Shown: piece after piece, positions 1 to 56,283 of the stretch
Layout: each line of letters starts with the position of its first letter
Numbering within the stretch: the first letter of the stretch is position 1
Origin: a virus
Virus genome (UHGV): UHGV-0315882
Reading direction: 5' to 3' (one strand)
Length of the DNA stretch: 56,283 nucleotides
Position numbers and translations under genes: made by a program
The notes under the pieces: generated by a model
What the model was told of the DNA's origin: nothing
Database searches by the model: none
Seen by the model: the letters and a program-made list of their open reading frames with translations, nothing else

Positions 1-15
1 GTTAATAATAGCCAT

Positions 16-116
16 TTTCAGAATCTCCAGTTTAGGACTTTATTTAGTGGGGAAGGTCATTCCCTCCCCGTTGATGTGTAATTTAGCCTATCTAAAAACC
101 AGTGTCAACAAAATTT
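16..116 (-). promoter_or_regulatory. Early-gene cassette type 1: sigma70-like promoter, GC hairpin, RBS
   Basis: Minus strand reads TTGACA (104-109), ~18 bp spacer, TAAATT (80-85), imperfect inverted repeat GGGGAAGG/CCCTCCCC (49-69), GGAGA RBS, then an ATG at 15-13 whose ORF runs off the window. Near-identical copy at 1064-1155. Confidence 0.5.
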
Positions 117-521
117 TTAGAGTTCTGCATAAATTGCATCGCAGATATTACGAAAATCATGACTTGCCAAATTACGTTGCAACCAAGTGGCAAAGAAATC
201 AGCGATTGCAAAATTTGCGTCATACTCGACAGATAACCACACTTTAACAGCAAATCGGAACATTTTCAAATCTAACTCTTTATTCATTACCTTAGATTTG
301 CCTAACATGTCGGCCATTTCATGTTGTGCACCGTCTAGCGTGATACCTGCTGCAACGTCAGTCAATGAGTTTTTTACGCTTTCAACGTCTAAGATAACAC
401 TTTGAATCTTCCCAATAATGTTTTGCAGTGTTTCATCTGGTGCTGATGACGTGATAACATTAATCCGGTTAACGGTCAAACGTGCTTTTAAGATAGATAA
501 CTCACGATTATTAATAGCCAT
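117..521 (-). CDS. hypothetical early protein (134 aa)
   Basis: ORF with GGAGA RBS ~7 nt upstream of ATG, directly downstream of cassette 522-612; no recognisable motif. Confidence 0.55.
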   Translation of the reverse strand: MAINNRELSILKARLTVNRINVITSSAPDETLQNIIGKIQSVILDVESVKNSLTDVAAGITLDGAQHEMADMLGKSKVMNKELDLKMFRFAVKVWLSVEYDANFAIADFFATWLQRNLASHDFRNICDAIYAEL

Positions 522-612
522 TTTTGAATCTCCAATTTAGGATTTAGTGGTAAAGCTCTTTATCTGGGGCTTACTGTACAGACTTATAAGCCCCTTGTAA
601 AGTACTTTATGC
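522..612 (-). promoter_or_regulatory. Early-gene cassette type 2: TTTACA, GGGGCTTA/TAAGCCCC inverted repeat bracketing a TANNNT hexamer, RBS
   Basis: Conserved flanks shared with copies at 1775-1866, 2380-2464, 2759-2847 and 3229-3318; stem 566-573/587-594; minus-strand TTTACA, 17 bp, TACAGT. Confidence 0.5.
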
Positions 613-921
613 TAAATGCAGCTTTTTGCCTTTTACTATGATGTAACTTGATGCGCTATTGCCGCATACATCTTGATAAATTCTACGCAAACGGCCTTTG
701 TAGTATACTTTCCAACTGGTTGGAATCTTTTTCCCGTATCCTGTAGCAGTTTTTTGGAGTCCTGCAACTTGCCAATCCAAAATGTGCTGTTCAGCCCGTA
801 AATCTTCAAAGCACATCACACCGTCTACATAGTGGCGTAGGGTTACGTTTAAGGTGCGACCGTTGTTAGTAGTGTACATTTTTGAATCTCCTAGTTTAAG
901 GACTTTATTTTGACAGTTCAC
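607..921 (-). CDS. hypothetical protein (104 aa)
   Basis: ORF preceded by a degenerate cassette remnant with GGAGA RBS; stop codon embedded in the conserved cassette flank. Confidence 0.5.
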   Translation of the reverse strand: MNCQNKVLKLGDSKMYTTNNGRTLNVTLRHYVDGVMCFEDLRAEQHILDWQVAGLQKTATGYGKKIPTSWKVYYKGRLRRIYQDVCGNSASSYIIVKGKKLHLA

Positions 922-1063
922 TAATTAAGACATCAAAGATTATATCATTATCTGCTACAGTTGCAACACCAGTGATATAATCAATTTCTAAGATAACAAC
1001 AACTTTCGTACATAAACCGTCATCTATATCATTCCAGATAACTTTATCACCTGCACAAAACAT
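905..1063 (-). CDS. small hypothetical protein (52 aa, below the ORF-track threshold)
   Basis: Hand translation MFCAGDKVIWNDIDDGLCTKVVVILEIDYITGVATVADNDIIFDVLISELSK; ATG immediately downstream of a full cassette (1064-1155) with GGAGA RBS. Confidence 0.3.
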   Translation of the reverse strand: MFCAGDKVIWNDIDDGLCTKVVVILEIDYITGVATVADNDIIFDVLISELSK

Positions 1064-1155
1064 TTTAGAATCTCCAGTTTAGGACTTTATTTAGTGGGGA
1101 AGGTCATTCCCTCCCCGTTGATGTGTAATTTAGCCTATCTAAAAATCAGTGTCAA
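1064..1155 (-). promoter_or_regulatory. Early-gene cassette type 1 (second copy)
   Basis: Near-identical to 16-116: TTGACA, hairpin 1096-1116, GGAGA RBS. Confidence 0.5.
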
Positions 1156-1484
1156 TAGTTCTGTTTTCGTTTGCTCAATTCTTGAACAATTACAGCGTAG
1201 TAGTCTTTTAAGTCACTGACATTTAAAGCATTTATCAGAGAATTATAATCATCAACTAACTGGAAATCATCTTTGAAGATGTCACTTATCTGATAGGTTT
1301 TCGCTTTGTATCTGAAGCTCATCTCTAGCCGCTTTATTTGCTCATCGCTTAAACGCTCTAGAAAGCTCATTACAAGGTTATTGCTAACCTGCTGCGTGAT
1401 TGCCTTACTTGCCAGATTATAGGCTTTATATGCCTTATAAAGTGCTATAATGGCTATGATTGCAGTAATGCCAGTTATTAACAT
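1152..1484 (-). CDS. hypothetical membrane protein (110 aa)
   Basis: Strongly hydrophobic N-terminus (LITGITAIIAIIALY); start overlaps the stop of the upstream ORF. Confidence 0.5.
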   Translation of the reverse strand: MLITGITAIIAIIALYKAYKAYNLASKAITQQVSNNLVMSFLERLSDEQIKRLEMSFRYKAKTYQISDIFKDDFQLVDDYNSLINALNVSDLKDYYAVIVQELSKRKQNY

Positions 1485-1774
1485 GGTGTTTCCTCTTTAC
1501 GTGATACCTTGCCACTTACAGATATCTCATAAGACTCTAATAAATCACTTTTAGACTTTACAGGACTTTTAAAAGTATCATCATAAATATTTACTTGCAA
1601 TACAGGTTTTTTATACTCCCTGCAACTATTCCATAAACAAATCACTACACGACGGCCTTTTATTTTGCCGTGTAACCATTCCATAACATCATGACTATTC
1701 CTTGATGTTTCAATGAAATCAATTTTGTTGAGTAATTTGCTCAGATTCTCACGAACATGATTTGATAATTTCAT
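1478..1774 (-). CDS. hypothetical protein (98 aa)
   Basis: ORF with GGAGA RBS, directly downstream of cassette 1775-1866. Confidence 0.5.
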   Translation of the reverse strand: MKLSNHVRENLSKLLNKIDFIETSRNSHDVMEWLHGKIKGRRVVICLWNSCREYKKPVLQVNIYDDTFKSPVKSKSDLLESYEISVSGKVSRKEETPC

Positions 1775-1866
1775 TTTAGAATCTCCTAGTTTAAGGGATT
1801 TATTTGATAAATCTCTTTATCTGGGGCTATCATATCCGCTTGTTAGCCCCGTGTAAAGAAATCTAT
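1775..1866 (-). promoter_or_regulatory. Early-gene cassette type 2 variant
   Basis: Stem GGGGCTA/TAGCCCC (1823-1829/1844-1850); minus-strand TTTACA, 17 bp, TATGAT; GGAGA RBS. Confidence 0.5.
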
Positions 1867-2379
1867 TTAGTTCTTAAAGATATTCATCACTGAATCTTTT
1901 AATGCTTCCAAGCGTTCTGATACTTCAGATTCTGCGTCTGCGTTGTTCACCTCTTCTTTTAGTCTATCCTCTAAATCATCGCCGTCACGATAGCACCAAT
2001 CGAAAGCATAACCAAGATAAAAACTCTCTAAAACCGTGCTACCGTTTGCATCCACAACTTTCGCGGCAAGGTTGTATTCTGAAGCCTCTAAATCTCTTTC
2101 TAGTTCTTTCTGTAAGCTGGTGTAAGCCTCTTTTGATGGGTTTTCCCGGCCTTGTTTTGCATAGTCACTTGAAAGCTGTTTAAGGCTGTAATGTAAAGGG
2201 ATTGCATATTTAAAATCATTACGCTGACAGTTGGGGTTTTTAATAGTCACGCCGCCTTGATGGTCATCTGTAAATTCCCAATTATCAAGATTATGGCTTG
2301 CTTCAAAGCAATTAACTGCTTCGTAAATGATGGAAAATTTTTCTTTTACAACTTCAAAGGTAGCGTCTACAGTTTTCAT
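1867..2379 (-). CDS. hypothetical acidic protein (170 aa)
   Basis: ORF with cassette-borne RBS; no recognisable motif. Confidence 0.55.
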   Translation of the reverse strand: MKTVDATFEVVKEKFSIIYEAVNCFEASHNLDNWEFTDDHQGGVTIKNPNCQRNDFKYAIPLHYSLKQLSSDYAKQGRENPSKEAYTSLQKELERDLEASEYNLAAKVVDANGSTVLESFYLGYAFDWCYRDGDDLEDRLKEEVNNADAESEVSERLEALKDSVMNIFKN

Positions 2380-2464
2380 TTTTGAATCTCCAGTTTAGGA
2401 TTTAGTGGTAAAGCTCTTTATCTGGGGCTTAAGATATCAACTTTTAAGCCCCTTGTAAAGTACT
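2380..2464 (-). promoter_or_regulatory. Early-gene cassette type 2
   Basis: Stem GGGGCTTAA/TTAAGCCCC (2424-2432/2444-2452); TTTACA, 17 bp, TATCTT; GGAGA RBS. Confidence 0.5.
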
Positions 2465-2758
2465 TTATTTGTTAATTTTCAGCTTTGCATAACTTCTCAT
2501 TGTACGAATGGTGGATGTTAATGCTACGCGTCTAATGTATGCCTTTTTCGTGTATACAGTTGTCTTCCCGATAGTGTTTACACATGTAAAAAGGTTTATC
2601 GGTGAATTTTTTAACTTCAACTGTTTATCAGCCTTCACGCCCCACCTTACAGCAGATTGTTTTCCGTTGTCAACCACTTTTCCGCATAACTTTTTAGCCA
2701 TAACGCGAGCGTCATCACGAGTTTTTGCAGCAATTACAACGTTTTTGATAATAGCCAT
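2465..2758 (-). CDS. hypothetical basic protein (97 aa)
   Basis: ORF after cassette 2759-2847; N-terminus MAII resembles that of ORF 117-521 (MAIN). Confidence 0.5.
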   Translation of the reverse strand: MAIIKNVVIAAKTRDDARVMAKKLCGKVVDNGKQSAVRWGVKADKQLKLKNSPINLFTCVNTIGKTTVYTKKAYIRRVALTSTIRTMRSYAKLKINK

Positions 2759-2847
2759 TTTTTAGTTCTCCAATTTAGGATTTAGTGGTAAAGCTCTTTA
2801 TCTGGGGCTTACTTTATCGAACTATAAGCCCCTTGTAAAGTACTTTA
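2759..2847 (-). promoter_or_regulatory. Early-gene cassette type 2
   Basis: Stem 2804-2811/2825-2832; loop identical to the copy at 3229-3318. Confidence 0.5.
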
Positions 2848-3228
2848 TCAGTTAATTTTGAAAATTGTCACATATCCGTCACTGCCGATTATTTGAGATA
2901 CTCCAGCTTTTTCCACTGAATAGCCCATATTTTCAAGATGATAAACAGCATCATCATAACCATATGCGCCACCCTGATAACGTCTCTTATCGCATCTTAT
3001 CAGGTTTTTACCACGTCCTGCAAGTGCATTCAGTACAGCTTTTTCACTTGATAGCATACCATCTAACATGGTTGCCGTGTAATGGTTGATTCTATTCCCA
3101 TTTACATCATACTTAAAATTGAATGCGTGAACAACGATAATGTTACCTTTAAAATTTTCATCAAGTGACTTCTCCAGTGCGTTGCGAAAGTTGTCTTTGT
3201 TGATGAATTTAGGTGCACGATATGCCAT
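2848..3228 (-). CDS. hypothetical protein (126 aa)
   Basis: ORF with cassette-borne RBS. Confidence 0.55.
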   Translation of the reverse strand: MAYRAPKFINKDNFRNALEKSLDENFKGNIIVVHAFNFKYDVNGNRINHYTATMLDGMLSSEKAVLNALAGRGKNLIRCDKRRYQGGAYGYDDAVYHLENMGYSVEKAGVSQIIGSDGYVTIFKIN

Positions 3229-3318
3229 TTTTGAATCTCCTAGTTTAAGGGTTATTTAGTAAAGCTCTTTATCTGGGGCTTACTTTATCGAACTATAAGC
3301 CCCTTGTAAAGTACTTTA
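3229..3318 (-). promoter_or_regulatory. Early-gene cassette type 2
   Basis: Stem 3275-3282/3296-3303; loop identical to the copy at 2759-2847. Confidence 0.5.
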
Positions 3319-3525
3319 TTAGATATCGTAGTAATAAACTGCTGTCTGTCTTATGTGCTTTCTTGTATTTCTTGTAAGGTAGCAATTAGAATTAATAGCC
3401 GTTTCTACATAGTTGCAGTAGTCAGCTTCTGATATTCTGGACCATGCGCCACATACTTGCATGTAAAAACGTTTTACCTTTGTGTTAACGTTAGTTGTAA
3501 CCATCAATTCACGACTATAAAGCAT
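3319..3525 (-). CDS. hypothetical protein (68 aa)
   Basis: ORF with GGAGA RBS after cassette 3526-3606. Confidence 0.45.
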   Translation of the reverse strand: MLYSRELMVTTNVNTKVKRFYMQVCGAWSRISEADYCNYVETAINSNCYLTRNTRKHIRQTAVYYYDI

Positions 3526-3606
3526 TTTCGATTCTCCAGTTTAGGAAGTGGGCTTGCTTGCCCGTCTGATGCAAATATTAGATAACCATACTCAAAGAGT
3601 CAATAG
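3526..3606 (-). promoter_or_regulatory. Early-gene cassette variant (TTGACT, 17 bp, TAATAT, short GGGC/GCCC hairpin, RBS)
   Basis: Same architecture as type 1 with a different, weaker hairpin (3550-3563). Confidence 0.4.
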
Positions 3607-3780
3607 GAATTTTAAAAATATTTTTGGCAAAAATGTAATGAAACGGGTGCGCGCGACTACCACAAAACAGAACTACAATCAAGAATTATTTTTCAATCCG
3701 CTACAAATTTTTCTGTTGACTTTTATTTCCAGATGTGGTAGCCTTGTGAGAAATGGCGACATCCCCACCTGCACCCACCT

Positions 3781-3963
3781 ACCTGCACAATTCTAAAATG
3801 ATTTTTCTTGCCCGACCTGATTTTTCTCTGCACGTTTTGAAAATGAAAAAGCTCTTTGGAGATTACCTGCACAGTTTGAAAATGAATTTTCTCTTTGGAG
3901 TTCAAAATTTTCTCTACAGATTTCTCTATAGAAATATACCTGCACAATTCTGAAATGAAAAAG
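3781..3963. repeat. Four direct copies of a ~22-26 bp motif in noncoding DNA
   Basis: Copies at 3781-3802, 3827-3851, 3865-3886, 3938-3963 (ACCTGCACA[A/G]TT[C/T]T[A/G]AAATGA); CTCTTTGGAG also occurs twice. Confidence 0.6.
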
Positions 3964-4031
3964 CCCTCCTTACCTGAAAAATTTACCAGATAAGAAAGGC
4001 TTAGTCTATTGTGAATATCCTACGAAGTTTC

Positions 4032-4817
4032 TTAGTTCTTTGCGTCTAAGAAGGTAAGCTCTGGTGAAGAGAAAACCGTCTCGATATCCTCATCAGTTCT
4101 TGCATAGATGTAAGCATCTGCATCACTGCCAAATGTTACTGCAATCCTGTGATTGCTCTTCGACAGGTGGGTAACTAGAGCGTTACTTAGAGACATCTTT
4201 TCAACCGGAGGGTTACTTTGATGTATCTTGCCTTTTCTTCGTCTGAAGAGGGTAACTACATCATTAGTGAACACTACTACACCAGCAAAGTATTCTGGTT
4301 CACAGTAGTTCTTCCAACCTGAGCGTAACTTGTGGTACATCTCTCCTTCATAGACATACAGATACACATCTACACTCTTCATCACCTGATTAATGATGAC
4401 TGTGACGGCTTGAGAGTCTAGTCCACCGATACCTGCACCAATCATAGGTAACCCAACTTTCTTCAACTGATTGACTTCACAGTATCTGTTAAGTTGTTTC
4501 AAAGATGATTCTAAAGCACTGTATCGGGCATCTTTACCAGTCTTAAGCTGAGTGTAAAGGTTAGCTATACGGCCTTGTTCTAAACGTGCTACAGAGAAAT
4601 TGCCTAGTAAATTTTCACAGGGTTTGTGACCTATGCCACCTGCATACAGATAAACTTCTGTATCGGTCTCATATGCTTTTGGGTAAAGTTTAGAAATCTT
4701 GTCAGCGATACCTGCACCCATTAAGTTCATACAGTTGCAACCGTGACCAATGATATCAAACTTACCTTTATCAAATGCGGAGAAGATATCCCCATTGATG
4801 ATTTTTACAATACCCAT
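4032..4817 (-). CDS. TARG1/OARD1-like macrodomain protein with unknown C-terminal domain (261 aa)
   Basis: N-terminal ~150 aa carry GDIF...HGCNCMNLMGAGIA...LPMIGAGIGGLD, matching TARG1-type macrodomain hallmarks recalled from memory; GGGAGAGA RBS. Confidence 0.6.
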   Translation of the reverse strand: MGIVKIINGDIFSAFDKGKFDIIGHGCNCMNLMGAGIADKISKLYPKAYETDTEVYLYAGGIGHKPCENLLGNFSVARLEQGRIANLYTQLKTGKDARYSALESSLKQLNRYCEVNQLKKVGLPMIGAGIGGLDSQAVTVIINQVMKSVDVYLYVYEGEMYHKLRSGWKNYCEPEYFAGVVVFTNDVVTLFRRRKGKIHQSNPPVEKMSLSNALVTHLSKSNHRIAVTFGSDADAYIYARTDEDIETVFSSPELTFLDAKN

Positions 4818-5018
4818 TTAGCATCTCTCCCAAGATTCTTTATCTTCTGAAGGTTTTACACGTTGTCCTTCGTGGTCTACCCAGATACATCCACAACCTT
4901 CACAGATTACTGGCATTGCATAGCCAGCTTTAAAGTCATCTTCAGTGATAAGACCTTTTAAGTCACCTGTATCACGTCCGAACATTTCGATAGCACAGTC
5001 TTTGCAGAAGTCAGCCAT
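4818..5018 (-). CDS. small Cys-rich protein, putative zinc-binding (66 aa)
   Basis: CKDC...CEGCGC; start placed at the internal ATG (MADF) with AGAGG RBS because the track start is a GTG. Confidence 0.4.
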   Translation of the reverse strand: MADFCKDCAIEMFGRDTGDLKGLITEDDFKAGYAMPVICEGCGCIWVDHEGQRVKPSEDKESWERC

Positions 5019-5244
5019 GAATAATTGCCTCTTGAATGATGATGCCTTTACCACAACGACTTTTAAAATCTTCTAATGGTTCAGAGAAGAAGTCACGGAA
5101 ATGGTTACTGCACTCACGTTTTATCACCTTCTTGTAAGTTAACACATCTTCTTCTGCAAACGGGATGACTTCATGTCTCCCTTTGAATACTGCTGAACGT
5201 ACAATCTTGCGGGTCTTTTTATCTCTGGCTAGTATTACTTTCAT
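5011..5244 (-). CDS. hypothetical protein (77 aa)
   Basis: ORF in tight same-strand array. Confidence 0.45.
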   Translation of the reverse strand: MKVILARDKKTRKIVRSAVFKGRHEVIPFAEEDVLTYKKVIKRECSNHFRDFFSEPLEDFKSRCGKGIIIQEAIIHG

Positions 5245-5551
5245 AGTTTACCTTCTCAGTTAGCTCATACAAGTCAACATGCTCAATGCTATCAATGTTG
5301 ATACCAATCTTTTTGAAGCGTTCTATCACTTCGTTGTCAGTCATCCATATCAGACACCAATGATTATGGATGGATTCTTCAAGAAGGTCAACACAGTCTT
5401 TAAAAGTTTTTGTATCACTTCTTGTTCCGACTACTGCGATTGTCCCATACAACCACTTACCATTGCCATAAGATACTTGTGCTACGCCAACTTCTTTATC
5501 TTTCTCGTAGTAAACGGCTACAAAGTCTCTTCCATTAATCTGCATAGTCAC
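5219..5551 (-). CDS. hypothetical protein (110 aa)
   Basis: ORF in tight same-strand array. Confidence 0.5.
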   Translation of the reverse strand: MTMQINGRDFVAVYYEKDKEVGVAQVSYGNGKWLYGTIAVVGTRSDTKTFKDCVDLLEESIHNHWCLIWMTDNEVIERFKKIGINIDSIEHVDLYELTEKVNYESNTSQR

Positions 5552-5817
5552 TTCCTCGTTTTAAGAACTGCTAAGATTTCTTTAGAGTCTGGTAAGAACC
5601 ATGTGTAGTGATTCTCTTTGATTTCTGGATGAGTGTCAACCTTTATTTTGCACTCTTTACCAACATGCTTAAGCTGTGCTGTGACACCTTGCATAAAGAT
5701 ATGACACATCACGTTATCCATAATGGTTGGTGAGAAATCAACCCGCATATAAGTTTCTTTTGGTCGTGGTAGCAGTAAATACCCTTCTACATAGAAAGTA
5801 TCTTCATTCTCTGTCAT
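5548..5817 (-). CDS. hypothetical protein (89 aa)
   Basis: ATGA start/stop overlap with the upstream gene. Confidence 0.5.
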   Translation of the reverse strand: MTENEDTFYVEGYLLLPRPKETYMRVDFSPTIMDNVMCHIFMQGVTAQLKHVGKECKIKVDTHPEIKENHYTWFLPDSKEILAVLKTRK

Positions 5818-6083
5818 TGCTGTTTGTTTCCTAATAAAATCATATCAATAAGGTTATTAGCTTTGATTGTGCACTGGTAAAAACCATCACGATAAAACTC
5901 AAGGGCTGCTGCCACATCACTACCAGTATTACCTTTGACAGTGAATCTTGACTCTTCTTGAGTGTACTTGTCACTCTCACTTACTTGGGAGTTTTTGAAT
6001 GTACTGTTCACTTTGTTCGTTGAACACCCTGACATAATTATCAGTAACACAAACATTATAAAACTCTGGCTTAGTCTTTTCAT
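5814..6083 (-). CDS. putative outer-membrane lipoprotein, o-spanin-like (89 aa)
   Basis: Signal peptide with lipobox-like IMSGC; start lies within the 3' end of the upstream membrane/coiled-coil gene, as in overlapping Rz/Rz1 pairs. Confidence 0.45.
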   Translation of the reverse strand: MKRLSQSFIMFVLLIIMSGCSTNKVNSTFKNSQVSESDKYTQEESRFTVKGNTGSDVAAALEFYRDGFYQCTIKANNLIDMILLGNKQQ

Positions 6084-6324
6084 ATGTTATTACCTCTTTT
6101 GTGTGCTTATTCTTAGCAAGCACATCTTTCAAATCATTTTTGTAATTGGTGCTGAGTGTGGCTAAACCTTCCTGATAAGCATCTTTGGCAACACTTATTA
6201 GTTTCTCATTATTTAGCTCAGCTTCAGCAACTTGGTAGTCTCTGTAAGAGTATCCTCCCCAGACACCTGCTCCAACTAAGAAAACAATTATGAAAGTAGC
6301 TTGGCAGAACTCTTTAAATGTCAT
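5977..6324 (-). CDS. putative i-spanin-like protein (115 aa)
   Basis: N-terminal transmembrane helix followed by a charged, helical periplasmic region; overlaps the lipoprotein gene. Confidence 0.45.
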   Translation of the reverse strand: MTFKEFCQATFIIVFLVGAGVWGGYSYRDYQVAEAELNNEKLISVAKDAYQEGLATLSTNYKNDLKDVLAKNKHTKEVITYEKTKPEFYNVCVTDNYVRVFNEQSEQYIQKLPSK

Positions 6325-6340
6325 TTAACAATCTCCTGAA

Positions 6341-6366
6341 ATGAAAAAGGCTCCCGAAGGAGCCTG
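6341..6366 (-). terminator. Intrinsic terminator
   Basis: GGCTCC-cgaa-GGAGCC stem-loop followed by a T-run on the minus strand. Confidence 0.6.
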
Positions 6367-6376
6367 TATCTTAACC

Positions 6377-6841
6377 TTAACTGAGGACTTTAGCAAGGAT
6401 ATTCGCAGCCATCGAAGAAGCTTTTGCAGCAGCAACTACGCCAGCTTTGACAGTGCCATCCTTAATAGCAGATACCGTTGCAGCATCAGTAAAGAGGTAA
6501 GTGATTGTTTTAGAACCACTTGTAAAGGAAAGCATAAGAGTAGTTTCCAGATTGAAAGAGCGATACGGAGCACCTTCTTTAACGATACCTTCAGCACCTA
6601 ACTCTGAAGCCTTACCCATATCATAAATAGTCATCAGGTTTTCTTTGTGTGCAGTCGTTGAACCAGCACCTTTTACGTGCTTTTTAACATTCAACAATGC
6701 ACGATATTCACGAATGCTGCCATCAGCTTTTACATTAACAGCACGAAAAATTTTACCTTCAAAGTTACCTTGAATCAATTTACGAACTACTACAGATTTG
6801 TTTGTCGTATCGTCCAGTGCTACCGTAATGATATTGTTCAT
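6377..6841 (-). CDS. hypothetical protein (154 aa)
   Basis: ORF with its own downstream terminator; Ala/Gly/Thr-rich. Confidence 0.55.
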   Translation of the reverse strand: MNNIITVALDDTTNKSVVVRKLIQGNFEGKIFRAVNVKADGSIREYRALLNVKKHVKGAGSTTAHKENLMTIYDMGKASELGAEGIVKEGAPYRSFNLETTLMLSFTSGSKTITYLFTDAATVSAIKDGTVKAGVVAAAKASSMAANILAKVLS

Positions 6842-6851
6842 AAGTTTTCTC

Positions 6852-7547
6852 TCAATGTTTAACTAACATGGTTTTAATGTGTGGAAGGATTCTGTTTACC
6901 TTCTGAACATTCATCTCTGTATCTTCTATAAAGCATACTATATTAAAGTAAGGAAGAATGCAAGACTGAATCATCCTAACTTTTAAACTTTCTGCACTTA
7001 TAGAGTTAGTTCCAAAACCACGCATGAAAAGCATGTAATCATGCTCTATGTAATGCCTTAAAAACATCTCAGTAGGTATTCTCTGAGATTCACCCCTCGC
7101 TGTCAAGAGTCCAATGGCAGCATGGTTAGCAATTGCATCAATAATATTGAAAACATACGTTGGTTTTGCTCTTACAGAGTCAAGCAAATTAGTGTACTGT
7201 GAAAATGACCCATCAATCAATTCTGTTGAGCAATCTTCGTGATTAAAATTTGTAAGAACACCATCAATATCTGCTAAGATGAGGTTACCTTTTTCTACAA
7301 GGTCTTTATTGACTATGACTAAGCTGTCACGCCTTACACCTATAGTTTGTCCAGTCTCTTTATCTACAACATTCACAATTGTCTCTGATGTGTGGAACTC
7401 TTCGAGTGAACATACAACTTCTCTTGCGGTGTCTTCAAAATCCCTACACTGTTCTGGAGTCCATACACAGGAATCAAGACCTAACTCATGAGGATGTAAG
7501 TCATAAGCATGACACAGTACTTCATCAGACTTTCTTAATTTTTTCAT
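6852..7547 (-). CDS. HAD-family phosphatase, 5'(3')-deoxyribonucleotidase-like (231 aa)
   Basis: ILADIDGVLTNF matches HAD motif I (DxDGV) as in NT5C-type nucleotidases. Confidence 0.45.
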   Translation of the reverse strand: MKKLRKSDEVLCHAYDLHPHELGLDSCVWTPEQCRDFEDTAREVVCSLEEFHTSETIVNVVDKETGQTIGVRRDSLVIVNKDLVEKGNLILADIDGVLTNFNHEDCSTELIDGSFSQYTNLLDSVRAKPTYVFNIIDAIANHAAIGLLTARGESQRIPTEMFLRHYIEHDYMLFMRGFGTNSISAESLKVRMIQSCILPYFNIVCFIEDTEMNVQKVNRILPHIKTMLVKH

Positions 7548-8073
7548 GATTTACCTTAGAAATGTTTGTTGCAAATTCACATTGAGCAATAACTTTCATG
7601 TTGTTATAAACATCTTGAGAATATTTCTTAGCTTTAGGGATTTTGTACGAGTACCCAGCATTATATGATGCTAAAACTTTTTGTAAAGTCTTCTTTGACT
7701 TTGGTTGACCATGTACCTTCGTCCAAAACTCAAGCTCTTTGTGTGTTTCCTTTGCAGCATAGTCAAAGTCTTTTAAGAGTTTCTTTTTAGCCACATTAGG
7801 ACTGATTTTGTTACGCTTTACAACAGTCTTCAAGTGATTCTGGAAAATACCATAATCATGTGTCTTTTTATTCTCTACCTTCAGACCTAACTCTGACTCT
7901 TGTAAGGCTATAGCAGCTAGAGTGATACCCCAACCTTTACCCATATTATTCTCACCATACTGGTAAGCTTTTAACATGTTTACTTTTTGGCTAATTGATA
8001 GCTCTGGGCAGTCAACTGCATAAGATAAGTGTGCTGTAAACATTAAGCACAAACCTAGAATCAATTTCTTCAT
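7525..8073 (-). CDS. Lytic transglycosylase (SLT domain) with N-terminal signal peptide; putative secreted endolysin (182 aa)
   Basis: Signal peptide MKKLILGLCLMFTAHLSYA; SLT-like motifs ALQESELG, YGIFQ, SYNAGY. Confidence 0.6.
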   Translation of the reverse strand: MKKLILGLCLMFTAHLSYAVDCPELSISQKVNMLKAYQYGENNMGKGWGITLAAIALQESELGLKVENKKTHDYGIFQNHLKTVVKRNKISPNVAKKKLLKDFDYAAKETHKELEFWTKVHGQPKSKKTLQKVLASYNAGYSYKIPKAKKYSQDVYNNMKVIAQCEFATNISKVNHEKIKKV

Positions 8074-8132
8074 TGGTTCTCCTGTTTAGTTTATCGTGAC
8101 AACAATTATACAGCACTCTGCACAAAATACAA

Positions 8133-8162
8133 ATAAAAAAGGCCGCCGAAGCAGCCTTTTAA
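8133..8162 (-). terminator. Intrinsic terminator
   Basis: Imperfect GC stem (GGCCGC/GCAGCC) flanked by A6 and T4 runs. Confidence 0.5.
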
Positions 8163-8173
8163 GAAATTACTTA

Positions 8174-9283
8174 TTAGATTTCACGTTTACGTTGGGAGAT
8201 AAGTTCTCCAGCAGTACCGACGATGACATGTAGAGCTTCAGTCTTACCATCCCATGCTTTCAGTACTTTACGTTGATTATCAACGATTGCTGCAACTTCA
8301 TAACGAGACGAGCGCATCTTCATATCGTTGTAATCAGTTGGTACGGATACAACGTCTCGTGGATGGACACGAACCTTCAGAATTGTATCACCTGAGAAGT
8401 AACGAACATAATCCCAAGCACCAACGTGAAGACCTTGAGAGCAAGTCACGTTACGGTTATTATCAACCATCCAACGTGGCATTTCTACAATGTTACCCAA
8501 ATCATTAGGTACTTTGCAGGTGCGGGAGTCAACCAGCTTGCCTTCACGAGTAGAGACTTTCTTCCAACCAATGATGTAGCCTTCTTCATCAATTTCAACA
8601 TCAAGGTGAGATATGAATCCCCAAAGTTGTTCTACAGAATCTTTAGATGGGTTTTCCATCAGTTTTTCGAAGAACATTACAAGTCGTTCAAAACCTTTAT
8701 CACCAGTCTTCATCATGTGAAGGATACGGTCAACCAGAGTAGAACGCATCTCAACAGCACCGTAGAATAGCTTATCACCTTTGATTGTGATAGCTCCCTG
8801 CGTGAAGTTTTCGATAGACTTACGAATGTTCATCAGTTCAAAGGCTTTCTTGAACTCACCTTTCACAACATGAACTACAATCTCTTGATAGTTCGGATGA
8901 GTAGACTCAACAATTTCAGATTCTGAACCGTAAGTCATAATTACAGAGTCACCAGTAATCATGTACTCAATCTTGTCATCTTTCTGCATAGCTTCGTGCA
9001 GTTTATTTACTGGAGCTTTCTGTACAGCGTCTTTAACTACCTTTTCAACTGGTTTTCCAGCTTTCTTCTTAAAGGTCTTAGCAACTTGCTTCAAAGTCTT
9101 CGTAGCTGGTGTAGAAGTCACCTTCTTATTCCCTTTTAAGGTTGCTTCATGACGCTCTACAGCACGACCGACTGAACGGGTTGAAGTATTAAATTTCTGT
9201 GCAATAGCTGTTTTAGTCAGCTTACCTTCTTTAACCAGTTTGTAAATTTCTGCGTCAATCTGTGCTTTAGTTTTAGTAGTCAT
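8174..9283 (-). CDS. rIIB: rIIB-like protein (369 aa)
   Basis: Immediately downstream of the rIIA-like gene (conserved rIIA-rIIB order); positional assignment only. Confidence 0.4.
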   Translation of the reverse strand: MTTKTKAQIDAEIYKLVKEGKLTKTAIAQKFNTSTRSVGRAVERHEATLKGNKKVTSTPATKTLKQVAKTFKKKAGKPVEKVVKDAVQKAPVNKLHEAMQKDDKIEYMITGDSVIMTYGSESEIVESTHPNYQEIVVHVVKGEFKKAFELMNIRKSIENFTQGAITIKGDKLFYGAVEMRSTLVDRILHMMKTGDKGFERLVMFFEKLMENPSKDSVEQLWGFISHLDVEIDEEGYIIGWKKVSTREGKLVDSRTCKVPNDLGNIVEMPRWMVDNNRNVTCSQGLHVGAWDYVRYFSGDTILKVRVHPRDVVSVPTDYNDMKMRSSRYEVAAIVDNQRKVLKAWDGKTEALHVIVGTAGELISQRKREI

Positions 9284-9362
9284 CTTATTACTCTCTCTTG
9301 TTAGTTAATAAATCATTTTGTGATGCTATTTTAAGGGGCTTTGAAGCCCCTTGTCAAACACT

Positions 9363-11729
9363 TTAATCGTAAATTGTAGTCCCTTCTGGAACACATTTTA
9401 CATCAAAACCTAAGAACTTACTCACTTCGATGGGTGACACTTTATTCCAATCTAAATGAGAAAGCAAGAAGTTTTCTTGTTTTCTTTTTGAAAGGTAGTT
9501 TGTCACCTTAATGACCATGCGGTCACCAGCTTTCTTAATTTTCTTGTAAAGCTTTGTATCATTGTCAAGGCATTCTTTCAAAGTTTGCAATCTACTAACA
9601 GTGTAAGTGTATGCAAACGGTGCAGCAACGTATTGGATTTTACCGAACATTGCCTCTACAGCCTCTTCATTACCTTCTAGGAAGATAGTTTTGTTTGTAT
9701 CCCGTGAATAGCAATAACCACGAGAAATCTTCCTATTATTGAATGTAAAGTTTCTGGCAATAATCCAGCTACTTGTAAGGTCAAGAACACCATTCATGTA
9801 GATGCGTGTCATATACCTGTTATGATTAATCCAATGAACATCAGTTAAGCTGTCGTTCAAGAGCTTCTCATCTACTTCAATCCAGTCTTCTGGTATCTTT
9901 TTCCAATTTGCTTTTCGGAAAACATAAACTGTCTTTCCAATAACATTAGCAACTGACTTAGCTACATCTTCTGGAGATGAGCAAAAACATCTACCATCAA
10001 CTGTGTCACCAACTGCCTTAATATAAAGCTGAGGTTCTTCAATTGTGTCTAAGTCTTCTGACACCTCTTTGTATGAAGCTACAGATTCTGCTGGAACAGC
10101 TTTCCATAGTTTTACAACACCTCTCACAGCCTCTTTACGCTGATAATGATGCTCCTTATCAGACATTTTCACAATCTTTAACAAGCTTTTATCAAGTTTG
10201 TGTAGATTGATTAAATCATCTAACTCTTTTTCAGTCGAGAATACAAACACAATACCATTGTATCTGTGGAACAGGCCTGACTCGTTAGCGTAGTCTCGAC
10301 ATGCACCACGCAAGATTTGATTTCGTCCTACAGTCTTCTCAGTGCCATTTTTATTGCGACGGTCATTAATCACGAACAAAAACTGTTCAATTTGGCTTTT
10401 ACGCATTGCACCAAAGATATTGAACATACTTGCCTCTTGAGTGTAGGAAAGTGCTGTTGCACGAATCTCACTCTCTAAAGAGTTGAACTTGACATAAGCA
10501 ACTGGGTCATAAAGGTAATCTACTTTAGGGATGTTGTTTCCGTTCCTATCAACCTTAATATTACCTTTACCGTCACGCTCATAAATGACTGAGCCGTCTT
10601 CTGCGTAGATAATCCCGCGACGAATGTTTAGCAACTCTTCTTCCAGAGAATCAAGCTTAACGCCTCCCCACTCTAGCTTTGGACACACAGCATTAAACAT
10701 TTCTCGTGAGTTCAAACGCAACTCAGCATAAGCCTGTGCAGCATCCATGAGTGTGGGCTGATTGTTAATCTTTTTGATAACATCCTTTGTAATGGCTTCA
10801 GTTATCTTTTTAGTAGCCTCAATGATAACATTTTTTGTCGTGTCATTCATCTGCAATGCTTCACGAGAAGCTGCAATAGCAACTGAACCAATAGGCATGT
10901 AGATGTTTACAAGGTCTACGCTCCTACGGAAAAACTCTGGCAATACTTTGAAGAAATCATCGCCAAGTAATGCTTCCATATTAACAGGGTAGGCAATGTT
11001 ACCCATCACCACATTAAACTCTGTCCTGTTATCACTAGAACGCCAGCTGTGCTTATGAATCATGGCATCATAAACACCTTCTTCACGGGCAATGACGTTC
11101 ATATCTGCTAATACATCGTTGTACTCAATATTACTTTCTGGTTTTACAGTGAAGTATGAGTACACATTCCCAGCTTCTTCAAAGAACTTTGAGATACGGT
11201 GGTCAGCAACTGCCACACGTACAGCTAAACCATTAGGTTCTTTTGTTGGGTTAGTTGTCAGCTTAGTTACTTGAGGGATACCATTCTCAAGATAAACAGA
11301 GTACTTATTAACAACACCGTCAACATAACTAGATACTGTGAATGACTGAGCAATTGCAAATGGTGACTTTGAGCCGATACCCATTGCACCAATGTAGTCA
11401 TTAGAGTCGTTCTTCGTAGAAGCTCCATAGTTTAGGTACAGACTCATAACTTTATCATGAGTCAATCCAGTTCCAAAATCACGAACTTCGAAGTAAGGCT
11501 CAAAACGAGTAGGTAAATGCACATGGAATGGGATGTTCTCTTTTCCAGCTTCTTTCTGAGCATCCACTGCGTTACATGACAGTTCACGAATCACTGCCCT
11601 TTCTTTAAAGGTGTATACACCAGAACTCAAAAGGCTGAACATCTCAGGTGTCATTGTAATCTGTGCTTGAGACGTCTCTAAAGAAGTTGAACTCTTAATC
11701 ACTTCTGCGTGGTCATTTACCATGCGCAT
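9363..11729 (-). CDS. rIIA: rIIA-like protein with GHKL/HATPase-type ATPase domain (788 aa)
   Basis: N-terminal motifs ELSCNAVDA, RDFGTGL, GAMGIGSKS resemble the GHKL ATPase fold of rIIA. Confidence 0.6.
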   Translation of the reverse strand: MRMVNDHAEVIKSSTSLETSQAQITMTPEMFSLLSSGVYTFKERAVIRELSCNAVDAQKEAGKENIPFHVHLPTRFEPYFEVRDFGTGLTHDKVMSLYLNYGASTKNDSNDYIGAMGIGSKSPFAIAQSFTVSSYVDGVVNKYSVYLENGIPQVTKLTTNPTKEPNGLAVRVAVADHRISKFFEEAGNVYSYFTVKPESNIEYNDVLADMNVIAREEGVYDAMIHKHSWRSSDNRTEFNVVMGNIAYPVNMEALLGDDFFKVLPEFFRRSVDLVNIYMPIGSVAIAASREALQMNDTTKNVIIEATKKITEAITKDVIKKINNQPTLMDAAQAYAELRLNSREMFNAVCPKLEWGGVKLDSLEEELLNIRRGIIYAEDGSVIYERDGKGNIKVDRNGNNIPKVDYLYDPVAYVKFNSLESEIRATALSYTQEASMFNIFGAMRKSQIEQFLFVINDRRNKNGTEKTVGRNQILRGACRDYANESGLFHRYNGIVFVFSTEKELDDLINLHKLDKSLLKIVKMSDKEHHYQRKEAVRGVVKLWKAVPAESVASYKEVSEDLDTIEEPQLYIKAVGDTVDGRCFCSSPEDVAKSVANVIGKTVYVFRKANWKKIPEDWIEVDEKLLNDSLTDVHWINHNRYMTRIYMNGVLDLTSSWIIARNFTFNNRKISRGYCYSRDTNKTIFLEGNEEAVEAMFGKIQYVAAPFAYTYTVSRLQTLKECLDNDTKLYKKIKKAGDRMVIKVTNYLSKRKQENFLLSHLDWNKVSPIEVSKFLGFDVKCVPEGTTIYD

Positions 11730-11758
11730 AATACTTTCCTCTTAGTTTACTGTTAAAT

Positions 11759-11935
11759 CACTTATTAAACATTTTACCAGAACCGCCACACATAGGGCAA
11801 CAACCTGCTCTTGTATAACCTTCCCCATTACAGAAGTCACATTTTTTGTGTTCTGCATAGTACTTGCAAAGAAGGTAAACGAACACTGCTACACTACCAA
11901 GTGACAGTAAAATTTCTATCCAATATGCTTGCATG
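11759..11935 (-). CDS. small membrane-anchored zinc-finger protein (58 aa, below the ORF-track threshold)
   Basis: Hand translation MQAYWIEILLSLGSVAVFVYLLCKYYAEHKKCDFCNGEGYTRAGCCPMCGGSGKMFNK: hydrophobic helix plus two CxxCxGxG repeats; GAGAGG RBS. Confidence 0.4.
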
Positions 11936-12251
11936 ACTCACCTCTCATATTTTTGTAAAGGATAAAGCTTCTGTCATGAACGATACTTGTAGATACTGCA
12001 AAGTTACTTTCAAGCATCTGTTTGTTTGGATTGTAGAAGCTTTCTTTAAACTCGTCAAGTGCAAACTGGTGATGTTGTGGAAGACCTTTTACACAAACCT
12101 TTATTGTGATTGCTGCTGCAACCTTTCCAGTCAGTTCTTCTTTAGCTGCTACTAAAATTTTGTTGAGGAACTTATGGCCATCTTCAGGCTTCTTGATGTT
12201 CTCCCAACGTTCTTCTAAGATAATGTTGATGTTCATTTCTTTGATTTTCAT
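11916..12251 (-). CDS. hypothetical protein (111 aa)
   Basis: ORF downstream of terminator 12269-12291. Confidence 0.5.
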   Translation of the reverse strand: MKIKEMNINIILEERWENIKKPEDGHKFLNKILVAAKEELTGKVAAAITIKVCVKGLPQHHQFALDEFKESFYNPNKQMLESNFAVSTSIVHDRSFILYKNMRGESCKHIG

Positions 12252-12268
12252 AGTCTTCTCCAGAAATT

Positions 12269-12291
12269 AAAAAGGCTCCCGTAGGAGCCTC
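12269..12291 (-). terminator. Intrinsic terminator
   Basis: GGCTCC-cgta-GGAGCC followed by a T-run on the minus strand. Confidence 0.6.
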
Positions 12292-12304
12292 TTATCATAT
12301 ACTT

Positions 12305-14086
12305 TTAAAGCTGCTTGTCAATATTATTTCGAATATCGCCAAGAGTTGTGTAGCCAAACTGCTCAGAGTCGCTAAAGACTAAACGTAAAGCACAAGCTGG
12401 ATGTTCAAGTGCATCTGCAAAGCTCTGGAATCCATAGCCATCTACAGCTTTCAATTTATCACCATCCCACATAGGCGCTACACCACCAAAGGCAGACTTC
12501 TTCACACCACTATCTGTTTTAGGGTCTTTTGCAAGCATAATCTCCTTACCACCAATGCTTGCAAGAGTTGCTTTGACAGCAAATGCAAAGGTGTCACGAG
12601 TCATGTACTGGTAAGTGTAAGAGCCTACACCAAACACTACGTTAGAGCTTGCAAAACCCATTTCATACAAACGCTTCAATATTTCGTTTGCACGTTCCAA
12701 CGTGATAGAGTCACCATAAATAAGTCCGATGTGCTCATCCAGTACTTTAAAACCTTTGGAGTTGATAGTCCCTCCGAAGATGTTATACAGGGTCTTAATA
12801 GCTCCATCAATCTCTGCTACAGGACGTGTTACAACGTTTGCAGAACCAACCATATAAGCATTCTTCAGCAGTACTGTATCAGCAACTTCAAAGTCTTCTC
12901 GGTCAACAACCATTTCGTAGCCTTCTGACAGTAGCCATCCAGCAATACCATAGTTGATGTTTTCAAGCTTCATGTTCAGAACAGATTTCAGCATTGTATC
13001 ACTAGCTTCCAGCTTGCTAAGATGTTCATAATAAGCCTTCTTAGCACATTCTAAGTGGATTGCTTTATAACCTGTGACAATATGCACAGGGTCTCCAGAG
13101 TCAGGACGAATTACCAGCTTGCCGTCACGTTCCATAATCTCTTTACGGAGTTCTGGCAGTATCACTGATACAGTTCTCCAGAAGTTATAAGTATCTGAAA
13201 CAATACTTGCAATACCCGTTGGGTAAGTTTCTGTTAAGAAACGACGGAAGGTTTGTAACTCACCTTTAAAGCGTCTTTCTTCTTCAATCAATTCGTTACC
13301 ACCTTCCCAAGCAATGTTTGCACACATTACAGAGTGCTCAGTGGCTGGTACAGAGCTACCAATATCAGAGACTGGGTAAGACTGTCCGTAGATGCGTTTA
13401 GCTGTATATACGGCAGGGAAGCTATCAGTTCCTTTAAAGCTGGTCAAGTGGCCTACAGCATTAAATGCGTCATCAGTAAAGCCGGACATACCACGCATAG
13501 CAAAGTCATGGCACTGATAAGGCAAATGCAAGTCGTTATCACAAGTAAGGTCAGCCCACTTCTTACAGATACGTTTGTAGTGCAATGCAATAGTTGCAAT
13601 GGTACAAGCCTTCCAAATCTCAGCAGAGAAAGCATCTTCCAGATAACCTGCTACCCAATGGAAACCTGAAACAGTGTTCTGGAAAACAATCATTGGGACA
13701 CGCATAGGGACAACTGTGCCTTCTTCTACAGCGTATACTTCAACTGGTAGATAACCTAAGTCGTGAAGTGCTTCCCAATGCTCTCGACCGATAGCATCTT
13801 TACCAAGAACACCATTCATGACTTCTAAGATTTCGTCAATTGCTTCTTTTTTATCACGTTCAAAGAAAGTGGCATTCCAGTGGTCTATCAAGTAATCTTT
13901 AACAAAACGTTGAATACCAAAAGCCACTACACCGTCAATTGCTAAAGGGCTGTTAAACCATTTATCACTACGTGGTGTCAGGTTGAACATCAAGTACTCT
14001 GTTGCGCTAGGATACTGGTAAACATGACCAGATTTGTAAGCATCTGCATTTAAACCTGCTGGTACTGCATAAAGTGATTTAGTCAT
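12305..14086 (-). CDS. NAMPT-family phosphoribosyltransferase (593 aa); nicotinamide phosphoribosyltransferase or Namat-like ADPR transferase
   Basis: N-terminal DAYKSGHVYQYP matches the NAMPT/NAPRT signature; length and collinearity fit the family. Confidence 0.8.
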   Translation of the reverse strand: MTKSLYAVPAGLNADAYKSGHVYQYPSATEYLMFNLTPRSDKWFNSPLAIDGVVAFGIQRFVKDYLIDHWNATFFERDKKEAIDEILEVMNGVLGKDAIGREHWEALHDLGYLPVEVYAVEEGTVVPMRVPMIVFQNTVSGFHWVAGYLEDAFSAEIWKACTIATIALHYKRICKKWADLTCDNDLHLPYQCHDFAMRGMSGFTDDAFNAVGHLTSFKGTDSFPAVYTAKRIYGQSYPVSDIGSSVPATEHSVMCANIAWEGGNELIEEERRFKGELQTFRRFLTETYPTGIASIVSDTYNFWRTVSVILPELRKEIMERDGKLVIRPDSGDPVHIVTGYKAIHLECAKKAYYEHLSKLEASDTMLKSVLNMKLENINYGIAGWLLSEGYEMVVDREDFEVADTVLLKNAYMVGSANVVTRPVAEIDGAIKTLYNIFGGTINSKGFKVLDEHIGLIYGDSITLERANEILKRLYEMGFASSNVVFGVGSYTYQYMTRDTFAFAVKATLASIGGKEIMLAKDPKTDSGVKKSAFGGVAPMWDGDKLKAVDGYGFQSFADALEHPACALRLVFSDSEQFGYTTLGDIRNNIDKQL

Positions 14087-14104
14087 CTTTTAATCTCTCT
14101 TAAA

Positions 14105-14124
14105 ATGGGGCTTGGAAGCCCCTA
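14105..14124 (-). terminator. GC hairpin with U-run between the Prs-like and NAMPT-like genes
   Basis: GGGGCTT-gg-AAGCCCC followed on the minus strand by ATTTTAAG; preceded by TTTATA. Confidence 0.45.
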
Positions 14125-14131
14125 TAAAGTT

Positions 14132-15028
14132 TTAATCAAGGTTTGCTACAGTAACTTGGCTATAATGTGTTAAGCCACGGTCTTTAGCTTCCCCTAAAGA
14201 GTTTGTAGTGTAGATATGGTCAATACCATTGTCAAGAAGGTTTTCAACATCTTTAGAGAAGATACCATGTGTTACATAGAGTTCCACTCGTTTTGCACCT
14301 GCTTCACGAAGATGTTTAGCTGCTTCTATGAAGGTTCGTCCTCCATCACAAATATCATCCAGAATCATGACGGTTTTATCTGTCAAATCAACATCGTCAA
14401 GGATTCGCATACCAGTGATTTCACCAGTCTTGAGGTTGCGTACTTTAGACATTGTGATATATGGTTTATCCACCTCTTTAGCGGTTTCTGCAACCTTCTT
14501 AGCAGCACCTGCATCTGGGGCCACTAAGTAATCAACCAGTGGGTCATTTGCATAGTGGACTGCAATCTCCTTTTGAGGAATACTCTGGAAGCAGTTAAAC
14601 AGGTTATCTGGAACGTAACTGTGAGGGTCAACTGCACAGACTGCACCAAACCCCATTGCATTAACCTGTTTAGCAAAAACCTTCAAAGCTGCTGCATCGC
14701 CTTTAAACATGTGACGGTCATATCGTGCATTTGGTAAGTAGTAAAAGATGACAGTCTTTAAAGCATAATCATGAGGAATTAAATCATCAATTGCTTCTTT
14801 AGCAAGTGCTACAGCAAACAATGTGTCTTTATCATAACCTTTTACAATCATAATCACATTGTTGATGGATGATGCAGCATAAGCAGTAAAATCAACAAAC
14901 TCTGGTGAAAAGTGTCCACCAATCTCACCAGAAGGAAATTGGATGATGTTAAACTCTTCTTCATGAGTTCCTTTAGTTGGTGAATGAACTGTAACACGTA
15001 TAGATGTTTTCATAATTTTCTCTCTCAA
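14132..15028 (-). CDS. Ribose-phosphate pyrophosphokinase (Prs) family protein (298 aa); PRPP synthetase or ADPR-PP synthetase (Adps)-like
   Basis: Type I PRTase/PRPP-binding motif VMILDDICDGGRTF; size fits Prs. Confidence 0.8.
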   Translation of the reverse strand: MREKIMKTSIRVTVHSPTKGTHEEEFNIIQFPSGEIGGHFSPEFVDFTAYAASSINNVIMIVKGYDKDTLFAVALAKEAIDDLIPHDYALKTVIFYYLPNARYDRHMFKGDAAALKVFAKQVNAMGFGAVCAVDPHSYVPDNLFNCFQSIPQKEIAVHYANDPLVDYLVAPDAGAAKKVAETAKEVDKPYITMSKVRNLKTGEITGMRILDDVDLTDKTVMILDDICDGGRTFIEAAKHLREAGAKRVELYVTHGIFSKDVENLLDNGIDHIYTTNSLGEAKDRGLTHYSQVTVANLD

Positions 15029-15303
15029 TCAAAAGTTACGTTAGTTACTGCCATTGCAGACTTGCATTTCACAGGGTCTACAACGTGATAAAGTACACTA
15101 CAGTTTCCTGTACTATCTGGCACAGGCTTTACCCATTGCTGTTTGACAGTTGGTTCTCCTAAGTCTTTGTAAGAACCATCTGTATAATTATTTACCATCT
15201 CAAGTGCAATTGGCTCTGGGACATGACCACGTATCATGTACATTTCACAACCATTACCACCTTCACTGACTAATGATAAAATCTCCCACTTTTCTTTAGC
15301 CAT
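15025..15303 (-). CDS. hypothetical protein (92 aa)
   Basis: ATGA overlap with the upstream gene. Confidence 0.5.
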   Translation of the reverse strand: MAKEKWEILSLVSEGGNGCEMYMIRGHVPEPIALEMVNNYTDGSYKDLGEPTVKQQWVKPVPDSTGNCSVLYHVVDPVKCKSAMAVTNVTFD

Positions 15304-15811
15304 TGTAAGTTGCCCTATAAACTATCTCGAACTTCAACAGGAGAGATATTGCCAAATCTGTATAGTTGTTGTCAAGCACATCTGGCATATTATTTTTGAT
15401 ATATCTCTCTTGCTCTTCATAGGTCATCTTAGGGGTACTTAAAAGACTATCTCCTTGCTTCTGGTTATCAGCTTTAGTCTGAATAAACCAGTTTGTACAG
15501 TGATGTTCACCACCTTTTGTAACAGGTTTGTGGTGGCCTAATGTGAAGGATTGACTGCCTGTGTATCTGCAAAGTTTATTGAGTACTGTAATGGTGTTCT
15601 TCACAACAAAGCATTCATACAGGTTGTCTATGGTGTAGTGTGGGTAATATCGAAATAATGCTCTTTCACGAGTACTCTCACGATTCCAGAGAATCATGTG
15701 ATTGGAGTTGGAAGGGTCGTATTGGTGGGAGTCAATGAACTCTTGACGTTCCTCAAAACTGAGTCTTAACACTGACATTGCAGCAGAACGTTTCAGATTT
15801 GACAGATACAT
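15296..15811 (-). CDS. hypothetical protein with possible HNH-nuclease-like motif (171 aa)
   Basis: GHHKPVTKGGEHHCTNW...KADN resembles an HNH core (HH, GG, N); weak. Confidence 0.35.
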   Translation of the reverse strand: MYLSNLKRSAAMSVLRLSFEERQEFIDSHQYDPSNSNHMILWNRESTRERALFRYYPHYTIDNLYECFVVKNTITVLNKLCRYTGSQSFTLGHHKPVTKGGEHHCTNWFIQTKADNQKQGDSLLSTPKMTYEEQERYIKNNMPDVLDNNYTDLAISLLLKFEIVYRATYNG

Positions 15812-15823
15812 ATTATCTCCAAA

Positions 15824-15852
15824 ATAAAAAGGGAACCTTTACAGTTCCCTTA
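15824..15852 (-). terminator. Intrinsic terminator
   Basis: GGGAAC-ctttaca-GTTCCC followed by a T-run on the minus strand. Confidence 0.6.
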
Positions 15853-15862
15853 TAGTATCTGC

Positions 15863-16183
15863 TTACTGAGCTACTTTCAAGATTCTTGTGAATGGAATTT
15901 CACTTTCTTCCATTAACTCTTTAGTTTCTTTGGTAACTTTCACAAAGTTATCTAGGCAGATAATCTTCTTATCTTTCTTGCTATAGGTTAATTTAACCTT
16001 TTCAATATCTTTCTCAGAGCTTTTCTCTTCATTGAAGAGTTTTACAGCCTCTTTGAATGGGAGATATGAGCCATCATTATCACTAATGAATCCTGTACCA
16101 CAATAGTAGGAGTTATGCTCTCTAGCCATAAACTGGCACAGTAAGAAAATCTGTAATTTACGAGTGTTATAAACTTTGCTCAT
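15863..16183 (-). CDS. hypothetical protein (106 aa)
   Basis: ORF followed by a terminator. Confidence 0.5.
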   Translation of the reverse strand: MSKVYNTRKLQIFLLCQFMAREHNSYYCGTGFISDNDGSYLPFKEAVKLFNEEKSSEKDIEKVKLTYSKKDKKIICLDNFVKVTKETKELMEESEIPFTRILKVAQ

Positions 16184-16185
16184 GA

Positions 16186-16452
16186 TTATTTAGCCTTCTT
16201 ATTACGTTTACGGTTACGAGCTTTCTTAGCTGCTCGTTTAATAGCTGCTGCACCAGACGGACGGTGGGCTTGTTTCTTACCACCTTTGCCACGGCCTACA
16301 TAGATGTAAGGCTGCTGTTCAATTTGGCTTGTAAGAACCTGTGCAACCGCTGAAGCATCTACACCGACCTGCTTTCCAGTCATAGAAACAATTGCTGCTG
16401 CTTTTGCCAGTGCCTTCAAGAATCCGGCTTTCATATTACCTAAAATTCCCAT
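16186..16452 (-). CDS. hypothetical protein with highly basic C-terminus (88 aa)
   Basis: C-terminal KRAAKKARNRKRNKKAK; possible nucleic-acid binding. Confidence 0.45.
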   Translation of the reverse strand: MGILGNMKAGFLKALAKAAAIVSMTGKQVGVDASAVAQVLTSQIEQQPYIYVGRGKGGKKQAHRPSGAAAIKRAAKKARNRKRNKKAK

Positions 16453-16548
16453 TTTTAGTCTCTCTCATTAAAGTTTAATGCAGAACTTATGAAGTTCTTC
16501 TTCAGTGATACCAATTGGAGTTATACCTTAATCCATTTGCCAGAATAA

Positions 16549-17034
16549 TCATTCTGCTCGCCATTGGCAATCACCTTGCCACCCATACTCTTTTCTCCAG
16601 AGGTTTTGGTTATCAGAACCACGATATGGTTTAACTGTTGGTTTAGATGAATCATACTTACCATCAATCACCACGTCAACATATTTCATCACATCAAGGT
16701 GAATTTTTTCATGTAACTGAAAACCTGTCCAGAGCCAGATAGATTTTTCTGGGTAAACGGTTTTAATACGTTTGCATATGTTGGTAACCTCTTGAATGTT
16801 TCTATCATCCAGAGGTTCTCCACCAAGTATTGACAGCCCACTGATGGCATTATCATCCATTAACTTAATGATGCCGTAGAGGTTTGCATAAGTAAACACT
16901 TTACCGGCATTAAACTTCCAAGACTCCCTGTTAAAGCAGCCTTCACAGTGATGCTTACAACCAGCTACGAAGAGGCTTACACGAACCCCTTCACCATTAG
17001 CTGTGTCAAATGGTCGAATCTCCATGTAATTCAT
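16549..17034 (-). CDS. nrdG: Anaerobic ribonucleotide reductase activating protein (radical SAM)
   Basis: GCKHHCEGCFN matches the CxxxCxxC radical-SAM cluster motif; size ~160 aa. Confidence 0.75.
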   Translation of the reverse strand: MNYMEIRPFDTANGEGVRVSLFVAGCKHHCEGCFNRESWKFNAGKVFTYANLYGIIKLMDDNAISGLSILGGEPLDDRNIQEVTNICKRIKTVYPEKSIWLWTGFQLHEKIHLDVMKYVDVVIDGKYDSSKPTVKPYRGSDNQNLWRKEYGWQGDCQWRAE

Positions 17035-17043
17035 CTAGTTACC

Positions 17044-17343
17044 TCACCAATACATATAAGTGTTCTTAGCGGCTTTCTTTGGAGACTTACTATCAATGTC
17101 AAAGTCTTCATCTAAGAAGGATGTCTTAGAAAGCTGCCTGATTTGTGTTCTTGTAAGACGTTTAGTAGCCTCCTTAATCTCTCTACAAGGCTGGCTTGTG
17201 AAGTCATAAGAGCCACCTTTTCTGGACATCATATCAGAATGGAAGTAGACATCTGAAGCATTTTCTCTGTTACGTACCTCATTTCTCCACTCATAGAGTC
17301 CATGAACGTTCTTCAAACCTTTTCTTCGAATTGTTTTACTCAT
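17044..17343 (-). CDS. hypothetical protein (99 aa)
   Basis: ORF in tight same-strand array. Confidence 0.45.
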   Translation of the reverse strand: MSKTIRRKGLKNVHGLYEWRNEVRNRENASDVYFHSDMMSRKGGSYDFTSQPCREIKEATKRLTRTQIRQLSKTSFLDEDFDIDSKSPKKAAKNTYMYW

Positions 17344-17735
17344 TCAAACACCACCTGACAAGGAACCTGTTTAGTAATAAACTCTTCGCAGTGCTCTTTA
17401 ATGAAGTTTTGTAATGGCACACAGTCTTGTGCACAAGTCATTAGCATAATGTACTCTGGATTCATAATATTTTCAAGACTGTAGAAGACAACATCGTCAG
17501 ATAGCTCGTGACCATCTTCTTCAGACCAAGTTCCAGTGACTACAGCTAATTTGTCAAGTAATTCATTAGGCAAAGCTACACCATCTTCTACGGAATCACT
17601 TAGAACGTTGTCACCAACATACAATGTGAAGGTCGTATGAAATGTTGAGTATTTTACGTGATTCTTTTCGCAAGAGCCACACTCTGAGGCGTAATCTTTA
17701 ATCCACTCTAATTGTTTTTGGCTTAACTTAATCAT
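17340..17735 (-). CDS. hypothetical protein (131 aa)
   Basis: ATGA overlap with the downstream gene. Confidence 0.5.
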   Translation of the reverse strand: MIKLSQKQLEWIKDYASECGSCEKNHVKYSTFHTTFTLYVGDNVLSDSVEDGVALPNELLDKLAVVTGTWSEEDGHELSDDVVFYSLENIMNPEYIMLMTCAQDCVPLQNFIKEHCEEFITKQVPCQVVFE

Positions 17736-17947
17736 AATTTGACCTTAGTTGGTATTGCAGAAAATGCAATAGTTAACCCTAAAAATGGTTTGAAGCATGA
17801 CCACAAATCCATCTGACCCTGATATGAAAACTCCCATTGTGGGTCTGAGAAACCCCATACTATGACACTAACCCCAATGAAGAATACCGCTATATGCAGT
17901 ATGGGTATCGACACCTTTAAAAGCTTAGACATAATTAATTCCACCAT
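17732..17947 (-). CDS. small membrane protein (71 aa)
   Basis: Hydrophobic helices. Confidence 0.4.
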   Translation of the reverse strand: MVELIMSKLLKVSIPILHIAVFFIGVSVIVWGFSDPQWEFSYQGQMDLWSCFKPFLGLTIAFSAIPTKVKL

Positions 17948-18318
17948 ATAGTTTTCCCATTATCACATGTGTAAAGATATTCTACAGAAGTTTGTGGAAC
18001 AAGTATAGTGGTACTCCCACTAAGCACGCTCACAAAATAAGTGACCTCACGGTTTTGAGAGGTTTTTACACAATTGTTTGCATCCATCCATGCCATTACC
18101 TTATACGAATCATATACAACAAAAGCACAAAATATAAGGAATACCACTACCATAGCTTTAAAGATAAACTCAGGCCAAAAATCTGAGCAAATAATGTCTT
18201 TAAAACGCATGACACCGATAATGATTAATATGATGAGACATGCAAGGCCACAAACTGCTACATAAAGCCACAAGTCCATGATACAACTCCAATAAAAAAG
18301 GTGATGTAAGCCTATCAA
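17935..18318 (-). CDS. membrane protein (127 aa)
   Basis: Multiple hydrophobic segments. Confidence 0.45.
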   Translation of the reverse strand: MIGLHHLFYWSCIMDLWLYVAVCGLACLIILIIIGVMRFKDIICSDFWPEFIFKAMVVVFLIFCAFVVYDSYKVMAWMDANNCVKTSQNREVTYFVSVLSGSTTILVPQTSVEYLYTCDNGKTIWWN

Positions 18319-18341
18319 GACTCACACCACCATGTCAAGTT

Positions 18342-20486
18342 TTACATAGAAACTCTGTCACGAATCTCAGCGATTTTTGCATCGTTCATTCGGGATTCAC
18401 CTTTAATCTTAGTCCATCCAAGATACCCACACACCCTGTTAATCACAGAGATATCATGTGAGTGACAAACTTCACACTCTTCAACATCTGATTTTGGTCT
18501 GTTACCACAATGCTCACAGATTGCTAAGTCAAAGTTAAGTCCCTGATAGAAACCTTTCAACATCCCTCTTGTAATACAGCTCTTAAGTGCTGATAAGTTT
18601 TCTGGGTTAGCTACTCTTACATACTGGATTCTACCGCCTCTACAGATATGGAAGAATGGTTCTTCTAAGTCCTGCTTCTCAAATGGTGAGATGTCTGCTG
18701 CAACATTCATATGGAAACTGTTTGTAAAGTATTCCTTGTCAGAAACGCCTTTGATAACGCCAAACATATCTCTGAACTGTTTTAGTTGAGTTCCGCAAAG
18801 TGATTCTGCTGGAGTACCATAGACGGCATATAAGAAGCCATCTTCATTTTTAAACTCTTCGGTTTTCATGTTAATGTATGCCAGAACATCATATGCAAAA
18901 CTATAGCTTCCAACTTCATGCAGTCGTTTACCTTCAGCAAGAACAGACAACTCATCAAGCGCAGTAACACCAAAAGAAGCTGTGAAGGACTTCACAATAT
19001 CCCAACCAACCTTGTCAGTAGGTTTCTTAGTTCCTTTGTACAGACCACCTTGTGTGAATGCAAGAGGGTTAGAGCTTGCTGGCATATTAGCAATCATTTC
19101 GTAGCGTTTCTTATGGAAACTACGAATCATCTCTAGGTACTTATCAAGCTCTTTCCAGAAATCTAAGCCATTCTCTTTAGAATACTGGTAAATCATTGGT
19201 AAGTTCAAAGATACAGCACCAATGTTAGCACGACCAACGTAGAACTCTTCTCCACCCTCATTAAGATATGGAGATAAAAAGGCTCTGCAACCCATCGGTG
19301 AAATTACCTTACCAGAACGCTCAAAAGCCTCTGCTACAGCACCATGACCAGACACACTTAAGAAATCTGGGTACATTGCTTTAGAGCAACACTCAATAGC
19401 TTTACTGTACAGGTGACCTTGACAGATATTTTCATCATGTCTCTTCTGGTCATAAATATAAACCAGTTTAGGGAATACAACAGGTTTTTTGCTCTTGCCT
19501 TGTCCATTCATACGAACATCTAGGAGAGTACTTGCAATCATGTATTGTAGTCGATTATCCTCATTAGACATATCTGAGTCAAGTAAACCAAATGTTAAAG
19601 TTGTGAATGCAAAATCACCACGGCTACAAGGTACGGTATTTAGTTTCATCTCAAGTGACTGAAAACCTTGAGTCAGTTCAATTTGTAACTGCTCCATTAC
19701 ATAATTGTGGTAATGCTCTTTAGGAATACCATAAGATGATGCTTTCTCAGCATGATAGCGTAGAGACTTCTTAGCATACGGTACAAGTACCTTATCAATC
19801 TCTGCTAAAGTAAAACCACCAAATTGCTGTGCAGTTGCTGAAAGTACTACGTCACCAATAACCTGCAACGCTGACAGTACAGATTTAGGTTCACAGTACT
19901 CAATGCCGGACATTTCAAAGCCGCCTTTTAGTACTTTACCAATGTCAAACAGGCAACAGTTAATACCACCAAAAATCAGGTCTCTCAAATCGTGGATATA
20001 GATAAAGCCTTTCTCAATGGCTTCAAGTTCCTCTGGTGTTAGATGATACTGTTTAAAGATTTCTTTAGTCAGGTAACCACGGATAATTGAACCTTTCGTA
20101 GAAATTAAACTGCTGTCAAAGTTAGCATTTTCACGGTCACCTAAGAAGAGTGTGTCTCTAGTCTTTTGGTAAAGTTCATCCCAATTTTGAGCAACCTCTT
20201 TACGGTAATTTCTGTATGTTGAGTAAGACTCATAAATCTCGTGATTGACCTCTGCCAAAGCACCTTCAACAATACTGTGAATATCGTTTACCGAAATTAG
20301 TAAATTATTCTGTTTAGTAGATTTTACCAGAATCCTCATAAATGCTGACTCAAGAGCTTGAGTAACATCTGGTGGGAGTTCTTTATACCCAACCCTATTA
20401 GCTGACTTTGTGACTGCTGCTAAAACTTTTTTGATATCAGGTTCTTCGAGTGAGCCATTCTTTTTAATAATCTGTACTTTGTTCAT
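18342..20486 (-). CDS. nrdD: Anaerobic ribonucleoside-triphosphate reductase (class III)
   Basis: C-terminal glycyl-radical motif RVCGYLG and CxxC...CxxC zinc site; 714 aa. Confidence 0.9.
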   Translation of the reverse strand: MNKVQIIKKNGSLEEPDIKKVLAAVTKSANRVGYKELPPDVTQALESAFMRILVKSTKQNNLLISVNDIHSIVEGALAEVNHEIYESYSTYRNYRKEVAQNWDELYQKTRDTLFLGDRENANFDSSLISTKGSIIRGYLTKEIFKQYHLTPEELEAIEKGFIYIHDLRDLIFGGINCCLFDIGKVLKGGFEMSGIEYCEPKSVLSALQVIGDVVLSATAQQFGGFTLAEIDKVLVPYAKKSLRYHAEKASSYGIPKEHYHNYVMEQLQIELTQGFQSLEMKLNTVPCSRGDFAFTTLTFGLLDSDMSNEDNRLQYMIASTLLDVRMNGQGKSKKPVVFPKLVYIYDQKRHDENICQGHLYSKAIECCSKAMYPDFLSVSGHGAVAEAFERSGKVISPMGCRAFLSPYLNEGGEEFYVGRANIGAVSLNLPMIYQYSKENGLDFWKELDKYLEMIRSFHKKRYEMIANMPASSNPLAFTQGGLYKGTKKPTDKVGWDIVKSFTASFGVTALDELSVLAEGKRLHEVGSYSFAYDVLAYINMKTEEFKNEDGFLYAVYGTPAESLCGTQLKQFRDMFGVIKGVSDKEYFTNSFHMNVAADISPFEKQDLEEPFFHICRGGRIQYVRVANPENLSALKSCITRGMLKGFYQGLNFDLAICEHCGNRPKSDVEECEVCHSHDISVINRVCGYLGWTKIKGESRMNDAKIAEIRDRVSM

Positions 20487-20503
20487 TATTGCCCCTTTAC
20501 ATG

Positions 20504-20530
20504 CTAAAAAGGTCTCCGAAGAGACCCTTT
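20504..20530 (-). terminator. Intrinsic terminator
   Basis: GGTCTC-cgaa-GAGACC followed by a T-run on the minus strand. Confidence 0.55.
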
Positions 20531-20534
20531 CATT

Positions 20535-20741
20535 TTAAATCTTTTTAGAAAACTTCGAAACGAGTTTTCTTAGTTTTTCAGTGATGCCTAACTGTATCTC
20601 TAATATTTCAAAGATAACCCATAGTAACATGGCCCCAAACAATGAACCTTGTTCAAAATCAGTAAATAGGTTAACAATCAGCATACCAATCACAATGGCT
20701 GGTGCATCAACAACCAGACCTTCCCAAAGGCGTTTAAGCAT
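20535..20741 (-). CDS. small membrane protein (68 aa)
   Basis: Two hydrophobic helices; possible holin-like protein (speculative). Confidence 0.4.
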   Translation of the reverse strand: MLKRLWEGLVVDAPAIVIGMLIVNLFTDFEQGSLFGAMLLWVIFEILEIQLGITEKLRKLVSKFSKKI

Positions 20742-20976
20742 TATTCACCTCTGCCATAAAATTCTGTAGCGTTCCAACAGGTTTTAGGTTTTGTCCATCA
20801 GTTTTCATGATGAATGGCATCTGACGAACTGGCATCTGTGCAATATCCATCAGGTCTGACAGTTCATAATCCTGCCCTAACATTCTCACAACATGGTCAA
20901 TACCACGAGCTTTTGCAAAATTCTTTGCAGTCTCACACTGAGGGCATCCAGTTTTGGAGTAAATCACATAAGTCAT
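20734..20976 (-). CDS. Glutaredoxin/NrdH-like redoxin (80 aa)
   Basis: YSKTGCPQC active-site motif; adjacent to nrdB. Confidence 0.7.
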   Translation of the reverse strand: MTYVIYSKTGCPQCETAKNFAKARGIDHVVRMLGQDYELSDLMDIAQMPVRQMPFIMKTDGQNLKPVGTLQNFMAEVNNA

Positions 20977-22049
20977 TAAGGAACCTCTAAAAATCCACTA
21001 TTCAAATCATCTACAACAGTATTCAACAGGTACGCACCGTTCTGTTGCTCCTGATTAGCATTCTGCTCTTTATCAATTTCCATCTTCTTAATCATATACT
21101 TCAAAGGTGGTTCTTTAGGAGCTACAAAATCTCTGGGAATGCCAAACATATCATACAGTGGGGCAGCATTATAGTAAACCCACTCATGAAGAAGTTTTGT
21201 GTTTAAGCCAACTACAGCACGTCCTTCGGAGAAGATATAATACGACCATTTCTCTTCACTTTCAACTACTTCATCTAAGATTACTTTAATCTCTGGAAGA
21301 ATTTGTTGAAAAGCTTTCTGCCACTCATCATCTCTTAAAGTTTCTTTTAAAACTTCAATATCAATTTTGGTGTGAAGGATTTCATCAAGCATAATTTTCT
21401 GGACAGCTTGAGCAATACCCTGAAATTTATCCTGAGCATCAAGTGCAAAGGTACATGCAAAGGATGCCATGAAGGAAATGCCTTCAAGTGCAGTCACTGC
21501 AAACAGCCCTTTCAGAATCACTTTATGGAAGTGTAAAGGGTCTTTGTCCAGAAGTGAATCACGGACATAACTCAGGCGGTAGTTTATACCTTCATCCAGT
21601 AATTCTTCAAGAACACGATTCACAGTTTTTAATCGGTCTTGTACAGCAACATTCTGGTTAATCTCATCTAAAATTGTTTCAGGGTTTTTAATACATTGCC
21701 TTACAATCTCTGAGTAAGTAAGAGCATGTAGGTTTTCAATCTCAGACTGCTTCATAATTGCAGTTGCATAGATGTCATCAGAGATGAATGGTGCAAAGGC
21801 GAATGCCAAGCTCTTAGCAACTTGGGTATCTGCTTCCCACTGCCACTTAAGAATCTCAAGCATTACACCTGACATTGATGCTGGGACACTCTCAAAATCA
21901 AGACGTGATTGTTCAAAAGGGAACTCATCTTCTGACCAATCTTGTGCTTTTTGTTGTTTATAAAGCTCAAAGATTTTTGGGTAGTGTTTATTAAGTGAGT
22001 CAAATGTCTTTCTCTCACCACCTAAAAAGATTGGGTGTTGGTTAATCAT
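20976..22049 (-). CDS. nrdB: Ribonucleotide reductase small subunit (class Ia beta)
   Basis: Start trimmed to the internal ATG (MINQHPIF) with AAGGAG RBS and ATGA overlap with the upstream stop; length and helical ferritin-like composition fit NrdB. Confidence 0.8.
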   Translation of the reverse strand: MINQHPIFLGGERKTFDSLNKHYPKIFELYKQQKAQDWSEDEFPFEQSRLDFESVPASMSGVMLEILKWQWEADTQVAKSLAFAFAPFISDDIYATAIMKQSEIENLHALTYSEIVRQCIKNPETILDEINQNVAVQDRLKTVNRVLEELLDEGINYRLSYVRDSLLDKDPLHFHKVILKGLFAVTALEGISFMASFACTFALDAQDKFQGIAQAVQKIMLDEILHTKIDIEVLKETLRDDEWQKAFQQILPEIKVILDEVVESEEKWSYYIFSEGRAVVGLNTKLLHEWVYYNAAPLYDMFGIPRDFVAPKEPPLKYMIKKMEIDKEQNANQEQQNGAYLLNTVVDDLNSGFLEVP

Positions 22050-22303
22050 AGTGTGATTTCTCCTTTCTTTATCATTTCTAAGGCTTGTTTTCGGTCTAGA
22101 ACTTCCCAATTTTCTTCATTGAACATCTCATATGGTCTTGCATAGATTTTACCATCTGCTGTAGAGATGTAAGAGATACCAGCAACCCATGAGTCATCCT
22201 TTTGTTTTATCATCATATCTGTGCTACTCACATAGTACATCGTTTTCCGAGGCTTGTGGAGCAAGTATATTGGTCGCTCATGTTTTTCTATTAAATCTTT
22301 CAT
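22046..22303 (-). CDS. hypothetical protein between nrdA and nrdB (85 aa)
   Basis: Start trimmed to the internal ATG (MKDLIEK) with GGAGA RBS; the track's longer version would begin inside nrdA. Confidence 0.4.
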   Translation of the reverse strand: MKDLIEKHERPIYLLHKPRKTMYYVSSTDMMIKQKDDSWVAGISYISTADGKIYARPYEMFNEENWEVLDRKQALEMIKKGEITL

Positions 22304-22358
22304 GGTCTCTCCAAAGTTATTTTTAGAGGGTCTTTTACGACCCTCATAGTTGTTAAAA

Positions 22359-24593
22359 CTAAACACCACAACCCTCGCAATAAGCATCTTGCAGTGCAGA
22401 TTTACCTACACCAATGCGACTGTTAAGGTAGTACATGGTTTTCATACCTACCGAGTTGGCATAAATCATGTACTTCAAAGCTTGAGCCAATGATACCTTC
22501 TTAGACTTTGCATAGTCAACATAGAAGTCTGAAGAGATAGCTTGACCAGTGAACTTTTGAACAATTGCATAACAGTCAATCATATCAAAGGTGTCAATAT
22601 CCCAAGCAATTTCATAGACATACTTCAATTCTTCATAATCTGGAACAATGAACAGTACGTTACCAGTTGCAGACTTTTTAGTTAAAATAAAGTCACGAAT
22701 TGGGTACAAACCATTTGTCGTATTAGTTGCTAGTGAAGAACTCTCATTAGGCATGTAAGCTTCTAATACAGAATTTCGGATTCCACCATTTTCTTTGATA
22801 CGTTGTGCTAAGTCATCCCAATCATATCGTAGTTTTGCATCATGCTTTTCATCAATCTTCTTGTTAGCTGTCTTTGGAGGAACCCAGCCTTCAGGATACT
22901 TAGTGAACTTCATGTACTCTGGCACGCCACGTTCTTTAGCAAGTCTCAGAGAGGCTTCATGCAGATAGTAAGAGTGCATCTCTGCCAGTTCATGAAGTTT
23001 CGTTTTACCTGCTCGTGAAGAGTAGTTCACGTAGTTCTTCGCAAGGTAATGAGCCACATTTGTAAGGCCAATCCCAACAGAACGACGCTTCTGAACATGG
23101 TTACGCATCGACGGATACGGATAATCCATAAGGTCAATAACGGAGTCAACCATTGCAAGAGCATAATAAGCAACGTCAGCGTATTCATCTTCTGAAATTC
23201 TCCCTGCAACCAAACTAGCTAGGAAGCAAAGAGCTACCTCACCATCCTCTTTCACAGCATCATCTCTGTAAAGGTCTGTCTCTTTCTCAAAGCCGTACAC
23301 TGGCAACACAATTTCCATACAAAGATTTGACATCTTCAAAGGCTCTTTAAATGGTGTATGTGTGTTTGCATTATTCGTGAAGAATGGGTACACACGGCCT
23401 GTTGCATAACGCTGCTGGATAAACAGTTTAGCAATTTCACGAGCCTTTACTCGTCTGTGCTTAACACCTGAATGCACTGCGTGACCAACTGCCATAGCAA
23501 ACTCATCAGCAGATGCTGTGTAGAACATGTCATAGATTTTTGGTGCATCTTTGTAAGAGAATAGCAACCAATCTGTATCATACTGAACACACTGCCAGAA
23601 ATAATCGTTTGTGCCGAATGAGTAGTCCATCTCATTAATACGTTTAGAAGGAACCGTTGTAGGGTGCTTCAAACGCAGTAAATCTTCAATCTGCGGGTCT
23701 AGAGCAGTGTAGAAGTTATTAGCTGAACCACCACGACTCTTCTGTTTGTTTGCCTCTACAGATGAACGTACAAGCTTGTAATAAGGCAGTTTACCCATAT
23801 GCTCAATAGTATTATGACGGATACCATCACCAATGGTGCGAGTTTCCATCAGCATCCCAATACCAGCTTGCTTTGTAGTCATATCATAAGCAACCTTTGC
23901 AGCAATACCGAGAGACTCAGCAGTATCATTTGCCTTAATCAAACAGCATGACGCATAACCTGATTTAGTTGCTCTTAACCCGTTTAAATAGGGCGTAGGA
24001 GCATTAATCTTCAGGTCAGATAGGTAAGTGTACAGCTTGATAACATCTTGCAGTCTACGGTGCTTTGGTTGCTTCTCAAAGGCTTTCATAGCCATACCCA
24101 TGAACATAAATTGTGGTGACTCAAAAAGTCTTCCCGTTTTAATATCACGGATACCATACTTGTCTCTGAACTGTTTCAAGACTGCATAACCGTAAGAGAT
24201 ATCTTTTGAGTGCACGATGTAACCTTGCAGGTATTCAAGCTCTTCCTGTGAGTAGTCCATCTTCTCCCAAAGTCCTGCTCTCTCCATATTTTTAACGAAG
24301 GTAACCAGCGTAGGAACCTTAGTAAAGCCTCCAAAGGCTTCTTTGTAGATAATTCCCAGAAGTAGCCGTCCAGCCATGTCTGAGTACTCTTGAGTTTGCT
24401 TATCAACACAAACATCAATCATGGCTTGGTGCATCTCTTTTGTAGTGCAACCCTCATAGACACGCTTCATGGCTTCCATAGTGACTTCTGACCAGATAAT
24501 TCCACGCTTGTCTGCCCATGATGCCCACTTATTCAGTCTTTCTGGGTCAAAGCTTACTACTGTACCGTTTGATTTTTTAATTGTCTTAATCAT
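22359..24593 (-). CDS. nrdA: Ribonucleotide reductase large subunit (class Ia alpha)
   Basis: 744 aa; NLCMEIVLP active-site region and C-terminal CEGCGV cysteine pair. Confidence 0.9.
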   Translation of the reverse strand: MIKTIKKSNGTVVSFDPERLNKWASWADKRGIIWSEVTMEAMKRVYEGCTTKEMHQAMIDVCVDKQTQEYSDMAGRLLLGIIYKEAFGGFTKVPTLVTFVKNMERAGLWEKMDYSQEELEYLQGYIVHSKDISYGYAVLKQFRDKYGIRDIKTGRLFESPQFMFMGMAMKAFEKQPKHRRLQDVIKLYTYLSDLKINAPTPYLNGLRATKSGYASCCLIKANDTAESLGIAAKVAYDMTTKQAGIGMLMETRTIGDGIRHNTIEHMGKLPYYKLVRSSVEANKQKSRGGSANNFYTALDPQIEDLLRLKHPTTVPSKRINEMDYSFGTNDYFWQCVQYDTDWLLFSYKDAPKIYDMFYTASADEFAMAVGHAVHSGVKHRRVKAREIAKLFIQQRYATGRVYPFFTNNANTHTPFKEPLKMSNLCMEIVLPVYGFEKETDLYRDDAVKEDGEVALCFLASLVAGRISEDEYADVAYYALAMVDSVIDLMDYPYPSMRNHVQKRRSVGIGLTNVAHYLAKNYVNYSSRAGKTKLHELAEMHSYYLHEASLRLAKERGVPEYMKFTKYPEGWVPPKTANKKIDEKHDAKLRYDWDDLAQRIKENGGIRNSVLEAYMPNESSSLATNTTNGLYPIRDFILTKKSATGNVLFIVPDYEELKYVYEIAWDIDTFDMIDCYAIVQKFTGQAISSDFYVDYAKSKKVSLAQALKYMIYANSVGMKTMYYLNSRIGVGKSALQDAYCEGCGV

Positions 24594-24609
24594 TTTTGAA
24601 TCCTACAGA

Positions 24610-24636
24610 TGAAAAGAGCCTCCGAAGAGGCTCCCT
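24610..24636 (-). terminator. Intrinsic terminator
   Basis: GAGCCTC-cgaa-GAGGCTC followed by a T-run on the minus strand. Confidence 0.55.
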
Positions 24637-24639
24637 AGT

Positions 24640-24978
24640 TTAAATCTTGAAAATTTGCTCATTCTGCCACATATCGTAAAACTTATCACTTACTTTTGTG
24701 ACTGAAGAAGTGTGCATACAATTCAGGGAGAACCATGATGATGTATTATCATCCATAAGTGTTTCAAGTTTTTGTGTAACGTTCACATCCATGTCTGCAA
24801 CAACATAATTACCTCGCATCTTGCAAACAATTCTTCCAAACAAGATTGCACTTCTACCTCTTCGGTCATCACAGTACATAACTGTGTCTCCGTGCTTAAC
24901 GTCTTGTCCGATACTGTCAACACCTAGCTTAGCACCTGAGATAATGTCATCATAAGATAGCTTTTTTGCTTTAGACAC
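24640..24978 (-). CDS. hypothetical protein (112 aa)
   Basis: ORF in same-strand array. Confidence 0.5.
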   Translation of the reverse strand: MSKAKKLSYDDIISGAKLGVDSIGQDVKHGDTVMYCDDRRGRSAILFGRIVCKMRGNYVVADMDVNVTQKLETLMDDNTSSWFSLNCMHTSSVTKVSDKFYDMWQNEQIFKI

Positions 24979-25303
24979 GGTATTTCTCCAAGTTTCTTTT
25001 TAGATATAACCAACCGTAGTCAGTCCTTTCTACACCCATAAAAAGTGGAGCCATCACAACTTTACCAAAAGTATTTCTGTGTTGGCAGATTTCAAAGGAA
25101 TACTCTTTCTCAATATCAATCCCGTATTTGTACAGGACTGCTTTTAAAACTTGTTCATTATCCAGAAGTGTATCTGGAGTCTCACCATACTTCTCAAGTA
25201 ACGGGTCATTCATAAACACCGTCATAGAGATATTGTAGTTTGAGAAGTGGCTCTTCTGAGCCACACCTTCTTTATTAATGTTCTGTGAATCCATTATAAC
25301 CAA
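24971..25303 (-). CDS. hypothetical protein (110 aa)
   Basis: ORF in same-strand array. Confidence 0.5.
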   Translation of the reverse strand: MVIMDSQNINKEGVAQKSHFSNYNISMTVFMNDPLLEKYGETPDTLLDNEQVLKAVLYKYGIDIEKEYSFEICQHRNTFGKVVMAPLFMGVERTDYGWLYLKRNLEKYRV

Positions 25304-26030
25304 CCCCTTTTAACCAGCACTTCAGGTTATTAGCATCATAATTCAGTTTCGGGTATGAGGTTACATGGAACTGCTCACCATCGTAGTAGACAATATCTGC
25401 AATCCATAGTCCATTCTCTTTACAGAAATCTTTATCTGCTTTAGAGGTAATTGGATTAACTTCTACAAAACCATCTACACCCAAATCCTTTAAGCTACAT
25501 ACAATACCTTTGCAGATAACGCATGTATCAGATACTACCACAAAAAGTTCTTGGCTTTCAAGCTCTACAATGTATTCACCAAGCTGTACTTTAGGGAGAT
25601 TTGATTGCTTCATAATCTTCCCATCGGCTGCACGGACAATCGCATACCACTCTTTACCATCAACCACTGACATTCTGATGATACACTCTTGACCAGTACG
25701 CTTCTCAATATCTGCAAGACGTTTTAAAGCTTCTTCATAGTCATCTGTGTACTTCAGGTCATTATTATGGCAAACAGCTTTCATAGCACCGTTATGGTCA
25801 TGTTGTGACAGATAAATCAGACCATCAAGAACATATTGCAAATCTGCCTGAGCATCCAGTGTCTCAATGGGGTCTTTTTCTTCAATTGCTTTTACAAGCT
25901 CTTTTGCTTCTTCAAGCATACACAGAGACTGGGATTTTAAAGATTCCCAATACTCATCACTGTAAGGTTGCTTTTGAGTGTTTCCACAACGAAGATTCCA
26001 GTTTTTTACTGCTTCTCTTGAGTTAAACAT
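25275..26030 (-). CDS. hypothetical protein, possible MazG-like NTP pyrophosphohydrolase domain (251 aa)
   Basis: LEEAKELVKAIEEKD...DLQYVLDGL resembles the EExxE/D helix pair of all-alpha NTP-PPases; weak. Confidence 0.3.
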   Translation of the reverse strand: MFNSREAVKNWNLRCGNTQKQPYSDEYWESLKSQSLCMLEEAKELVKAIEEKDPIETLDAQADLQYVLDGLIYLSQHDHNGAMKAVCHNNDLKYTDDYEEALKRLADIEKRTGQECIIRMSVVDGKEWYAIVRAADGKIMKQSNLPKVQLGEYIVELESQELFVVVSDTCVICKGIVCSLKDLGVDGFVEVNPITSKADKDFCKENGLWIADIVYYDGEQFHVTSYPKLNYDANNLKCWLKGVGYNGFTEH

Positions 26031-26268
26031 TTGGACTCCTTAAAAATCTGTTAACCTTTAGCTCTCGTGTTTCAATATATTCCAGATGCTCACGTAGCTC
26101 TTGACGTTTAAGCATTAGGTGCTGCATTTGAGACTCAACAGCTTCAACTTCTTTAATTATTGACTCTCTGGCATTTGCAAGAATGCGCTCAAGTTCTTCA
26201 ATCTTGCTGTCAACCTTTGCTACATGACTCACAGCTTTACTTTTGTTAAACATTTTATTCTCTCTCAA
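26023..26268 (-). CDS. hypothetical coiled-coil protein (81 aa)
   Basis: Heptad-like charged sequence. Confidence 0.45.
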   Translation of the reverse strand: MRENKMFNKSKAVSHVAKVDSKIEELERILANARESIIKEVEAVESQMQHLMLKRQELREHLEYIETRELKVNRFLRSPNV

Positions 26269-26274
26269 TAGTTA

Positions 26275-26772
26275 TCAAGTACAGTTTGCTTTCATTACCT
26301 TATGGATTCTTTTTTCAGCATCTTCATAAGTTTCTTTAGTAATAAACTTAATTGCTGCAATATTGGCATTGTAGAAGAGTCTGAGCTTAGAGTCAATCCT
26401 TTTTGTCATTACATCGAATTTATGTTGGAGGTTTGCTTCACCATAAACTAGACCACCTTTCGTGTAGTAGGTTTGGATAATGTAAAAGTCAAAAAATTCT
26501 TTTCCAAAGCTCTCAATATCTTTTTTAATATACTCAGAAGAGGTTTCGTAAGTCATCCAATCACTTTCCTTAGTGACTACCTTCTTCCGAGTCTTCCCAG
26601 CAACTTTTCTTTTGTTCACACTGTTAAGCTGTTTCTTTCCTATATAATATTGTCCAGTCTTCTTACAGTGTACTAAATAGACAAAGCCAAAATGTTTAGT
26701 GGGGTCAACTTCCCCACATAAAGATACCCAATGACCGTAGGTAGGGCAATTGCCAAATCCTTTAATCTTCAT
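26275..26772 (-). CDS. GIY-YIG domain protein, putative homing endonuclease (165 aa)
   Basis: GFVYLVHCKKTGQYYIGKK matches the GIY...YIG motif pair. Confidence 0.5.
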   Translation of the reverse strand: MKIKGFGNCPTYGHWVSLCGEVDPTKHFGFVYLVHCKKTGQYYIGKKQLNSVNKRKVAGKTRKKVVTKESDWMTYETSSEYIKKDIESFGKEFFDFYIIQTYYTKGGLVYGEANLQHKFDVMTKRIDSKLRLFYNANIAAIKFITKETYEDAEKRIHKVMKANCT

Positions 26773-27802
26773 TCATACACGGCTCCCAATTATATTTCTT
26801 GAAAGAGAAATTGTCTTTTGGATTTCTCTCTTGATATGCTATCCAGAAATGCTGTTCCATTAACTCTAACGGTGTCTTTGTAACAGTCTGTCCATCCCAT
26901 GACACATAGGTATAAGAGTCTTTTTTAGCATAGAGTTCATAGATAGCATCAAGACACTCTTTGTAGGTCTCTTTACCATCTAAAGCATTCATCACAGCTA
27001 CTTTACCAGCCCCTTTTAGGCCGAAGTAGTTGTCTGCATTATCTCCAGCAACAGCCTGATAACACAAGAATTTAAAACCTACACCAACTGTTTTTGCAGC
27101 TTTTGGTTTTGATTTGATAGGACAATCCCAGATATCACCAACATTGTTGTCAGCAATAAAAATTAATGGTGATTTTTCATAAGTCATATCAATACAATAA
27201 GTCCCTTCAGCTTGTCGAAGGTCTTTGTCAATACTCATAAGAGCAGCTTTCTTACCCATCTTTTCAGCTTTAGCAATTACGATTGAATCGGCTTCGAAGC
27301 CACCCTTTAAGAGCTTGAACTCTGGTCTTGACAGAAGATACTCACGACAAGCAACTAAGTGTGTTGGTGTGACAGCATCTTTACGGTTACCTTGATATTG
27401 GTGCTCAAGACCTTTAATGTCTTTATGTTTATGCACACCTTTCTCTGTTAAATAGCCTACCCAAGTTCTCTCTTTACCAACAATCTTAAGCCATTCCTGA
27501 AGCACCTGTTGAGTAGCCATGATAGCTTCTTTTTCACTCTTAGCTTCTTTCCAAGTCTGTCTTTCCCATTCATCTTCATCAAATGTCAGGCCAAGCTCTT
27601 CCACAAGGATTCTCTGGTCTGCTAACCATCTTGCAGCATCTTTTGCATTATCAAATGGTTCAGATTCTTCTGCTGTGAGTTTATTGACGTATTTATATTT
27701 TGCTTTCTCAACTACACAAGCACCTTTATAGGCAATACTGTCAGAGTCAATAAAGACATGTGTAACTGAATCGGGAAGTTTTGTTAATGTGTACTTCTCC
27801 AT
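26762..27802 (-). CDS. 5'-3' exonuclease / RNase H (FEN-like, T4 RNase H-type)
   Basis: N-terminal HVFIDSDSIAYKG resembles the FEN/T4 RNase H motif (ICLIDFSQIA); 346 aa. Confidence 0.5.
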   Translation of the reverse strand: MEKYTLTKLPDSVTHVFIDSDSIAYKGACVVEKAKYKYVNKLTAEESEPFDNAKDAARWLADQRILVEELGLTFDEDEWERQTWKEAKSEKEAIMATQQVLQEWLKIVGKERTWVGYLTEKGVHKHKDIKGLEHQYQGNRKDAVTPTHLVACREYLLSRPEFKLLKGGFEADSIVIAKAEKMGKKAALMSIDKDLRQAEGTYCIDMTYEKSPLIFIADNNVGDIWDCPIKSKPKAAKTVGVGFKFLCYQAVAGDNADNYFGLKGAGKVAVMNALDGKETYKECLDAIYELYAKKDSYTYVSWDGQTVTKTPLELMEQHFWIAYQERNPKDNFSFKKYNWEPCMNED

Positions 27803-27815
27803 TATGGCTCTCCAT

Positions 27816-27850
27816 ATGAAAAAGCCCCATACGGAGTACAGGGCTTTAAA
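27816..27850 (-). terminator. Hairpin terminator
   Basis: AAAGCCC / GGGCTTT stem with 13 nt loop followed by a T-run on the minus strand. Confidence 0.45.
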
Positions 27851-27863
27851 GTAACTTTAGAGA

Positions 27864-28721
27864 TTAATCTTCTGTATCGAAGTCTTCATCTTCTTCGTCA
27901 TCTGGGTCTGGCAAATCTTCATCATCACCATCATCAGAATCATTCGAAGATTTATGGTCTGTTGCGTCTTCTTCAGTGATTTCACCGTTATCTTCGACAC
28001 CATCAAGACCAAGCATAGCCAGTTCATCTTCATCCAGTTCTGGTTCACCATTAGCACCGTTACCACCAGTGTAAGGCACAAGAGTATCAATGATAAACTG
28101 CTCCTGAATAGGTTTTGTCAGAACATTGTTCTCAAAAGTGTAGAAGTGAGTAGAAAGAATCACACTACCAAAAGAACCGTTACCAACTGCAATATCTGGA
28201 TGAATTACATCATAGTTCTTGTCATCTTCATGTTTATCAGATGCTTGAGCTTTAATTTTCTTCATCGGCTGTTTAACAGCTACACGCTTACCATTTACTT
28301 CTTCAATAAGCATAACAGGGAATGACTGTTTAGCTGTCCATACAGCACCATCTTTATAAGCTGCTGCACGACTTACTTTCAAGATGTAGTAAGTGTCTGC
28401 TTCAAAAGGTGGTTTACAACCAAACTTCTCTTCGAAGTCGTCTGCATCAACTGCTTCAGTAGTGACTTTATCCCAACCTTCTGGGTTTTTCTTAGACTTA
28501 GTAAACTCTTTAAACAGCTTGTTACCATCTTCTGCCAGAATTGAAACGCTGTAGTTACAGTCTTTGCCTGGGAATTTCTTATCAATGGACTTGCCTTTTC
28601 CCGGACGTGGTGAAGTGTTCAGGTAATAAAACCAGACATCTTTCAGAAGGTAACGCAGAGTTTGACGTTCAGTACCGTTGTACTTCTCTACCGGAGCTTT
28701 CATTTTAACAACTTTAGACAT
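27864..28721 (-). CDS. Single-stranded DNA-binding protein-like (acidic C-terminal tail)
   Basis: ~55-residue D/E-rich C-terminal tail, typical of phage SSBs; sits next to the primase-helicase. Confidence 0.45.
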   Translation of the reverse strand: MSKVVKMKAPVEKYNGTERQTLRYLLKDVWFYYLNTSPRPGKGKSIDKKFPGKDCNYSVSILAEDGNKLFKEFTKSKKNPEGWDKVTTEAVDADDFEEKFGCKPPFEADTYYILKVSRAAAYKDGAVWTAKQSFPVMLIEEVNGKRVAVKQPMKKIKAQASDKHEDDKNYDVIHPDIAVGNGSFGSVILSTHFYTFENNVLTKPIQEQFIIDTLVPYTGGNGANGEPELDEDELAMLGLDGVEDNGEITEEDATDHKSSNDSDDGDDEDLPDPDDEEDEDFDTED

Positions 28722-28793
28722 TATTTAAACCTCTATCTCAATTTATGAAGAGTACCAATTCTAATTTGTTGATACTCTATTGTCAAACATTAA

Positions 28794-28943
28794 TTACTGG
28801 AAGTTGTGCTTATCTTTAGAAGCTGCTTTACGTGCAGTTTTTCCAGTTCTTACACGCTTCTCTTCATAGTATTTTGCTGGTTTTCCAGCAGTGGCTTTTA
28901 AAGAGTCCCCAAAAACTTTTTCAAATGCTTTAGAGTGTTTCAT
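28794..28943 (-). CDS. small basic hypothetical protein (49 aa, below the ORF-track threshold)
   Basis: Hand translation MKHSKAFEKVFGDSLKATAGKPAKYYEEKRVRTGKTARKAASKDKHNFQ; GGAGA RBS; ATGA overlap with the upstream stop. Confidence 0.3.
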   Translation of the reverse strand: MKHSKAFEKVFGDSLKATAGKPAKYYEEKRVRTGKTARKAASKDKHNFQ

Positions 28944-29221
28944 GATATTCTCCGATATACTTGATATTCAAACACATTTTCTTTCATTATAAACAGCCAA
29001 CCAATATTATGTTCAGGTATAGTAATAGTGACTGTGATAATACTGTGATGGAACTTTTCTTCTACCTCAACGCCACCATCACATTTCATGTAGAGCATTC
29101 TATAGAACCTATCAATCTTTGTCAAACACTCTTCCTGAAATTTATTTAAACTTTTTTCTTCAAAGAAGGGTGTGAACCCCTCTCTTTTATAACTATCACT
29201 CAGTTTCGAATGGGCAGTCAT
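28940..29221 (-). CDS. hypothetical protein (~93 aa)
   Basis: Start placed at the ATG with GAGGA RBS; overlaps the 3' end of the primase-helicase gene. Confidence 0.4.
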   Translation of the reverse strand: MTAHSKLSDSYKREGFTPFFEEKSLNKFQEECLTKIDRFYRMLYMKCDGGVEVEEKFHHSIITVTITIPEHNIGWLFIMKENVFEYQVYRRIS

Positions 29222-31187
29222 CTGCATCCTCACTTAATACAGGTGGAATCGTTGAGCTTTGACGCTGCTCTTCAGTATAGACTTCACCAGTCTCACGGTC
29301 AAATACTTCATCCTCATAATGTGGCAAAGAGTCATCGTAATGGTCTTCAGCTTCACCAATACCAAACTGTTGGCGAATATTTTCTGCTGCGCCATCAATG
29401 TCAACTCCACAACCAGATGCTTTAATGAGACGCCCTGTATCTGGATTGTACCAAGTATGACCAGCAATACCCGTTGACTTACCGTGACGACGACATTTAG
29501 TTAACTTGATTTTTGTCAAGTTTTTCTTAACAGGGTCTGGGTCAACCTTGTTACGCATTAACAAAATATTATTCATGGAAATCTGGAAATACGCACCAGA
29601 ACCCTTGATATCCTCTTCAGAGATATCCCCACCTTCAGAGTTAGCTTTCTGACCACCTGCACTCTTACGAACGTGACATACGTTTACCTGCGCATACTGG
29701 TAGCGTTTGCAACGACGCAATAGCTCAGACAAAACTTCCTCTTCATCCGTATCTGAACGTGACAGAGCTAACGTGATAGGGTCAAGAATGATAATCTTGC
29801 AATCTAAACTGTTAACAAGATAGTCAACAAATTCCAGCAGGTTATCTTGGTCAATTGCCCCTTGATGGTCAACGATGTGGATACGACGACCTTTAGACAG
29901 TTCTGCGTGTGCCCCTTTTAGTTCATCCCAATCACGTTCGTCATAAGGAATCTCAGAAATCTGCTTGCTCAGGTGGATTGCACAGAGCATTTCCATAAGT
30001 TCTTCGTAAGTATCTTCTACAGGAATTACACCGATATTATAATCAGTTTCTTTCCAAGCTGAATAAATCATCTCACGAGTATAAGCTGACTTACCTACTG
30101 AAGATGGTGCTGCAATAGTTGTAATCTCACCCAAACCATAACCACCGTAAGTCAGTCTGTTCAAATCCCCGAAAGATTCTGGGAAAGGAATCAATGGAAT
30201 CTGACCACGATTCTTCATTGCCTCAAAACCATCTGCAAAGTTCTTGATACCAGCAGGGCAATAACGAGGTGCGTTGTAGATACGCTGCTTAAATCCTTCC
30301 AGAACTGTGTCTTTCTCTTTATAGAACTTTGTCCACCATTCGTTAAGGTCTTTTACACCCTCTGGATACTGGAATAAACGAACCTTCTCAATAGGTAAGA
30401 TACCAGCAGCCTCTTTGGTAGCTTTAGCACCTGCTTCATCGTTATCAAAGCACAAGTAAATTTCATCAAATGATGTGATGTACTGATAGTTATCTTTGAT
30501 AGACTTGATGTTTGCACCTGACGGAACAGATACATGACAGTAATTCTTACGACGAGATTTGTCCTTAATCGCAAGAGAAGTCATATAGATTGCTGTCGCA
30601 CATTCCATCTCACCTTCCCAGATGAATAGACGGTTACCACCTTCTGGAGCAATCCATGAACCGAACATTGCCAGTTCACCTTTAATGTCTCCAACACCAC
30701 CAGAAAAGTCTTTTAACTTACCTCGTAGGTGCTCTTTTGGATGGTCTTCTGGGTAACGGTGACGAACACGGTAGCCAACATGCTCTAGCTTGCCATCTTC
30801 ATTGCGTTTGTAAGTTGGGTAGAAATGCGCGTCAATTTCACCATCACTGTCAATGTCAACCTTAATACCCAAACGCTCAAGAACTTTTGCAGGAATCTTC
30901 CTGTCTTTCAAGTCCATTGCTTCAAGGTTTTCTTTTACATCGTCTAAATCCATTCCACGGAAAGTACGGTTTTTATTGTCTGAACCAGTAGAATAAGTGC
31001 TCACAATTTGTCCTTTATCAAAATCCCACTCTGGGAAACCTTTGTTACAACTAAAGCAAGTCATCGAATAAGAATCATCGTCATGATGATAGATTGAACC
31101 AGCATCTGATGAACCACAACGTGGACATGCACAATGACCAATAAACTGACCAGCCTCTTTCAATTTACGACCTTTAGACATTAGCAC
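29196..31187 (-). CDS. DNA primase-helicase (T7 gp4-like)
   Basis: N-terminal Cys4 zinc ribbon (CACPRCG...CFSC) and C-terminal DnaB-like Walker A (AAPSSVGKSAYT); 663 aa. Confidence 0.85.
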   Translation of the reverse strand: MLMSKGRKLKEAGQFIGHCACPRCGSSDAGSIYHHDDDSYSMTCFSCNKGFPEWDFDKGQIVSTYSTGSDNKNRTFRGMDLDDVKENLEAMDLKDRKIPAKVLERLGIKVDIDSDGEIDAHFYPTYKRNEDGKLEHVGYRVRHRYPEDHPKEHLRGKLKDFSGGVGDIKGELAMFGSWIAPEGGNRLFIWEGEMECATAIYMTSLAIKDKSRRKNYCHVSVPSGANIKSIKDNYQYITSFDEIYLCFDNDEAGAKATKEAAGILPIEKVRLFQYPEGVKDLNEWWTKFYKEKDTVLEGFKQRIYNAPRYCPAGIKNFADGFEAMKNRGQIPLIPFPESFGDLNRLTYGGYGLGEITTIAAPSSVGKSAYTREMIYSAWKETDYNIGVIPVEDTYEELMEMLCAIHLSKQISEIPYDERDWDELKGAHAELSKGRRIHIVDHQGAIDQDNLLEFVDYLVNSLDCKIIILDPITLALSRSDTDEEEVLSELLRRCKRYQYAQVNVCHVRKSAGGQKANSEGGDISEEDIKGSGAYFQISMNNILLMRNKVDPDPVKKNLTKIKLTKCRRHGKSTGIAGHTWYNPDTGRLIKASGCGVDIDGAAENIRQQFGIGEAEDHYDDSLPHYEDEVFDRETGEVYTEEQRQSSTIPPVLSEDADDCPFETE

Positions 31188-31374
31188 CTCTTCGTTGTAG
31201 TTCTGCCTTCAATCCATTTTCAATCTTGTCCAGTTCATGAATCTCATCTGCAATCTCTTTCCTTCGTGATTCAACTCTCTTAAGACGTTCAACCATTACC
31301 TCATTGGAAAGAGATGAGAGTTCCACTAAACGATGGTCAATAACTTTAAAATTATCTTTTACTCTCATCTTCAT
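31174..31374 (-). CDS. hypothetical coiled-coil protein (66 aa)
   Basis: Small ORF overlapping the primase start. Confidence 0.4.
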   Translation of the reverse strand: MKMRVKDNFKVIDHRLVELSSLSNEVMVERLKRVESRRKEIADEIHELDKIENGLKAELQRRGANV

Positions 31375-31382
31375 TCTCTCTT

Positions 31383-32126
31383 TTAAATTTTCAGGATAGC
31401 TCTTAGCTTGCTTTCAAGGTCTGCAAGAGTACCATTATTATGAATAATGTCACGCGCATATTTGGTAGAAATCCCATTTTCTGAAACATGTGACGAAACC
31501 TTATCCACATTGTCTCTTTTTACTTCAATAGTTTGGTGTGCAAATCTGCTCAGCCACTCAGCTTCAGAGTCAAACCTTAAGTCACTGATTAAAACAACAC
31601 CGTCCTGATTCTTAAGTGAGCAAAAGTCAAAGAAATTTGCCATTCGTTTTTCGAGGTCTTTAGCCCAGAATTTGTCACCCATAACTTTACGGATAACTTC
31701 AGTACCCCAAATCTGTTGAATCTGTCTTGATGAAAATTTATACTTTTTACTAAATCCCAGGCGTGTTAATAGAGTCGGTTTAGCAACCTTCTTCAGTTCC
31801 ATAATTAATCGTCCGGTTAACTCTGACATGAGTTTGAAGTCCGTATGATAACGTTCGCCTCTGAAGGTAAACTCCATAGCTTCTGTGACCTTGAACATCA
31901 GTTCAGAGTATGATAAATCAAAAACCTGTGGAGTCTCTTTAGTTTCACCGTACAGGTCATTCCAAGTCAAGTCAAATATCCTTGATGCAGAGAGTTTAAG
32001 GTTGTCTGCATAGGCCATTACTGCAACATTGTAGCCATACTCATCTTCTAGGATATTCTTAACAATAGAACATGAGGTGTCTTTTCCAGAACGTGCCTTT
32101 CCAGTAAATGCGATAATATTACTCAT
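31383..32126 (-). CDS. Deoxynucleoside monophosphate kinase-like (P-loop)
   Basis: N-terminal FTGKARSGKDT resembles T4 gp1 dNMP kinase (SGVKRSGKDT); 247 aa. Confidence 0.55.
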   Translation of the reverse strand: MSNIIAFTGKARSGKDTSCSIVKNILEDEYGYNVAVMAYADNLKLSASRIFDLTWNDLYGETKETPQVFDLSYSELMFKVTEAMEFTFRGERYHTDFKLMSELTGRLIMELKKVAKPTLLTRLGFSKKYKFSSRQIQQIWGTEVIRKVMGDKFWAKDLEKRMANFFDFCSLKNQDGVVLISDLRFDSEAEWLSRFAHQTIEVKRDNVDKVSSHVSENGISTKYARDIIHNNGTLADLESKLRAILKI

Positions 32127-32144
32127 TCTATCTCCCTTAATTAC

Positions 32145-32172
32145 TAAAAAGCCCCCAACTAAGGAGGCTTGT
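32145..32172 (-). terminator. Intrinsic terminator
   Basis: Imperfect AGCCCCC/GGAGGCT stem followed by a T-run on the minus strand. Confidence 0.45.
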
Positions 32173-32187
32173 AAGGTTTATAAAGAC

Positions 32188-33000
32188 TTAGTGCAGTTGG
32201 TCAGTATTAGCCTGTGAATACTCTTTTTCAGCCATAGCTGAGATTTGCTTCACAAAATCATCACCAAAGTTAATGCGCAGCTTCTCTTCAATGATTGAAG
32301 CACCAATGCTCACCAGAACATCATTGATTGCTTGCATACTCACACCACCAGTCATACTCTCAATGAACTCAATGCTTGTGCCCATCATCTGTGAAAGCTG
32401 GATTAGTGCAACGATATTCATCATTGTAGAAATAGCTGGAATCATCAATGCAACTTTCACCTGAAGTGGTTCTATGTCAGCTACAGAATCATCTTTCACA
32501 GCTTCTTCCAAAGAAGCTTTGGTTTGCTGGATAATCTCTTTGATTCGTGGGTTTAATTCCTCTACACCCCAATCAAGCTTTTCATATCTTGATAGCTTCT
32601 CTTCCATTCGCTTCTCAAGAGCAGCCATAACAGCACTCGTTGACGAAATTAACAGGTCAATTAGCTCATTATATTCTAGGAGCAGCAGTGAGTCTTTTTC
32701 TTCAGAGGTCATGGCAATATAGTCATTTTTCTGCATCTCATAAAAAATGAACTCTGCAAGAGCATCGACACCTACAACAATAGATGCTAAAGCAAGTGTT
32801 TTGTCACACAGCATCATATTAACCTGTTCTGCAAAAGCACCGTTATCAGACTTGTCTTTAGGCAGGTTATAGCTTGCAGGCATAAACTGTTCTGTGTAGT
32901 TGTTTCCACGAAGAATCATAGCCATGCTTTCTACGGCATTGATTAAGAATGCTTCGTCAATACCTTTTTCTTCAAGCATTTGTTCTACATTAATATTCAT
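32188..33000 (-). CDS. hypothetical protein (270 aa)
   Basis: Second gene of the minus-strand operon leaving the divergent control region. Confidence 0.55.
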   Translation of the reverse strand: MNINVEQMLEEKGIDEAFLINAVESMAMILRGNNYTEQFMPASYNLPKDKSDNGAFAEQVNMMLCDKTLALASIVVGVDALAEFIFYEMQKNDYIAMTSEEKDSLLLLEYNELIDLLISSTSAVMAALEKRMEEKLSRYEKLDWGVEELNPRIKEIIQQTKASLEEAVKDDSVADIEPLQVKVALMIPAISTMMNIVALIQLSQMMGTSIEFIESMTGGVSMQAINDVLVSIGASIIEEKLRINFGDDFVKQISAMAEKEYSQANTDQLH

Positions 33001-33001
33001 A

Positions 33002-33424
33002 TTATTTCTCTCTCAGTTGGTTAAGTTTCTTTCTAGAACATTTTAAGTTTTCTGATGAAGAAAAGTCAAGTGTCTTTTCAGAACGTGGATAGTAGTGTCT
33101 ATCCCAAGAAGTTTCGACATCGTTAATCAGTGATGCTAGATTACACAGGTCTGTACCACTTTGCAACCTCTTTTTAAGAGAATCTAGTAAAGCAACTGTG
33201 TCTTTGGCTTTACGTCTCGCTGTAGCAACATCTTTCATATGCTCAAATACAGAGCATTTTAAGTCATCTTCATAGTTTTCAGACAACTCTATTTCATGTT
33301 GTATATCAACCATTCTCCTGTGATGGTGAGCATATTCCCGTTGAGCAGCAATGTCAAGTTCTTCCAACTTCTGCAAAGCTCTAACAAAGTCAGCTATGTC
33401 TGGGTGAACAAACATTTTCTGCAT
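33002..33424 (-). CDS. hypothetical protein (140 aa)
   Basis: First minus-strand gene next to the divergent control region; AAAAGAGG RBS. Confidence 0.55.
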   Translation of the reverse strand: MQKMFVHPDIADFVRALQKLEELDIAAQREYAHHHRRMVDIQHEIELSENYEDDLKCSVFEHMKDVATARRKAKDTVALLDSLKKRLQSGTDLCNLASLINDVETSWDRHYYPRSEKTLDFSSSENLKCSRKKLNQLREK

Positions 33425-33681
33425 GTAAGCCTCTTTTAAGTAACTATTAAGTTTTAATCTTTTATCTTAACGTATTCTATACGTTATACTTTAAAGCTTT
33501 TTAAAAGCTATTAAATAATCTTTTAAGAGTTTTAAAGTATCTGTATAGTTAAACTGTTAAGTAACCTTTTAAGTAAAAACCCACTTCGCAAAGATTAACA
33601 CCTTGTCAAGTGCATTGTCAACTTGCTTTTTATAATTTTTTGCAGTAATGTATGAGGTTAATGATTTTAGAGGGAGTAAAA
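33425..33681. promoter_or_regulatory. AT-rich divergent control region
   Basis: Consensus TATAAT at 33631-33636 upstream of the polymerase ATG; repeated CTTTTAAG/TTTAAAG motifs; small inverted repeat ACGTAT/ATACGT (33471-33486). Confidence 0.45.
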
Positions 33682-36381
33682 ATGGAAAACGTAGATTTTA
33701 AAAACTTACATTTGGTTGGTGATACAGAAACTGATGGTTTACTCCTTGAGTTCACTAAAGTGCACGTAATGGCTTTCGCAGACTATAAATCTGACGATGA
33801 AGAGCCACCTGTATGGGTCTTTACAGATGAACCTATCCTCGGTCACAAGTATACCAAGTACATTAAGGGTGGCTTACGTGAAGGTGTTGAATTTGCGTTA
33901 AAGGCAAAACGTCTTTGCATCCATAATGGTCTCGGTTATGACTGGTGGGTTTTCAATCACATTGCACCTGATTTGTGGAACTTTGATAATCCAAAATGTA
34001 AGCCGTGGAGTAATTTCTTTCAGGATTCTCTTATCCAGTCTCGTGTTCAGTGGATGGATAGACCAACTCCAAAGGGCTATAAAGGTGCTCATGGTTTGGC
34101 TGCATGGGGTGCTCGTGTTGGTGTTCGTAAACCAGAGATTGAACATTGGGGTGTGTGGAATGCAGAAATCTTCACTCGTGTTGTAGAAGATATCCGTATT
34201 AACGCCAAAACTAAACGGGCGCTTGATAATGAATATCTCAAGCTTAAGAAGTGTGGCATAGACACTTATGAAACCTACATGCGAGCTAAAGAAACATCTT
34301 TCTGGATGAGTCAACAAGCTATCAATGGCTGGAAAGCTGATAAAGAGCTTATGGAGTTCCATGTAAAGGAACTTGACAAGTTGACTAATGAGCTTGCTTC
34401 AGAGGTTGAACCACATCTACCTCCAACTATTAAGACCAAAGGTAAAGTAACTGGTGAAGAGTTTGCAAAGGCTTGGAATGAGTATGTTGAAACATTTGGT
34501 CATGCAGATGGGTTGAAGAGAATCACCAAGTATCCTAAGACGAAGTACCGTCAACAGGTGCGTAACGGTGAGATGCAGACATACGAAATCAAACCATTTG
34601 GTAAGCCAACTACAAAGATTTTTAACATTGAAAAGAGAAATTGCTATACACCAACCAACTCTGTAACTGGTGAAGAGTACAAGGAAGGCTTTGTAGCAAT
34701 GAAGGATGCTCGTGCAATTTGCAATGAGTTGAATGCAAAGATTGGTAAGAAATGCAAAGACTGGAAGCCAGTGAAAACAGTCAAAACTGTGAAGTACTAT
34801 AACAGTCACGTTGTTAACCACTTTGAACTTGAGTCAAGTCGATACACAGGTTTGATTGATGCACCATATACACCAATTGATTTTGAAGTTTCTCGTATGA
34901 CTCAGGTAGCAGTTGTTAAAGACTACTTGAAATCAGTTGGTTGGATTCCAGATGACTGGAACTACAAGAAAGACTCAGATGGTCGCCCTGTCAAAGTTTG
35001 TCGTTTCAAAGACAATAAAAAGATGATTACAAAACATCCTAAGTGGCAGGAAATGGTTGAGCGGTGTGGTTTGAGCTATGTTGAACATGAAGGTGTACAG
35101 TACATTGAACATAACTGGTCTGTGAAGAAGTACACAGATTTGCTTGAGCCTTGCTTAATCCGTACTTCACCAAAGCTTACTGAGTCATCTTATGATACGA
35201 TTGAAGGTGAACTTGGACAGAAGATTGCTAAGTACTATACTTTGATGCACCGACGCAGAACTATTGAGAACTCAAAGGATGATGAAAAAGGTTGGTTGAA
35301 CCAGATTCGTCCTGATGGTCGCCTTAGTGCTGGTGCAATGGTGTTTGGTACTTCAACTGGACGTATGACACAATATGGTATTGTAAACGTACCGTCTGGT
35401 GCTGCTGTCTATGGGGAACCAATGAGGGCAGTGTGGATTTGTGAGGAAGGTACTAACGTTGTCTCTGTAGATATGAACTCAGCCCAGCTAGTTCTACTTT
35501 GTAACTTTATGGGTGATAAAGACTTCACCAAAGCGGTAACGCAAGGTAAAGAAGAAATTGAGTTCATTCGTCAAGAAGATGGACGCTATTACTGCAAACA
35601 CTTTGATGAGTACCTCAACCCAGAGATTGATAAGTACCTTCGCTATGACTCTGAGAATGACCTGTACGTTGTCTATTCAGGGACTGATGCACATACACTG
35701 AACAGTATTTACTTTAGCTTGAATGATGAGCAGGACATCTTGACTTGTCGAGCTACTCAGGATGAGAATCTTCTTCATGAGATTAGCAAAGGTCGTAAGA
35801 AAGCTAAGAATGGTATCTATGCACTGCTGTTCGGTGCAGGTGATGAGAAGTTTGCTAAGACGATTAAAGCTGCGACTACTCAGGAAGGTGCGCTGACTAA
35901 ACAGACTTACTTTATACGTTTGCCTAAAATTAAGAAGCTACTAGATGACTTGGAAGCTGACTACAAAGCAACTAAAAAGGCACTTGAAGAGGTGTTTGGT
36001 AAGACTGCTGCAATCTCTAAAGGGGGTTTTGTAAAGGTTGCTGGAGCTTGGTTGTGGTGTAAATCTCCACATAAGTTATTGAATTATTTGCTTATGGGTT
36101 CGGAAAGTCAGATTCAGAACGAGGCAATTAACCTTGCTTGCCGTCGTATGATTGACGAAGGTTTGATGAAGTTGAACGGTCGCAAACCCGCTATAGGTGC
36201 TCGTTTATTGTGCTCCTATCACGACGAGACAAGTTGGGAATGCCCAGAAAGTATGACGGCAGAGGTGAAGGCTGTTACTGATTGGTATTACGGGCAAGCC
36301 TCTAAGAACTTAGGACTAAAAAGTGAAACACTGGTAACTGGTACTGGTAAGGTTGGCAAATCGTGGTTGGAAGTGCATTAA
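33682..36381 (+). CDS. DNA polymerase, family A (T7-like) with 3'-5' exonuclease domain
   Basis: Start trimmed to MENVDF with GAGGGAG RBS; Exo I DTETDG; motifs resembling pol A motif A (VDMNSAQL), motif B (KNGIYALLFG) and motif C (YHDE). Confidence 0.85.
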   Translation: MENVDFKNLHLVGDTETDGLLLEFTKVHVMAFADYKSDDEEPPVWVFTDEPILGHKYTKYIKGGLREGVEFALKAKRLCIHNGLGYDWWVFNHIAPDLWNFDNPKCKPWSNFFQDSLIQSRVQWMDRPTPKGYKGAHGLAAWGARVGVRKPEIEHWGVWNAEIFTRVVEDIRINAKTKRALDNEYLKLKKCGIDTYETYMRAKETSFWMSQQAINGWKADKELMEFHVKELDKLTNELASEVEPHLPPTIKTKGKVTGEEFAKAWNEYVETFGHADGLKRITKYPKTKYRQQVRNGEMQTYEIKPFGKPTTKIFNIEKRNCYTPTNSVTGEEYKEGFVAMKDARAICNELNAKIGKKCKDWKPVKTVKTVKYYNSHVVNHFELESSRYTGLIDAPYTPIDFEVSRMTQVAVVKDYLKSVGWIPDDWNYKKDSDGRPVKVCRFKDNKKMITKHPKWQEMVERCGLSYVEHEGVQYIEHNWSVKKYTDLLEPCLIRTSPKLTESSYDTIEGELGQKIAKYYTLMHRRRTIENSKDDEKGWLNQIRPDGRLSAGAMVFGTSTGRMTQYGIVNVPSGAAVYGEPMRAVWICEEGTNVVSVDMNSAQLVLLCNFMGDKDFTKAVTQGKEEIEFIRQEDGRYYCKHFDEYLNPEIDKYLRYDSENDLYVVYSGTDAHTLNSIYFSLNDEQDILTCRATQDENLLHEISKGRKKAKNGIYALLFGAGDEKFAKTIKAATTQEGALTKQTYFIRLPKIKKLLDDLEADYKATKKALEEVFGKTAAISKGGFVKVAGAWLWCKSPHKLLNYLLMGSESQIQNEAINLACRRMIDEGLMKLNGRKPAIGARLLCSYHDETSWECPESMTAEVKAVTDWYYGQASKNLGLKSETLVTGTGKVGKSWLEVH

Positions 36382-36391
36382 TGGTGACAAA

Positions 36392-36919
36392 ATGATTACA
36401 CAAGAACGTTTAAAGGAGCTACTACACTATGACCCCGAAACAGGGGTCTTTACTTGGCTTCGTAGAGAGGGTGACTCAAGGGCTGTTAAAGTCTTTAATA
36501 GTAAGTACGCAGGACAGGTAGCGGGGAGCATCCAGATTGACTCAACTAGTCATAAGCAGATTACTATCTATTTTGACAAGAAAGCACATAAAGCACACAG
36601 ACTCGCATGGCTGTACGTGTATGGTAGGCTACCGAAAGGTGTTATTGACCATATTAATGGGGACTCCCTTGATAACAGGGTTGTAAACTTAAGAGAAGCA
36701 GATGACTGCCAAAGTGCTTGGAATAAAAGCAAACTATCCACCAATAAATCAGGCTATAAGGGTGTAAGCCTGAAGAAGAAGTCTGGTAGGTGGGTTGCGC
36801 AAATAAGCTATAAAGGTAAAAAGATGTCATTAGGTTACTATGACACACCAGAAGAGGCCCATAAAGCTTACTGTGAAGCTGCTATTAAACTCCACGGAGA
36901 ATTTGCAAAACTAAGTTGA
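36392..36919 (+). CDS. HNH homing endonuclease with C-terminal AP2 DNA-binding domain
   Basis: HRLAWLYVYG...DHINGDSLDNRVVNL (HNH) and YKGVS...GRWVAQI...YDTPEEAHKAY...HGEFA (AP2-like); start trimmed to MITQE. Confidence 0.65.
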   Translation: MITQERLKELLHYDPETGVFTWLRREGDSRAVKVFNSKYAGQVAGSIQIDSTSHKQITIYFDKKAHKAHRLAWLYVYGRLPKGVIDHINGDSLDNRVVNLREADDCQSAWNKSKLSTNKSGYKGVSLKKKSGRWVAQISYKGKKMSLGYYDTPEEAHKAYCEAAIKLHGEFAKLS

Positions 36920-36970
36920 CAAGGTGCTCATGGAAGAGTACCTTATACAATATCTTATATAGGAGGGCTT

Positions 36971-37180
36971 ATGAGCCACCGTGGAAGAACCCATGCAGCG
37001 ATGATGAAAGGTGCTTCAAAGGAGACTATCAAAAATCGTAAGCAGAAGTTGTTTGAGAGAATGAACAGGTTAATTGACAATTCATCTCTTTCAGGTTCTG
37101 AGAAGGTTTTCTTGAAAGGGAATCTGAAAAGTATTGCACAGGAACTTATGGATATTGAATTTTGGAGAAACCAAAAATGA
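36971..37180 (+). CDS. hypothetical protein (69 aa)
   Basis: AGGAGGG RBS upstream. Confidence 0.5.
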   Translation: MSHRGRTHAAMMKGASKETIKNRKQKLFERMNRLIDNSSLSGSEKVFLKGNLKSIAQELMDIEFWRNQK

Positions 37181-37389
37181 CTTATGAAGAAGCTGTTGAA
37201 GCAATGAAGCAAGGTAAGAAGGTTCGTAATGAGAACTTCACATCTGATGAGTTCTTTGAAATGAAAGATGGAAAGATTGTCTGTGAAATGGGTTACCCGA
37301 TGGCTTCATGGTATCGTGGTCTTGATTGGCAGAAATCTGGGTGGAGCATTGTGCAAGACTCTCCAAAAGCATCTGACTTATTCTTTTAA
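37177..37389 (+). CDS. DUF2829-like small protein (71 aa)
   Basis: Start at MTYEEAVEAMKQGKKV with GGAGA RBS and ATGA overlap; N-terminal motif resembles the DUF2829 family hallmark as recalled from memory. Confidence 0.4.
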   Translation: MTYEEAVEAMKQGKKVRNENFTSDEFFEMKDGKIVCEMGYPMASWYRGLDWQKSGWSIVQDSPKASDLFF

Positions 37390-37398
37390 GGAAAAGAT

Positions 37399-37605
37399 AT
37401 GGAAGCCTTAGTAAACTATATCTACTGTTATGATGTTGTTCACTCCACTACAACCGTAGCTCAATGTAACCCAATCGTCCCACGAGAGGGTGAGTTGGTT
37501 CGAATCGAGGGTTGGACTTACACTGTGGGGAGCATCATTCATAAGTTTGATGTTGCTGGTGATGTTCAAGTCATCGACGTAGAGATTGTTGGTAAAAGAA
37601 AATGA
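37399..37605 (+). CDS. hypothetical protein (68 aa)
   Basis: ORF in tight plus-strand array. Confidence 0.45.
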   Translation: MEALVNYIYCYDVVHSTTTVAQCNPIVPREGELVRIEGWTYTVGSIIHKFDVAGDVQVIDVEIVGKRK

Positions 37606-37787
37606 AAACAGAACCTGTAAAAACTGAAGATGGAAACATTGAGACATTCTCAATCACAGTCGCTGGTGATGAGTTCTCTTGCAAATGTGGGTGTAACTGC
37701 TTTCATAAACCAGATAAAACAAAACTTGGTCTTTATGAATGTAATAGTTGTGGGTTGAGGTTCTTAGACAAAAGCAAGGATATGTGA
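37602..37787 (+). CDS. small zinc-ribbon protein (61 aa), paralog of 38115-38306
   Basis: FSITVAGDEFSCKCGCNCFHKPDK...LYECNSC; shares this pattern with 38115-38306. Confidence 0.5.
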   Translation: MKTEPVKTEDGNIETFSITVAGDEFSCKCGCNCFHKPDKTKLGLYECNSCGLRFLDKSKDM

Positions 37788-38035
37788 TGAAGATAACTCA
37801 AGAAATGAAGAAGTTGTATGAGGGAAGTGTGAAGATTCCACCAAGAACTGATGCAAAGAAGTTACTATTCAACTCTTGGATGAATGATTGCACGTATGAG
37901 CAATACTACTTTAAAGTAATAGCATCAGGTGAAAGACCAGAATCACCAGAATATTATGAAAGTTACATAATGTGGCGTGATGAAAAATGTTTAGACTTCT
38001 ACGAAAGATACATGGAAGCAGTAAATTCAATTTAA
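37787..38035 (+). CDS. hypothetical protein (82 aa)
   Basis: Start trimmed to MKITQEM with AAGGA RBS. Confidence 0.45.
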   Translation: MKITQEMKKLYEGSVKIPPRTDAKKLLFNSWMNDCTYEQYYFKVIASGERPESPEYYESYIMWRDEKCLDFYERYMEAVNSI

Positions 38036-38114
38036 TCACTGGAGAAGACTTTGGTAGATGTGCTTGGCGCTACTTCTACTCAAAAGGCTGCATAGCTTGT
38101 GAGGCAAGAGATAA

Positions 38115-38306
38115 ATGAACAAAGAAGATAAGCATAAAAATGCTGTACGAACTCCTGATGGAAAGGTTCAATCCTTCATCCTGACAGTTGGTGGAAAGCC
38201 GTTTCGTTGCCACTGCGGAGCGAACTGTTTTCATAAACCAGATAAAAATGACTTAGAGCTTTACGCATGTAATGCTTGCAATACTTGGTATCACTCAGAG
38301 GAATAA
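38115..38306 (+). CDS. small zinc-ribbon protein (63 aa), paralog of 37602-37787
   Basis: FILTVGGKPFRCHCGANCFHKPDK...LYACNAC. Confidence 0.5.
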   Translation: MNKEDKHKNAVRTPDGKVQSFILTVGGKPFRCHCGANCFHKPDKNDLELYACNACNTWYHSEE

Positions 38307-38307
38307 A

Positions 38308-39411
38308 ATGACAATTCTATACAAACAAAATAAAGACGGCTCTTTCAACGTTTGGTCATGCGTTGCTGTAGGTGATAAAGTTGTTACAACCTACGGTAAA
38401 GAAAATGGCAAGATGATGTTTGAAGAGTATACAGCAGAACCTAAAAACATCGGTAAAAAGAATGAGCGTAACGCTGAACAGCAAGCTCTCTTTGAAGTTG
38501 CTGCAAAGTATAAAAAGCAGGTTGACCGCAAAGGTTATGCTTACACAAAAGAGTCTGCACAGAATACTGAGAAGGTAGGTGTACAGCTTGCTCATGATGC
38601 TGCAAAGGTTAGTCATGCAAAGTATTTGAAATTCCCTGCTGATGCTCAACCGAAGCTTGATGGTGTACGTTGTAGAATTTCAAGACACTTAAGCATTGGT
38701 AGCGTATTCACAGCATACTCTCGTGAGAATACTGTTTATAAAATCCCTACTGAACTCATACCTGACATTATGGCAATGTTAAGGCTCCACAAAGATGTTG
38801 ATGAGTTTGATGGAGAGATTTATGCTCATGGGTGGGACTTAGAAGATATCGTCTCTATGATTAAAAATGAAGACAATCCTGACAGACACCTGCTCAAGTT
38901 TTACTGGTATGATATCTGTGACAGTACTAAGACGTGGCCTGAGCGTAGAGATATCATTGAGACTTCACCATTGAATGGCTTTAGAGATGGCTGTAAAGTT
39001 GTCCCTGTTAAGTCTCGTCGTGTAAATTCTTGGGAAGAATTTGATGAAGCTCATGATAAGTGGGTTGAAGCTAAGTTTGAAGGTGCAATGTACCGTTCAA
39101 TCTCTGAAGACTCCTTCTATGAGTGTTGTCACCGTTCATACTTCTTGATTAAGCACAAGAAGATGCACACTGAAGAGTTTAAAGTAACTGGTGTCAAGAC
39201 TGATAAACGTGGACATGGCAAGTTCGTTGTAGAGACTCTTCCTAACGTCTTTGTAGATGTCTCATGGAAGACTACTCATGAGAAGAAACAGTATCTTGCT
39301 GAGCATCCTGAAGAGTTTATTGGGAAACCTTTAACGGTTCAGTTCCAGAAGATGACTCGTAAAGGTTCTTTACAGTTCCCTGTTGGGTTAGTTATTCGAG
39401 ACTACGAATAA
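38308..39411 (+). CDS. ATP-dependent DNA ligase-like protein
   Basis: Nucleotidyltransferase motif I KLDG (PKLDGVRC); GAGGA RBS; ~367 aa. Confidence 0.6.
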   Translation: MTILYKQNKDGSFNVWSCVAVGDKVVTTYGKENGKMMFEEYTAEPKNIGKKNERNAEQQALFEVAAKYKKQVDRKGYAYTKESAQNTEKVGVQLAHDAAKVSHAKYLKFPADAQPKLDGVRCRISRHLSIGSVFTAYSRENTVYKIPTELIPDIMAMLRLHKDVDEFDGEIYAHGWDLEDIVSMIKNEDNPDRHLLKFYWYDICDSTKTWPERRDIIETSPLNGFRDGCKVVPVKSRRVNSWEEFDEAHDKWVEAKFEGAMYRSISEDSFYECCHRSYFLIKHKKMHTEEFKVTGVKTDKRGHGKFVVETLPNVFVDVSWKTTHEKKQYLAEHPEEFIGKPLTVQFQKMTRKGSLQFPVGLVIRDYE

Positions 39412-39418
39412 AAAGTTG

Positions 39419-39446
39419 TTGACATAGAAAATTTGGTGAGTATACT
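39419..39446 (+). promoter_or_regulatory. Strong sigma70-like promoter
   Basis: TTGACA (39419-39424), 16 bp spacer, TATACT (39441-39446). Confidence 0.55.
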
Positions 39447-39620
39447 GAGCAGCATAAAACAACAGGTACTCACCAGCATCACTTAAGAGTCTTCTAAGAG
39501 GGTTTTAAGTGATGTATTGCACGGTAAAGTGATGTGAAGTCTGGTTTGGCATGGTGTGGTCTGGTATGGAAGGATGGCAGTAGCCTTATAAAAAATCTGC
39601 CAAATAAGCTATAAAATCTG

Positions 39621-39649
39621 TTGACAAGTCAGGTGTTATAGCTTATTTT
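39621..39649 (+). promoter_or_regulatory. Candidate sigma70-like promoter
   Basis: TTGACA (39621-39626), 17 bp spacer, TATTTT; ~45 bp upstream of the 39694 start codon. Confidence 0.4.
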
Positions 39650-39693
39650 TATACTCAATGTAATACAAAATTTAATATAACTTTGAGGTCATT

Positions 39694-40077
39694 ATGAAAA
39701 AGGTTTTATTAGCTGCTGCAATGGTTATGGCAATGAATTTACCAGTCAATGCAACAGAACTCCCAAACGTGGACTTATCAGGTGTTCCAGCAGACACTTG
39801 CCAGATTGTAAAAGGTGTTGCTCTGGCTAATGGTGAGCTACTTAAACCAATCTCTGAAGAGTCTTTGACAGAGATGACTGATAAGGTGACTGACTATCAG
39901 TATCGTGTTCTTGCAGAGTATTTCCTGCAATCTGCAAACATTAAAGAGAAGCACCATGAAGATATTGATGTACAGGCTATGCTTAATCATCGTATCCAGT
40001 TTAAAGAAGATTTGATGCAAAAAGCTATGTATGGTGTTGAGTATTTCTTAGAAAACAGAAGCTGCACAGGTATTTGA
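39694..40077 (+). CDS. secreted (signal-peptide) protein of unknown function (127 aa)
   Basis: N-terminal signal peptide MKKVLLAAAMVMAMNLPVNA followed by a charged mature region. Confidence 0.55.
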   Translation: MKKVLLAAAMVMAMNLPVNATELPNVDLSGVPADTCQIVKGVALANGELLKPISEESLTEMTDKVTDYQYRVLAEYFLQSANIKEKHHEDIDVQAMLNHRIQFKEDLMQKAMYGVEYFLENRSCTGI

Positions 40078-40078
40078 T

Positions 40079-40291
40079 ATGGCTCTTAAAAAGTTACATC
40101 CCAGAAGCGGTTATGGTAAGATAATTGACGATACAGACGGCTTTACAGTCTTTACAGTCATCTGTCAAGATGATTCACAGATTGAGAAGGCTCTTGATGA
40201 TTATCTCAACGATGAACGTGAAAAGGTTAGGGCTACAAACATAGATTCATTGATTGACACTTCACGCAAACGGAAGAAGAAAGATGAATGA
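40079..40291 (+). CDS. hypothetical protein (70 aa)
   Basis: ORF in tight plus-strand array. Confidence 0.45.
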   Translation: MALKKLHPRSGYGKIIDDTDGFTVFTVICQDDSQIEKALDDYLNDEREKVRATNIDSLIDTSRKRKKKDE

Positions 40292-40583
40292 GGTTTTTGA
40301 CCCTTATGCTCCACAAGATGATTGGGAGGCTGACAGAGAGGCTGAAATGGAGAGTTATATTTGTCCAATGGATGTAGACGAAATGAGAGACTTCGTTGCA
40401 CATCGTTTTAAGAGAGAGATTAAATCCAGAGGTCTTTCTCAAGAGCAAGTTGCTAAAATTTGTGGTATCTCTCAGGCTCGTGTATCCAACATAATCCACC
40501 TCACTGGTAATGTCTCCCTTGAGTATATGTTGGAAGTATGCGAAAAATTTGGTGTTAATTTTAATTTAAGGCTGGCAGATTAA
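40284..40583 (+). CDS. helix-turn-helix domain protein, putative transcriptional regulator (99 aa)
   Basis: LSQEQVAKICGISQARVSNI resembles an XRE-type HTH; start trimmed to MNEVF. Confidence 0.5.
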   Translation: MNEVFDPYAPQDDWEADREAEMESYICPMDVDEMRDFVAHRFKREIKSRGLSQEQVAKICGISQARVSNIIHLTGNVSLEYMLEVCEKFGVNFNLRLAD

Positions 40584-40584
40584 T

Positions 40585-40944
40585 ATGAAACGTGAAAACA
40601 TTATCCACTCTGAAAACTTTGCATTAGGCTTTTATGGTGTACCTACTCACCTTGAAAAATATTATGGTGTGAAGATTCTTTCCAATCTCATTATGGCTTA
40701 CAAAGATGGTAAGATTAAGCATACTGAGAAGAAACGTGTCATGGGTTATATGGCTGTAGGTTCAGCAATCTCAAACATTAAGCTGGAAACCACTAGCAGT
40801 CAGGTTGTGAAAGACCACTTCATCAAAGAGCTTTACCAGAATCTTGATGGTGTAGATGTTCAGGCTGTTTGGTTGGATGTTGACGGTCACAACTACACAA
40901 GTTTCGTTTTCAAAAATGATGACATCAAGTGTCTGTTCCCATAA
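40585..40944 (+). CDS. hypothetical protein (119 aa)
   Basis: ORF in tight plus-strand array. Confidence 0.5.
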   Translation: MKRENIIHSENFALGFYGVPTHLEKYYGVKILSNLIMAYKDGKIKHTEKKRVMGYMAVGSAISNIKLETTSSQVVKDHFIKELYQNLDGVDVQAVWLDVDGHNYTSFVFKNDDIKCLFP

Positions 40945-40957
40945 TAGGTGATTAACT

Positions 40958-41473
40958 ATGATTGATATCTACTTACAAGATGCTCATGCAGATTTCCTTA
41001 AAGAAATGCTTAAAAAGTTTATGGCTTCACAGTATGAGAATGAAGCATCTTTTAAAATAGTTACATGTGGCGACGAAGCTGGTTTTGTTGAGATTGAACA
41101 TGAAGGTACTGGAAAGACTGTTTGTAAGCTACCTGATAGCATGTTCTCTAAAACGTTCTTAACAAAGACTAGTATAAATGTTAAGCTTGTTCCTCAGATT
41201 GAAACATACTCTGGTACAGATTACCCTAAAGGCTTCAAGTCACTGATGAAACACTTCTTAGGTGACTTTGTGAGTAATCTTCTAAGTGAGGTAACAGAAA
41301 GCCGTACAATATTAACTGTAGAGAATATAGGGAACACTATCAGGGTTACTTCTGACCGATATTCTATGAGCCTCTTCGACTTTGTACCTAAGAACTTTGA
41401 TGGTATTCTGGATGAAGAAGATGACTGTGTAGATTTTATATTGGTTCTTGAACCAGTTTTTGAGGTTAAATAG
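40958..41473 (+). CDS. hypothetical protein (171 aa)
   Basis: ORF in tight plus-strand array. Confidence 0.5.
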   Translation: MIDIYLQDAHADFLKEMLKKFMASQYENEASFKIVTCGDEAGFVEIEHEGTGKTVCKLPDSMFSKTFLTKTSINVKLVPQIETYSGTDYPKGFKSLMKHFLGDFVSNLLSEVTESRTILTVENIGNTIRVTSDRYSMSLFDFVPKNFDGILDEEDDCVDFILVLEPVFEVK

Positions 41474-41734
41474 ATGAAAATTGAACACTGCTATGAGTCT
41501 GATGGAACACCTATCCGTTGTCCACATTGCGGGTGTACAGACTTACAAGGTGAGGTAAGTGAAATAGTCAACGGTCATATTGCTGAAGAAAGTACCCGAT
41601 GCACAGGGTGTAATGAAATTATCGCTTTCTGGGCTTATGGTTCATACCAACCCTCTCCACATTTTATCTACCATCGTAGTAAAGTTGTGAAGAGTGTCAT
41701 CAACTGGCTTATTAAGAAAGGATTTACAAAATGA
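41474..41734 (+). CDS. small zinc-ribbon protein (86 aa)
   Basis: CPHCGC...CTGC cysteine pairs. Confidence 0.45.
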   Translation: MKIEHCYESDGTPIRCPHCGCTDLQGEVSEIVNGHIAEESTRCTGCNEIIAFWAYGSYQPSPHFIYHRSKVVKSVINWLIKKGFTK

Positions 41735-42276
41735 TTAAATTAATCTTTGCAAGTGGTGAAAACGGTGAATTTGGTACTCCAACTGGTATGCCGTGGCCTC
41801 GACATAAACAGGACATGCAAGAGTTTAAGAGACTCACTAAAAATAACTTAGTAGTCATGGGTAATGAAACTTTTAAGACTCTGGGGAGTAAGCCTTTACC
41901 AGAACGTGCAAACCTCATCTTAACAAATTCTGTACCATACTTAGGCATAGACTTTGGCAAAGATGATGTGATGTATGCTAAAGCCAGCAAAGATTCATTT
42001 GGAGCATTTTTGAAGTATCTTGATAGCTCTATTGATGAAGATGTCTTTGTAATTGGCGGTGCAGGTGTCCTTGTCAATGCTTTACCGTATGCTGATGTAG
42101 TGTTCCATACAGTTTTCCATAAAGTGACTGAAGAGGCCACTGTGCATTTACCTTTTGAAAACTTCTTTGAGAAGCTGTATGATAACCGTGTATTTACAAA
42201 GGTACAGTCAAAACCATCAGAGGATGGTAAAGCAACCTTTGAAATTTATGTTCCACAAGTAAAAGGACACTTTTGA
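41731..42276 (+). CDS. frd: Dihydrofolate reductase
   Basis: N-terminal MIKLIFA...GMPW and size (181 aa) fit DHFR; immediately upstream of thymidylate synthase. Confidence 0.8.
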   Translation: MIKLIFASGENGEFGTPTGMPWPRHKQDMQEFKRLTKNNLVVMGNETFKTLGSKPLPERANLILTNSVPYLGIDFGKDDVMYAKASKDSFGAFLKYLDSSIDEDVFVIGGAGVLVNALPYADVVFHTVFHKVTEEATVHLPFENFFEKLYDNRVFTKVQSKPSEDGKATFEIYVPQVKGHF

Positions 42277-42277
42277 T

Positions 42278-43177
42278 ATGTCACAAGCAGATTCAAGTTA
42301 CAAAAATATTCTGAACCATGTTTTATCAGTTGGCGAACTGCGTACTACACGAACTGGAGATGTTATCTCTGCATTTGCTCCACCTCAGTTTCGTTTTGAT
42401 ATGCGAACTGGTTTCCCACTCTTAACATCTAAACAGGTGTTTACACGGCAAGTTATCGGAGAAGCTTTATGGTTCCTAAATGGCGAGAATAAACTTGGTG
42501 AACTCCGTTACCGTACTTGGGGTGAAAATGATGGGGAACGCTGGACTATCTGGTCAGATGATTTTAAACGCTGGTTAAGCTCTAACTATTCTTCTGAACA
42601 AGACTGGTTAGAGGATGCAGGTGGGAGAATCTACGGGGTTCAGTGGAGAAACTTTGAAGGTCATAATGGTTGTGTTGTAGACCAGTTAGAGACCTTAGTA
42701 ACGAAGATGAAAGGTGATATCACAGACCGTTACATGCTTGTTAATGCTTGGAATGCAGCAGATATTGCAGCTAACTCAATGGCTTTAGCACCTTGTCATG
42801 TTCTGTTTCAGATTTATATCACTAACGAAGGTGAAGTTGACTTACAATGGTATCAACGTTCTGTAGACACCTTTTTAGGACTTCCGTTTAACATTGCATC
42901 TTATGGTTTTATTCTGGAAGTTCTTTGTAAGATGACTGGATACACTCCACGATACTTGATAGGTGTCTTTGGGGATACTCAGATTTATCAGAACCATATG
43001 AAGCAGGTTTATGAACTGATGAATAATGAAGAGTTCCATGCACCTACTTTTGAGATTGGTGTGCAGCTTAACACTCTAAGTGATTTAAAACACCTTACTG
43101 CAAGTGATTTTATTGGTGGCATTAACAACTACCAACATGCAGGGAAGATTGAAGCACCTCTGTCAGTAGGTAAGTAA
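42278..43177 (+). CDS. thyA: Thymidylate synthase
   Basis: YGVQWRNF, catalytic LAPCHVLFQ and GLPFNIASY motifs; Asn in PFNIASY argues for dUMP rather than dCMP specificity. Confidence 0.85.
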   Translation: MSQADSSYKNILNHVLSVGELRTTRTGDVISAFAPPQFRFDMRTGFPLLTSKQVFTRQVIGEALWFLNGENKLGELRYRTWGENDGERWTIWSDDFKRWLSSNYSSEQDWLEDAGGRIYGVQWRNFEGHNGCVVDQLETLVTKMKGDITDRYMLVNAWNAADIAANSMALAPCHVLFQIYITNEGEVDLQWYQRSVDTFLGLPFNIASYGFILEVLCKMTGYTPRYLIGVFGDTQIYQNHMKQVYELMNNEEFHAPTFEIGVQLNTLSDLKHLTASDFIGGINNYQHAGKIEAPLSVGK

Positions 43178-43180
43178 AAC

Positions 43181-43212
43181 AAAAAAGGCTCCCGTAAAAA
43201 GGAGCCTTAAAC
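43181..43212. terminator. Bidirectional intrinsic terminator between convergent genes
   Basis: A6-GGCTCC-cgtaaaaa-GGAGCC-TT; T-run on the minus strand, weaker U-tract on the plus strand. Confidence 0.55.
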
Positions 43213-43213
43213 T

Positions 43214-43585
43214 TTATTTTTCAGTATTCTTTGTGTTCTTTTCAGTAATAGCTTGGAGGGCTGATACTGATTGAGCCAGATTATTCACACTGTCAGAGAA
43301 TTTATCAAGGGTTTTAGTAAGTTTTGCGTTTTCACCCTTAACATTCTCTAACTGAACTTTCTGGTTCTCCATCCCTAGCTGAATCAGTCTCATGTCAGAC
43401 TGTAAATCACGAATAGCTGAATAGTTACTTTTGGAATAATTATCTAGCTGCTGTAACTTTGTTGTGACAGACACTTCTTGTTTACCACTTGAAACTTGCA
43501 TAGTGGTATACATCCCAATAACACTAAAAATACCAACTACAATTGCACCAATATTATTTTTAAAAGCTTCCTCTAGCCACTTCAT
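43214..43585 (-). CDS. membrane-anchored coiled-coil protein (123 aa)
   Basis: N-terminal transmembrane helix then heptad-like region. Confidence 0.45.
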   Translation of the reverse strand: MKWLEEAFKNNIGAIVVGIFSVIGMYTTMQVSSGKQEVSVTTKLQQLDNYSKSNYSAIRDLQSDMRLIQLGMENQKVQLENVKGENAKLTKTLDKFSDSVNNLAQSVSALQAITEKNTKNTEK

Positions 43586-43780
43586 TTATTTCTCCCCCTT
43601 AAAAGCTTTTTCTAAGTTATCTACGAACTCATCATCAATAGGTGTGTCTGTTTTACTCGCAAGGTATCTTGCAAGCTTAAAGAACACTTTCTCAATCATG
43701 TATTCACTTAGAAGGGATAAAATGAGTTTCCAGAAGAAGCTACCTAGATTTTTTAGAAGAATTGCTAGGATTGTAGGCAT
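43586..43780 (-). CDS. small membrane protein (64 aa)
   Basis: Hydrophobic N-terminus; GAGGTGAT RBS. Confidence 0.4.
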   Translation of the reverse strand: MPTILAILLKNLGSFFWKLILSLLSEYMIEKVFFKLARYLASKTDTPIDDEFVDNLEKAFKGEK

Positions 43781-43859
43781 TTAATCACCTCATCAGCCAA
43801 GATGGTGAGAATACCCATAAAGAATATTAACACCATCTTAACAATCAGTCAACAAGGGA

Positions 43860-46391
43860 TTAAGCAGTTCTTACCCAAGCCATTAACTTGTAGAACTGGT
43901 TAGTAACACTAAATGCTGAACCAGAACCTGTGCCACCAGTATTACCACTAACTGTATGAGTGTGAGCACCAATAGCTATTGCGTGAGCATGTCCCCCACC
44001 GAGGTCAGTAGAACCACTTACAGAGTGTGTGTGAGCACCATCACCTTCCGTCCACCCAACATGTGTTTGAGCAGAGTTTGATGAAGCTACACGACCATTT
44101 GGTACGTTAGCGTTATCACCTTGTGAGATTCTATGTGCGTGGTATCCAGCAGAGTTAGTAGAACCACTTACAGCGTGTGAGTGAGCACCATTGACAACAG
44201 TTTCTTTTACACCATAATCAAAAGATGAAGTGGTAGCAGAGAAACTATGGGTGTGTGACGGTAAGTTACCAACAGATAACACCACAGAGTCTGAACCACC
44301 TGTTGTAGCAACATCTGAACCATCTGCTGCTGCAATCCTGATAGTCCTACCAACACCATTGTTAAGGTACGTCCAAGTTAACCCAGGAAGTGCTGTATTA
44401 GGGTCAACATTACTGTTAAACCACGTTACAATACCTACTGGATAGATTTTGTTAAGGTCTGTAGAGTCACTGATTGCTGTTGCAATCTTCTGGTCAGTCT
44501 CAGCTTTAGTGTATGCACCAATATCTGAAGGGGTTGGCTTCAAAATACTCGTGTAATAGTGAGCAATTGTCCCAGCAACATAGCCAGATGGAGAGCTGTC
44601 AGAGGTCTCTGGTGTCTCAAACAACTGGACTGTTGCATTATCTGATGCCTGAACCCTAGCTGTCGTAGCGTTTTGATAGCCACCAACATTGCAATAAATA
44701 TCATAATTATCACCAGACGTATTAACATAACCAATTTGGTCTACAACACCATTTGGTGAGTTTTTCCATGCAACAACATTTAACCCTTTTGGATTACCAT
44801 TCCCTGTTCTGAGAACAATCTCTGTCTTACAGGCTTGGTCTGTAGCACCATAGTTGAAACCAGACCCACCAAATAGCTCAATTACGGCTGTTGCTGTCCC
44901 TTGTGGCATGGTGACTGTAGCAATCTTAGCCCATTTACCACCAGCATTCTGGTTAAAGCCAGTACTTCTTACTCTCAGGTATCTATTATCGGCAGAAGTT
45001 TTATTATAATACCTGTCGTCAATGTTACTCCAATCAGAAGGTTTAACTTGACCATTGATTCTAACAGTTTTATTTAGAAAAAAGTCATCTTGCATAAAAA
45101 GAGTGGTCCCAGTTTTATCATTGTGGATAATGAGTTTAGATGGGTTTTCTCTCTCGCCATTCCCGATGAACCACCTTCTCACATTATCAGCGTTATAACC
45201 AGCAAAGTATAGTGCATTATCCTGAACAGTGTTTCTTAGCTGTAACGATAGGTCATCTTGGGTAATAACTTGTGTAGACCTGAAAATGTTCATGTTACTG
45301 AGTTTAGCAAGATTACTCAAAGTTCCTGCCGGAATGTATCTAGAATCAATGTTACTCCAATCAGAAGGTTTAACTTGACCATTGATTCTAACAGTTTTGC
45401 TCATGGCAATAGTGTTACCTAGTGAGACTTGTGTTTTTGTTAGATAGTTATAGATTTTTAAAATGTTCTCATCACCGTCATTACCAATGTACCACTTATA
45501 ATTCCCATCTGACTTTCTTGCTCGGATATATAAAGAGGGAGCAGTGTCCACATTTTGCAGAGTGATGGCTTCAGCATTCTTCTTAGCAACAAAATTAGAG
45601 AAAGTGTTAGTACCAGTAAAAGTGTTATTACCAGCTAACTGCGCAAATCTCTGATTAGCTGCTGTCTGGGTAAAATACCTAGCATCTAAGTTAGCAAAAC
45701 TTGAAGGCTGAACTTGGCCAGCAATTTGAAGAGTTCTGTTGACTGTCACCAAATTCTCTAAAATAGCAATTGAAACGTCAGACTTTACATTCTTCAATAC
45801 AAGATTATTTGTACCCCTATTATCATTACCTAGATACCATCTGTTAGTACCATCTGCATCTTGACCACGAAGATAGAGTGGAGCACCTTGAGTGATATTT
45901 TTGATAATGAGTGCTTCATTGTCAGAGAGGATAGCTTGAGTACCTCTAAAGGTGTTATTTACAGCAAGTCTTGCATATCTTGCATCATTCTCTTTATTAG
46001 TTCTCATACCAAGCTCATTAGGACTTGGCTTATTCAGAGTATGATAAACGGTTGCCGACCTTGAAGCATCTGCAATAGTCAGTTTAAGGCCATTTGCGTT
46101 AATTTTAAAAGTCTTTAAAACATCCCCAATATTAATCTCAGAAGAGCCTGTTGGGTTAAATACTACCTTACCACCATAAAGTAACTTAACAATCCCTAAG
46201 TCACCTGTCATAGTGCTACCAGCAATCTGAACAAATCTCTCAAGTTTAAAAGATGCTAAGAAGTCTTGATAGGTCATTCGACGGTCTTCATCACCTAGCA
46301 TTTCAGGTCTCTTTTTAACCCTGACATGAAGAAGGTCATCTGAACGGATTGTATCGATTGAGTTTAATTCACTCAACTTGTAATCTGCCAT
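43860..46391 (-). CDS. Tail fiber protein with His-rich C-terminal tip (843 aa)
   Basis: C-terminal HxH repeats (HTHSF, AHSHAV, HAHRI, AHTHSV, HAHAI, AHTHTV) as in metal-binding fiber tips; internal ~50 bp DNA repeat (45021-45071 and 45346-45397). Confidence 0.75.
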   Translation of the reverse strand: MADYKLSELNSIDTIRSDDLLHVRVKKRPEMLGDEDRRMTYQDFLASFKLERFVQIAGSTMTGDLGIVKLLYGGKVVFNPTGSSEINIGDVLKTFKINANGLKLTIADASRSATVYHTLNKPSPNELGMRTNKENDARYARLAVNNTFRGTQAILSDNEALIIKNITQGAPLYLRGQDADGTNRWYLGNDNRGTNNLVLKNVKSDVSIAILENLVTVNRTLQIAGQVQPSSFANLDARYFTQTAANQRFAQLAGNNTFTGTNTFSNFVAKKNAEAITLQNVDTAPSLYIRARKSDGNYKWYIGNDGDENILKIYNYLTKTQVSLGNTIAMSKTVRINGQVKPSDWSNIDSRYIPAGTLSNLAKLSNMNIFRSTQVITQDDLSLQLRNTVQDNALYFAGYNADNVRRWFIGNGERENPSKLIIHNDKTGTTLFMQDDFFLNKTVRINGQVKPSDWSNIDDRYYNKTSADNRYLRVRSTGFNQNAGGKWAKIATVTMPQGTATAVIELFGGSGFNYGATDQACKTEIVLRTGNGNPKGLNVVAWKNSPNGVVDQIGYVNTSGDNYDIYCNVGGYQNATTARVQASDNATVQLFETPETSDSSPSGYVAGTIAHYYTSILKPTPSDIGAYTKAETDQKIATAISDSTDLNKIYPVGIVTWFNSNVDPNTALPGLTWTYLNNGVGRTIRIAAADGSDVATTGGSDSVVLSVGNLPSHTHSFSATTSSFDYGVKETVVNGAHSHAVSGSTNSAGYHAHRISQGDNANVPNGRVASSNSAQTHVGWTEGDGAHTHSVSGSTDLGGGHAHAIAIGAHTHTVSGNTGGTGSGSAFSVTNQFYKLMAWVRTA

Positions 46392-46437
46392 TATAAATTT
46401 TCCTCTTAAAAGGGGCTATCAAGCCCCTGTAAAGAAA

Positions 46438-47610
46438 TTAAGCTGTTCTCTGCCATACATACAGTACAAAGGATGGCTGCTCAATATTAACCGCCTGACC
46501 TCCACCAACACTATTCGTATTGCCACTATGTGTATGTTCAGAAGAAGAAACTGTCACAGTACCACTGTGTGTATGTGAACCAATACCAACTGTGTGGCTG
46601 TGAGCACCAATACCAACTGTGTGGCTGTGGTCACCAGATGCACCAGATGTAACGCTAAAACTGTGTGAGTGTGCACCGTCACTAGATGTCCTTGATGTTC
46701 TCCATGCACCACCACCATCAGAGTCAGCTACAGCATTACCAGTACCATCATTTTCTCTAGGGTACACATCATGGTTGTGAGTACCATTTGTACTTGTGTT
46801 ACCTGATACGTTGTGTGTATGGTTACCAGTTGTATTGGTATCTTTTGTTCCATAGTCAAAAGAGTTGGTAGTCTTAGTCCCATAGTCAAAAGCTGAAATT
46901 GACACAGTTGCATTATGGGTGTGACCGCCACCACTAAGAGACACAGAGTGTGAGTGTTGAGGCATGTTATTAACTGACAAAGTGACAGTTGAAGCACCAA
47001 ATACAGAGCCTGCTGGTCTTGTATCAGAGTCATAACCAACCAATGCCCTACCTTTTGAAACTAACTCCCAAGTACCTCCACAAATTAAATATGTAGAAGG
47101 GTTTGCAGAGTTCATGGAAAGATGGATAGTACCTACTGGATAAGAAGCCTGAACAGCCTTGTACAAGTTATTTACTGCTCTTGCTGTAGCATACTTATCT
47201 GCATCTTCGTTATAAAGGTTAGATGTTGTCCAGTTCTGAACATTACTTAGACCAACCTGTGCCTTAGTTGTATTGTGTGGGTTGCTCTTGTCCTGAATAT
47301 GCTGTTGAACAAGATTATTAACCTCTTCTGAAGACATAATCTGTAGATTTGCTCTTGCCTGAGCTACATTAGTAACATCTGATAAGTTATTTGCAGCAAC
47401 TAACTGAAGAGCATTAATAACATTATCTAAACCAATTTGTGTTTTAGTAACACCATGAGGGTTATTTCTTAGGCTTGAGTGTGGAGCAAGTAATTGCTCA
47501 AGAGTACATCTCTTATCTTCAATACCCTGCTTAAGATGGAAGATATCACTAAGGCCAATTGGTAAGGCTGCTTGAGGCAAGGCACTAATTTGAATTTCAC
47601 CTACTGCCAT
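46438..47610 (-). CDS. Tail fiber protein, paralogous His-rich tip (390 aa)
   Basis: C-terminal HSHSVS, GHTHNA, NHTHNV, THNHDV, AHSHSF, DHSHTV, AHSHTV, SHTHSG, EHTHSG repeats; C-terminus WQRTA parallels the 843 aa fiber (WVRTA). Confidence 0.7.
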   Translation of the reverse strand: MAVGEIQISALPQAALPIGLSDIFHLKQGIEDKRCTLEQLLAPHSSLRNNPHGVTKTQIGLDNVINALQLVAANNLSDVTNVAQARANLQIMSSEEVNNLVQQHIQDKSNPHNTTKAQVGLSNVQNWTTSNLYNEDADKYATARAVNNLYKAVQASYPVGTIHLSMNSANPSTYLICGGTWELVSKGRALVGYDSDTRPAGSVFGASTVTLSVNNMPQHSHSVSLSGGGHTHNATVSISAFDYGTKTTNSFDYGTKDTNTTGNHTHNVSGNTSTNGTHNHDVYPRENDGTGNAVADSDGGGAWRTSRTSSDGAHSHSFSVTSGASGDHSHTVGIGAHSHTVGIGSHTHSGTVTVSSSEHTHSGNTNSVGGGQAVNIEQPSFVLYVWQRTA

Positions 47611-47612
47611 TA

Positions 47613-55628
<8,016 letters not shown>

Positions 55629-55629
<1 letters not shown>

Positions 55630-55868
55630 TACATTTTTCCTGCTCTTCTAAGTTCGTTGTAAGCAATTTCCTCTTTATACGACCTCTGAATCTCAAGAAA
55701 TTGTCTCAATGATAATAAATCAGAGAATGTCATAGCAAAGAGTTGGTCAAGTGTTTCTTTACACCCTTCCATACCATAAATAGCAAGCACAAATTTCATC
55801 TCGTCTGCTTCTTCATAGGTTGCCTCTACAGCAGCATCAGTTAGTGGTGTCTGTAGAGTGTTACCCAT
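55629..55868 (-). CDS. tail assembly chaperone-like protein (79 aa)
   Basis: Small ORF immediately upstream of the tape measure gene. Confidence 0.45.
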
Positions 55869-55870
55869 GT

Positions 55871-56269
55871 TTACTGAGAAGTTAGGCTTTTGAAAATGCT
55901 TGCTTCGAAAAAACTTCCGAAGTTTGCCTCCAGCGCAAATGCTAAGTAATCAATAAACTCACCGTAGTTTGCTTGGAAGTACGTATCAATATTAAGTGGG
56001 AAGTCGTCAACAGTTGCCCCTTGAAATAATAAGGTAGCCATCTCTTCAAGGTTAATTTCTTCAATTCTGTCAAAACAAGCTTCAACAAGCTCTTTAAATG
56101 GAACCATTGGAGCTTCCTTCTTACCCTTGTCAGTCAGACTTGATAGCATCTGTGCAAAGGTTGGAACAACAATTTTACCCAACTTCATAGACATCTTAAT
56201 ACCATCTCTTGCCCCAAGCAGAACGATATTTACTTTCTTACCATTAATTACTCTAGATTCTGTTTTCAT
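55871..56269 (-). CDS. tail assembly chaperone-like protein (132 aa)
   Basis: Position upstream of tape measure. Confidence 0.45.
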   Translation of the reverse strand: MKTESRVINGKKVNIVLLGARDGIKMSMKLGKIVVPTFAQMLSSLTDKGKKEAPMVPFKELVEACFDRIEEINLEEMATLLFQGATVDDFPLNIDTYFQANYGEFIDYLAFALEANFGSFFEASIFKSLTSQ

Positions 56270-56283
56270 TGTGATTCCTTAAT

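What the first reader, a model, noticed from the sequence alone, without database searches (positions are those of the whole stretch)
1..3610. Array of early-gene cassettes: promoter, inverted repeat and RBS repeated before each short ORF
At least nine short minus-strand ORFs are each preceded by a ~90 bp conserved module. In type 2 copies a -35-like TTTACA/TTGACA is followed by GGGGCTT(A), a variable stretch that always carries a TANNNT hexamer 17-18 bp from the -35, then AAGCCCC, so the inverted repeat brackets the -10 element. Type 1 copies place TTGACA, 18 bp, TAAATT upstream of the hairpin. The design recalls the promoter/stem-loop cassettes (PeSLs) described in T4-type phages. The inverted repeat could be an operator, a 3' stabiliser of upstream transcripts, or a recombination site.
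Basis: seen in the sequence. Interest (0 to 1): 0.6.

Follow-up and report, generated by a model that had tools for sequence, protein, structure and literature searches.

The report
Promoter-plus-hairpin gene cassettes in a Felix O1-like phage
A run of small early genes of unknown function in a Felix O1-type phage is punctuated by conserved ~90-bp modules, each holding a host-type promoter, a conserved RNA hairpin and a ribosome-binding site, and whole genes have been gained and lost between related phages by recombination between these modules, as with the "PeSL" cassettes of T4-like phages.

Summary
The window is a Felixounavirus, and 1-3610 is the start of a variable early region read on the minus strand. 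Ten ORF starts are preceded by five type-2 modules, two type-1 modules, one degenerate type-1 lead promoter, one ribosome-binding-site-only module and one overlapping start.

In 55 distinct type-2 copies from four Ounavirinae genera, CTTTACA is invariant. TANNNT is kept in all 55 through 14 different hexamers, at a 17-bp spacing in 48, and 33 carry an extended-10 TGn.

The inverted repeat is the inner part of a two-helix hairpin that spans the whole promoter. 97% of pair cells are paired, compensatory changes occur, and there are 87 G·U pairs against 1 A·C on the gene-sense strand. It is therefore an RNA element of read-through transcripts, not an operator. It has no U-tract.

Type-1 hairpins start about +3/+4 of their own transcript, like a 5' stabiliser.

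Eight of nine gene indels among relatives join inside modules, with 35-104 nt of shared sequence at six of them.

Verdict: a PeSL-like cassette system, apparently not described for this subfamily in the papers I could search. The hairpin's role (processing or stabilising, possibly by RNase III, versus attenuation) is inferred. No transcripts were mapped.

The parts
3961..4002 (-). Canonical intrinsic terminator (17-bp stem followed by TTTCATTT) that ends the preceding operon. It corresponds to t13 of Felix O1 and marks the upstream border of the variable region.
   Evidence: Terminator scan; listed as t13 in the Felix O1 paper (PMC3185647).
3526..3610 (-). Lead module: TTGACT (3603-3598), 17 bp, TAATAT (3580-3575), a weak GGGC/GCCC hairpin, CTAAACTGGAGA, then ATG at 3525. 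It is a degenerate type-1 module.
   Evidence: In relatives the same position holds a full type-1 hairpin (L001:3433 and L005:5196).
3229..3318 (-). Type-2 module A. Promoter 3310-3282 (TTTACA-17-TAAAGT). Inner hairpin arms lie within 3275-3303 and the full two-helix hairpin spans 3260-3318. SD TTAAACTAGGAGA is at 3236-3248.
2759..2847 (-). Type-2 module B. Promoter 2839-2811 (TTTACA-17-TAAAGT). Inner hairpin 2804-2832, full hairpin 2789-2847. The core is identical to that of module A.
2380..2464 (-). Type-2 module C. Promoter 2459-2431 (TTTACA-17-TATCTT, with TGn before the -10). Inner hairpin 2424-2452, full hairpin 2409-2467.
   Evidence: (I2).
1775..1866 (-). Type-2 module D. Promoter 1857-1829 (TTTACA-17-TATGAT). 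Inner hairpin GGGGCTA/TAGCCCC at 1823-1850. The outer helix is 13 bp without interruption, and the full hairpin spans 1807-1866.
   Evidence: dG -24.8 kcal/mol, z -7.4.
1064..1155 (-). Type-1 module E. Promoter 1155-1127 (TTGACA-17-TAAATT); the TGA stop of the upstream ORF lies inside the -35 hexamer. Hairpin GGGGAGGG-AATGA-CCTTCCCC at 1096-1116, then SD and ATG at 1063.
   Evidence: (D4).
880..904 (-). Module holding only the ribosome-binding site (AAAGTCCTTAAACTAGGAGATTCAAAA), with no promoter or hairpin.
   Evidence: (D6). It is one partner of the recombination junction that removes the 52-aa ORF in five relatives.
522..606 (-). Type-2 module G. Promoter 601-573 (TTTACA-17-TACAGT). Inner hairpin 566-594, full hairpin 551-609.
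16..116 (-). Type-1 module H. Promoter 108-80 (TTGACA-17-TAAATT). Hairpin 49-69, SD at 24-35, and the ATG of the next ORF at 15-13; that ORF runs off the window.
   Evidence: (D4).
117..3525 (-). Nine small ORFs of the variable region: 3319-3525 (68 aa), 2848-3228 (126), 2465-2758 (97), 1867-2379 (170), 1478-1774 (98), 1152-1484 (110), 905-1063 (52), 607-879 (90) and 117-521 (134).
   Evidence: None matches a Pfam family. Eight match PHROG families of unknown function and the 52-aa ORF matches none. All are annotated as hypothetical in relatives.

Best explanation
Positions 1-3610 are the first part of the hypervariable early-gene block of a Felix O1-like myovirus (Ounavirinae). The block is built from autonomous cassettes, and each intergenic module has three parts.

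1. A host sigma-70 promoter. In type 2 it is TTTACA, 17 bp, TANNNT, often with an extended-10 TGn. In type 1 it is TTGACA-like, 17 bp, TAAATT.

2. A hairpin that acts as RNA on the gene-sense strand.
- In type 2, an outer helix of 11-13 bp pairs the transcribed copy of the -35 region with roughly +2 to +13. Then comes a 2x2 or 3x3 internal loop, then an inner GC-rich helix of 7-10 bp whose loop holds the -10.
- The predicted start of transcription falls at the 3' side of the internal loop. The hairpin can therefore form only in transcripts that read through from upstream.
- My preferred inference is that it marks, processes and/or protects the 3' end of the upstream message. It does this as a barrier to 3' exonucleases and possibly as an RNase III site like those between T7 early genes. 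I do not think it acts as a classical terminator.
- In type 1, the hairpin starts 10 nt after the -10, about +3/+4 of its own transcript, where a 5'-terminal stem-loop would stabilise the message.

3. A shared 5' leader and Shine-Dalgarno sequence (CCTAAACTGGAGATTC-N4-5-ATG).

Because the modules are long near-identical direct repeats, homologous recombination between them deletes, inserts and reshuffles whole genes without breaking expression.

Shown here: sequence conservation, covariation, strand asymmetry and breakpoint positions. Inferred: promoter activity, the start site, and what the hairpin does to RNA.
For: Identity and context. The window is 90-94% identical to Felixounavirus genomes. 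The modules occur about 5 times per genome in 289 phage records, all but a few stray records from Ounavirinae. In IMG/VR, every locus with several hits lies on an 84-93 kb contig or a shorter fragment of one, and all but one of those modules have both the hairpin and TANNNT. Thirty single hits elsewhere do not pass both tests (only four of them, one repeated sequence, form even a 6-bp stem, and none of those four has TANNNT) and look like chance.

Promoter, type 2. In 55 distinct modules from 4 genera:
- CTTTACA is invariant.
- The T, A and final T of the -10 are invariant, while the three middle positions give 14 different hexamers.
- The spacer is 17 bp in 48, 18 in 5 and 16 in 2.
- TGn precedes the -10 in 33 of 55.

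Promoter, type 1. In 63 distinct modules the spacer is 17 bp in 62, although several unrelated spacer sequences are used. The -10 is TAAATT in 54.

RT-PCR in Felix O1 found ORFs 16, 20, 21 and 22 of this block maximally expressed at 5 min (PMC3185647).

Hairpin.
- The fold is -21 to -25 kcal/mol, with z from -3.4 to -7.4.
- 17 pairs are 97.0% paired, against 31-59% when the partner is slid by 1-3 columns. The covariation score is 0.125 against 0.075 in shuffles, reached by 0 of 500 shuffles.
- Pair 9-61 is GC in 39 and UA in 10. Pair 22-48 is GC in 49 and UA in 6. Pair 24-46 is CG in 27, UG in 27 and UA in 1.
- There are 87 G·U and 1 A·C on the sense strand.
- The outer-helix covariation breaks the local palindromes but keeps the long-range pairing.
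- No U-tract follows the hairpin (AGAUAAAGAG). The consensus terminator scan finds none at any module, whereas the phage's real terminators have short loops (4-8 nt) and U-tracts.
- Type-1 hairpins have 410 Watson-Crick and 46 G·U pairs with varied stems. They start 10 nt after the -10 in 61 of 63.

Shuffling.
- Gene order in 18 loci shows cassettes that are variably present and bounded by modules. In Kolesnikvirus the same gene families appear in a different order.
- Eight of nine indel events against 11 relatives have both junctions inside module sequence. In the six deletions, adjacent BLAST alignments overlap by 23-104 nt in the relative, and by 35-104 nt in five of them.

T7 comparison. 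T7 early RNase III sites fold as a lower stem, an internal loop and an upper stem. In the T7 record, promoters are annotated in the same intergenic regions.
Against: - No transcript 5' or 3' ends have been mapped for any Ounavirinae phage in the literature I could search, so promoter use and RNA fate are inferred.
- Type-2 hexamers match the consensus at only 9-10 of 12 positions.
- The covariation rests on few independent events, because the modules are recombining paralogues. The shuffle control does not correct for relatedness.
- The inner-helix loop of 9-14 nt is much larger than in T7 RNase III sites, and the outer helix is made mainly of A-U and G·U pairs.
- In RB49, a PeSL stem-loop reduced downstream reporter expression about as much as a strong terminator (PMC2839356). 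An attenuator role therefore cannot be excluded here.
- One indel (L015, 7636|8004 in sense coordinates) has one end inside a gene.
- Any viable indel must lie in intergenic DNA, which here is almost entirely module. Junction position alone is therefore weaker evidence than the junction homology.
Confidence: 0.7

Rival explanations
1. Classical PeSL reading. The type-2 hairpin is a transcription terminator or attenuator. It stops or damps RNA polymerase arriving from the upstream cassette, and the embedded promoter restarts transcription, so that each cassette is transcriptionally insulated.
For: - In RB49, a PeSL stem-loop placed before lacZ lowered expression about as much as the rrnB T1 terminator. 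PeSL stem-loops commonly lie between -35 and -10 or overlap the -10 (PMC2839356).
- Stems with the same GGGGCT/AGCCCC sequence form terminator-like hairpins elsewhere in the window, at 9357 and 46433.
- Overlap of terminators and promoters is widespread in bacteria (bioRxiv 10.64898/2026.08.19.745784).
Against: - No U-tract follows the hairpin; the next bases are AGAUAAAGAG.
- The loop is 9-14 nt.
- The consensus terminator scan finds none at any module.
- The phage's evident terminators look quite different, with short loops (4-8 nt) and T-runs.
- The covarying outer helix pairs sequence upstream of the inner hairpin with sequence 5-16 nt downstream of it. It can form only after the polymerase has read through, so read-through RNA must be common enough to be under selection.
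Confidence: 0.2
2. DNA-level operator. The inverted repeat that brackets the -10 binds a dimeric phage or host regulator, which shuts off all the cassettes together.
For: The half-sites are about 21 bp apart centre to centre and overlap the core promoter. The sequence outside the stems is highly conserved.
Against: - Stem sequences change while pairing is kept: GGGGCTTA, GGGGCTA, GGGGTTATC, GGTGTTTATACT.
- There are 87 G·U against 1 A·C on the sense strand. A double-stranded palindrome read by a dimer should show no strand asymmetry.
- Type-3 modules use an unrelated stem, CCCCTTGA/TCGAGGGG, in the same geometry.
Confidence: 0.04
3. Single-stranded-DNA recombination site. The hairpin folds in one DNA strand and is the target of a site-specific or structure-specific recombinase, as with integron attC sites. 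This would drive cassette exchange.
For: - The strand-specific tolerance of G·T is also compatible with a folded sense-strand DNA.
- Cassettes are exchanged at module boundaries.
- The PeSL authors speculated that GGGG...CCCC stems might be recognised by a protein.
Against: - Junction homology extends over 35-104 nt and includes junctions in the ribosome-binding-site part, which has no hairpin. An example is 8441|8591 in sense coordinates. This is what plain homologous recombination predicts.
- No integrase or recombinase is annotated in this block in any of the relatives' records fetched, and none of the nine ORFs of the block (plus the adjacent macro-domain gene) tested against Pfam and PHROGs matches one. 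The other genes of the window were not screened.
Confidence: 0.03
4. Non-functional duplication scars. The repeats are only leftovers of tandem gene duplications and have no regulatory role.
For: Modules A and B share an identical core, and some gene families occur twice (family 0).
Against: - The modules flank unrelated ORFs.
- They persist across four genera whose coding sequences have diverged.
- They keep exactly the promoter-critical bases while other positions vary.
- They show compensatory changes.
Confidence: 0.03

Closest known systems
PeSLs (promoter-early stem-loops) of T4-like phages RB49/phi1, T4/PST and KVP40/nt-1 (Arbiol et al. 2010, PMC2839356; Comeau et al. 2014, PMC4122927)
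   Same: - A composite intergenic motif: the upstream stop codon in AT-rich sequence, a sigma-70-like -35/-10, a GGGG...CCCC stem-loop that overlaps or lies next to the -10, then SD and ATG.
- Dense arrays in a hypervariable block of small genes without assigned function.
- Indels between close relatives have their junctions inside the motifs.
   Different: - The host phages belong to a different lineage (Ounavirinae, 84-93 kb genomes), and I saw no sign of sequence homology to the T4-type motifs (not formally tested).
- The type-2 structure is a two-helix hairpin enclosing the whole core promoter, with covariation and sense-strand G·U bias. That is RNA-level evidence not reported for PeSLs.
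- There is no U-tract.
- Promoter and terminator activity and mini-circle formation, which were shown for PeSLs, are untested here.
RNase III processing sites between phage T7 early genes (R0.3, R0.5, R1, R1.1, R1.3)
   Same: - Located between successive genes of an early, same-strand gene array transcribed by the host polymerase.
- The architecture is a lower stem, an internal loop and an upper stem, about 20 bp in all (one search compared).
- In the T7 record, promoters are annotated in the same intergenic regions.
   Different: - The apical loop is 9-14 nt here, against 3-5 nt in T7.
- The internal loop is small and symmetric (2x2 or 3x3).
- The lower stem is made mainly of A-U and G·U pairs.
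- Cleavage has not been tested, so this is a resemblance in form only.
Promoter-coupled terminators in bacteria (Fletcher et al., bioRxiv 10.64898/2026.08.19.745784)
   Same: One stretch of DNA encodes both an RNA hairpin for the upstream transcription unit and promoter elements for the downstream one.
   Different: - In that system the stem-loop DNA serves as the -35, the T-tract as the spacer, and the -10 lies downstream.
- Here the -35 lies in the outer helix and the -10 in the loop, and there is no T-tract.
- The rIIA-rIIB intergenic site at 9320-9357 is closer to that design.
5'-terminal stem-loop mRNA stabilisers (the ompA 5' UTR and the T7 phi10 leader; from my own knowledge of Emory, Bouvet and Belasco 1992)
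   Same: The type-1 hairpin begins about 3-4 nt from the predicted 5' end of its own transcript. This meets the known requirement for very few unpaired 5' nucleotides.
   Different: The start site is predicted, not mapped. No half-life data exist.

Membership tests
PeSL-type regulatory cassette | Sigma-70-like -35 and -10 hexamers at 16-18 bp spacing | tested here: met
   Type 2: CTTTACA invariant, TANNNT in 55 of 55, spacer 17 bp in 48 of 55, TGn in 33 of 55. Type 1: spacer 17 bp in 62 of 63. All eight window promoters are listed by the consensus scan.
PeSL-type regulatory cassette | A stable stem-loop, often GGGG...CCCC, next to or overlapping the promoter elements | tested here: met
   Folds of -21 to -25 kcal/mol with z from -3.4 to -7.4. 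97% of pair cells are paired and covariation is present.
PeSL-type regulatory cassette | The upstream stop codon lies in AT-rich sequence at the 5' edge, and SD plus start codon lie at the 3' edge | tested here: met
   The stop codon lies in or just before ATAAAGTAC (or AAATAG in module D), and inside TTGACA at 1152-1154. The SD GGAG lies 8-9 nt before the ATG.
PeSL-type regulatory cassette | Clustered in a hyperplastic region, flanking small genes of unknown function | tested here: met
   All nine ORFs lack a known function. The block holds roughly 10-20 genes in different relatives. No module occurs elsewhere in the 56-kb window.
PeSL-type regulatory cassette | Indels and replacements between related genomes have junctions within the motifs | tested here: met
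   Eight of nine events. Alignments overlap at the junction by 23-104 nt in the six deletions, and by 35-104 nt in five of them. Gene-order table.
PeSL-type regulatory cassette | Demonstrated promoter activity and terminator/attenuator activity in reporters | not testable with these tools
   Needs reporter fusions or transcript mapping. The only data are crude RT-PCR timings for Felix O1 ORFs.
PeSL-type regulatory cassette | Formation of excised mini-circles by recombination between flanking motifs | not testable with these tools
   Needs inverse PCR on infected cells or virions.
Intrinsic (Rho-independent) terminator | A GC-rich stem with a short loop, followed at once by a U-tract | tested here: not met
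   No module is reported by the consensus terminator scan. The tail is AGATAAAGAG and the loop is 9-14 nt.
RNase III processing site (T7 early type) | About two turns of double-stranded RNA, interrupted by an internal loop where cleavage occurs | tested here: met
   Outer helix 11-13 bp, a 2x2 or 3x3 internal loop, and an inner helix of 7-10 bp. T7 sites fold in a similar way. This is a structural criterion only.
RNase III processing site (T7 early type) | Cleavage by RNase III in vitro, or rnc-dependent RNA ends in vivo | not testable with these tools
Operator (palindromic protein-binding site on duplex DNA) | Sequence-specific, strand-symmetric conservation of the two half-sites | tested here: not met
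   The arms covary, and 87 G·U pairs stand against 1 A·C on the sense strand.

The most novel reading that the evidence does not exclude
A 'promoter inside a hairpin' that acts as a natural expression insulator. In read-through RNA the two-helix hairpin is cut by RNase III on the 3' side of its internal loop, within 1-3 nt of the point where the embedded promoter starts transcription. Messages that begin at a gene's own promoter and messages processed from upstream read-through would then carry the same 5' leader and ribosome-binding context. The upstream message would be left with a protective 3' hairpin. Each shuffled cassette would be expressed alike wherever it lands. The neighbouring macro-domain gene (4032-4817) is annotated in one relative as a possible RNase III inhibitor. 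If it is YmdB-like (an E. coli regulator of RNase III, from my own knowledge), it could modulate this step.
Probability: 0.2. Interest if true: 0.7.

Novelty: new member of a known kind. Interest (0 to 1): 0.45.

Why it matters
It would extend PeSL-style modular gene shuffling from T4-like phages to an unrelated and widely used group. Felix O1-like phages serve in Salmonella typing, biocontrol and therapy. This supports the view that conserved regulatory linkers are a general route by which lytic phages trade accessory genes.

It would also answer a question the Felix O1 genome paper left open. That paper listed the repeats without giving them a function, and it asked how transcription proceeds and is timed across this region.

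The strand-specific covariation supplies RNA-level evidence that the stem-loops are selected as structures. Such evidence was lacking for PeSLs.

In practical terms:
- The modules mark safe insertion and deletion points for engineering these phages.
- They form a natural series of compact promoter-leader units.
- Annotation pipelines currently mislabel them. Type 1 is annotated as a promoter followed by a "terminator", and type 2 is not annotated at all.

Tried and rejected
- Rfam at a permissive E-value threshold over 1-6000 gave only sub-threshold chance hits: mir-980 at 24.7 bits against a gathering score of 47, and a snoRNA. No known RNA family matches.
- No tRNA genes are present in the window.
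- The consensus terminator scan found nothing at the modules.
- The operator reading was rejected on strand asymmetry and covariation.
- Local mini-palindromes (TAAAGTACTTTA and TAAAGAGCTTTA) as independent sites were rejected. The G-to-T and C-to-A variants break the local palindromes but preserve the long-range pairing.
- MAFFT misaligned the innermost 2-3 pairs of the short-stem class (GGGGCTA/TAGCCCC). I therefore limited the formal pair count to 17 pairs common to all classes, and checked the full stems with a separate anchored script.
- Two literature searches with loose term settings returned irrelevant papers.
- The wV8 genome paper says nothing about repeats or promoters, although the GenBank record annotates DR_1 to DR_9 here.
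- The phiEa21-4 genome paper (PMC2663227) is not held, so I could not check whether it describes these motifs.
- The PhageMaP study of the Felixounavirus Bas63 does not discuss them.
- Single IMG/VR hits outside Ounavirinae-sized contigs do not have both the hairpin and the -10, so I treated them as chance matches.
- A RegB-like nuclease acting on the conserved GGAG was considered. It was dropped because the 'RegB' wording in relatives' annotation refers only to a T4 gene neighbourhood.

Full report
**What the window is.** Positions 1-4000 match 251 phage records. The best matches are Felixounavirus genomes at 90-94% identity over the full length: PHB11, vB_EcoM_Shy, NBEco004, and Felix O1 itself at 89.8%. 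Genes in 1-33,400 run on the minus strand. In relatives, the region after the macro-domain 'phosphatase' gene (window 4032-4817; Pfam Macro) is a block of small hypothetical genes. It ends at a convergent terminator before the next operon. The window holds only the first part of that block.

**Checking the observation.** Read on the minus strand, the region starts with a strong canonical terminator at 4002-3961. About 350 nt of non-coding DNA follow, then a lead promoter TTGACT-17-TAATAT (3603-3575), then ten ORF starts.
- Five starts follow a type-2 module. It reads: stop codon, ATAAAGTAC (AAATAGATTT in module D), TTTACA, one base, GGGGCT(T)A, 11-14 nt, (T)AAGCCCC, AGATAAAGAGCTTTAC, about 20 nt, CTAAAYTGGAGA or TTAAACTAGGAGA, 6-8 nt, ATG. 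The -35 hexamers start at 3310, 2839, 2459, 1857 and 601.
- Two starts follow a type-1 module: TTGACA-17-TAAATT, 10 nt, GGGGAGGG-AATGA-CCTTCCCC, ACTAAATAAAGTCCTAAACTGGAGATTC. The -35 hexamers are at 1155 and 108, and the two copies are 98% identical over 93 nt.
- One start (879) has only the 25-nt ribosome-binding-site part.
- One start (1484) overlaps the preceding ORF.
- All these patterns are far above chance and occur nowhere else in the 56-kb window.
The type-1 spacer is 17 bp, not 18. TTGACA does not occur as a type-2 -35 in this window. Not every ORF has a full module.

**Earlier notice in the literature.** The Felix O1 genome paper listed a 57-bp and a 39-bp 'direct repeat' between genes 15/16, 19/20 and 18/19, 20/21. 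These are the type-2 and type-1 cores. The paper gave them no function, did not count them among its promoters, and stated that how transcription proceeds and is timed here is unknown (PMC3185647). The wV8 GenBank record annotates them as DR_1 to DR_9, but its paper does not mention them. The ASO1A record labels type-1 modules as a promoter followed by a 'terminator' and leaves type 2 unannotated. I found no paper that links these repeats to PeSLs or maps transcripts in this subfamily. The phiEa21-4 paper could not be read.

**Distribution.** A 101-nt type-2 query finds 1,439 places in 289 phage records. A type-1 query finds 1,164 places in 251 records. All but a few stray records are Ounavirinae: Felixounavirus, Suspvirus, Mooglevirus and Kolesnikvirus (type 2 only in the last). 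An IMG/VR pattern scan gave multi-copy hits only on 84-93 kb contigs or shorter fragments of such contigs. All but one of those modules have both the hairpin and TANNNT. Single hits elsewhere did not pass both tests (four of them, one repeated sequence, have a 6-bp stem but no TANNNT) and look like chance.

**Evidence for promoters.** I collected modules from the window and 17 loci of relatives, all oriented in the gene sense.
- Among 55 distinct type-2 sequences, CTTTACA is invariant.
- The first two bases and the last base of the -10 hexamer are invariant, while the three middle bases vary through 14 hexamers (TAAGAT, TATCTT, TAGTAT, TAAAGT, TACAGT and others).
- The spacer is 17 bp in 48, 18 in 5 and 16 in 2, and 33 of 55 have TGn just upstream of the -10.
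- Conservation of exactly the positions that sigma-70 reads, with free variation elsewhere, is hard to explain in any other way.
- Among 63 distinct type-1 sequences the spacer is 17 bp in 62, even though at least six unrelated spacer sequences are used. The -35 is TTGACA, TTGCAA, TTGACG, TAGACA, TTGATT or TTGACT (one copy, GCAACA, departs further), and the -10 is TAAATT in 54.
- Gel-based RT-PCR in Felix O1 placed ORFs 16, 20, 21 and 22 of this block in the 5-min class.
- Promoter activity itself has not been measured.

**What the inverted repeat is.** Folding 76-nt segments shows that the GGGGCTTA/TAAGCCCC repeat is the inner helix of a longer hairpin. An outer helix of 11-13 bp (UAAAGU.CUUUA with UAAAG.GCUUUA) is followed by an internal loop (CAN/AGA), then an inner helix of 7-9 bp (up to 10 in relatives) with an 11-14 nt loop. 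The energy is -21 to -25 kcal/mol and z is -3.4 to -7.4.
- The RNA copy of the -35 hexamer lies in the 5' arm of the outer helix.
- The -10 lies in the apical loop and the top of the 3' arm.
- The predicted start, 7-8 nt after the -10 at the A/G following CCCC, lies at the 3' side of the internal loop.
- On alignment A1, 17 pairs common to all classes are 97.0% paired, against 31-59% when the partner is slid by 1-3 columns.
- The covariation score is 0.125 against 0.075 ± 0.006 in shuffles, and none of 500 shuffles reaches it.
- Compensatory changes occur in both helices. Outer pair 9-61 is G-C in 39 and U-A in 10. Inner pair 22-48 is G-C in 49 and U-A in 6. Inner pair 24-46 runs C-G (27), U·G (27), U-A (1).
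- The outer-helix change destroys the local palindromes AAAG..CTTT on each side while keeping the long-range pairing.
- The non-Watson-Crick cells are 87 G·U against 1 A·C on the gene-sense strand. The anchored script on full inner stems gave 323 Watson-Crick, 32 G·U and no A·C.
- The selected structure is therefore single-stranded and on the sense strand, which is most simply RNA.
- Since the embedded promoter starts at the 3' edge of the structure, only transcripts arriving from upstream can form it.
- A caveat applies. The modules are recombining paralogues, so the number of independent substitutions is small, and the shuffle control does not correct for relatedness.

**What the hairpin probably does.** It is not a canonical terminator. 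The tail is AGAUAAAGAG, the loop is large, and the consensus terminator scan reports none at any module. The phage's evident terminators have short loops (4-8 nt) and T-runs. The outer helix needs sequence 5-16 nt downstream of the inner hairpin. It can form only after read-through, so read-through RNA must be frequent enough to be under selection.
- I therefore favour a post-transcriptional role on the upstream message: a 3' protective structure, and possibly an RNase III site.
- T7 early RNase III sites fold as a lower stem, an internal loop and an upper stem of similar total length. In the T7 record, promoters are annotated in the same intergenic regions.
- The differences are the larger apical loop, the small symmetric internal loop and the outer stem made mainly of A-U and G·U pairs. 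Cleavage is untested.
- The attenuator reading remains a live rival, because an RB49 PeSL stem-loop behaved as a terminator in a reporter.
- Type-1 hairpins also covary (410 Watson-Crick, 46 G·U, at least ten stem variants). They begin 10 nt after the -10 in 61 of 63 copies, about +3/+4 of their own transcript. That is the position where a 5'-terminal stem-loop is known to stabilise E. coli mRNAs (my own knowledge).
- A third class, seen only in relatives to the left of the window, places an unrelated stem (CCCCTTGA/TCGAGGGG) around a -10 after TTGACA. The geometry thus recurs with different sequences.

**Cassette shuffling.** Gene families were clustered by BLASTP and laid out in order for 18 loci.
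- Within Felixounavirus, the families corresponding to window ORFs 3319-3525, 2848-3228, 2465-2758, 1867-2379, 1478-1774 and 905-1063 are each absent from one or more relatives. Several further families are present only in some.
- Kolesnikvirus phages carry some of the same families in a different order, again preceded by type-2 modules.
- BLASTN of the window region against 11 Felixounavirus loci gave nine distinguishable events.
- In eight events both junctions lie in module sequence. In the six deletions the two flanking alignments overlap in the relative: by 90-104 nt where two type-2 modules recombined, by 35 nt where the ribosome-binding-site parts of module E and module F recombined, and by about 23 nt at the junction that removes the 68-aa ORF.
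- For example, the hybrid module in ASO1A has the upstream flank of window module A and the downstream leader of module B. These two modules share an identical core.
- One event has an end inside a gene.
- This is the signature of homologous recombination between dispersed direct repeats, as proposed for PeSLs.
- Mordin even carries two type-2 modules in tandem, fused through the repeated CTTTAC.

**Comparison with known systems.** Every sequence-level and comparative criterion used to define PeSLs is met. The experimental criteria (reporter activity, mini-circles) cannot be tested here.
- The host lineage differs, and I saw no sign of sequence homology to the T4-type motifs (not formally tested). 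This is an independent instance of the same design.
- I class it as a new member of a known kind.
- What is added here is evidence that the stem-loop is selected as a sense-strand RNA structure wrapping the whole core promoter.

**Score.** Interest is moderate (0.45). The phenomenon is real, conserved across the subfamily, and apparently not described in the papers I could search. Its kind, however, has been known since 2010 and the repeats themselves were listed in 2010. The most novel reading not excluded is RNase III processing that makes processed and primary transcripts share one 5' end, acting as a natural insulator. I give it a probability of about 0.2.

Noticed in passing
window 3780-3958 (minus strand): Four copies of a 22-nt motif, TCATTTNNNAANTGTGCAGGTA. 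Three are exact to the pattern and one has 3 mismatches. Their starts are spaced 73, 39 and 45 nt apart. They lie in the ~430-nt non-coding gap (about 350 nt up to the -35) between the terminator at 3961-4002 and the lead promoter, and the full motif occurs nowhere else in the window. Some relatives annotate a ~50-aa ORF across them. They could be iterons or binding sites for a regulator.
   Followed up: partly
window 9320-9357 (minus strand), between the 788-aa and 369-aa ORFs (rIIA and rIIB in relatives): TTGACA, then the hairpin AGGGGCT-TCAA-AGCCCCT filling the spacer, then TAAAAT 18 bp after the -35. This is a promoter with a terminator-like hairpin between -35 and -10, using the same stem sequence as the type-2 modules. 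It matches the commonest PeSL subclass and the 'promoter-coupled terminator' layout.
   Followed up: partly
window 46405-46433 (minus strand): TTTACA followed by GGGGCT-TGAT-AGCCCC and TTTTAAG, just upstream of the SD of the ORF that starts at 46391. It is a terminator-like hairpin with the type-2 stem sequence but no convincing -10.
   Followed up: no
window 4032-4817 (minus strand): The 261-aa protein has a Macro domain (Pfam E = 2e-7; PHROG 'phosphatase'). In phage Meda the homologue is annotated 'possible phosphatase, RNase III inhibitor, RNA processing'. That wording may derive from E. coli YmdB, a macro-domain regulator of RNase III (my own knowledge). The gene sits directly upstream of the array of RNase III-like hairpins. 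The link is speculative.
   Followed up: partly
window 1150-1155 and the 5' edges of modules at 3318, 2847, 2464, 606: [quoted passage not shown] The TGA of the 110-aa ORF lies inside the type-1 -35 TTGACA. In modules C and G the TAA is the one in ATAAAGTAC, which is the 5' arm of the outer helix. In A and B the stop lies immediately 5' of that arm. A terminating ribosome would therefore sit on the base of the hairpin.
   Followed up: no
L006 7494-7600 (Citrobacter phage Mordin): Two type-2 modules lie in direct tandem, joined through the repeated CTTTAC motif. This shows that the sequence after the hairpin (GAGCTTTAC) and the sequence before it (GTACTTTAC) can recombine with each other.
   Followed up: no
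L001 8653, L002 9583, L003 9433, L004 7323, L006 12856 (relatives, to the left of the window start): A third module class: TTGACA, 2-3 nt, CCCCTTGA, a 15-nt loop containing TAACTT, then TCGAGGGG. A different stem sequence brackets a -10 in the same geometry as type 2.
   Followed up: partly
L007 8596, 11092, 11495 (Erwinia phage Ea_Tu10): Kolesnikvirus has a further repeated element: TTGCAA or TTTACA, then GGGGTTA-cggttatgagacta-TAACCCC, then GTCGAAACAAACAACCC. I could not place a clear TANNNT at 16-18 bp from the -35.
   Followed up: no
GU169904.1 'Staphylococcus phage SA1': A record named as a Staphylococcus phage carries Felix O1-type modules at 86% identity. The record probably contains Felix O1-like sequence that does not belong to a staphylococcal phage.
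   Followed up: no

What the first reader, a model, noticed from the sequence alone, without database searches (positions are those of the whole stretch)
2759..3318. Two cassette copies with identical loop sequence flanking one gene
The cassettes at 2759-2847 and 3229-3318 share not only the conserved flanks but an identical variable loop (CTTTATCGAACTA), unlike the other copies. They bracket ORF 2848-3228 as direct repeats ~470 bp apart. This is the signature expected of a recent cassette-mediated insertion or duplication, and such a pair could excise the gene by homologous recombination.
Basis: seen in the sequence. Interest (0 to 1): 0.4.

Follow-up and report, generated by a model that had tools for sequence, protein, structure and literature searches.

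The report
Promoter–hairpin repeats bracketing a dispensable phage gene
Two nearly identical promoter-plus-hairpin spacers flank a small early gene of a Felix O1-like phage; related phages have lost that gene, leaving one spacer, as already described for T4-like phages.

Summary
The window is a Felixounavirus (Felix O1-like phage) with its early genes on the minus strand. The two "cassettes" are the complete intergenic spacers on either side of a 126-aa ORF (g8, 2848-3228). They share an exact 60-nt run, including the 13-nt loop. This is the longest identity among the five such spacers in the window.

Each spacer carries three elements:
- a sigma-70-type promoter, TTTACA-N17-TAnnnT, whose -10 box lies in the "variable loop";
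- a conserved ~59-nt extended hairpin;
- a Shine-Dalgarno/ATG leader.

This matches, feature for feature at the sequence level, the PeSL (promoter-early stem-loop) cassettes of T4-like phages.

Phages ASO1A, ASO1B, JLBYU32 and tootiki carry g9-[one cassette with the same loop]-g7 with g8 gone. Their crossover points differ and they sit apart on the gene trees, so the losses were probably independent homologous events. Neighbouring genes g6, g7 and g9 are also lost at cassette boundaries.

The "recent insertion" idea is not supported. g8 is ancestral and stays in the same position across Ounavirinae. The identical-loop pair is shared with JLBYU28 and LinBro.

This is a new member of a known kind and of moderate interest.

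The parts
3229..3318 (-). Cassette g9>g8: the whole intergenic spacer upstream of g8. -35 TTTACA at 3310-3305; -10 TAAAGT at 3287-3282, inside the loop; inner stem GGGGCTTA/TAAGCCCC at 3275-3303; extended hairpin at about 3260-3318; Shine-Dalgarno GGAG at 3240-3237.
   Evidence: promoter scan; fold -24.1 kcal/mol, z -3.8.
2848..3228 (-). g8: a 126-aa early ORF of unknown function (PHROG 4495). This is the gene bracketed by the repeat and lost in some relatives.
   Evidence: No Pfam, NCBIfam or PDB match.
2759..2847 (-). Cassette g8>g7: the whole intergenic spacer downstream of g8 and upstream of g7. -35 TTTACA at 2839-2834; -10 TAAAGT at 2816-2811; inner stem at 2804-2832; extended hairpin at about 2789-2847; Shine-Dalgarno GGAG at 2771-2768.
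   Evidence: (fold -25.3 kcal/mol, z -4.2).
3259..3318 (-). Upstream copy of the exact 60-nt repeat, TAAAGTACTTTACAAGGGGCTTATAGTTCGATAAAGTAAGCCCCAGATAAAGAGCTTTAC.
2788..2847 (-). Downstream copy of the exact 60-nt repeat.
3319..3525 (-). g9: a 68-aa ORF upstream of the pair. It is joined directly to g7 in the g8-less relatives.
2465..2758 (-). g7: a 97-aa ORF downstream of the pair.
2380..2464 (-). Third cassette of the same family (g7>g6). Its loop has the -10 box TATCTT preceded by TG.
1775..1866 (-). Diverged cassette (g6>g5): stem GGGGCTA/TAGCCCC, -10 TATGAT, and a 13-bp outer stem.
   Evidence: (fold -29.8 kcal/mol, z -6.2).
522..606 (-). Fifth cassette (g2>g1), -10 TACAGT.

Best explanation
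The two cassettes belong to a family of intergenic regulatory units that punctuate the early, minus-strand gene array of a Felix O1-like phage. Each unit runs from the stop codon of one small ORF to the ATG of the next. Each holds a host-type sigma-70 promoter (TTTACA, 17 nt, TAnnnT), a ~59-nt three-segment inverted repeat wrapped around that promoter, and a conserved Shine-Dalgarno leader. The hairpin can form only in RNA that reads through from upstream, because the unit's own transcript should start inside the 3' arm. Its most likely role is therefore to attenuate, process or stabilise upstream transcripts. Because the units are near-identical direct repeats, they also act as portable homology. 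Recombination between the two copies flanking g8 removes g8 plus one copy (471 bp) and leaves one chimeric, still functional cassette. In this phage the pair shares an unbroken 60 nt, because the upstream copy carries the same loop allele as the downstream one. That makes it the best such substrate in the window. Shown here: the anatomy, its conservation, and the natural deletion products. Inferred: promoter activity, the RNA role of the hairpin, and recombination as the process behind the deletions.
For: Identity of the phage: 94% identical to Felixounavirus PHB11 and Shy over 6 kb, with all early ORFs on the minus strand. Promoter: all five cassettes score as TTTACA-17-TAnnnT. Among 103 distinct cassettes from about 37 genomes, CTTTACA is invariant. 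The -10 box has T1 in 103/103, A2 in 103/103 and T6 in 102/103, while positions 3-5 vary freely across 12 different hexamers. Hairpin: minimum free energy -24 to -30 kcal/mol, z -3.8 to -6.2. 97.4% of cells are paired, against at most 57.5% when partners are slid. Compensatory changes are GC to UA in 14 sequences, and CG to UG in 33 and to UA in 1. Erwinia phage phiEa21-4 has GGTG...CACC in place of GGGG...CCCC. G.U pairs number 146 on the sense strand and 5 on the antisense strand. Deletion products: ASO1A, ASO1B, JLBYU32 and tootiki have g9-[one cassette, same loop]-g7. Tootiki's cassette is exactly the 5' end of LinBro's upstream copy joined to the 3' end of its downstream copy. JLBYU32 keeps the g8-type leader as far as the Shine-Dalgarno site. 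ASO1A has a Si3-like 5' end. The g8-less phages are scattered in the g9 and g7 trees. Other module losses also end at cassettes: Felix O1 lacks g8 and g7; L021 and L025 lack g7; wV8 and LinBro lack g6. The 60-nt run is the longest among all cassette pairs in the window. The matching PeSL description in T4-like phages, including a single chimeric motif in the deletion variant, is in PMC2839356. In the Felixounavirus Bas63, the ~46-66 kb segment is described as uniformly non-essential, and the homologous locus is at 64.5-65.5 kb of record MZ501086. This assumes the paper and the record use the same coordinates.
Against: No transcription start, termination or recombination data exist for any Felixounavirus in the searched literature. 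The hairpin has no U-tract after it on either strand, so it is not a canonical intrinsic terminator; the terminator scan did not call it. Most stem positions never vary, so covariation rests on a few columns. The copies are also related by recombination, which inflates the counts. The g8-less genomes could in principle have arisen by mosaic exchange with another g8-less phage rather than by fresh deletion each time. Gene order is collinear in all loci examined, so nothing here shows cassette-mediated insertion at new sites.
Confidence: 0.8

Rival explanations
1. Recent insertion: g8 entered this genome recently, for example as a gene-plus-cassette circle integrating into a resident cassette and so duplicating it. 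The identical loops would be the scar of that event.
For: The two copies are identical over 60 nt, including non-critical loop positions. PeSL mini-circles that could reintegrate are described in T4-like phages. The g8-less and g8-containing states are interleaved on the gene trees, which re-acquisition would also explain.
Against: g8 is in 223 records and stays between g9 (or g10) and g7 (or g6). This holds in loci L031-L035, which include SUSP2 and Michonne, at 79-83% amino-acid identity. No genome shows g8 at any other cassette. The same-loop pair is shared with JLBYU28 (96.3% identical at the locus) and LinBro, so it predates this genome. The leader next to g8 is the usual g8-type leader.
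Confidence: 0.1
2. The inverted repeat is mainly a DNA operator: a dimeric phage or host regulator binds the two GGGGCTTA half-sites that straddle the -10 box and shuts off early promoters. On this reading the hairpin in RNA is incidental. The repeats would still recombine.
For: The half-sites are 21 bp apart centre to centre and bracket the -10 box, a typical repressor geometry. The arms are almost invariant. The PeSL authors also speculated about a GGGG...CCCC binding protein.
Against: One-sided changes are almost all G.U pairs valid only in sense-strand RNA: 146 against 5. Both arms change together within one genome (GGGGCTA/TAGCCCC) and across genera (GGTG/CACC) while the other copies keep GGGG/CCCC. 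One protein would not easily tolerate that. The pairing also extends through two further helices that include the -35 box.
Confidence: 0.15
3. Site-specific gene-cassette system, integron-like: the hairpins are attC-like recombination sites used by a dedicated recombinase.
For: Each small ORF is followed by an imperfect hairpin of attC-like size. Whole ORFs are present or absent as units.
Against: The natural junctions lie at different points in the repeat: inside the 60-nt core in tootiki and at the Shine-Dalgarno/ATG region in JLBYU32. That is the pattern of homologous exchange. Each cassette carries its own promoter, unlike the promoterless cassettes of integrons (established knowledge). 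Gene order never permutes. The window was not screened for a recombinase gene.
Confidence: 0.03
4. The identical loops reflect selection for one particular promoter variant at both positions (convergence) and have no bearing on recombination.
For: The loop holds the -10 box, so it is under selection. Loop variants fall into a few discrete types.
Against: All 13 loop positions are identical, including the three -10 positions and the upstream spacer positions that vary freely in the family. The same loop type appears at different positions in different genomes, which indicates exchange.
Confidence: 0.04

Closest known systems
PeSL (promoter-early stem-loop) cassettes of T4-like phages RB49/phi1, PST/T4 and nt-1/KVP40 (Arbiol et al. 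2010, PMC2839356; Comeau et al. 2014, PMC4122927)
   Same: [quoted passage not shown] Both have a sigma-70-type early promoter with a stem-loop lying between or over the -35 and -10 boxes. The stems are of the GGGG...CCCC type with G.T pairs, and a Shine-Dalgarno site plus ATG sits at the 3' end. Both cluster among small ORFs of unknown function. In both, related phages differ by whole ORFs with a single chimeric unit left behind. The -35 TTTACA even fits the T4/PST PeSL consensus TTTACW-N17-TAYWAT.
   Different: The host phage belongs to another subfamily (Ounavirinae, ~87 kb), not a T4-like phage. Here one sequence family is conserved across four genera: 289 records and 1308 copies. The hairpin is a longer three-helix structure that also pairs the -35 box with the early transcribed region. 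Promoter activity, terminator activity and mini-circles have been shown only for RB49/phi1, not here. No reshuffling of gene order is seen here.
Direct repeats already annotated in Felix O1 and wV8 genomes (Whichard et al. 2010, PMC3185647; GenBank EU877232 features DR_1 to DR_9)
   Same: They are the same sequences. The Felix O1 paper lists the 57-bp repeat CTTTACATGGGGCTTAAAAGTCTGTAAAGTAAGCCCCAGATAAAGAGCTTTACCACT between genes 15/16 and 19/20. The wV8 record marks DR_1, DR_7 and DR_9 on the cassette downstream of g8, and DR_6 just upstream of g8 where wV8 lacks g9.
   Different: Those sources list them only as repeats. The Felix O1 paper's promoter and terminator lists do not include them. 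No role in gene loss was proposed in that paper or in the wV8 record.
Morons of lambdoid phages (a gene with its own promoter and terminator set between two phage genes; from my own knowledge)
   Same: A small accessory gene that is individually expressed, dispensable, and present or absent between relatives.
   Different: Morons are insertions of foreign composition at varied sites. g8 is ancestral, fixed in position, and flanked by repeated family-wide units.
RNase III processing hairpins between early genes of phage T7 (R0.3 to R1.3; from my own knowledge)
   Same: Intercistronic hairpins of about 20 bp with internal loops, lying in early polycistronic transcripts made by host RNA polymerase.
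   Different: No sequence relationship, no Rfam match and no processing data. T7 sites do not contain promoters.

Membership tests
PeSL regulatory cassette | Occupies the whole intergenic space, from an upstream stop codon in an AT-rich stretch to the Shine-Dalgarno site and ATG of the next gene | tested here: met
   Spacers 2759-2847 and 3229-3318 start at TGA/TAA followed by TAAAGTAC and end at GGAG-N8-ATG.
PeSL regulatory cassette | Sigma-70-like early promoter (-35, about 17 nt, -10) | tested here: met
   TTTACA-17-TAAAGT at both copies. Across 103 family members TA...T of the -10 box is invariant or nearly so, and positions 3-5 are free. This is sequence evidence only.
PeSL regulatory cassette | Stable stem-loop overlapping or adjoining the promoter, typically GGGG...CCCC with G.T pairs | tested here: met
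   Fold energy -24 to -30 kcal/mol, z at most -3.8. 97.4% of cells paired, with compensatory changes.
PeSL regulatory cassette | Repeated and clustered in a region of small, non-essential ORFs of unknown function | tested here: met
   Five copies, all at 522-3318 of the 56 kb. The ORFs have no Pfam hits. The corresponding Bas63 segment is described as non-essential (approximate mapping).
PeSL regulatory cassette | Indels between related phages are bounded by the units, with one chimeric unit left in the shorter genome | tested here: met
   g8-less: ASO1A, ASO1B, JLBYU32, tootiki. g8- and g7-less: Felix O1. g7-less: L021, L025. g6-less: wV8, LinBro.
PeSL regulatory cassette | Promoter and terminator/attenuator activity shown in reporter assays | not testable with these tools
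   Shown only for RB49/phi1 units. The lack of a U-tract here makes classical termination doubtful.
PeSL regulatory cassette | Formation of gene-plus-cassette mini-circles during infection | not testable with these tools
   Needs inverse PCR on infected cells or lysates (describes the assay).
PeSL regulatory cassette | Found in T4-like phages (as the family has been described so far) | tested here: not met
   The window is a Felixounavirus. The cassette occurs only in Ounavirinae records of the phage collection. This is a matter of taxonomic range, not mechanism.
Integron attC gene cassette | Site-specific crossover at a fixed point | tested here: not met
   Junctions differ between tootiki, JLBYU32 and ASO1A.
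Integron attC gene cassette | A dedicated integrase gene | not tested
   No protein-domain scan of the whole window was made.
Intrinsic (rho-independent) terminator | GC-rich hairpin followed directly by a U-tract | tested here: not met
   The hairpin is followed by CCACUAAAUCC or UAAAUAACCC. The terminator scan did not call it.

The most novel reading that the evidence does not exclude
The cassette could be an Ounavirinae-wide dual-purpose element that arose independently of the T4-like PeSLs. On this reading it is a ~60-nt RNA hairpin built around a live sigma-70 promoter. The -35 box would be kept paired with the start of the unit's own transcript region. The RNA form would be a specific processing or stability signal, for example an RNase III site, for read-through early messages. 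The DNA form would serve as the standard linker through which co-infecting phages swap or shed single early genes.
Probability: 0.25. Interest if true: 0.55.

Novelty: new member of a known kind. Interest (0 to 1): 0.38.

Why it matters
It extends promoter/stem-loop "linker" cassettes, known so far only from T4-like phages, to a second and unrelated group of therapeutic and typing phages (the Felix O1 relatives). It also gives a concrete, repeatedly observed example of single-gene loss at such linkers.

In practical terms:
- It explains much of the presence/absence variation in the early region of Felixounavirus genomes.
- It predicts which genes are unstable in production stocks. g8 is at most risk in this phage, because of its 60-nt repeat.
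- It assigns a function to repeats that two genome papers or records listed without comment.
- It offers natural sites for inserting or removing genes when engineering these phages.

It does not reveal a new mechanism.

Tried and rejected
- **Function of g8.** There were no Pfam, NCBIfam or PDB sequence hits. PHROG 4495 has unknown function. Homologues exist only in Ounavirinae, at 77% identity or more. The AlphaFold2 model had mean pLDDT 52, too poor for a fold search, so none was run.
- **Rfam.** Only chance-level hits below the gathering scores, for example mir-980 on the opposite strand of the hairpin.
- **Classical terminator.** Rejected, because there is no U-tract.
- **MotA-type middle promoter.** I considered reading GAGCTTTAC...TAAATT in the leader this way. 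I rejected it by inspection of the sequence, because the implied start site would fall at or after the Shine-Dalgarno sequence.
- **DNA cruciform.** Judged unlikely, because the central spacer is 11-13 nt (established knowledge) and the wobble pairs are strand-specific.
- **Concerted evolution within genomes.** Only a weak signal at the free position after the -35 box: agreement 0.60 against 0.485 in shuffles, reached in 13 of 5000 shuffles. Shared ancestry could produce it.
- **Metagenome scan for more g8-less variants.** Six further contigs, all collinear; none was g8-less, though L053 is cut at the locus.
- **Literature.** The searches found no transcription map of any Felixounavirus and no mention of PeSLs outside T4-like phages. 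One search failed on a term format.

Full report
**What the window is**

The first 6 kb match Felix O1-like myoviruses (genus Felixounavirus). The best hits are Escherichia phages PHB11 and vB_EcoM_Shy, at 94% identity over the full 6 kb. All plausible genes in 1-6500 lie on the minus strand as a row of small ORFs. I call them g10 (4032-4817), g9 (3319-3525), g8 (2848-3228), g7 (2465-2758), g6, g5, g4, g3, g2 and g1.

**Checking the observation**

- The core GGGGCTT-N-AAGCCCC occurs four times in 56 kb and never in 100 shuffles. A fifth, diverged copy lies at about 1828-1857.
- The loop CTTTATCGAACTA is found exactly only at 2812-2824 and 3283-3295.
- The two copies are 471 nt apart.
- They are identical over 60 consecutive bases (2788-2847 = 3259-3318). 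Only the ~30 nt next to each start codon differ.
- The other nine cassette pairs in the window share exact runs of only 16-47 nt.

**Anatomy of a cassette**

Read on the coding (minus) strand, each unit is: stop codon, TAAAGTAC, TTTACA, 17 nt, TAnnnT, then AAGCCCCAGATAAAGAGCTTTAC, a ~25-nt leader, GGAG, 8 nt, ATG.

*Promoter.* The promoter scan calls all five units as -35/17/-10 matches. I aligned 103 distinct cassettes from about 37 related genomes. CTTTACA is invariant. The -10 hexamer has T at position 1 in 103/103, A at position 2 in 103/103 and T at position 6 in 102/103. Positions 3-5 are close to random, giving 12 different hexamers. That is the conservation pattern of a sigma-70 -10 box. 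The "variable loop" is therefore the -10 region plus the spacer just upstream of it.

Folding gives three helices of 6, 5 and 8-9 bp, separated by a 1x1 and a 3x3 internal loop and spanning ~59 nt. Energies are -24 to -30 kcal/mol, with z-scores of -3.8 to -6.2 against shuffles. The -35 box lies in the 5' arm and pairs with the invariant GATAAAG downstream.

On the 103-sequence alignment, 97.4% of cells pair, against at most 57.5% when partners are slid by 1-3 columns. Variation is limited but goes in the expected direction:
- GC to UA at one outer pair, in 14 sequences.
- CG to UG in 33 sequences and to UA in 1, at an inner pair.
- In Erwinia phage phiEa21-4, GGGG/CCCC becomes GGTG/CACC.

G.U pairs number 146 on the sense strand and 5 on the antisense strand. 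This favours a structure in the RNA of the coding strand over a DNA cruciform or a protein-bound palindrome. The signal rests on only three or four columns, so I treat it as suggestive.

*What follows from the layout.* A transcript started at a cassette's own promoter should begin inside the 3' arm. The full hairpin can therefore exist only in RNA that reads in from the gene upstream. No U-tract follows the hairpin, and the terminator scan does not call it. Its role (attenuation, processing or 3'-end protection) is inferred by analogy, not shown.

**What related genomes show**

- g8 is present in 223 phage records, against 207 for g7 and 136 for g9.
- It lies in the same g9-g8-g7 order in the divergent loci L031-L035, at 79-83% amino-acid identity. 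These include the contigs matching phage SUSP2 and Citrobacter phage Michonne.
- Its presence is therefore ancestral.
- Four records lack it and have g9 joined to g7 by a single cassette carrying the same loop as in the window: vB_EcoM_ASO1A, ASO1B, JLBYU32 and tootiki.

The junctions are informative:
- Tootiki's cassette equals the 5' end of phage LinBro's upstream copy fused to the 3' end of its downstream copy. The crossover was therefore inside the shared core.
- JLBYU32 keeps the g8-type leader as far as the Shine-Dalgarno site, so its crossover was further downstream.
- ASO1A has a different, Si3-like 5' end.

In trees of g9 and g7, the g8-less phages are scattered among g8-containing ones. 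The simplest reading is at least three independent homologous deletions. Mosaic exchange between phages could produce part of this pattern.

The neighbouring modules behave the same way:
- Felix O1 itself lacks both g8 and g7, with one cassette left.
- SWJM-02 lacks g8 and keeps another loop type.
- Two IMG/VR contigs, L021 and L025, lack g7.
- wV8, LinBro and others lack g6.

Gene order is never permuted in any of the loci examined, including six further metagenome contigs. So there is evidence for loss and for exchange in place, but none for insertion at new sites.

**Why the two loops are identical here**

Loop sequences fall into a few discrete types. The type seen here (ATAGTTCGATAAAGT on the coding strand) is the usual one downstream of g8. 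The copy upstream of g8 varies between genomes:
- the same type in the window, JLBYU28, LinBro and one IMG/VR contig (L018);
- a second type in PHB11, Shy and others;
- a third type in Si3;
- Tribble has the second type on both sides.

Four of the five divergent loci (L031-L035) have the second type, or a close variant, upstream of g8 and the first type downstream. The matched pair is therefore probably derived, by replacement of the upstream loop through exchange in the conserved arms. JLBYU28 is 96.3% identical to the window across the locus and has the same pair, so the event is older than this genome. The effect is to join two ~25-nt homology blocks into one block of 60 nt. Established knowledge of homology-length dependence suggests this should raise the deletion rate. 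That step is inference.

**Comparison with what is known**

The description of PeSLs (promoter-early stem-loops) in the T4-like phages RB49 and phi1 fits at every sequence-level point (PMC2839356):
- an upstream stop codon in AT-rich sequence;
- a sigma-70-like promoter;
- a stem-loop most often between the boxes or over the -10 box;
- GGGG...CCCC stems with G.T pairs;
- Shine-Dalgarno and ATG at the 3' end;
- clustering among small unknown ORFs;
- an ORF flanked by two units in one phage and replaced by a single chimeric unit in its relative.

The T4/PST PeSL promoter consensus TTTACW-N17-TAYWAT also fits (PMC4122927). In the searched library, PeSLs are reported only for T4-like phages.

The repeats themselves have been recorded in this group. 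The Felix O1 genome paper lists a 57-bp direct repeat that is this cassette, without giving it a function (PMC3185647). The wV8 GenBank record marks features DR_1 to DR_9 in this early region, including the cassette downstream of g8. The cassette occurs in 289 phage records and 1308 places. The organisms and records listed are Felix O1-like phages and Erwinia phages of the phiEa21-4 type, apart from a few records with implausible host names (see Noticed in passing).

I therefore file it as a new member of a known kind: PeSL-type cassettes in a second phage subfamily. The main difference is that the hairpin is longer and more strongly conserved than described for T4-like phages.

**The gene itself**

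g8 has no recognisable domain or solved relative, and its family is confined to these phages. The structure model was too poor to use. A knockout screen of the Felixounavirus Bas63 describes the ~46-66 kb segment as uniformly non-essential. The homologous locus lies at 64.5-65.5 kb of that record, if the paper and the record share coordinates. This agrees with g8 being dispensable in the laboratory.

**Verdict**

The excision hypothesis is supported by natural deletion products. The recent-insertion hypothesis is not supported. The mechanism is ordinary homologous recombination between repeated regulatory spacers, as already described for T4-like phages. Interest is moderate. The useful additions are the extension of this cassette type to Ounavirinae, a functional reading of previously unexplained repeats, and the extended RNA hairpin wrapped around the promoter.

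Noticed in passing
window 3780-3957 (minus strand): Four copies of CATTTT-N-R-AA-N-TGTGCAGGTA lie in the ~500-nt non-coding stretch between g10 and the promoter of g9. None occurs elsewhere in the window except one weak 3-mismatch hit. Their function is unknown; they could be regulator sites, iterons or part of a small RNA (family D10, 71).
   Followed up: partly
window 16-108 and 1063-1155 (minus strand); also 3526-3610: A second cassette type has TTGACA-17-TAAATT followed, not overlapped, by a hairpin GGGGAGGGAATGACCTTCCCC and the same leader. The two copies are 98% identical, 1047 nt apart, and bracket g1-g3. A related unit (TTGACT-17-TAATAT plus GGGCAAGCAAGCCC) precedes g9 (family D6, 8, 9, 44).
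   Followed up: partly
window 519-541, 1061-1083, 2377-2399, 3523-3545 and similar: Nearly all early genes share the same translation-start leader, CCTAAA(C/T)TGGAGATTCAAAAATG. This includes g2 at 877-910, which has no promoter of its own (families D4 and D8, 72).
   Followed up: no
L034 (IMG/VR contig matching Citrobacter phage Michonne) 3473-4154: There is a tandem duplication of the g7 homologue. The junction fuses a complete cassette, including its ATG, directly to a second cassette (...AAAATG|CTTTACATGGGG). This looks like the gain counterpart of the deletions, but the joint is not a simple homologous one.
   Followed up: partly
L046 (Erwinia phage phiEa21-4) 3063-3153, 4001-4089, 5462-5550, 6137-6216: The same cassette is present in a distant genus, with GGTGTTTA/TAAGCACC stems (a compensatory change) and the same TTTACA-17-TAnnnT. 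A second local variant, GGGGTTAT...ATAACCCC, lacks the outer helices.
   Followed up: partly
L002 (ASO1A) 3255-3443; L003 (JLBYU32) 2993-3181: The g8-less phages ASO1A and JLBYU32 carry an extra 189-nt ORF immediately upstream of g9, overlapping it at ATAATG. The window lacks this ORF.
   Followed up: no
phage collection records GU169904 (Staphylococcus phage SA1) and MG065664 (Campylobacter phage A132): Records named for Staphylococcus and Campylobacter phages contain Felixounavirus early-region sequence at 91-94% identity. They are probably chimeric or mislabelled.
   Followed up: no
window 43937-46892: Several families of short direct repeats lie inside long ORFs. One is an exact 53-nt repeat at 45019 and 45346. 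The Felix O1 paper describes comparable repeats in genes 76 and 77, and these may be their counterparts. They are unrelated to the cassettes.
   Followed up: no

What the first reader, a model, noticed from the sequence alone, without database searches (positions are those of the whole stretch)
3766..3963. Noncoding array of four direct repeats between the cassette region and the macrodomain gene
Four copies of a ~22-26 bp motif (ACCTGCACA[A/G]TT[C/T]T[A/G]AAATGA) lie within 200 bp in a ~500 bp intergenic region; two copies are followed by CTCTTTGGAG. The ORF-track hits here are repeat-driven. Iteron-like repeats at the boundary of an early region could be a replication origin, a binding array for a regulator, or repeated promoter or processing sites.
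Basis: seen in the sequence. Interest (0 to 1): 0.55.

Follow-up and report, generated by a model that had tools for sequence, protein, structure and literature searches.

The report
Conserved four-repeat DNA array in Felix O1-like phages
Four same-direction copies of an 18-base motif, each followed by a run of A or T, sit in a gene-free gap of a Felix O1-type phage and are kept in every related phage genus examined, so they almost certainly do something (most likely bind a protein on the DNA), but what they do has never been described or tested.

Summary
Four + strand copies of TGCAC-N3-T-N2-R-AAATGA start at 3784, 3829, 3868 and 3941, in the 506-bp gap between the macro-domain gene terminator and the first sigma-70 promoter of the small-gene cassettes. 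The motif occurs nowhere else in the window or in a complete 87.6-kb relative.

The window is a Felixounavirus. All four Ounavirinae genera keep three or four copies at the same place and in the same orientation, although the neighbouring macro protein is only 33% identical between the extremes. Same-rank copies are about 95% identical between genomes; copies within one genome are about 65% alike.

Rejected or unsupported:
- coding sequence
- tandem promoters or tandem terminators
- structured RNA, ToxI or CRISPR mimicry
- DnaA boxes in this phage
- a genome terminus or pac site

Best reading: an array of oriented protein-binding sites in bent duplex DNA (about 0.6). This rests on the A5/T5 strand swap and on the highest A/T-tract density in the window. 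Its role is unresolved. I lean to a transcription-activated origin-type element (about 0.3), ahead of an operator or roadblock array (0.2) and a non-coding RNA (0.2). No binding protein was identified, and two other repeat-rich regions compete as origin candidates. The element appears undescribed.

The parts
3781..3815 (+). Unit 1. Core TGCACAATTCTAAAATGA at 3784-3801, then T5 (3802-3806) and the tail CTTGCCCGAC.
   Evidence: Its tail is 83% identical to unit 2 of Kolesnikvirus.
3826..3861 (+). Unit 2. Core TGCACGTTTTGAAAATGA at 3829-3846, then A5 and the tail GCTCTTTGGAG.
   Evidence: The G at core position 6 and the TC in front of the core are specific to this unit across genomes.
3865..3900 (+). 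Unit 3. Core TGCACAGTTTGAAAATGA at 3868-3885, then ATTTT and the tail CTCTTTGGAG.
3938..3963 (+). Unit 4. Core TGCACAATTCTGAAATGA at 3941-3958, then A5. Its AAATGAAAAAG is the complement of the U-tract of the macro-gene terminator.
   Evidence: The fusion with the terminator persists even where the hairpin sequence differs, as in the Si3 type.
3766..3777 (+). Head-only fragment CCACCTGCACCC without an AAATGA half. It is not a full unit.
   Evidence: D4. It is present only in the 'type W' variant of this segment.
3901..3937 (.). The 73-bp gap between units 3 and 4. It holds a decayed tail-only copy (AATTTTCTCTACAGA), the 12-nt doublet TTTCTCTACAGA/TTTCTCTATAGA, and a 10-bp hairpin on the minus strand at 3911-3934.
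   Evidence: D7, D12, I8. Its sequence is not conserved in Mooglevirus.
3951..4002 (-). Intrinsic terminator of the macro-domain gene: 17-pair stem 3961-4002, then TTTTTCATTT. The G-U pairs form only in the minus-strand RNA.
   Evidence: Annotated as a terminator in the relatives ASO1A and AYO145A.
3716..3744 (+). Candidate outward-facing sigma-70 promoter P+: TTGACT (3716-3721), 17-nt spacer, TG (3736-3737), TAGCCT (3739-3744). It points into the array.
   Evidence: Read directly from the sequence. The scan tool did not report it because the second hexamer is weak. The -35 hexamer and the AT-rich block upstream are conserved in three genera, but the -10 is TAAGAG in 'type G' relatives. Kolesnikvirus has a strong, conserved TTGACG-18-TATACT in the same orientation.
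3664..3725 (.). Conserved non-coding block AAAACAGAAC...TCAAGAATTATTTTTCA...ACAAATTTTTCTGTTGACTTTT, nearly invariant in Felixounavirus, Suspvirus and Mooglevirus.
3575..3603 (-). Sigma-70 promoter TTGACT-17-TAATAT with an AT-rich upstream element. It is the first promoter of the small-gene cassette region and drives the 68-aa ORF 3319-3525.
   Evidence: Annotated as a promoter in ASO1A. AGTCAA is invariant in all genera.
4032..4817 (-). Macro-domain ('phosphatase', Tk.4-like) gene. It is the conserved right-hand neighbour of the array.
   Evidence: synteny.

Best explanation
The array works as duplex DNA. It is four individually conserved, same-orientation recognition sites for a sequence-specific DNA-binding protein that has not been identified. 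Each site has two fixed blocks, TGCAC and AAATGA, about one helical turn apart across an A/T-rich spacer of restricted composition. Each site is followed by a 5-bp A- or T-tract that bends the DNA. Occupying the four sites would build a bent nucleoprotein complex between the terminator of the long rIIA-to-macro operon and the first early promoter. For the job of that complex I commit to an iteron-type cis element for starting DNA replication. In this model the outward-facing host-RNAP promoter P+ transcribes into the array, opens it or supplies an RNA primer, and the phage's T7/SP6-like primase-helicase and family A polymerase then load. What is shown: the repeats, their uniqueness, their deep conservation, the strand-symmetric A5/T5 swap, the peak in A-tract density, and the surrounding transcription signals. 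What is inferred: protein binding, bending, the use of P+, and any link to replication. I put about 0.6 on the general claim of a DNA-level protein-binding array and about 0.3 on the origin role.
For: 1. The array is real and unique. Four copies lie in 175 bp against 0.44 expected in 56 kb. No other copy exists in the complete 87.6-kb genome of UAB_Phi87.

2. It is deeply conserved. There are four copies (three in the Si3 type) at the same syntenic place and in the same orientation in Felixounavirus, Suspvirus, Mooglevirus and Kolesnikvirus. About 290 of roughly 300 Ounavirinae records hold it. The flanking macro protein is only 33% identical between the window and phiEa21-4. In 64 distinct units, nine core positions never vary and two more vary in at most 3 units.

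3. Each unit is constrained on its own. Same-rank units are 94-97% identical between genomes, against 65-75% between units of one genome.

4. The constraints are those of a duplex. The tract after the core is either A5 or T5, a swap that preserves an A-tract in double-stranded DNA but not an RNA sequence. The spacer positions are restricted to R-D-W-Y-Y-K-R. The array has the highest A4+/T4+ tract density of the whole window, 11-12 per 186 bp against a mean of 2.45.

5. The context fits an origin. The array is non-coding. A promoter points into it and has no conserved ORF downstream. Most relatives carry a G-rich homopurine mirror repeat between that promoter and unit 1. From general knowledge, such a tract in the transcript favours stable RNA-DNA hybrids, as at ColE1-type origins. 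The replisome is T7-like, with Toprim and DnaB_C domains. From general knowledge, such replisomes start from a promoter followed by A/T-rich DNA.
Against: No protein has been shown or predicted to bind the array. Apart from the macro domain, the neighbouring genes have no recognisable domains, and the gene to the left is not even conserved between genera. The one XRE-type HTH protein in the window was not detected in Kolesnikvirus.

Several points argue specifically against an origin:
- No initiator gene is recognisable.
- From general knowledge, T7-type origins need no iterons.
- Spacings of 37-75 bp are irregular and are not kept in helical phase between genera.
- The array is not the least stable DNA. 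The divergent gap next to the polymerase gene, at 33425-33651, is the least stable.
- A 1.6-kb ORF-poor region with 20 or more TAACAAG repeats in a relative is a stronger-looking origin candidate.
- GC skew shows no break at the array.
- The -10 element of P+ is poor in most Felixounavirus genomes.
Confidence: 0.3

Rival explanations
1. The array is an operator or roadblock. A phage or host protein bound at the four oriented sites acts on transcription rather than replication. It could reinforce the macro-gene terminator and insulate the early cassettes from read-through of the 30-kb upstream operon. It could also gate the outward promoter P+ and the early promoter at 3575-3603.
For: The array lies exactly between a terminator and the first early promoter. 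Unit 4 overlaps the terminator's U-tract in three genera, so a bound protein would meet RNA polymerase at the release point. All sites face the same way, as polar barriers do. How these phages time their transcription is unknown (PMC3185647).
Against: The motif occurs at only one locus, although the cassette region has many promoters of its own. In Kolesnikvirus the last unit is not fused to the terminator. The sites lie about 180-380 bp upstream of the early promoter's -35 hexamer. No regulator has been identified, and the HTH_3 protein does not share the array's phylogenetic distribution.
Confidence: 0.2
2. The functional product is a + strand non-coding RNA transcribed from P+ through the array. 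Its repeated UGCAC...AAAUGA modules would bind or titrate a protein or an RNA, for example as a sponge or as a decoy for an AAAU-cutting toxin such as type III ToxN.
For: A promoter points into the array with no ORF behind it. It is strong and perfectly conserved in two Kolesnikvirus lineages, together with a 75-nt leader and a hairpin that carries one compensatory change. It is acceptable in the window: TTGACT, 17-nt spacer, TGgTAGCCT. The unit period of 37-45 nt resembles that of type III antitoxin arrays, and every unit carries AAAU (the antitoxin comparison is from memory).
Against: The + strand RNA folds no better than shuffled sequence: z = +0.55 in the window and -1.1 in phiEa21-4. Rfam gives no hit, even in permissive mode. 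The A5/T5 swap would change an RNA drastically. Units within a genome are only about 65% alike, unlike the near-identical ToxI repeats (ToxI from memory). No toxin gene is present. No related array exists in 185,579 species genomes, 5,426 E. coli genomes or PLSDB plasmids. The -10 element of P+ is poor in most Felixounavirus genomes.
Confidence: 0.2
3. The array is an evolutionary relic: decayed terminator-tail and promoter scars left by recombination between the promoter-terminator cassettes that flank the small early genes. It has no function of its own.
For: The AAATGAAAAAG half of the motif is the complement of a terminator tail, CTTTTTCATTT, that recurs elsewhere at 6337-6348. A lone look-alike follows the rIIB terminator at 8118-8140. 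The adjoining region is a mosaic of cassettes with repeated promoters and terminators. A tail-only decayed copy sits in the 73-bp gap (D7).
Against: Neutral scars would not keep their number, order, orientation and nearly invariant core bases across genera whose neighbouring protein is only 33% identical. Apart from the units and the early promoter's AGTCAA, little of the gap is invariant between the window and phiEa21-4.
Confidence: 0.05
4. The array is a set of tandem sigma-70 promoters (or tandem terminators), one per unit.
For: In phiEa21-4 the scan finds TTGCCA-17-TAAAAT and TTGCCA-17-GAAAAT formed by the tail of one unit and the core of the next. Unit 4 read on the minus strand gives TTTTCA-17-TATATT.
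Against: The scan found no + strand promoter-like site anywhere in 3200-4300 of the window. With spacings of 45, 39 and 73 bp the -35-like tails fall out of register. In the sister Kolesnikvirus lineage TAAAAT becomes TGAAAT. Only one terminator-like hairpin is present.
Confidence: 0.04
5. The array is a cluster of host DnaA boxes that recruits or titrates DnaA.
For: In Kolesnikvirus the unit heads read CTATGCACA, CTATGCACA, TTATGCACG and CTATGCACA. Each is one mismatch from TTATNCACA.
Against: In the window and in all E. coli, Salmonella, Shigella and Citrobacter phages examined the heads read ACCTGCACA or CTCTGCACG, with three or more mismatches. The conserved part extends well beyond a DnaA box, to AAATGA. 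Boxes with at most one mismatch occur at 2.6 per kb in this AT-rich genome.
Confidence: 0.04
6. The array encodes a small protein on the + strand (ORF 3753-3953, or 3797-3953), or it is a packaging or terminus site.
For: Several GenBank records annotate short ORFs across the array. Direct repeats can mark pac or cos sites.
Against: There is no codon periodicity (38/35/38) and the frame is broken in many relatives. No Shine-Dalgarno sequence precedes the ATGs. The ends of UAB_Phi87, determined experimentally, carry a 608-bp direct terminal repeat (PMC4837284). Those ends lie about 22 kb from the array, and the record repeats about 540 nt at both ends.
Confidence: 0.02

Closest known systems
Iteron-type origins (phage lambda ori with four O-protein sites and sequence-directed curvature; plasmid iterons)
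   Same: Four direct repeats of about 18-20 bp in one orientation, adjacent A-tracts and bent DNA, a single locus per genome, and a nearby promoter that could activate the site.
   Different: Unit spacing is 37-75 bp instead of about 20-24 bp. The sites have no dyad symmetry. No initiator gene is recognisable next to the array or around it. The array is not the least stable DNA in the window. The replisome is T7/SP6-like, which is not known to use iterons. (The lambda features are from memory.)
Transcription-primed phage origins (T7 primary origin, T4 oriF/oriG, lactococcal phage c2 ori)
   Same: A promoter fires into non-coding, A/T-rich DNA with no gene behind it. The primase-helicase is T7-like. 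Most relatives have a G-rich tract downstream of the promoter, which would favour an RNA-DNA hybrid.
   Different: Those origins have no conserved multi-copy recognition motif. Here the promoter's -10 element is weak in most relatives, and the G-rich tract is missing from this window.
Type III antitoxin RNA arrays (ToxI) and phage pseudo-ToxI decoys
   Same: Head-to-tail units of about 37-45 nt, a promoter upstream, and an invariant AAAU in every unit.
   Different: The units are only about 65% alike. There is no predicted fold and no Rfam match. There is no toxin gene and no bacterial or plasmid counterpart. The A5/T5 swap is incompatible with a conserved RNA.
Asymmetric operator arrays that block elongation (mycobacteriophage 'stoperators'; polar barriers such as Tus-Ter)
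   Same: Asymmetric sites, all in one orientation relative to transcription, placed in an intergenic gap next to a terminator.
   Different: Stoperators are scattered over many intergenic regions and belong to a repressor of a temperate phage. Here there is one locus in a virulent phage and no known binding protein. (The comparison is from memory.)
Promoter-terminator cassettes that flank small early genes (T4-type 'PeSL' modules)
   Same: The array abuts such a cassette region and shares the terminator-tail sequence CTTTTTCATTT.
   Different: The units lack both a usable hairpin and a usable promoter. Unlike cassette junctions, they are conserved across genera.

Membership tests
Iteron-type replication origin | Three or more direct repeats of about 17-22 bp in one orientation at a single locus | tested here: met
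   Four 18-bp cores, all on the + strand and unique in the genome.
Iteron-type replication origin | Regular spacing, phased with the helix (about two turns) | tested here: not met
   Spacings are 45/39/73, 45/41/75 and 39/37/37 bp in different genera.
Iteron-type replication origin | An adjacent, easily unwound A/T-rich element | tested here: inconclusive
   The array has the highest A/T-tract density in the window. By nearest-neighbour stability it is unremarkable, and the minimum is at 33435-33600.
Iteron-type replication origin | A cognate initiator protein encoded nearby or recognisable in the genome | tested here: not met
   The neighbours have no DNA-binding domains. The replication genes are a T7-like primase-helicase and a family A polymerase only.
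Iteron-type replication origin | Replication initiates there | not testable with these tools
   This needs marker-frequency analysis, 2-D gels or a plasmid-amplification assay.
Transcription-primed origin (T7/T4/c2 type) | A promoter directed into non-coding A/T-rich DNA | tested here: inconclusive
   The promoter is strong in Kolesnikvirus and plausible in the window as TTGACT-17-TGgTAGCCT. In most Felixounavirus genomes the -10 is TAAGAG.
Type III antitoxin (ToxI-like) RNA array | Near-identical tandem repeats of 34-45 nt | tested here: not met
   Units within a genome are 65-75% identical over 37 nt. One spacing is 73 bp. TRF does not report a tandem array.
Type III antitoxin (ToxI-like) RNA array | A structured RNA unit, or a match to the Rfam model | tested here: not met
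   z = +0.55 for the + strand RNA. Rfam gives no relevant hit at E up to 10.
Type III antitoxin (ToxI-like) RNA array | A toxin gene downstream, or a bacterial array that it mimics | tested here: not met
   Downstream on the + strand lies only the antisense of the macro gene. No related array was found in species genomes, E. coli genomes or plasmids.
DnaA-box cluster | Matches to TTATNCACA with at most 1 mismatch | tested here: not met
   Window: no match with up to 1 mismatch, and the unit heads have 3 mismatches. phiEa21-4: four matches with 1 mismatch each.
CRISPR-like mini-array or solitary repeat units | Similarity to host CRISPR repeats, with spacers of about 32 nt | tested here: not met
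The gaps between units are 19-55 nt.
Packaging or terminus site (pac, cos, terminal-repeat boundary) | Lies at or next to the ends of virion DNA | tested here: not met
   The ends of UAB_Phi87 were mapped experimentally (PMC4837284). The array is at 22.15-22.33 kb of that record, which repeats about 540 nt at both ends.
Protein-coding gene | A conserved reading frame with substitutions biased to the third codon position | tested here: not met
   Substitutions by codon position are 38/35/38, against 15/12/20 and 15/14/21 in the two flanking genes. Indels break the frame.
Tandem sigma-70 promoters | -35 and -10 hexamers at 16-18 bp spacing in each unit, conserved between relatives | tested here: not met
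   Found only in phiEa21-4. Absent from the window and lost in the sister lineage.

The most novel reading that the evidence does not exclude
The array is the recognition site of an unrecognised phage protein and defines a new kind of cis element for phages with T7/SP6-like replisomes. It could be an iteron-plus-initiator origin in a lineage thought to need none. Alternatively it could be a DNA-level decoy or anchoring site that the whole subfamily needs to take over or evade the host, comparable in principle to DNA-based anti-defence elements such as aba of phage BTP1.
Probability: 0.12. Interest if true: 0.75.

Novelty: new member of a known kind. Interest (0 to 1): 0.5.

Why it matters
Felix O1-type phages are classic Salmonella typing phages and are widely used in biocontrol and therapy. 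Their replication origin and the way they time their transcription are both unknown (PMC3185647). This array is more strongly conserved than the protein-coding gene beside it, so it is one of the few concrete handles on their cis-acting biology. Finding its binding partner would reveal an origin, a switch or a host-interaction site. People who engineer or shrink these genomes (for example Bas63, used in PhageMaP, PMC11482910) should know that the gap is probably not dispensable spacer and that the ORFs annotated across it in many GenBank records are spurious.

Tried and rejected
- **Coding sequence.** Rejected: no codon periodicity, and the frame is broken in relatives.
- **Tandem promoters or terminators.** Rejected: scans of the window, FO1a and phiEa21-4 do not agree with each other.
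- **Structured RNA.** Not supported. RNA folds of both strands in two genera show that only the minus-strand terminator and one local hairpin stand out.
- **Rfam.** Nothing at gathering threshold over the whole window, and nothing relevant in permissive mode on the locus. No tRNA genes in the window.
- **A bacterial or plasmid counterpart.**
  - The two-unit pattern scan of 185,579 species genomes gave only three unrelated tandem repeats.
  - BLAST against 5,426 E. coli genomes found nothing.
  - BLAST against PLSDB found nothing relevant.
- **The same motif in other viruses.** Strict and relaxed pattern scans of IMG/VR returned, besides unrelated tandem repeats in other viral contigs, only 84-94 kb and shorter contigs carrying the same array. 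Phages outside the subfamily that have a macro-domain homologue lack the array.
- **DnaA boxes.** Rejected for this phage.
- **Terminus or pac site.** Rejected from the published ends.
- **A neighbouring gene as binding partner.** No DNA-binding domains in the neighbours, and the left neighbour is not conserved. The only HTH protein found does not track the array into Kolesnikvirus.
- **GC skew.** No break at the array.
- **Literature.** The Felix O1 genome paper lists other repeats but not these. No transcriptome, start-site or origin study of this subfamily was found. The Bas63 PhageMaP library picked its guides per gene, gave no readout for this gap that I could find, and has no supplement held.
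- **Pectobacterium phages.** I did not resolve whether the few with a distant polymerase homologue carry an array.
Full report
**What is there.** The window is a Felix O1-like myovirus of the genus Felixounavirus. Its best matches are E. coli phages JLBYU28 and warpig, at about 96% identity. Around the finding all genes run on the minus strand.
- The macro-domain ('phosphatase', Tk.4-like) gene occupies 4032-4817 (Pfam Macro).
- It ends in a strong intrinsic terminator: stem 3961-4002, then TTTTTCATTT.
- A 506-bp gap follows.
- A sigma-70 promoter, TTGACT-17-TAATAT at 3575-3603, then drives the first small gene of the cassette region (3319-3525).

Inside the gap, on the opposite (+) strand, lie four copies of an 18-nt core in fixed register, TGCAC-N3-T-N2-R-AAATGA. 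They start at 3784, 3829, 3868 and 3941. Chance expectation is 0.02-0.44 hits per 56 kb.

**Anatomy of a unit.** I collected 64 distinct unit sequences from about 35 loci.
- Core positions 1-5 (TGCAC) and 13-18 (AAATGA) are invariant or nearly so.
- The seven positions between them are restricted to R-D-W-Y-Y-K-R.
- The next five bases are either A5 or T5/ATTTT.
- Then comes C and a pyrimidine-rich tail, such as CTCTTTGGAG or CTTGCCCGAC.

The A5/T5 alternative is a strand-symmetric swap. It preserves an A-tract in duplex DNA but would rewrite an RNA. The array also has the highest density of A4+/T4+ tracts in the whole window: 11-12 per 186 bp against a mean of 2.45, with the maximum at 3793. 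In unit 4, AAATGAAAAAG is the complement of the terminator's U-tract. The same tail, CTTTTTCATTTC, follows another terminator at 6337-6348.

**Conservation.** The same place holds the same kind of array, always downstream of the macro-gene terminator and antisense to the flanking genes, in four genera:
- Felixounavirus (spacings 45/39/73 bp)
- Suspvirus (45/39/73)
- Mooglevirus (45/41/75)
- Kolesnikvirus phages of Erwinia, Hafnia and Salmonella (39/37/37)

There are four copies everywhere except a Si3-type variant with three. About 290 of roughly 300 Ounavirinae records in the phage collection match the gap. Between the window and phiEa21-4 the macro protein is only 33% identical, 48% at the nucleotide level. 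Apart from the units and the early promoter's AGTCAA, little of the gap is invariant between them. Same-rank units are 94-97% identical between genomes, whereas units within one genome are 65-75% alike. Each copy is therefore held in place individually; the copies are not homogenised. Unit 1 here corresponds to unit 2 of Kolesnikvirus (83% identity). The two lineages thus appear to have gained or lost units at the ends while both keeping four.

**Uniqueness.**
- A complete relative, UAB_Phi87 (87.6 kb), has no second array. It has only a lone weak look-alike after the rIIB terminator, which corresponds to window 8118-8140.
- Pattern scans of IMG/VR found the motif only in 84-94 kb and shorter contigs carrying the same array, that is Ounavirinae; the other hits were unrelated tandem repeats.
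- Scans of one genome per bacterial species, of all complete E. coli genomes and of PLSDB plasmids found nothing related.
- Other phages with macro-domain genes lack the array.

**Readings that fail.**
- *Coding.* Substitutions show no codon periodicity (38/35/38, against a clear third-position excess in both flanking genes). Spacings that are not multiples of three break the frame in relatives. No ribosome-binding site precedes the ATGs. The short ORFs annotated here in several GenBank records disagree with one another.
- *Tandem promoters.* Only phiEa21-4 gives TTGCCA-17-TAAAAT/GAAAAT across unit junctions. The window gives no + strand hit, and the sister Kolesnikvirus lineage has TGAAAT.
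- *Tandem terminators.* Only one terminator-like hairpin is present.
- *Structured RNA.* The + strand RNA folds no better than shuffled sequence (z = +0.55 here, -1.1 in phiEa21-4). The minus-strand signal (z = -2.45) comes from the terminator and a local hairpin at 3911-3934, which is not conserved in Mooglevirus.
- *Known RNA families.* Rfam gives nothing.
- *DnaA boxes.* The Kolesnikvirus heads (CTATGCACA) are one mismatch from TTATNCACA. The heads in this window (ACCTGCACA) have three mismatches.
- *Terminus or pac site.* UAB_Phi87 has experimentally mapped ends with a 608-bp terminal repeat (PMC4837284). Its record repeats about 540 nt at both ends, and the array lies 22 kb inside it.

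**Context that bears on mechanism.** Upstream of unit 1 on the + strand is a block that is nearly invariant in three genera. It ends in TTGACT (3716-3721) and is preceded by AT-rich DNA. In the window this is followed, after 17 nt, by TG and TAGCCT. That makes a plausible extended -10 promoter, P+, pointing into the array. Most relatives instead have TAAGAG inside a perfect homopurine mirror repeat, GGGGAGAGGGGGAG-TAA-GAGGGGGAGAGGGG. Kolesnikvirus has a strong TTGACG-18-TATACT promoter in the same orientation. Two of its lineages share that promoter unchanged, together with a 75-nt leader and a hairpin carrying one compensatory G-C to A-U change. The replisome is T7/SP6-like: a Toprim + DnaB_C primase-helicase at 29196-31187 and a family A polymerase at 33652-36381. 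No initiator or other DNA-binding protein is recognisable near the array. The only HTH protein found (40284-40583) is not detectable in Kolesnikvirus.

**Best explanation and its limits.** Four properties are what one expects of recognition sites in duplex DNA:
- a bipartite fixed core about one helical turn long
- a restricted spacer
- a strand-symmetric A/T tract
- individual conservation of four oriented copies

I therefore read the array as a cis-acting platform that binds and bends around a sequence-specific protein (about 0.6). For its job I lean to an origin-type element activated by transcription from P+ (about 0.3). The reasons are that unique intergenic iteron arrays in phages are most often origins, that a promoter with no gene behind it points into the array, and that T7-like replisomes start from a promoter followed by A/T-rich DNA (the last two points rest on general knowledge).

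The case is weak, for these reasons:
- The spacing is irregular.
- There is no initiator gene.
- The array is not the least stable DNA; that is the gap at 33425-33651 beside the polymerase gene.
- UAB_Phi87 has, just outside this window, a 1.6-kb ORF-poor region packed with TAACAAG repeats at 11-bp spacing.
- GC skew shows no break at the array.

An operator or roadblock role at the boundary between terminator and promoter (0.2) and a + strand non-coding RNA (0.2) remain open. A functionless relic (0.05) is unlikely given the conservation.

**Comparison with known systems.** The array resembles lambda-type and plasmid iterons in copy number, unit length, orientation and associated bending. It fails their spacing and initiator criteria. 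It resembles T7, T4 and c2 transcription-primed origins in having a promoter aimed into non-coding A/T-rich DNA, but those origins have no repeated recognition motif. It resembles ToxI arrays only in unit period and in carrying AAAU. I file it as a new member of the broad class of phage direct-repeat (iteron-like) arrays, not as a member of any named family.

**Novelty.** I found no description of the element. The Felix O1 genome paper lists other repeats (24 bp or longer) but not these. No origin, start-site or transcriptome study of the subfamily turned up. The finding is real and biologically meaningful, but its mechanism is open, so I give it moderate interest.

Noticed in passing
L010 (UAB_Phi87) 14600-16250, about 2-4 kb left of where this window begins: A stretch of about 1.6 kb, almost free of ORFs, holds 20 or more copies of (C)TAACAAG. 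Many are at 11-bp spacing (for example 15675-15703) and they occur in inverted sets (15190-15315 against 15719-15760). GCTTTTAAGG repeats are also present. It is a second, larger repeat-rich non-coding region and a rival candidate for the origin or a regulatory centre.
   Followed up: partly
window 33425-33651: The divergent gap between a 140-aa ORF (-) and the DNA polymerase gene (+) is the least stable DNA of the window. It carries CTTTTAAGTAAC three times (33433, 33554, 33566) and a 27-nt inverted repeat (33486-33540). GC skew changes sign here.
   Followed up: partly
L009 (FO1a) about 1395-1430; the same place in L001, L004-L006 and L020: Most relatives carry, just upstream of unit 1, a perfect homopurine mirror repeat, GGGGAGAGGGGGAG-TAA-GAGGGGGAGAGGGG, which is an H-DNA or G-quadruplex type motif. 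This window has an unrelated segment there (3722-3780) that is C-rich on the + strand. Two discrete variants of this segment circulate within Felixounavirus.
   Followed up: partly
window 8118-8140 (+): A lone look-alike of the motif, CTGCACAAAATACAAATAAAAAAGG, lies directly after the rIIB terminator (8137-8160, -). It overlaps a minus-strand TTGTAT-16-TATAAT promoter. It may be chance or a distant relative of unit 4.
   Followed up: partly
window 1-3330 (for example 80-108, 1127-1155 and 3253-3325): The small-gene region is built from cassettes with repeated promoters (TTGACA-17-TAAATT, twice) and repeated terminator hairpins, such as the 30-nt inverted repeat at 3253-3325. These correspond to the 39-bp and 57-bp repeats listed in the Felix O1 genome paper.
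   Followed up: no
L030 (IMG/VR contig 3300045988_004180), upstream of unit 2: The contig end joins the phage array to GC-rich sequence that looks like E. coli mukB, at a 10-bp microhomology (CCCGACCTGA). This is probably a chimeric metagenome assembly.
   Followed up: no
window 40284-40583 (+): An XRE-type HTH_3 protein of 99 aa is annotated as a 'transcriptional regulator' or 'phage repressor' in relatives. It is present in Felixounavirus, Suspvirus and Mooglevirus but was not detected in Kolesnikvirus.
   Followed up: partly
window 33652-36381 compared with relatives: The DNA polymerase gene is intact here (909 aa). In many relatives it is split into two pieces by an inserted homing endonuclease (HNH or endonuclease VII) gene.
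   Followed up: no
L003 (phiEa21-4) 1326-1460: Between the strong + strand promoter and the array, Kolesnikvirus has a conserved 75-nt leader, a tail-only fifth unit (TGAAAATGATACTGCTGCCGG), and a hairpin GCCGGA...TTCGGC that carries one compensatory G-C to A-U change in a sister lineage.
   Followed up: partly

What the first reader, a model, noticed from the sequence alone, without database searches (positions are those of the whole stretch)
5814..8073. Candidate lysis functions: overlapping spanin-like pair and Sec-signal lytic transglycosylase
ORF 5977-6324 (N-terminal membrane helix plus helical periplasmic domain) overlaps by ~107 nt the start of a lipoprotein ORF (5814-6083, lipobox-like IMSGC), the embedded/overlapping geometry of Rz/Rz1-type spanins. 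Two genes upstream is an SLT-domain transglycosylase with a cleavable signal peptide. No holin is obvious nearby. The candidates are small membrane proteins at 20535-20741 and 43586-43780.
Basis: partly seen in the sequence, partly recalled or inferred. Interest (0 to 1): 0.4.

Follow-up and report, generated by a model that had tools for sequence, protein, structure and literature searches.

The report
Felix O1-type spanin pair plus Vs.1-like transglycosylase
This stretch of a Felix O1-like phage genome carries the overlapping pair of genes that breaks the host's outer membrane at lysis, already catalogued for this phage group, and a separate exported cell-wall-cutting enzyme that matches phage T4's untested Vs.1 protein and is probably not the main lysis enzyme.

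Summary
The window is a Felixounavirus genome segment, about 98% identical to Escherichia phages ULIM9, ECP2307 and EC6.

- **Spanin pair.** ORF 5977-6324(-) has an N-terminal membrane helix. ORF 5814-6083(-) starts 107 nt before its end, in the +1 frame, and has a rule-conforming lipoprotein signal (IIMSG|C20, Ser at +2).
  - It is the only lipobox ORF in the 56 kb.
  - It is under purifying selection in its own frame (dN/dS 0.02-0.03).
  - Relatives whose i-spanin is only 28-39% identical keep the same overlapping geometry. One of them has the pair in a holin-endolysin-spanin cassette.
  - Kongari et al. 2018 list Felix O1 among overlapped spanins, and many GenBank records annotate the pair.
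- **SLT protein.** ORF 7525-8073(-) has a GH23/SLT fold, all catalytic motifs and a Sec-type leader.
  - It is the orthologue of T4 Vs.1 (32% identity, E 2e-16), whose function is untested.
  - Relatives encode a separate soluble lysozyme endolysin that lies outside this window, so the SLT protein is not the only muralytic enzyme.
  - It was not detected in the Felix O1 virion proteome.
- **Holin.** The gene relatives annotate as putative holin is 43214-43585(-).

Low interest.

The parts
5977..6324 (-). i-spanin gene (115 aa): N-terminal TMD at residues 6-24, periplasmic domain with a single conserved Cys92 in the motif F-x-N-x-C-x-[ST]-[DE]-x-Y-x3-FN
   Evidence: (phrog_1152 Rz-like spanin, E 3.7e-42)
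5814..6083 (-). o-spanin gene (89 aa): SPase II signal, lipobox M-S-G-C (Cys20), Ser at +2, conserved Cys71. Overlaps the i-spanin gene by 107 nt in the +1 frame
6024..6035 (-). codons for the lipobox MSGC (residues 17-20 of the o-spanin), inside the i-spanin reading frame
6093..6098 (-). Shine-Dalgarno AAGAGG, 9 nt upstream of the o-spanin ATG, inside the i-spanin gene
   Evidence: Moogle annotates an RBS at the same place
6348..6365 (-). terminator-like hairpin AGGCTCC-TTCG-GGAGCCT followed by a T run, between the 154-aa gene and the i-spanin. Same as terminator t5 of the Felix O1 paper
7525..8073 (-). exported GH23/SLT-type peptidoglycan-cleaving enzyme (182 aa), orthologue of T4 Vs.1. Leader at residues 1-19, catalytic Glu59-Ser60, G75-x-F-Q78, S136-Y-N-A-G140, Y151, Cys22/Cys165 pair
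8137..8160 (-). terminator-like hairpin (10-bp stem, TTCG loop, T run) between rIIB and the SLT gene. Same as t2 of the Felix O1 paper
8105..8110 (-). perfect TATAAT hexamer 31 nt upstream of the SLT ATG (weak -35). A possible own promoter, inferred only
6852..7547 (-). context gene: 'polynucleotide kinase' family phrog_3970 (231 aa). It resembles only the HAD phosphatase part of T4 PseT. Not a lysis gene
6377..6841 (-). context gene: 154-aa protein of unknown function (phrog_2267, weak WYL_2 match)
43214..43585 (-). gene annotated 'holin' or 'putative holin' in relatives (123 aa, one TMD at residues 11-29 plus a long polar C-terminal domain). Untested. Last gene of the tail-fibre transcription unit
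No TMD passes KD 1.6
Lies between nrdD and a glutaredoxin-like gene

Best explanation
The locus holds two unrelated envelope functions of a Felix O1-like myophage whose lysis genes are scattered, as in T4.

**(1) A two-component spanin of the overlapped architecture (5977-6324 and 5814-6083).**
- The i-spanin is anchored in the inner membrane by its N-terminal helix.
- The o-spanin is exported, lipidated at Cys20 and sorted to the outer membrane (Ser at +2).
- The two C-terminal domains bind across the periplasm. Each carries one conserved Cys, presumably for disulfide-linked oligomers.
- After holin and endolysin have acted, the complex fuses or disrupts the outer membrane.
- The sequence features, the selection signal and the conserved pairing are shown here. 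Complex formation and membrane disruption are inferred from the lambda and T4 paradigms.

**(2) A Sec-exported, single-domain GH23/SLT-type peptidoglycan-cleaving enzyme (7525-8073), the orthologue of T4 Vs.1.**
- It is most likely released into the periplasm by signal peptidase I and stabilised by a Cys22-Cys165 disulfide.
- It probably acts as an accessory cell-wall-cleaving or remodelling enzyme, not as the phage's endolysin. The endolysin is a soluble lysozyme encoded outside this window.
- The fold, the catalytic motifs, the leader and the orthology are shown here. Export, activity and biological role are inferred.
For: **Identity of the phage**
- 256 Felixounavirus-type records cover at least 80% of the region, the best at 97.9% identity.

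**Spanins**
- PHROG 1152 'Rz-like spanin', E 3.7e-42.
- Many relatives annotate an I-spanin/O-spanin at the same place.
- Kongari et al. 2018 list (Felix01, FO1a, UAB_phi87) under overlapped spanins. The Moogle paper names i- and o-spanin.
- The TMD and lipobox rules are met, and this is the only lipobox ORF in the window.
- The part of the lipoprotein ORF that does not overlap shows 18 synonymous against 4 non-synonymous differences versus Felix O1 (dN/dS 0.03), and 20 against 3 versus adrianh (0.017). The other two frames give values above 1.5.
- Substitution density in the 107-nt overlap is less than half that of the flanks: 0.10 against 0.25 and 0.24 versus Moogle.
- In LPML1, Kuravirus 172-1, Erwinia M7 and SUSP1 (i-spanin 28-75% identical), a +1-frame lipobox ORF overlaps the i-spanin 3' end by 107-137 nt and carries the same C-terminal motif.
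- In Yersinia phage 324 the pair sits in a holin / endolysin / i-spanin / o-spanin cassette.
- Felix O1 ORF6 is transcribed, peaking at 25 min together with the lysin ORF35.

**SLT protein**
- Glu59 and Tyr137 are invariant. Gly140 and Tyr151 are kept in 169, and Ser60 in 162, of 170 aligned family members.
- 144 of 158 full-length members have a hydrophobic leader.
- Cys22 co-occurs with Cys165 in 40 of 42 cases.
- The AF2 model has pLDDT 84.8.
- Foldseek top hits are all GH23: g-type lysozyme, GH23 chitinase, EtgA, MltF, Slt and phiKZ gp144. Viral SLT proteins match at TM 0.65-0.77.
- BLASTP to T4 Vs.1 gives E 2e-16, and the family HMM gives E 4e-35.
- The Felix O1 ORF3 note reads 'protein in vs-regB intergenic region'.

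**Endolysin elsewhere**
- Felix O1 gp35 carries Phage_lysozyme. Moogle gp91 is a soluble lysozyme with no match in this window.
- ORF3, ORF6 and ORF7 are not among the virion proteins.
Against: - No experiment on these proteins exists in the literature I could search.
- The i-spanin structure prediction was unusable (pLDDT 48), so the helical or coiled-coil periplasmic domain is not confirmed.
- There is no sequence similarity to the tested spanins T4 PseT.3/PseT.2. Pfam scans returned no spanin family at all.
- The lipobox has Met at -3, which lies outside the strict [LVI] consensus.
- The SLT match to Pfam PF01464 is below the curated threshold (18.8 against 21.3 bits), and PDB fold E-values are weak (6.5e-3, TM about 0.5).
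- The 'accessory, not endolysin' reading rests on the presence of another lysozyme gene, not on any test.
- SignalP and LipoP were not available. Signal predictions are rule-based.
Confidence: 0.8

Rival explanations
1. The SLT protein is a genuine lysis enzyme. It would be a signal-peptide endolysin that accumulates in the periplasm in a restrained state and is unleashed when the holin depolarises the membrane. It would act alone or together with the soluble lysozyme.
For: - It has a Sec-type leader plus an intact SLT catalytic site.
- There are two precedents. Fletchervirus F352 Lys (188 aa, signal peptide plus SLT) needs Sec and a holin. Kayvirus Tgl is an extra, early-transcribed, secreted transglycosylase beside the main endolysin LysK.
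- Felix O1 ORF3 peaks at 25 min, like the lysin ORF35.
- Phage adrianh and UniRef label it 'putative lysin' or 'Lysin'.
Against: - F352 Lys does not match the Vs.1-family HMM, so the precedent is an analogue, not a relative.
- T4 and the Felix O1-like phages have a canonical soluble endolysin besides the Vs.1-type protein (and general T4 knowledge).
- The gene sits behind rIIA-rIIB, not near the holin, endolysin or spanin genes. In L016 it keeps the rIIB/PNK neighbours, but no spanin-type lipoprotein ORF is found on the gene strand of that locus.
- The 'lysin' labels are inferred from the domain only.
Confidence: 0.3
2. The SLT protein is a virion-associated peptidoglycan hydrolase used to pierce the wall during DNA injection.
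For: SLT/GH23 domains are common in virion proteins such as T7 gp16, PRD1 P7 and tape-measure fusions. Such proteins appear among the weaker fold hits.
Against: - It has a cleavable-type export leader, which is incompatible with cytoplasmic virion assembly, and the leader is kept across the family.
- It is not among the 17 structural proteins found by mass spectrometry in Felix O1.
- It lies in the rII/nucleotide-metabolism region, far from the structural genes.
- It is a small single-domain protein.
Confidence: 0.03
3. The membrane protein and the lipoprotein are not spanins. They would be some other envelope function, for example a superinfection-exclusion lipoprotein of the T5 Llp or Cor type with an unrelated membrane partner.
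For: - No functional test exists.
- The mature o-spanin (69 aa) is longer and far less proline-rich than lambda Rz1.
- The genes are not next to a holin or endolysin in this genome.
Against: - The strict pairing and overlap are kept across very divergent phages.
- A homologous pair sits inside a holin-endolysin cassette in a P2-like phage.
- One conserved periplasmic Cys in each partner fits the near-universal (507 of 528) presence of periplasmic Cys in two-component spanins reported.
- No other spanin candidate exists in the window: there is only one lipobox ORF.
- T4 spanins are also remote from t and e.
Confidence: 0.05
4. The 5814-6083 ORF is a chance open frame and is not translated.
For: - Many gene callers truncate or omit it (73-, 68- and 65-aa versions).
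- ORF7 is not listed in the Felix O1 RT-PCR table.
Against: - dN/dS is 0.02-0.03 in its own frame and above 1.5 in the other frames.
- The substitution rate is depressed in the overlap.
- A Shine-Dalgarno is present.
- The lipobox and C-terminal motif are conserved in relatives whose partner is only 28-39% identical.
Confidence: 0.01

Closest known systems
Felix O1 ORF6/ORF7 and Citrobacter phage Moogle gp122/gp121 (i-spanin / o-spanin; 'overlapped' class in Kongari et al. 2018)
   Same: Orthologues. The gene sizes are the same (348 and 270 nt), as are the 107-nt overlap, the frame offset, the lipobox position and the neighbours. Protein identity is 96.5% (i-spanin, to FO1a) to Felix O1 and 76-82% to Moogle.
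   Different: Nothing of substance. A few amino-acid substitutions only.
Phage P2 LysB/LysC and lambda Rz/Rz1 (experimentally studied two-component spanins)
   Same: The same functional design: a type II inner-membrane protein plus an outer-membrane lipoprotein encoded in the +1 frame of its 3' part, with periplasmic cysteines. The overlapped layout is that of P2 (from the literature).
   Different: - Pfam scans returned no spanin family.
- Lambda Rz1 is wholly embedded and proline-rich, with a 40-aa mature form. Here the mature lipoprotein is 69 aa, has no proline, and extends 163 nt beyond the i-spanin stop.
- The genes are not in a lysis cassette.
T4 PseT.3 / PseT.2 spanins
   Same: Similar sizes (117 and 99 aa against 115 and 89 aa). 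They are remote from the holin and endolysin genes and lie next to a PNK-type gene: T4 has pseT.3-pseT.2-pseT.1-pseT, and here the order is PNK-like, 154 aa, i-spanin, o-spanin.
   Different: - Separated, not overlapped.
- No sequence similarity (BLASTP E 17 and 8.3).
- Opposite order relative to the PNK gene.
- T4 has both cysteines in the o-spanin and none in the i-spanin. Here there is one in each.
T4 Vs.1 (ORF between regB and vs; 181 aa, function unknown)
   Same: Orthologue of the SLT protein: 32% identity over 174 aa, E 2e-16, and HMM E 4e-35. The length, the Sec-type leader and the QES, G-x-F-Q and SYN-x-G motifs are the same. Its marginal SLT similarity was noted in 2006 and in the Felix O1 GenBank note.
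   Different: The genomic neighbours differ: regB and vs in T4, rIIB and the PNK-like gene here. T4 Vs.1 lacks the Cys22/Cys165 pair.
Specialised small secreted lytic transglycosylases and g-type lysozymes (GH23), e.g. EtgA of the EPEC type III secretion system
   Same: A single GH23 domain of about 150-190 aa behind a signal peptide. The predicted fold matches.
   Different: Only about 15% identity and TM about 0.5. There is no associated secretion machine. Whether the product is a 1,6-anhydro-muropeptide (transglycosylase) or a hydrolysis product (lysozyme) cannot be told from sequence.
Signal-peptide endolysins: Fletchervirus F352 Lys. Extra secreted transglycosylase: Kayvirus Tgl
   Same: A Sec leader plus a transglycosylase-type domain in a large virulent myophage with dispersed lysis genes. 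Tgl coexists with a main endolysin and is transcribed early.
   Different: F352 Lys is not detectably related to the Vs.1 family. In F352 it is the only endolysin, whereas here a soluble lysozyme exists as well.

Membership tests
Two-component spanin (functional class) | i-spanin: small protein with one N-terminal transmembrane helix and a periplasmic C-terminal domain | tested here: met
   Hydrophobic segment at residues 6-24, KD 1.75, with no other TMD. It is conserved in homologues.
Two-component spanin (functional class) | i-spanin periplasmic domain is helical or coiled-coil | tested here: inconclusive
   The AF2 model is mostly helical but has a mean pLDDT of 48.3. No coiled-coil predictor was available.
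Two-component spanin (functional class) | o-spanin: lipoprotein signal with a lipobox Cys | tested here: met
   The PS51257-type rule is met with Cys20. Met at -3 is atypical. LipoP was not available.
Two-component spanin (functional class) | outer-membrane sorting (no Asp at +2 after the lipidated Cys) | tested here: met
   The sequence reads C20-S21-T22. The same CST follows the lipobox Cys in all compared homologues, including Yersinia phage 324.
Two-component spanin (functional class) | o-spanin gene embedded in, overlapping, or directly following the i-spanin gene | tested here: met
   107-nt overlap in the +1 frame. Divergent relatives have 107-137 nt overlaps.
Two-component spanin (functional class) | at least one periplasmic cysteine (intermolecular disulfides) | tested here: met
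   Cys92 in the i-spanin and Cys71 in the o-spanin are both kept in all divergent homologues.
Two-component spanin (functional class) | linked to holin and endolysin genes in at least some genomes | tested here: met
   Yersinia phage 324 has holin, metallopeptidase, I-spanin, O-spanin in order. This is not the case in this genome, where lysis genes are scattered.
Two-component spanin (functional class) | required for outer-membrane disruption; complements lambda Rz/Rz1 | not testable with these tools
   Needs genetics.
Spanin sequence families of tested phages (Pfam spanin families; T4 PseT.3/PseT.2) | significant sequence match | tested here: not met
   Pfam scans returned no spanin family at E up to 0.1. 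BLASTP to T4 PseT.3 and PseT.2 gives E 17 and 8.3.
PHROG 1152 (Rz-like spanin) | profile match | tested here: met
   E 3.7e-42 over the full length. The o-spanin matches phrog_4180 (unlabelled) at 8.7e-51 and phrog_456 'Rz-like spanin' at 6e-5.
GH23 / SLT domain (Pfam PF01464) | Pfam profile above the gathering threshold | tested here: not met
   18.8 bits against a cut-off of 21.3, E 0.0012. Several homologues do carry precomputed PF01464 hits.
GH23 / SLT domain (Pfam PF01464) | catalytic Glu-Ser motif plus the G-x-x-Q and A/S-Y-N-x-G motifs and the conserved Tyr | tested here: met
   E59 170/170, S60 162/170, G75 164/170, Y137 170/170, G140 169/170, Y151 169/170.
GH23 / SLT domain (Pfam PF01464) | lysozyme-like GH23 fold | tested here: met
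   The AF2 model has pLDDT 84.8. All top PDB hits are GH23 enzymes at probability 1.0, though with E of 6.5e-3 or worse and TM about 0.5. Viral SLT proteins match at E down to 1.7e-9.
GH23 / SLT domain (Pfam PF01464) | muralytic activity that produces 1,6-anhydro-MurNAc | not testable with these tools
   Needs biochemistry.
T4 Vs.1 family | full-length sequence homology | tested here: met
   BLASTP E 2e-16, 32% identity. The family HMM matches T4 Vs.1 at E 4e-35. The Felix O1 ORF3 note agrees.
Signal-peptide (Sec) endolysin | cleavable N-terminal signal peptide | tested here: inconclusive
   The n-region (KK), h-region (11 hydrophobic residues) and c-region (S-Y-A) fit the -3/-1 rule. The leader is present in 144 of 158 family members. 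Residues 1-19 are disordered in the model, and the Cys22/Cys165 pair covaries. No SignalP run or cleavage evidence is available.
Signal-peptide (Sec) endolysin | is the phage's endolysin (required for lysis, holin-triggered) | not testable with these tools
   The indirect evidence points against it. A soluble lysozyme endolysin exists in Felix O1 and Moogle, and F352 Lys is unrelated to this family.
Virion-associated peptidoglycan hydrolase | present in purified virions | tested here: not met
   ORF3 is not among the Felix O1 structural proteins identified by mass spectrometry (from the literature). This is literature evidence, not a test run here.
Holin (candidates 43214-43585, 43586-43780, 20535-20741) | small membrane protein with at least one TMD and a charged C-terminus | tested here: inconclusive
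   - 20535-20741: 2 TMDs and a basic tail.
- 43214-43585: 1 TMD plus an ~85-residue polar domain.
- 43586-43780: no segment reaches KD 1.6.
- All three match PHROGs of unknown function. The 'holin' labels in relatives are inferred.

The most novel reading that the evidence does not exclude
The Vs.1-type protein would be a conserved, Sec-exported auxiliary peptidoglycan-cleaving enzyme. It is shared by T4-like, Felix O1-like, Vi1-like (Kuttervirus), KVP40-like and some jumbo phages (2129 phage records, 255 clusters at 50% identity). It would have a real, so far unrecognised role in infection, for example weakening or remodelling the sacculus before holin triggering. That would affect lysis timing, lysis completeness or cell enlargement during lysis inhibition. 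It would be a Gram-negative counterpart of Kayvirus Tgl.
Probability: 0.3. Interest if true: 0.45.

Novelty: already known. Interest (0 to 1): 0.15.

Why it matters
There is little new here. The spanin pair is an orthologue of an already catalogued Felix O1 pair. The SLT similarity of the Vs.1 family was reported in 2006.

The analysis has two practical uses.

- **Annotation.** Many Felixounavirus records truncate the o-spanin to 65-73 aa, which cuts off its lipoprotein signal, or they omit it. The correct start is the ATG at 6083, with its own Shine-Dalgarno.
- **An open question.** It shows that a widespread, strictly conserved, exported GH23 enzyme of large virulent myophages, T4 Vs.1 included, still has no tested function, although T4 genetics makes it easy to test.

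Tried and rejected
- **PDB sequence search with the SLT protein.** No hit, even at E up to 10.
- **NCBIfam scan.** Nothing meaningful for any of the eight proteins.
- **AF2 model of the i-spanin.** Built from a shallow alignment. pLDDT was 48, so it was discarded.
- **Are the Felix-type spanins diverged T4 PseT.3/PseT.2?** This was suggested by the shared PNK neighbourhood. No similarity was found. The 'PNK' here matches only the HAD-phosphatase half of T4 PseT, and weakly.
- **Is the Fletchervirus F352 signal-peptide endolysin in the Vs.1 family?** No. It does not pass the family HMM.
- **Are the non-phage-labelled homologues bacterial (VirB1-like)?** The 'Campylobacter coli' one sits in a jumbo-phage-like contig with a chimallin gene. 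Another is in a distant Ounavirinae-like contig. No secretion-system context was seen.
- **Is the endolysin in the window?** No. There was no tblastn match to the Moogle lysozyme.
- **Literature on vs.1 function.** Only the 2006 comparative paper turned up.
- **Sigma-70 scan.** It gives no more promoter-like sites than shuffled sequence does (27 against 20.7 +/- 4.5). Promoter statements are therefore weak.

Full report
**What the window is.** A megablast of 5500-8300 finds 258 phage records. Of these, 256 cover at least 80% of the query, and the best are 97-98% identical (Escherichia phages vB_EcoM_ULIM9, ECP2307, EC6). All belong to Felixounavirus or its sister genera. All genes in the 4-12 kb part run on the minus strand. 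In the direction of transcription the order is:

| Gene | Coordinates |
|---|---|
| rIIA | 9363-11729 |
| rIIB | 8174-9283 |
| SLT-like ORF | 7525-8073 |
| 'polynucleotide kinase' family protein | 6852-7547 |
| 154-aa protein | 6377-6841 |
| membrane protein | 5977-6324 |
| lipoprotein ORF | 5814-6083 |
| further small genes | below 5814 |

This is gene for gene the order ORF1-ORF8 of Felix O1 and gp126-gp120 of Citrobacter phage Moogle.

**The observation.**
- The 115-aa product of 5977-6324 has one hydrophobic segment (residues 6-24) and no other.
- The 89-aa ORF 5814-6083 begins 107 nt before the end of that gene, in the +1 frame, behind an AAGAGG Shine-Dalgarno.
- Its N-terminus MKRLSQSFIMFVLLIIMSG-C20 satisfies the PROSITE-type lipoprotein rule, and Ser follows the Cys, so there is no inner-membrane retention signal.
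- I scanned all 970 start codons in the window that open ORFs of at least 50 aa, on both strands. This is the only one that passes the rule.
- Shuffled sequence yields about one such hit per window. The lipobox alone is therefore not significant, and the argument rests on what follows.

**Is the lipoprotein ORF a real gene?** I compared the 511-nt two-gene block with Felix O1, adrianh, Moogle and SUSP1.
- The part of the lipoprotein ORF that lies beyond the i-spanin stop has 18 synonymous against 4 non-synonymous differences versus Felix O1 (dN/dS 0.03). Versus adrianh it has 20 against 3 (dN/dS 0.017).
- Read in either other frame, the same DNA gives ratios above 1.5.
- The 107-nt overlap accumulates substitutions at less than half the rate of the two single-coding flanks. 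The figures are 0.10 against 0.25 and 0.24 per site versus Moogle, and 0.019 against 0.062 and 0.135 versus Felix O1. This is what double coding constraint predicts.

Distant relatives of the membrane protein were found by tblastn in 403 phage records.
- In a Felix-like phage labelled 'Listeria phage LPML1' (39% identity), Kuravirus 172-1 (36%), Erwinia phage M7 (28%) and SUSP1 (75%), a +1-frame ORF with a lipobox overlaps the 3' end by 107-137 nt.
- The partners share motifs. In the membrane protein it is F-x-N-x-C-x-[ST]-[DE]-x-Y-x3-FN. In the lipoprotein it is E-[FYW]-[YW]-[RQ]-x2-[FY]-x2-C-x5-N-x-L. Each motif contains a single conserved cysteine.
- In the P2-like Yersinia phage vB_YenM_324 the homologous pair sits in a holin / metallopeptidase / I-spanin / O-spanin cassette. 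There the annotated o-spanin start is too far downstream. The in-frame upstream sequence reads LLMNMSGCSTK, the same lipobox.

**Is it known?** Yes.
- PHROG 1152 ('Rz-like spanin') matches the membrane protein at E 3.7e-42.
- JN01, ECP2307, CRP22, Shy, adrianh, Moogle, Mijalis, Sf14 and others annotate I-spanin/O-spanin at this place.
- The Moogle announcement states that Felix O1-like phages have an endolysin, an i-spanin, an o-spanin and a putative holin scattered around the genome.
- Kongari et al. 2018 list (Felix01, FO1a, UAB_phi87) among overlapped spanin families.

By sequence the pair does not belong to the tested T4 families. Pfam scans returned no spanin family for either protein, and BLASTP against T4 PseT.3 and PseT.2 is at noise level. 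So it works like a spanin by every sequence-level criterion I could test, but its function has not been tested experimentally in any paper I could find.

**The SLT protein.** The Pfam SLT match is below threshold (18.8 against 21.3 bits), but the assignment is sound.
- An exhaustive HMMER search found 255 clusters (50% identity level) at E up to 1e-3.
- In an alignment of 170 members, Glu59 and Tyr137 are invariant. Ser60, Gly75, Gly140 and Tyr151 are kept in 95-99%. These are the E-S, G-x-x-Q, Y-N-x-G and Tyr motifs of family 1 lytic transglycosylases.
- The AF2 model (pLDDT 84.8) hits only GH23 enzymes at the top of the PDB list: cod and ostrich g-type lysozyme, Ralstonia GH23 chitinase, the type III secretion transglycosylase EtgA, MltF, Campylobacter Slt and phiKZ gp144. 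The E-values are modest (6.5e-3 and worse) and TM is about 0.5.
- It also hits viral 'SLT domain' proteins at E down to 1.7e-9 and TM 0.65-0.77.
- Sequence alone cannot say whether the enzyme is a transglycosylase or a hydrolase.

The leader also looks genuine.
- MKKLILGLCLMFTAHLSYA|VD has the n, h and c regions and small residues at -3 and -1.
- 144 of 158 full-length family members have a hydrophobic leader.
- Residues 1-19 are the only disordered N-terminal part of the model.
- Cys22 and Cys165 co-occur in 40 of 42 sequences that have the first one, as expected for a periplasmic disulfide.

**What the SLT protein is related to.**
- Its tblastn homologues occur in 2129 phage records: Felix O1-like, T4-like, Kuttervirus, KVP40-like and Aeromonas T4-like phages.
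- In T4-like Yersinia phage phiD1 the homologue lies between the regB-sized and vs-sized genes upstream of tk. In T4 itself that gene is vs.1.
- The window protein aligns to T4 Vs.1 over 174 residues at 32% identity, E 2e-16. The family HMM scores T4 Vs.1 at E 4e-35.
- The Felix O1 GenBank note for ORF3 already says 'hypothetical 20.7 KD protein in vs-regB intergenic region'.
- Nolan et al. 2006 reported the marginal SLT match of vs.1 in six T4-like genomes and suggested 'some role in cell lysis'.
- I found no later functional work.

**Is it a lysis enzyme?**

Evidence against it being the endolysin:
- Felix O1 has a Phage_lysozyme-type lysin, gp35. Moogle has a soluble lysozyme, gp91, with no N-terminal hydrophobic segment. 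T4 has gene e, from general knowledge. The window simply does not include that gene.
- The SLT gene follows rIIB after a strong hairpin terminator (8160-8137). It has its own TATAAT (8110-8105) and AGGAG.
- In a distant Ounavirinae-like contig (protein 37% identical) the order rIIA, rIIB, small membrane protein, SLT, PNK-like is kept. However, no spanin-type lipobox ORF was found on the gene strand of that locus, which reaches 5 kb past the SLT gene. SLT and the spanins are therefore not a unit.

Evidence for a contribution to lysis:
- There are two precedents. The Fletchervirus F352 endolysin is a 188-aa signal-peptide SLT protein that needs Sec and a holin. Kayvirus Tgl is an additional secreted transglycosylase transcribed like an early gene beside the main endolysin.
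- F352 Lys is not detectably related to the Vs.1 family, so these are analogues only.
- In the coarse RT-PCR table of the Felix O1 paper, ORF3, ORF4 and ORF6 peak at 25 min, together with the lysin ORF35.

ORF3 is not among the 17 structural proteins found by mass spectrometry, and an export leader is hard to reconcile with cytoplasmic assembly.

My reading is an exported accessory peptidoglycan-cleaving enzyme of untested role. I put about 0.3 on a true contribution to lysis.

**Holin.** The Moogle 'putative holin' gp54 maps to 43214-43585(-) at 91% identity.
- It is annotated holin or putative holin in many relatives. It corresponds by position to Felix O1 gp79, one of the five holin candidates of Whichard et al..
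- It has one TMD and an ~85-residue polar, probably helical C-terminal domain. Its PHROG has no function label.
It belongs to phrog_402 (unknown function), has homologues in RB49-like and other phages, and has no segment reaching KD 1.6.
- Candidate 20535-20741 has two TMDs and a basic C-terminus. It lies between nrdD and a glutaredoxin-like gene and belongs to an unlabelled PHROG.
- None of the three has experimental support.

**Verdict.** The spanin reading is supported and already known. The SLT-plus-signal reading is supported at the domain level, but its assignment to lysis is unproven and it is not the endolysin. The three genes do not form a cassette. Interest is low. The one open thread is the untested function of the widespread Vs.1 family.

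Noticed in passing
window 5814-6083 (-); L002 6315-6512; L006 5538-5759; proteins P0192-P0208: Many public records and gene callers start the o-spanin too far downstream, giving 73-, 68- or 65-aa versions. One 73-aa cluster has 303 members. The 73-aa version begins at Met17 of the full protein, so it lacks the signal peptide. Others omit the gene altogether (for example, vB_Si_DR094 is reported to have 'only the i-spanin'). The full 89-aa form with the ATG at 6083 is the one under selection.
   Followed up: partly
window 6852-7547 (-): The protein is labelled 'polynucleotide kinase' in relatives (phrog_3970). It aligns only weakly to T4 PseT, and only over PseT's C-terminal part (residues 158-289) with the D-x-D-G-x-L motif (DIDGVL against DVDGTL). 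No match to the N-terminal part was seen. A distant homologue has a faint HAD_PNKP Pfam hit. The kinase label may be an over-annotation.
   Followed up: partly
window 4032-4817 (-): A 261-aa macro-domain protein ('phosphatase') is homologous to T4 Tk.4 (34% identity, E 4e-24) and has an extra C-terminal extension of about 100 aa. Together with rIIA, rIIB and Vs.1 it is part of a set of T4 early-region homologues clustered in Felix O1-like genomes.
   Followed up: partly
window 8137-8160 (-) and 6348-6365 (-): Two strong TTCG-loop hairpins, each followed by a T run, sit directly in front of the SLT gene and the i-spanin gene. They are terminators t2 and t5 of the Felix O1 paper. The i-spanin ATG is only about 20 nt after the second one, so spanin expression needs read-through or a transcript that starts upstream of the hairpin. 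How this works is unknown.
   Followed up: partly
window 43214-43585 (-): The gene annotated 'holin' in relatives has an i-spanin-like layout: one N-terminal TMD plus a long, probably coiled-coil domain. It gives a weak hit to an 'Rz-like spanin' PHROG (phrog_739, E 0.009). Its holin assignment is inference only.
   Followed up: partly
window 11761-11937 (-): A small protein upstream of rIIA has one TMD followed by a Cys-rich, zinc-ribbon-like tail (CDFCNGEG...CCPMCGGSG). It is homologous to Moogle gp2 and is annotated 'membrane protein' in ECP2307. Function unknown.
   Followed up: no
L016 5678-5905 (metagenomic Ounavirinae-like contig): In a distant relative, a 75-aa two-TMD membrane protein is inserted between rIIB and the SLT gene. 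A small membrane protein next to an exported muramidase is reminiscent of a pinholin-endolysin pair. This is a single example and was not examined further.
   Followed up: no
hits H21/H69 (MG065668 'Campylobacter phage A126'), H86 (OK283618 'Listeria phage LPML1'), and one 'Staphylococcus' record: Several records with Felix O1-type sequence, carrying Gram-negative spanins, are labelled as phages of Campylobacter, Listeria or Staphylococcus. A Gram-positive host is implausible for a phage with an outer-membrane spanin. The host labels are probably wrong, or the samples were mixed.
   Followed up: no
window 6341-6601 (+): An 86-aa plus-strand ORF antisense to the 154-aa gene is annotated as a CDS in phage JN01. 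It overlaps a conserved minus-strand gene and is probably a spurious call.
   Followed up: no
L014 (contig ACBEZJ010000004.1 of GCA_053226485.1, labelled Campylobacter coli): A Vs.1-family member deposited as a bacterial protein lies two genes upstream of a chimallin (phiKZ nucleus shell) homologue. The 214-kb contig therefore looks like a jumbo phage, not chromosome.
   Followed up: no
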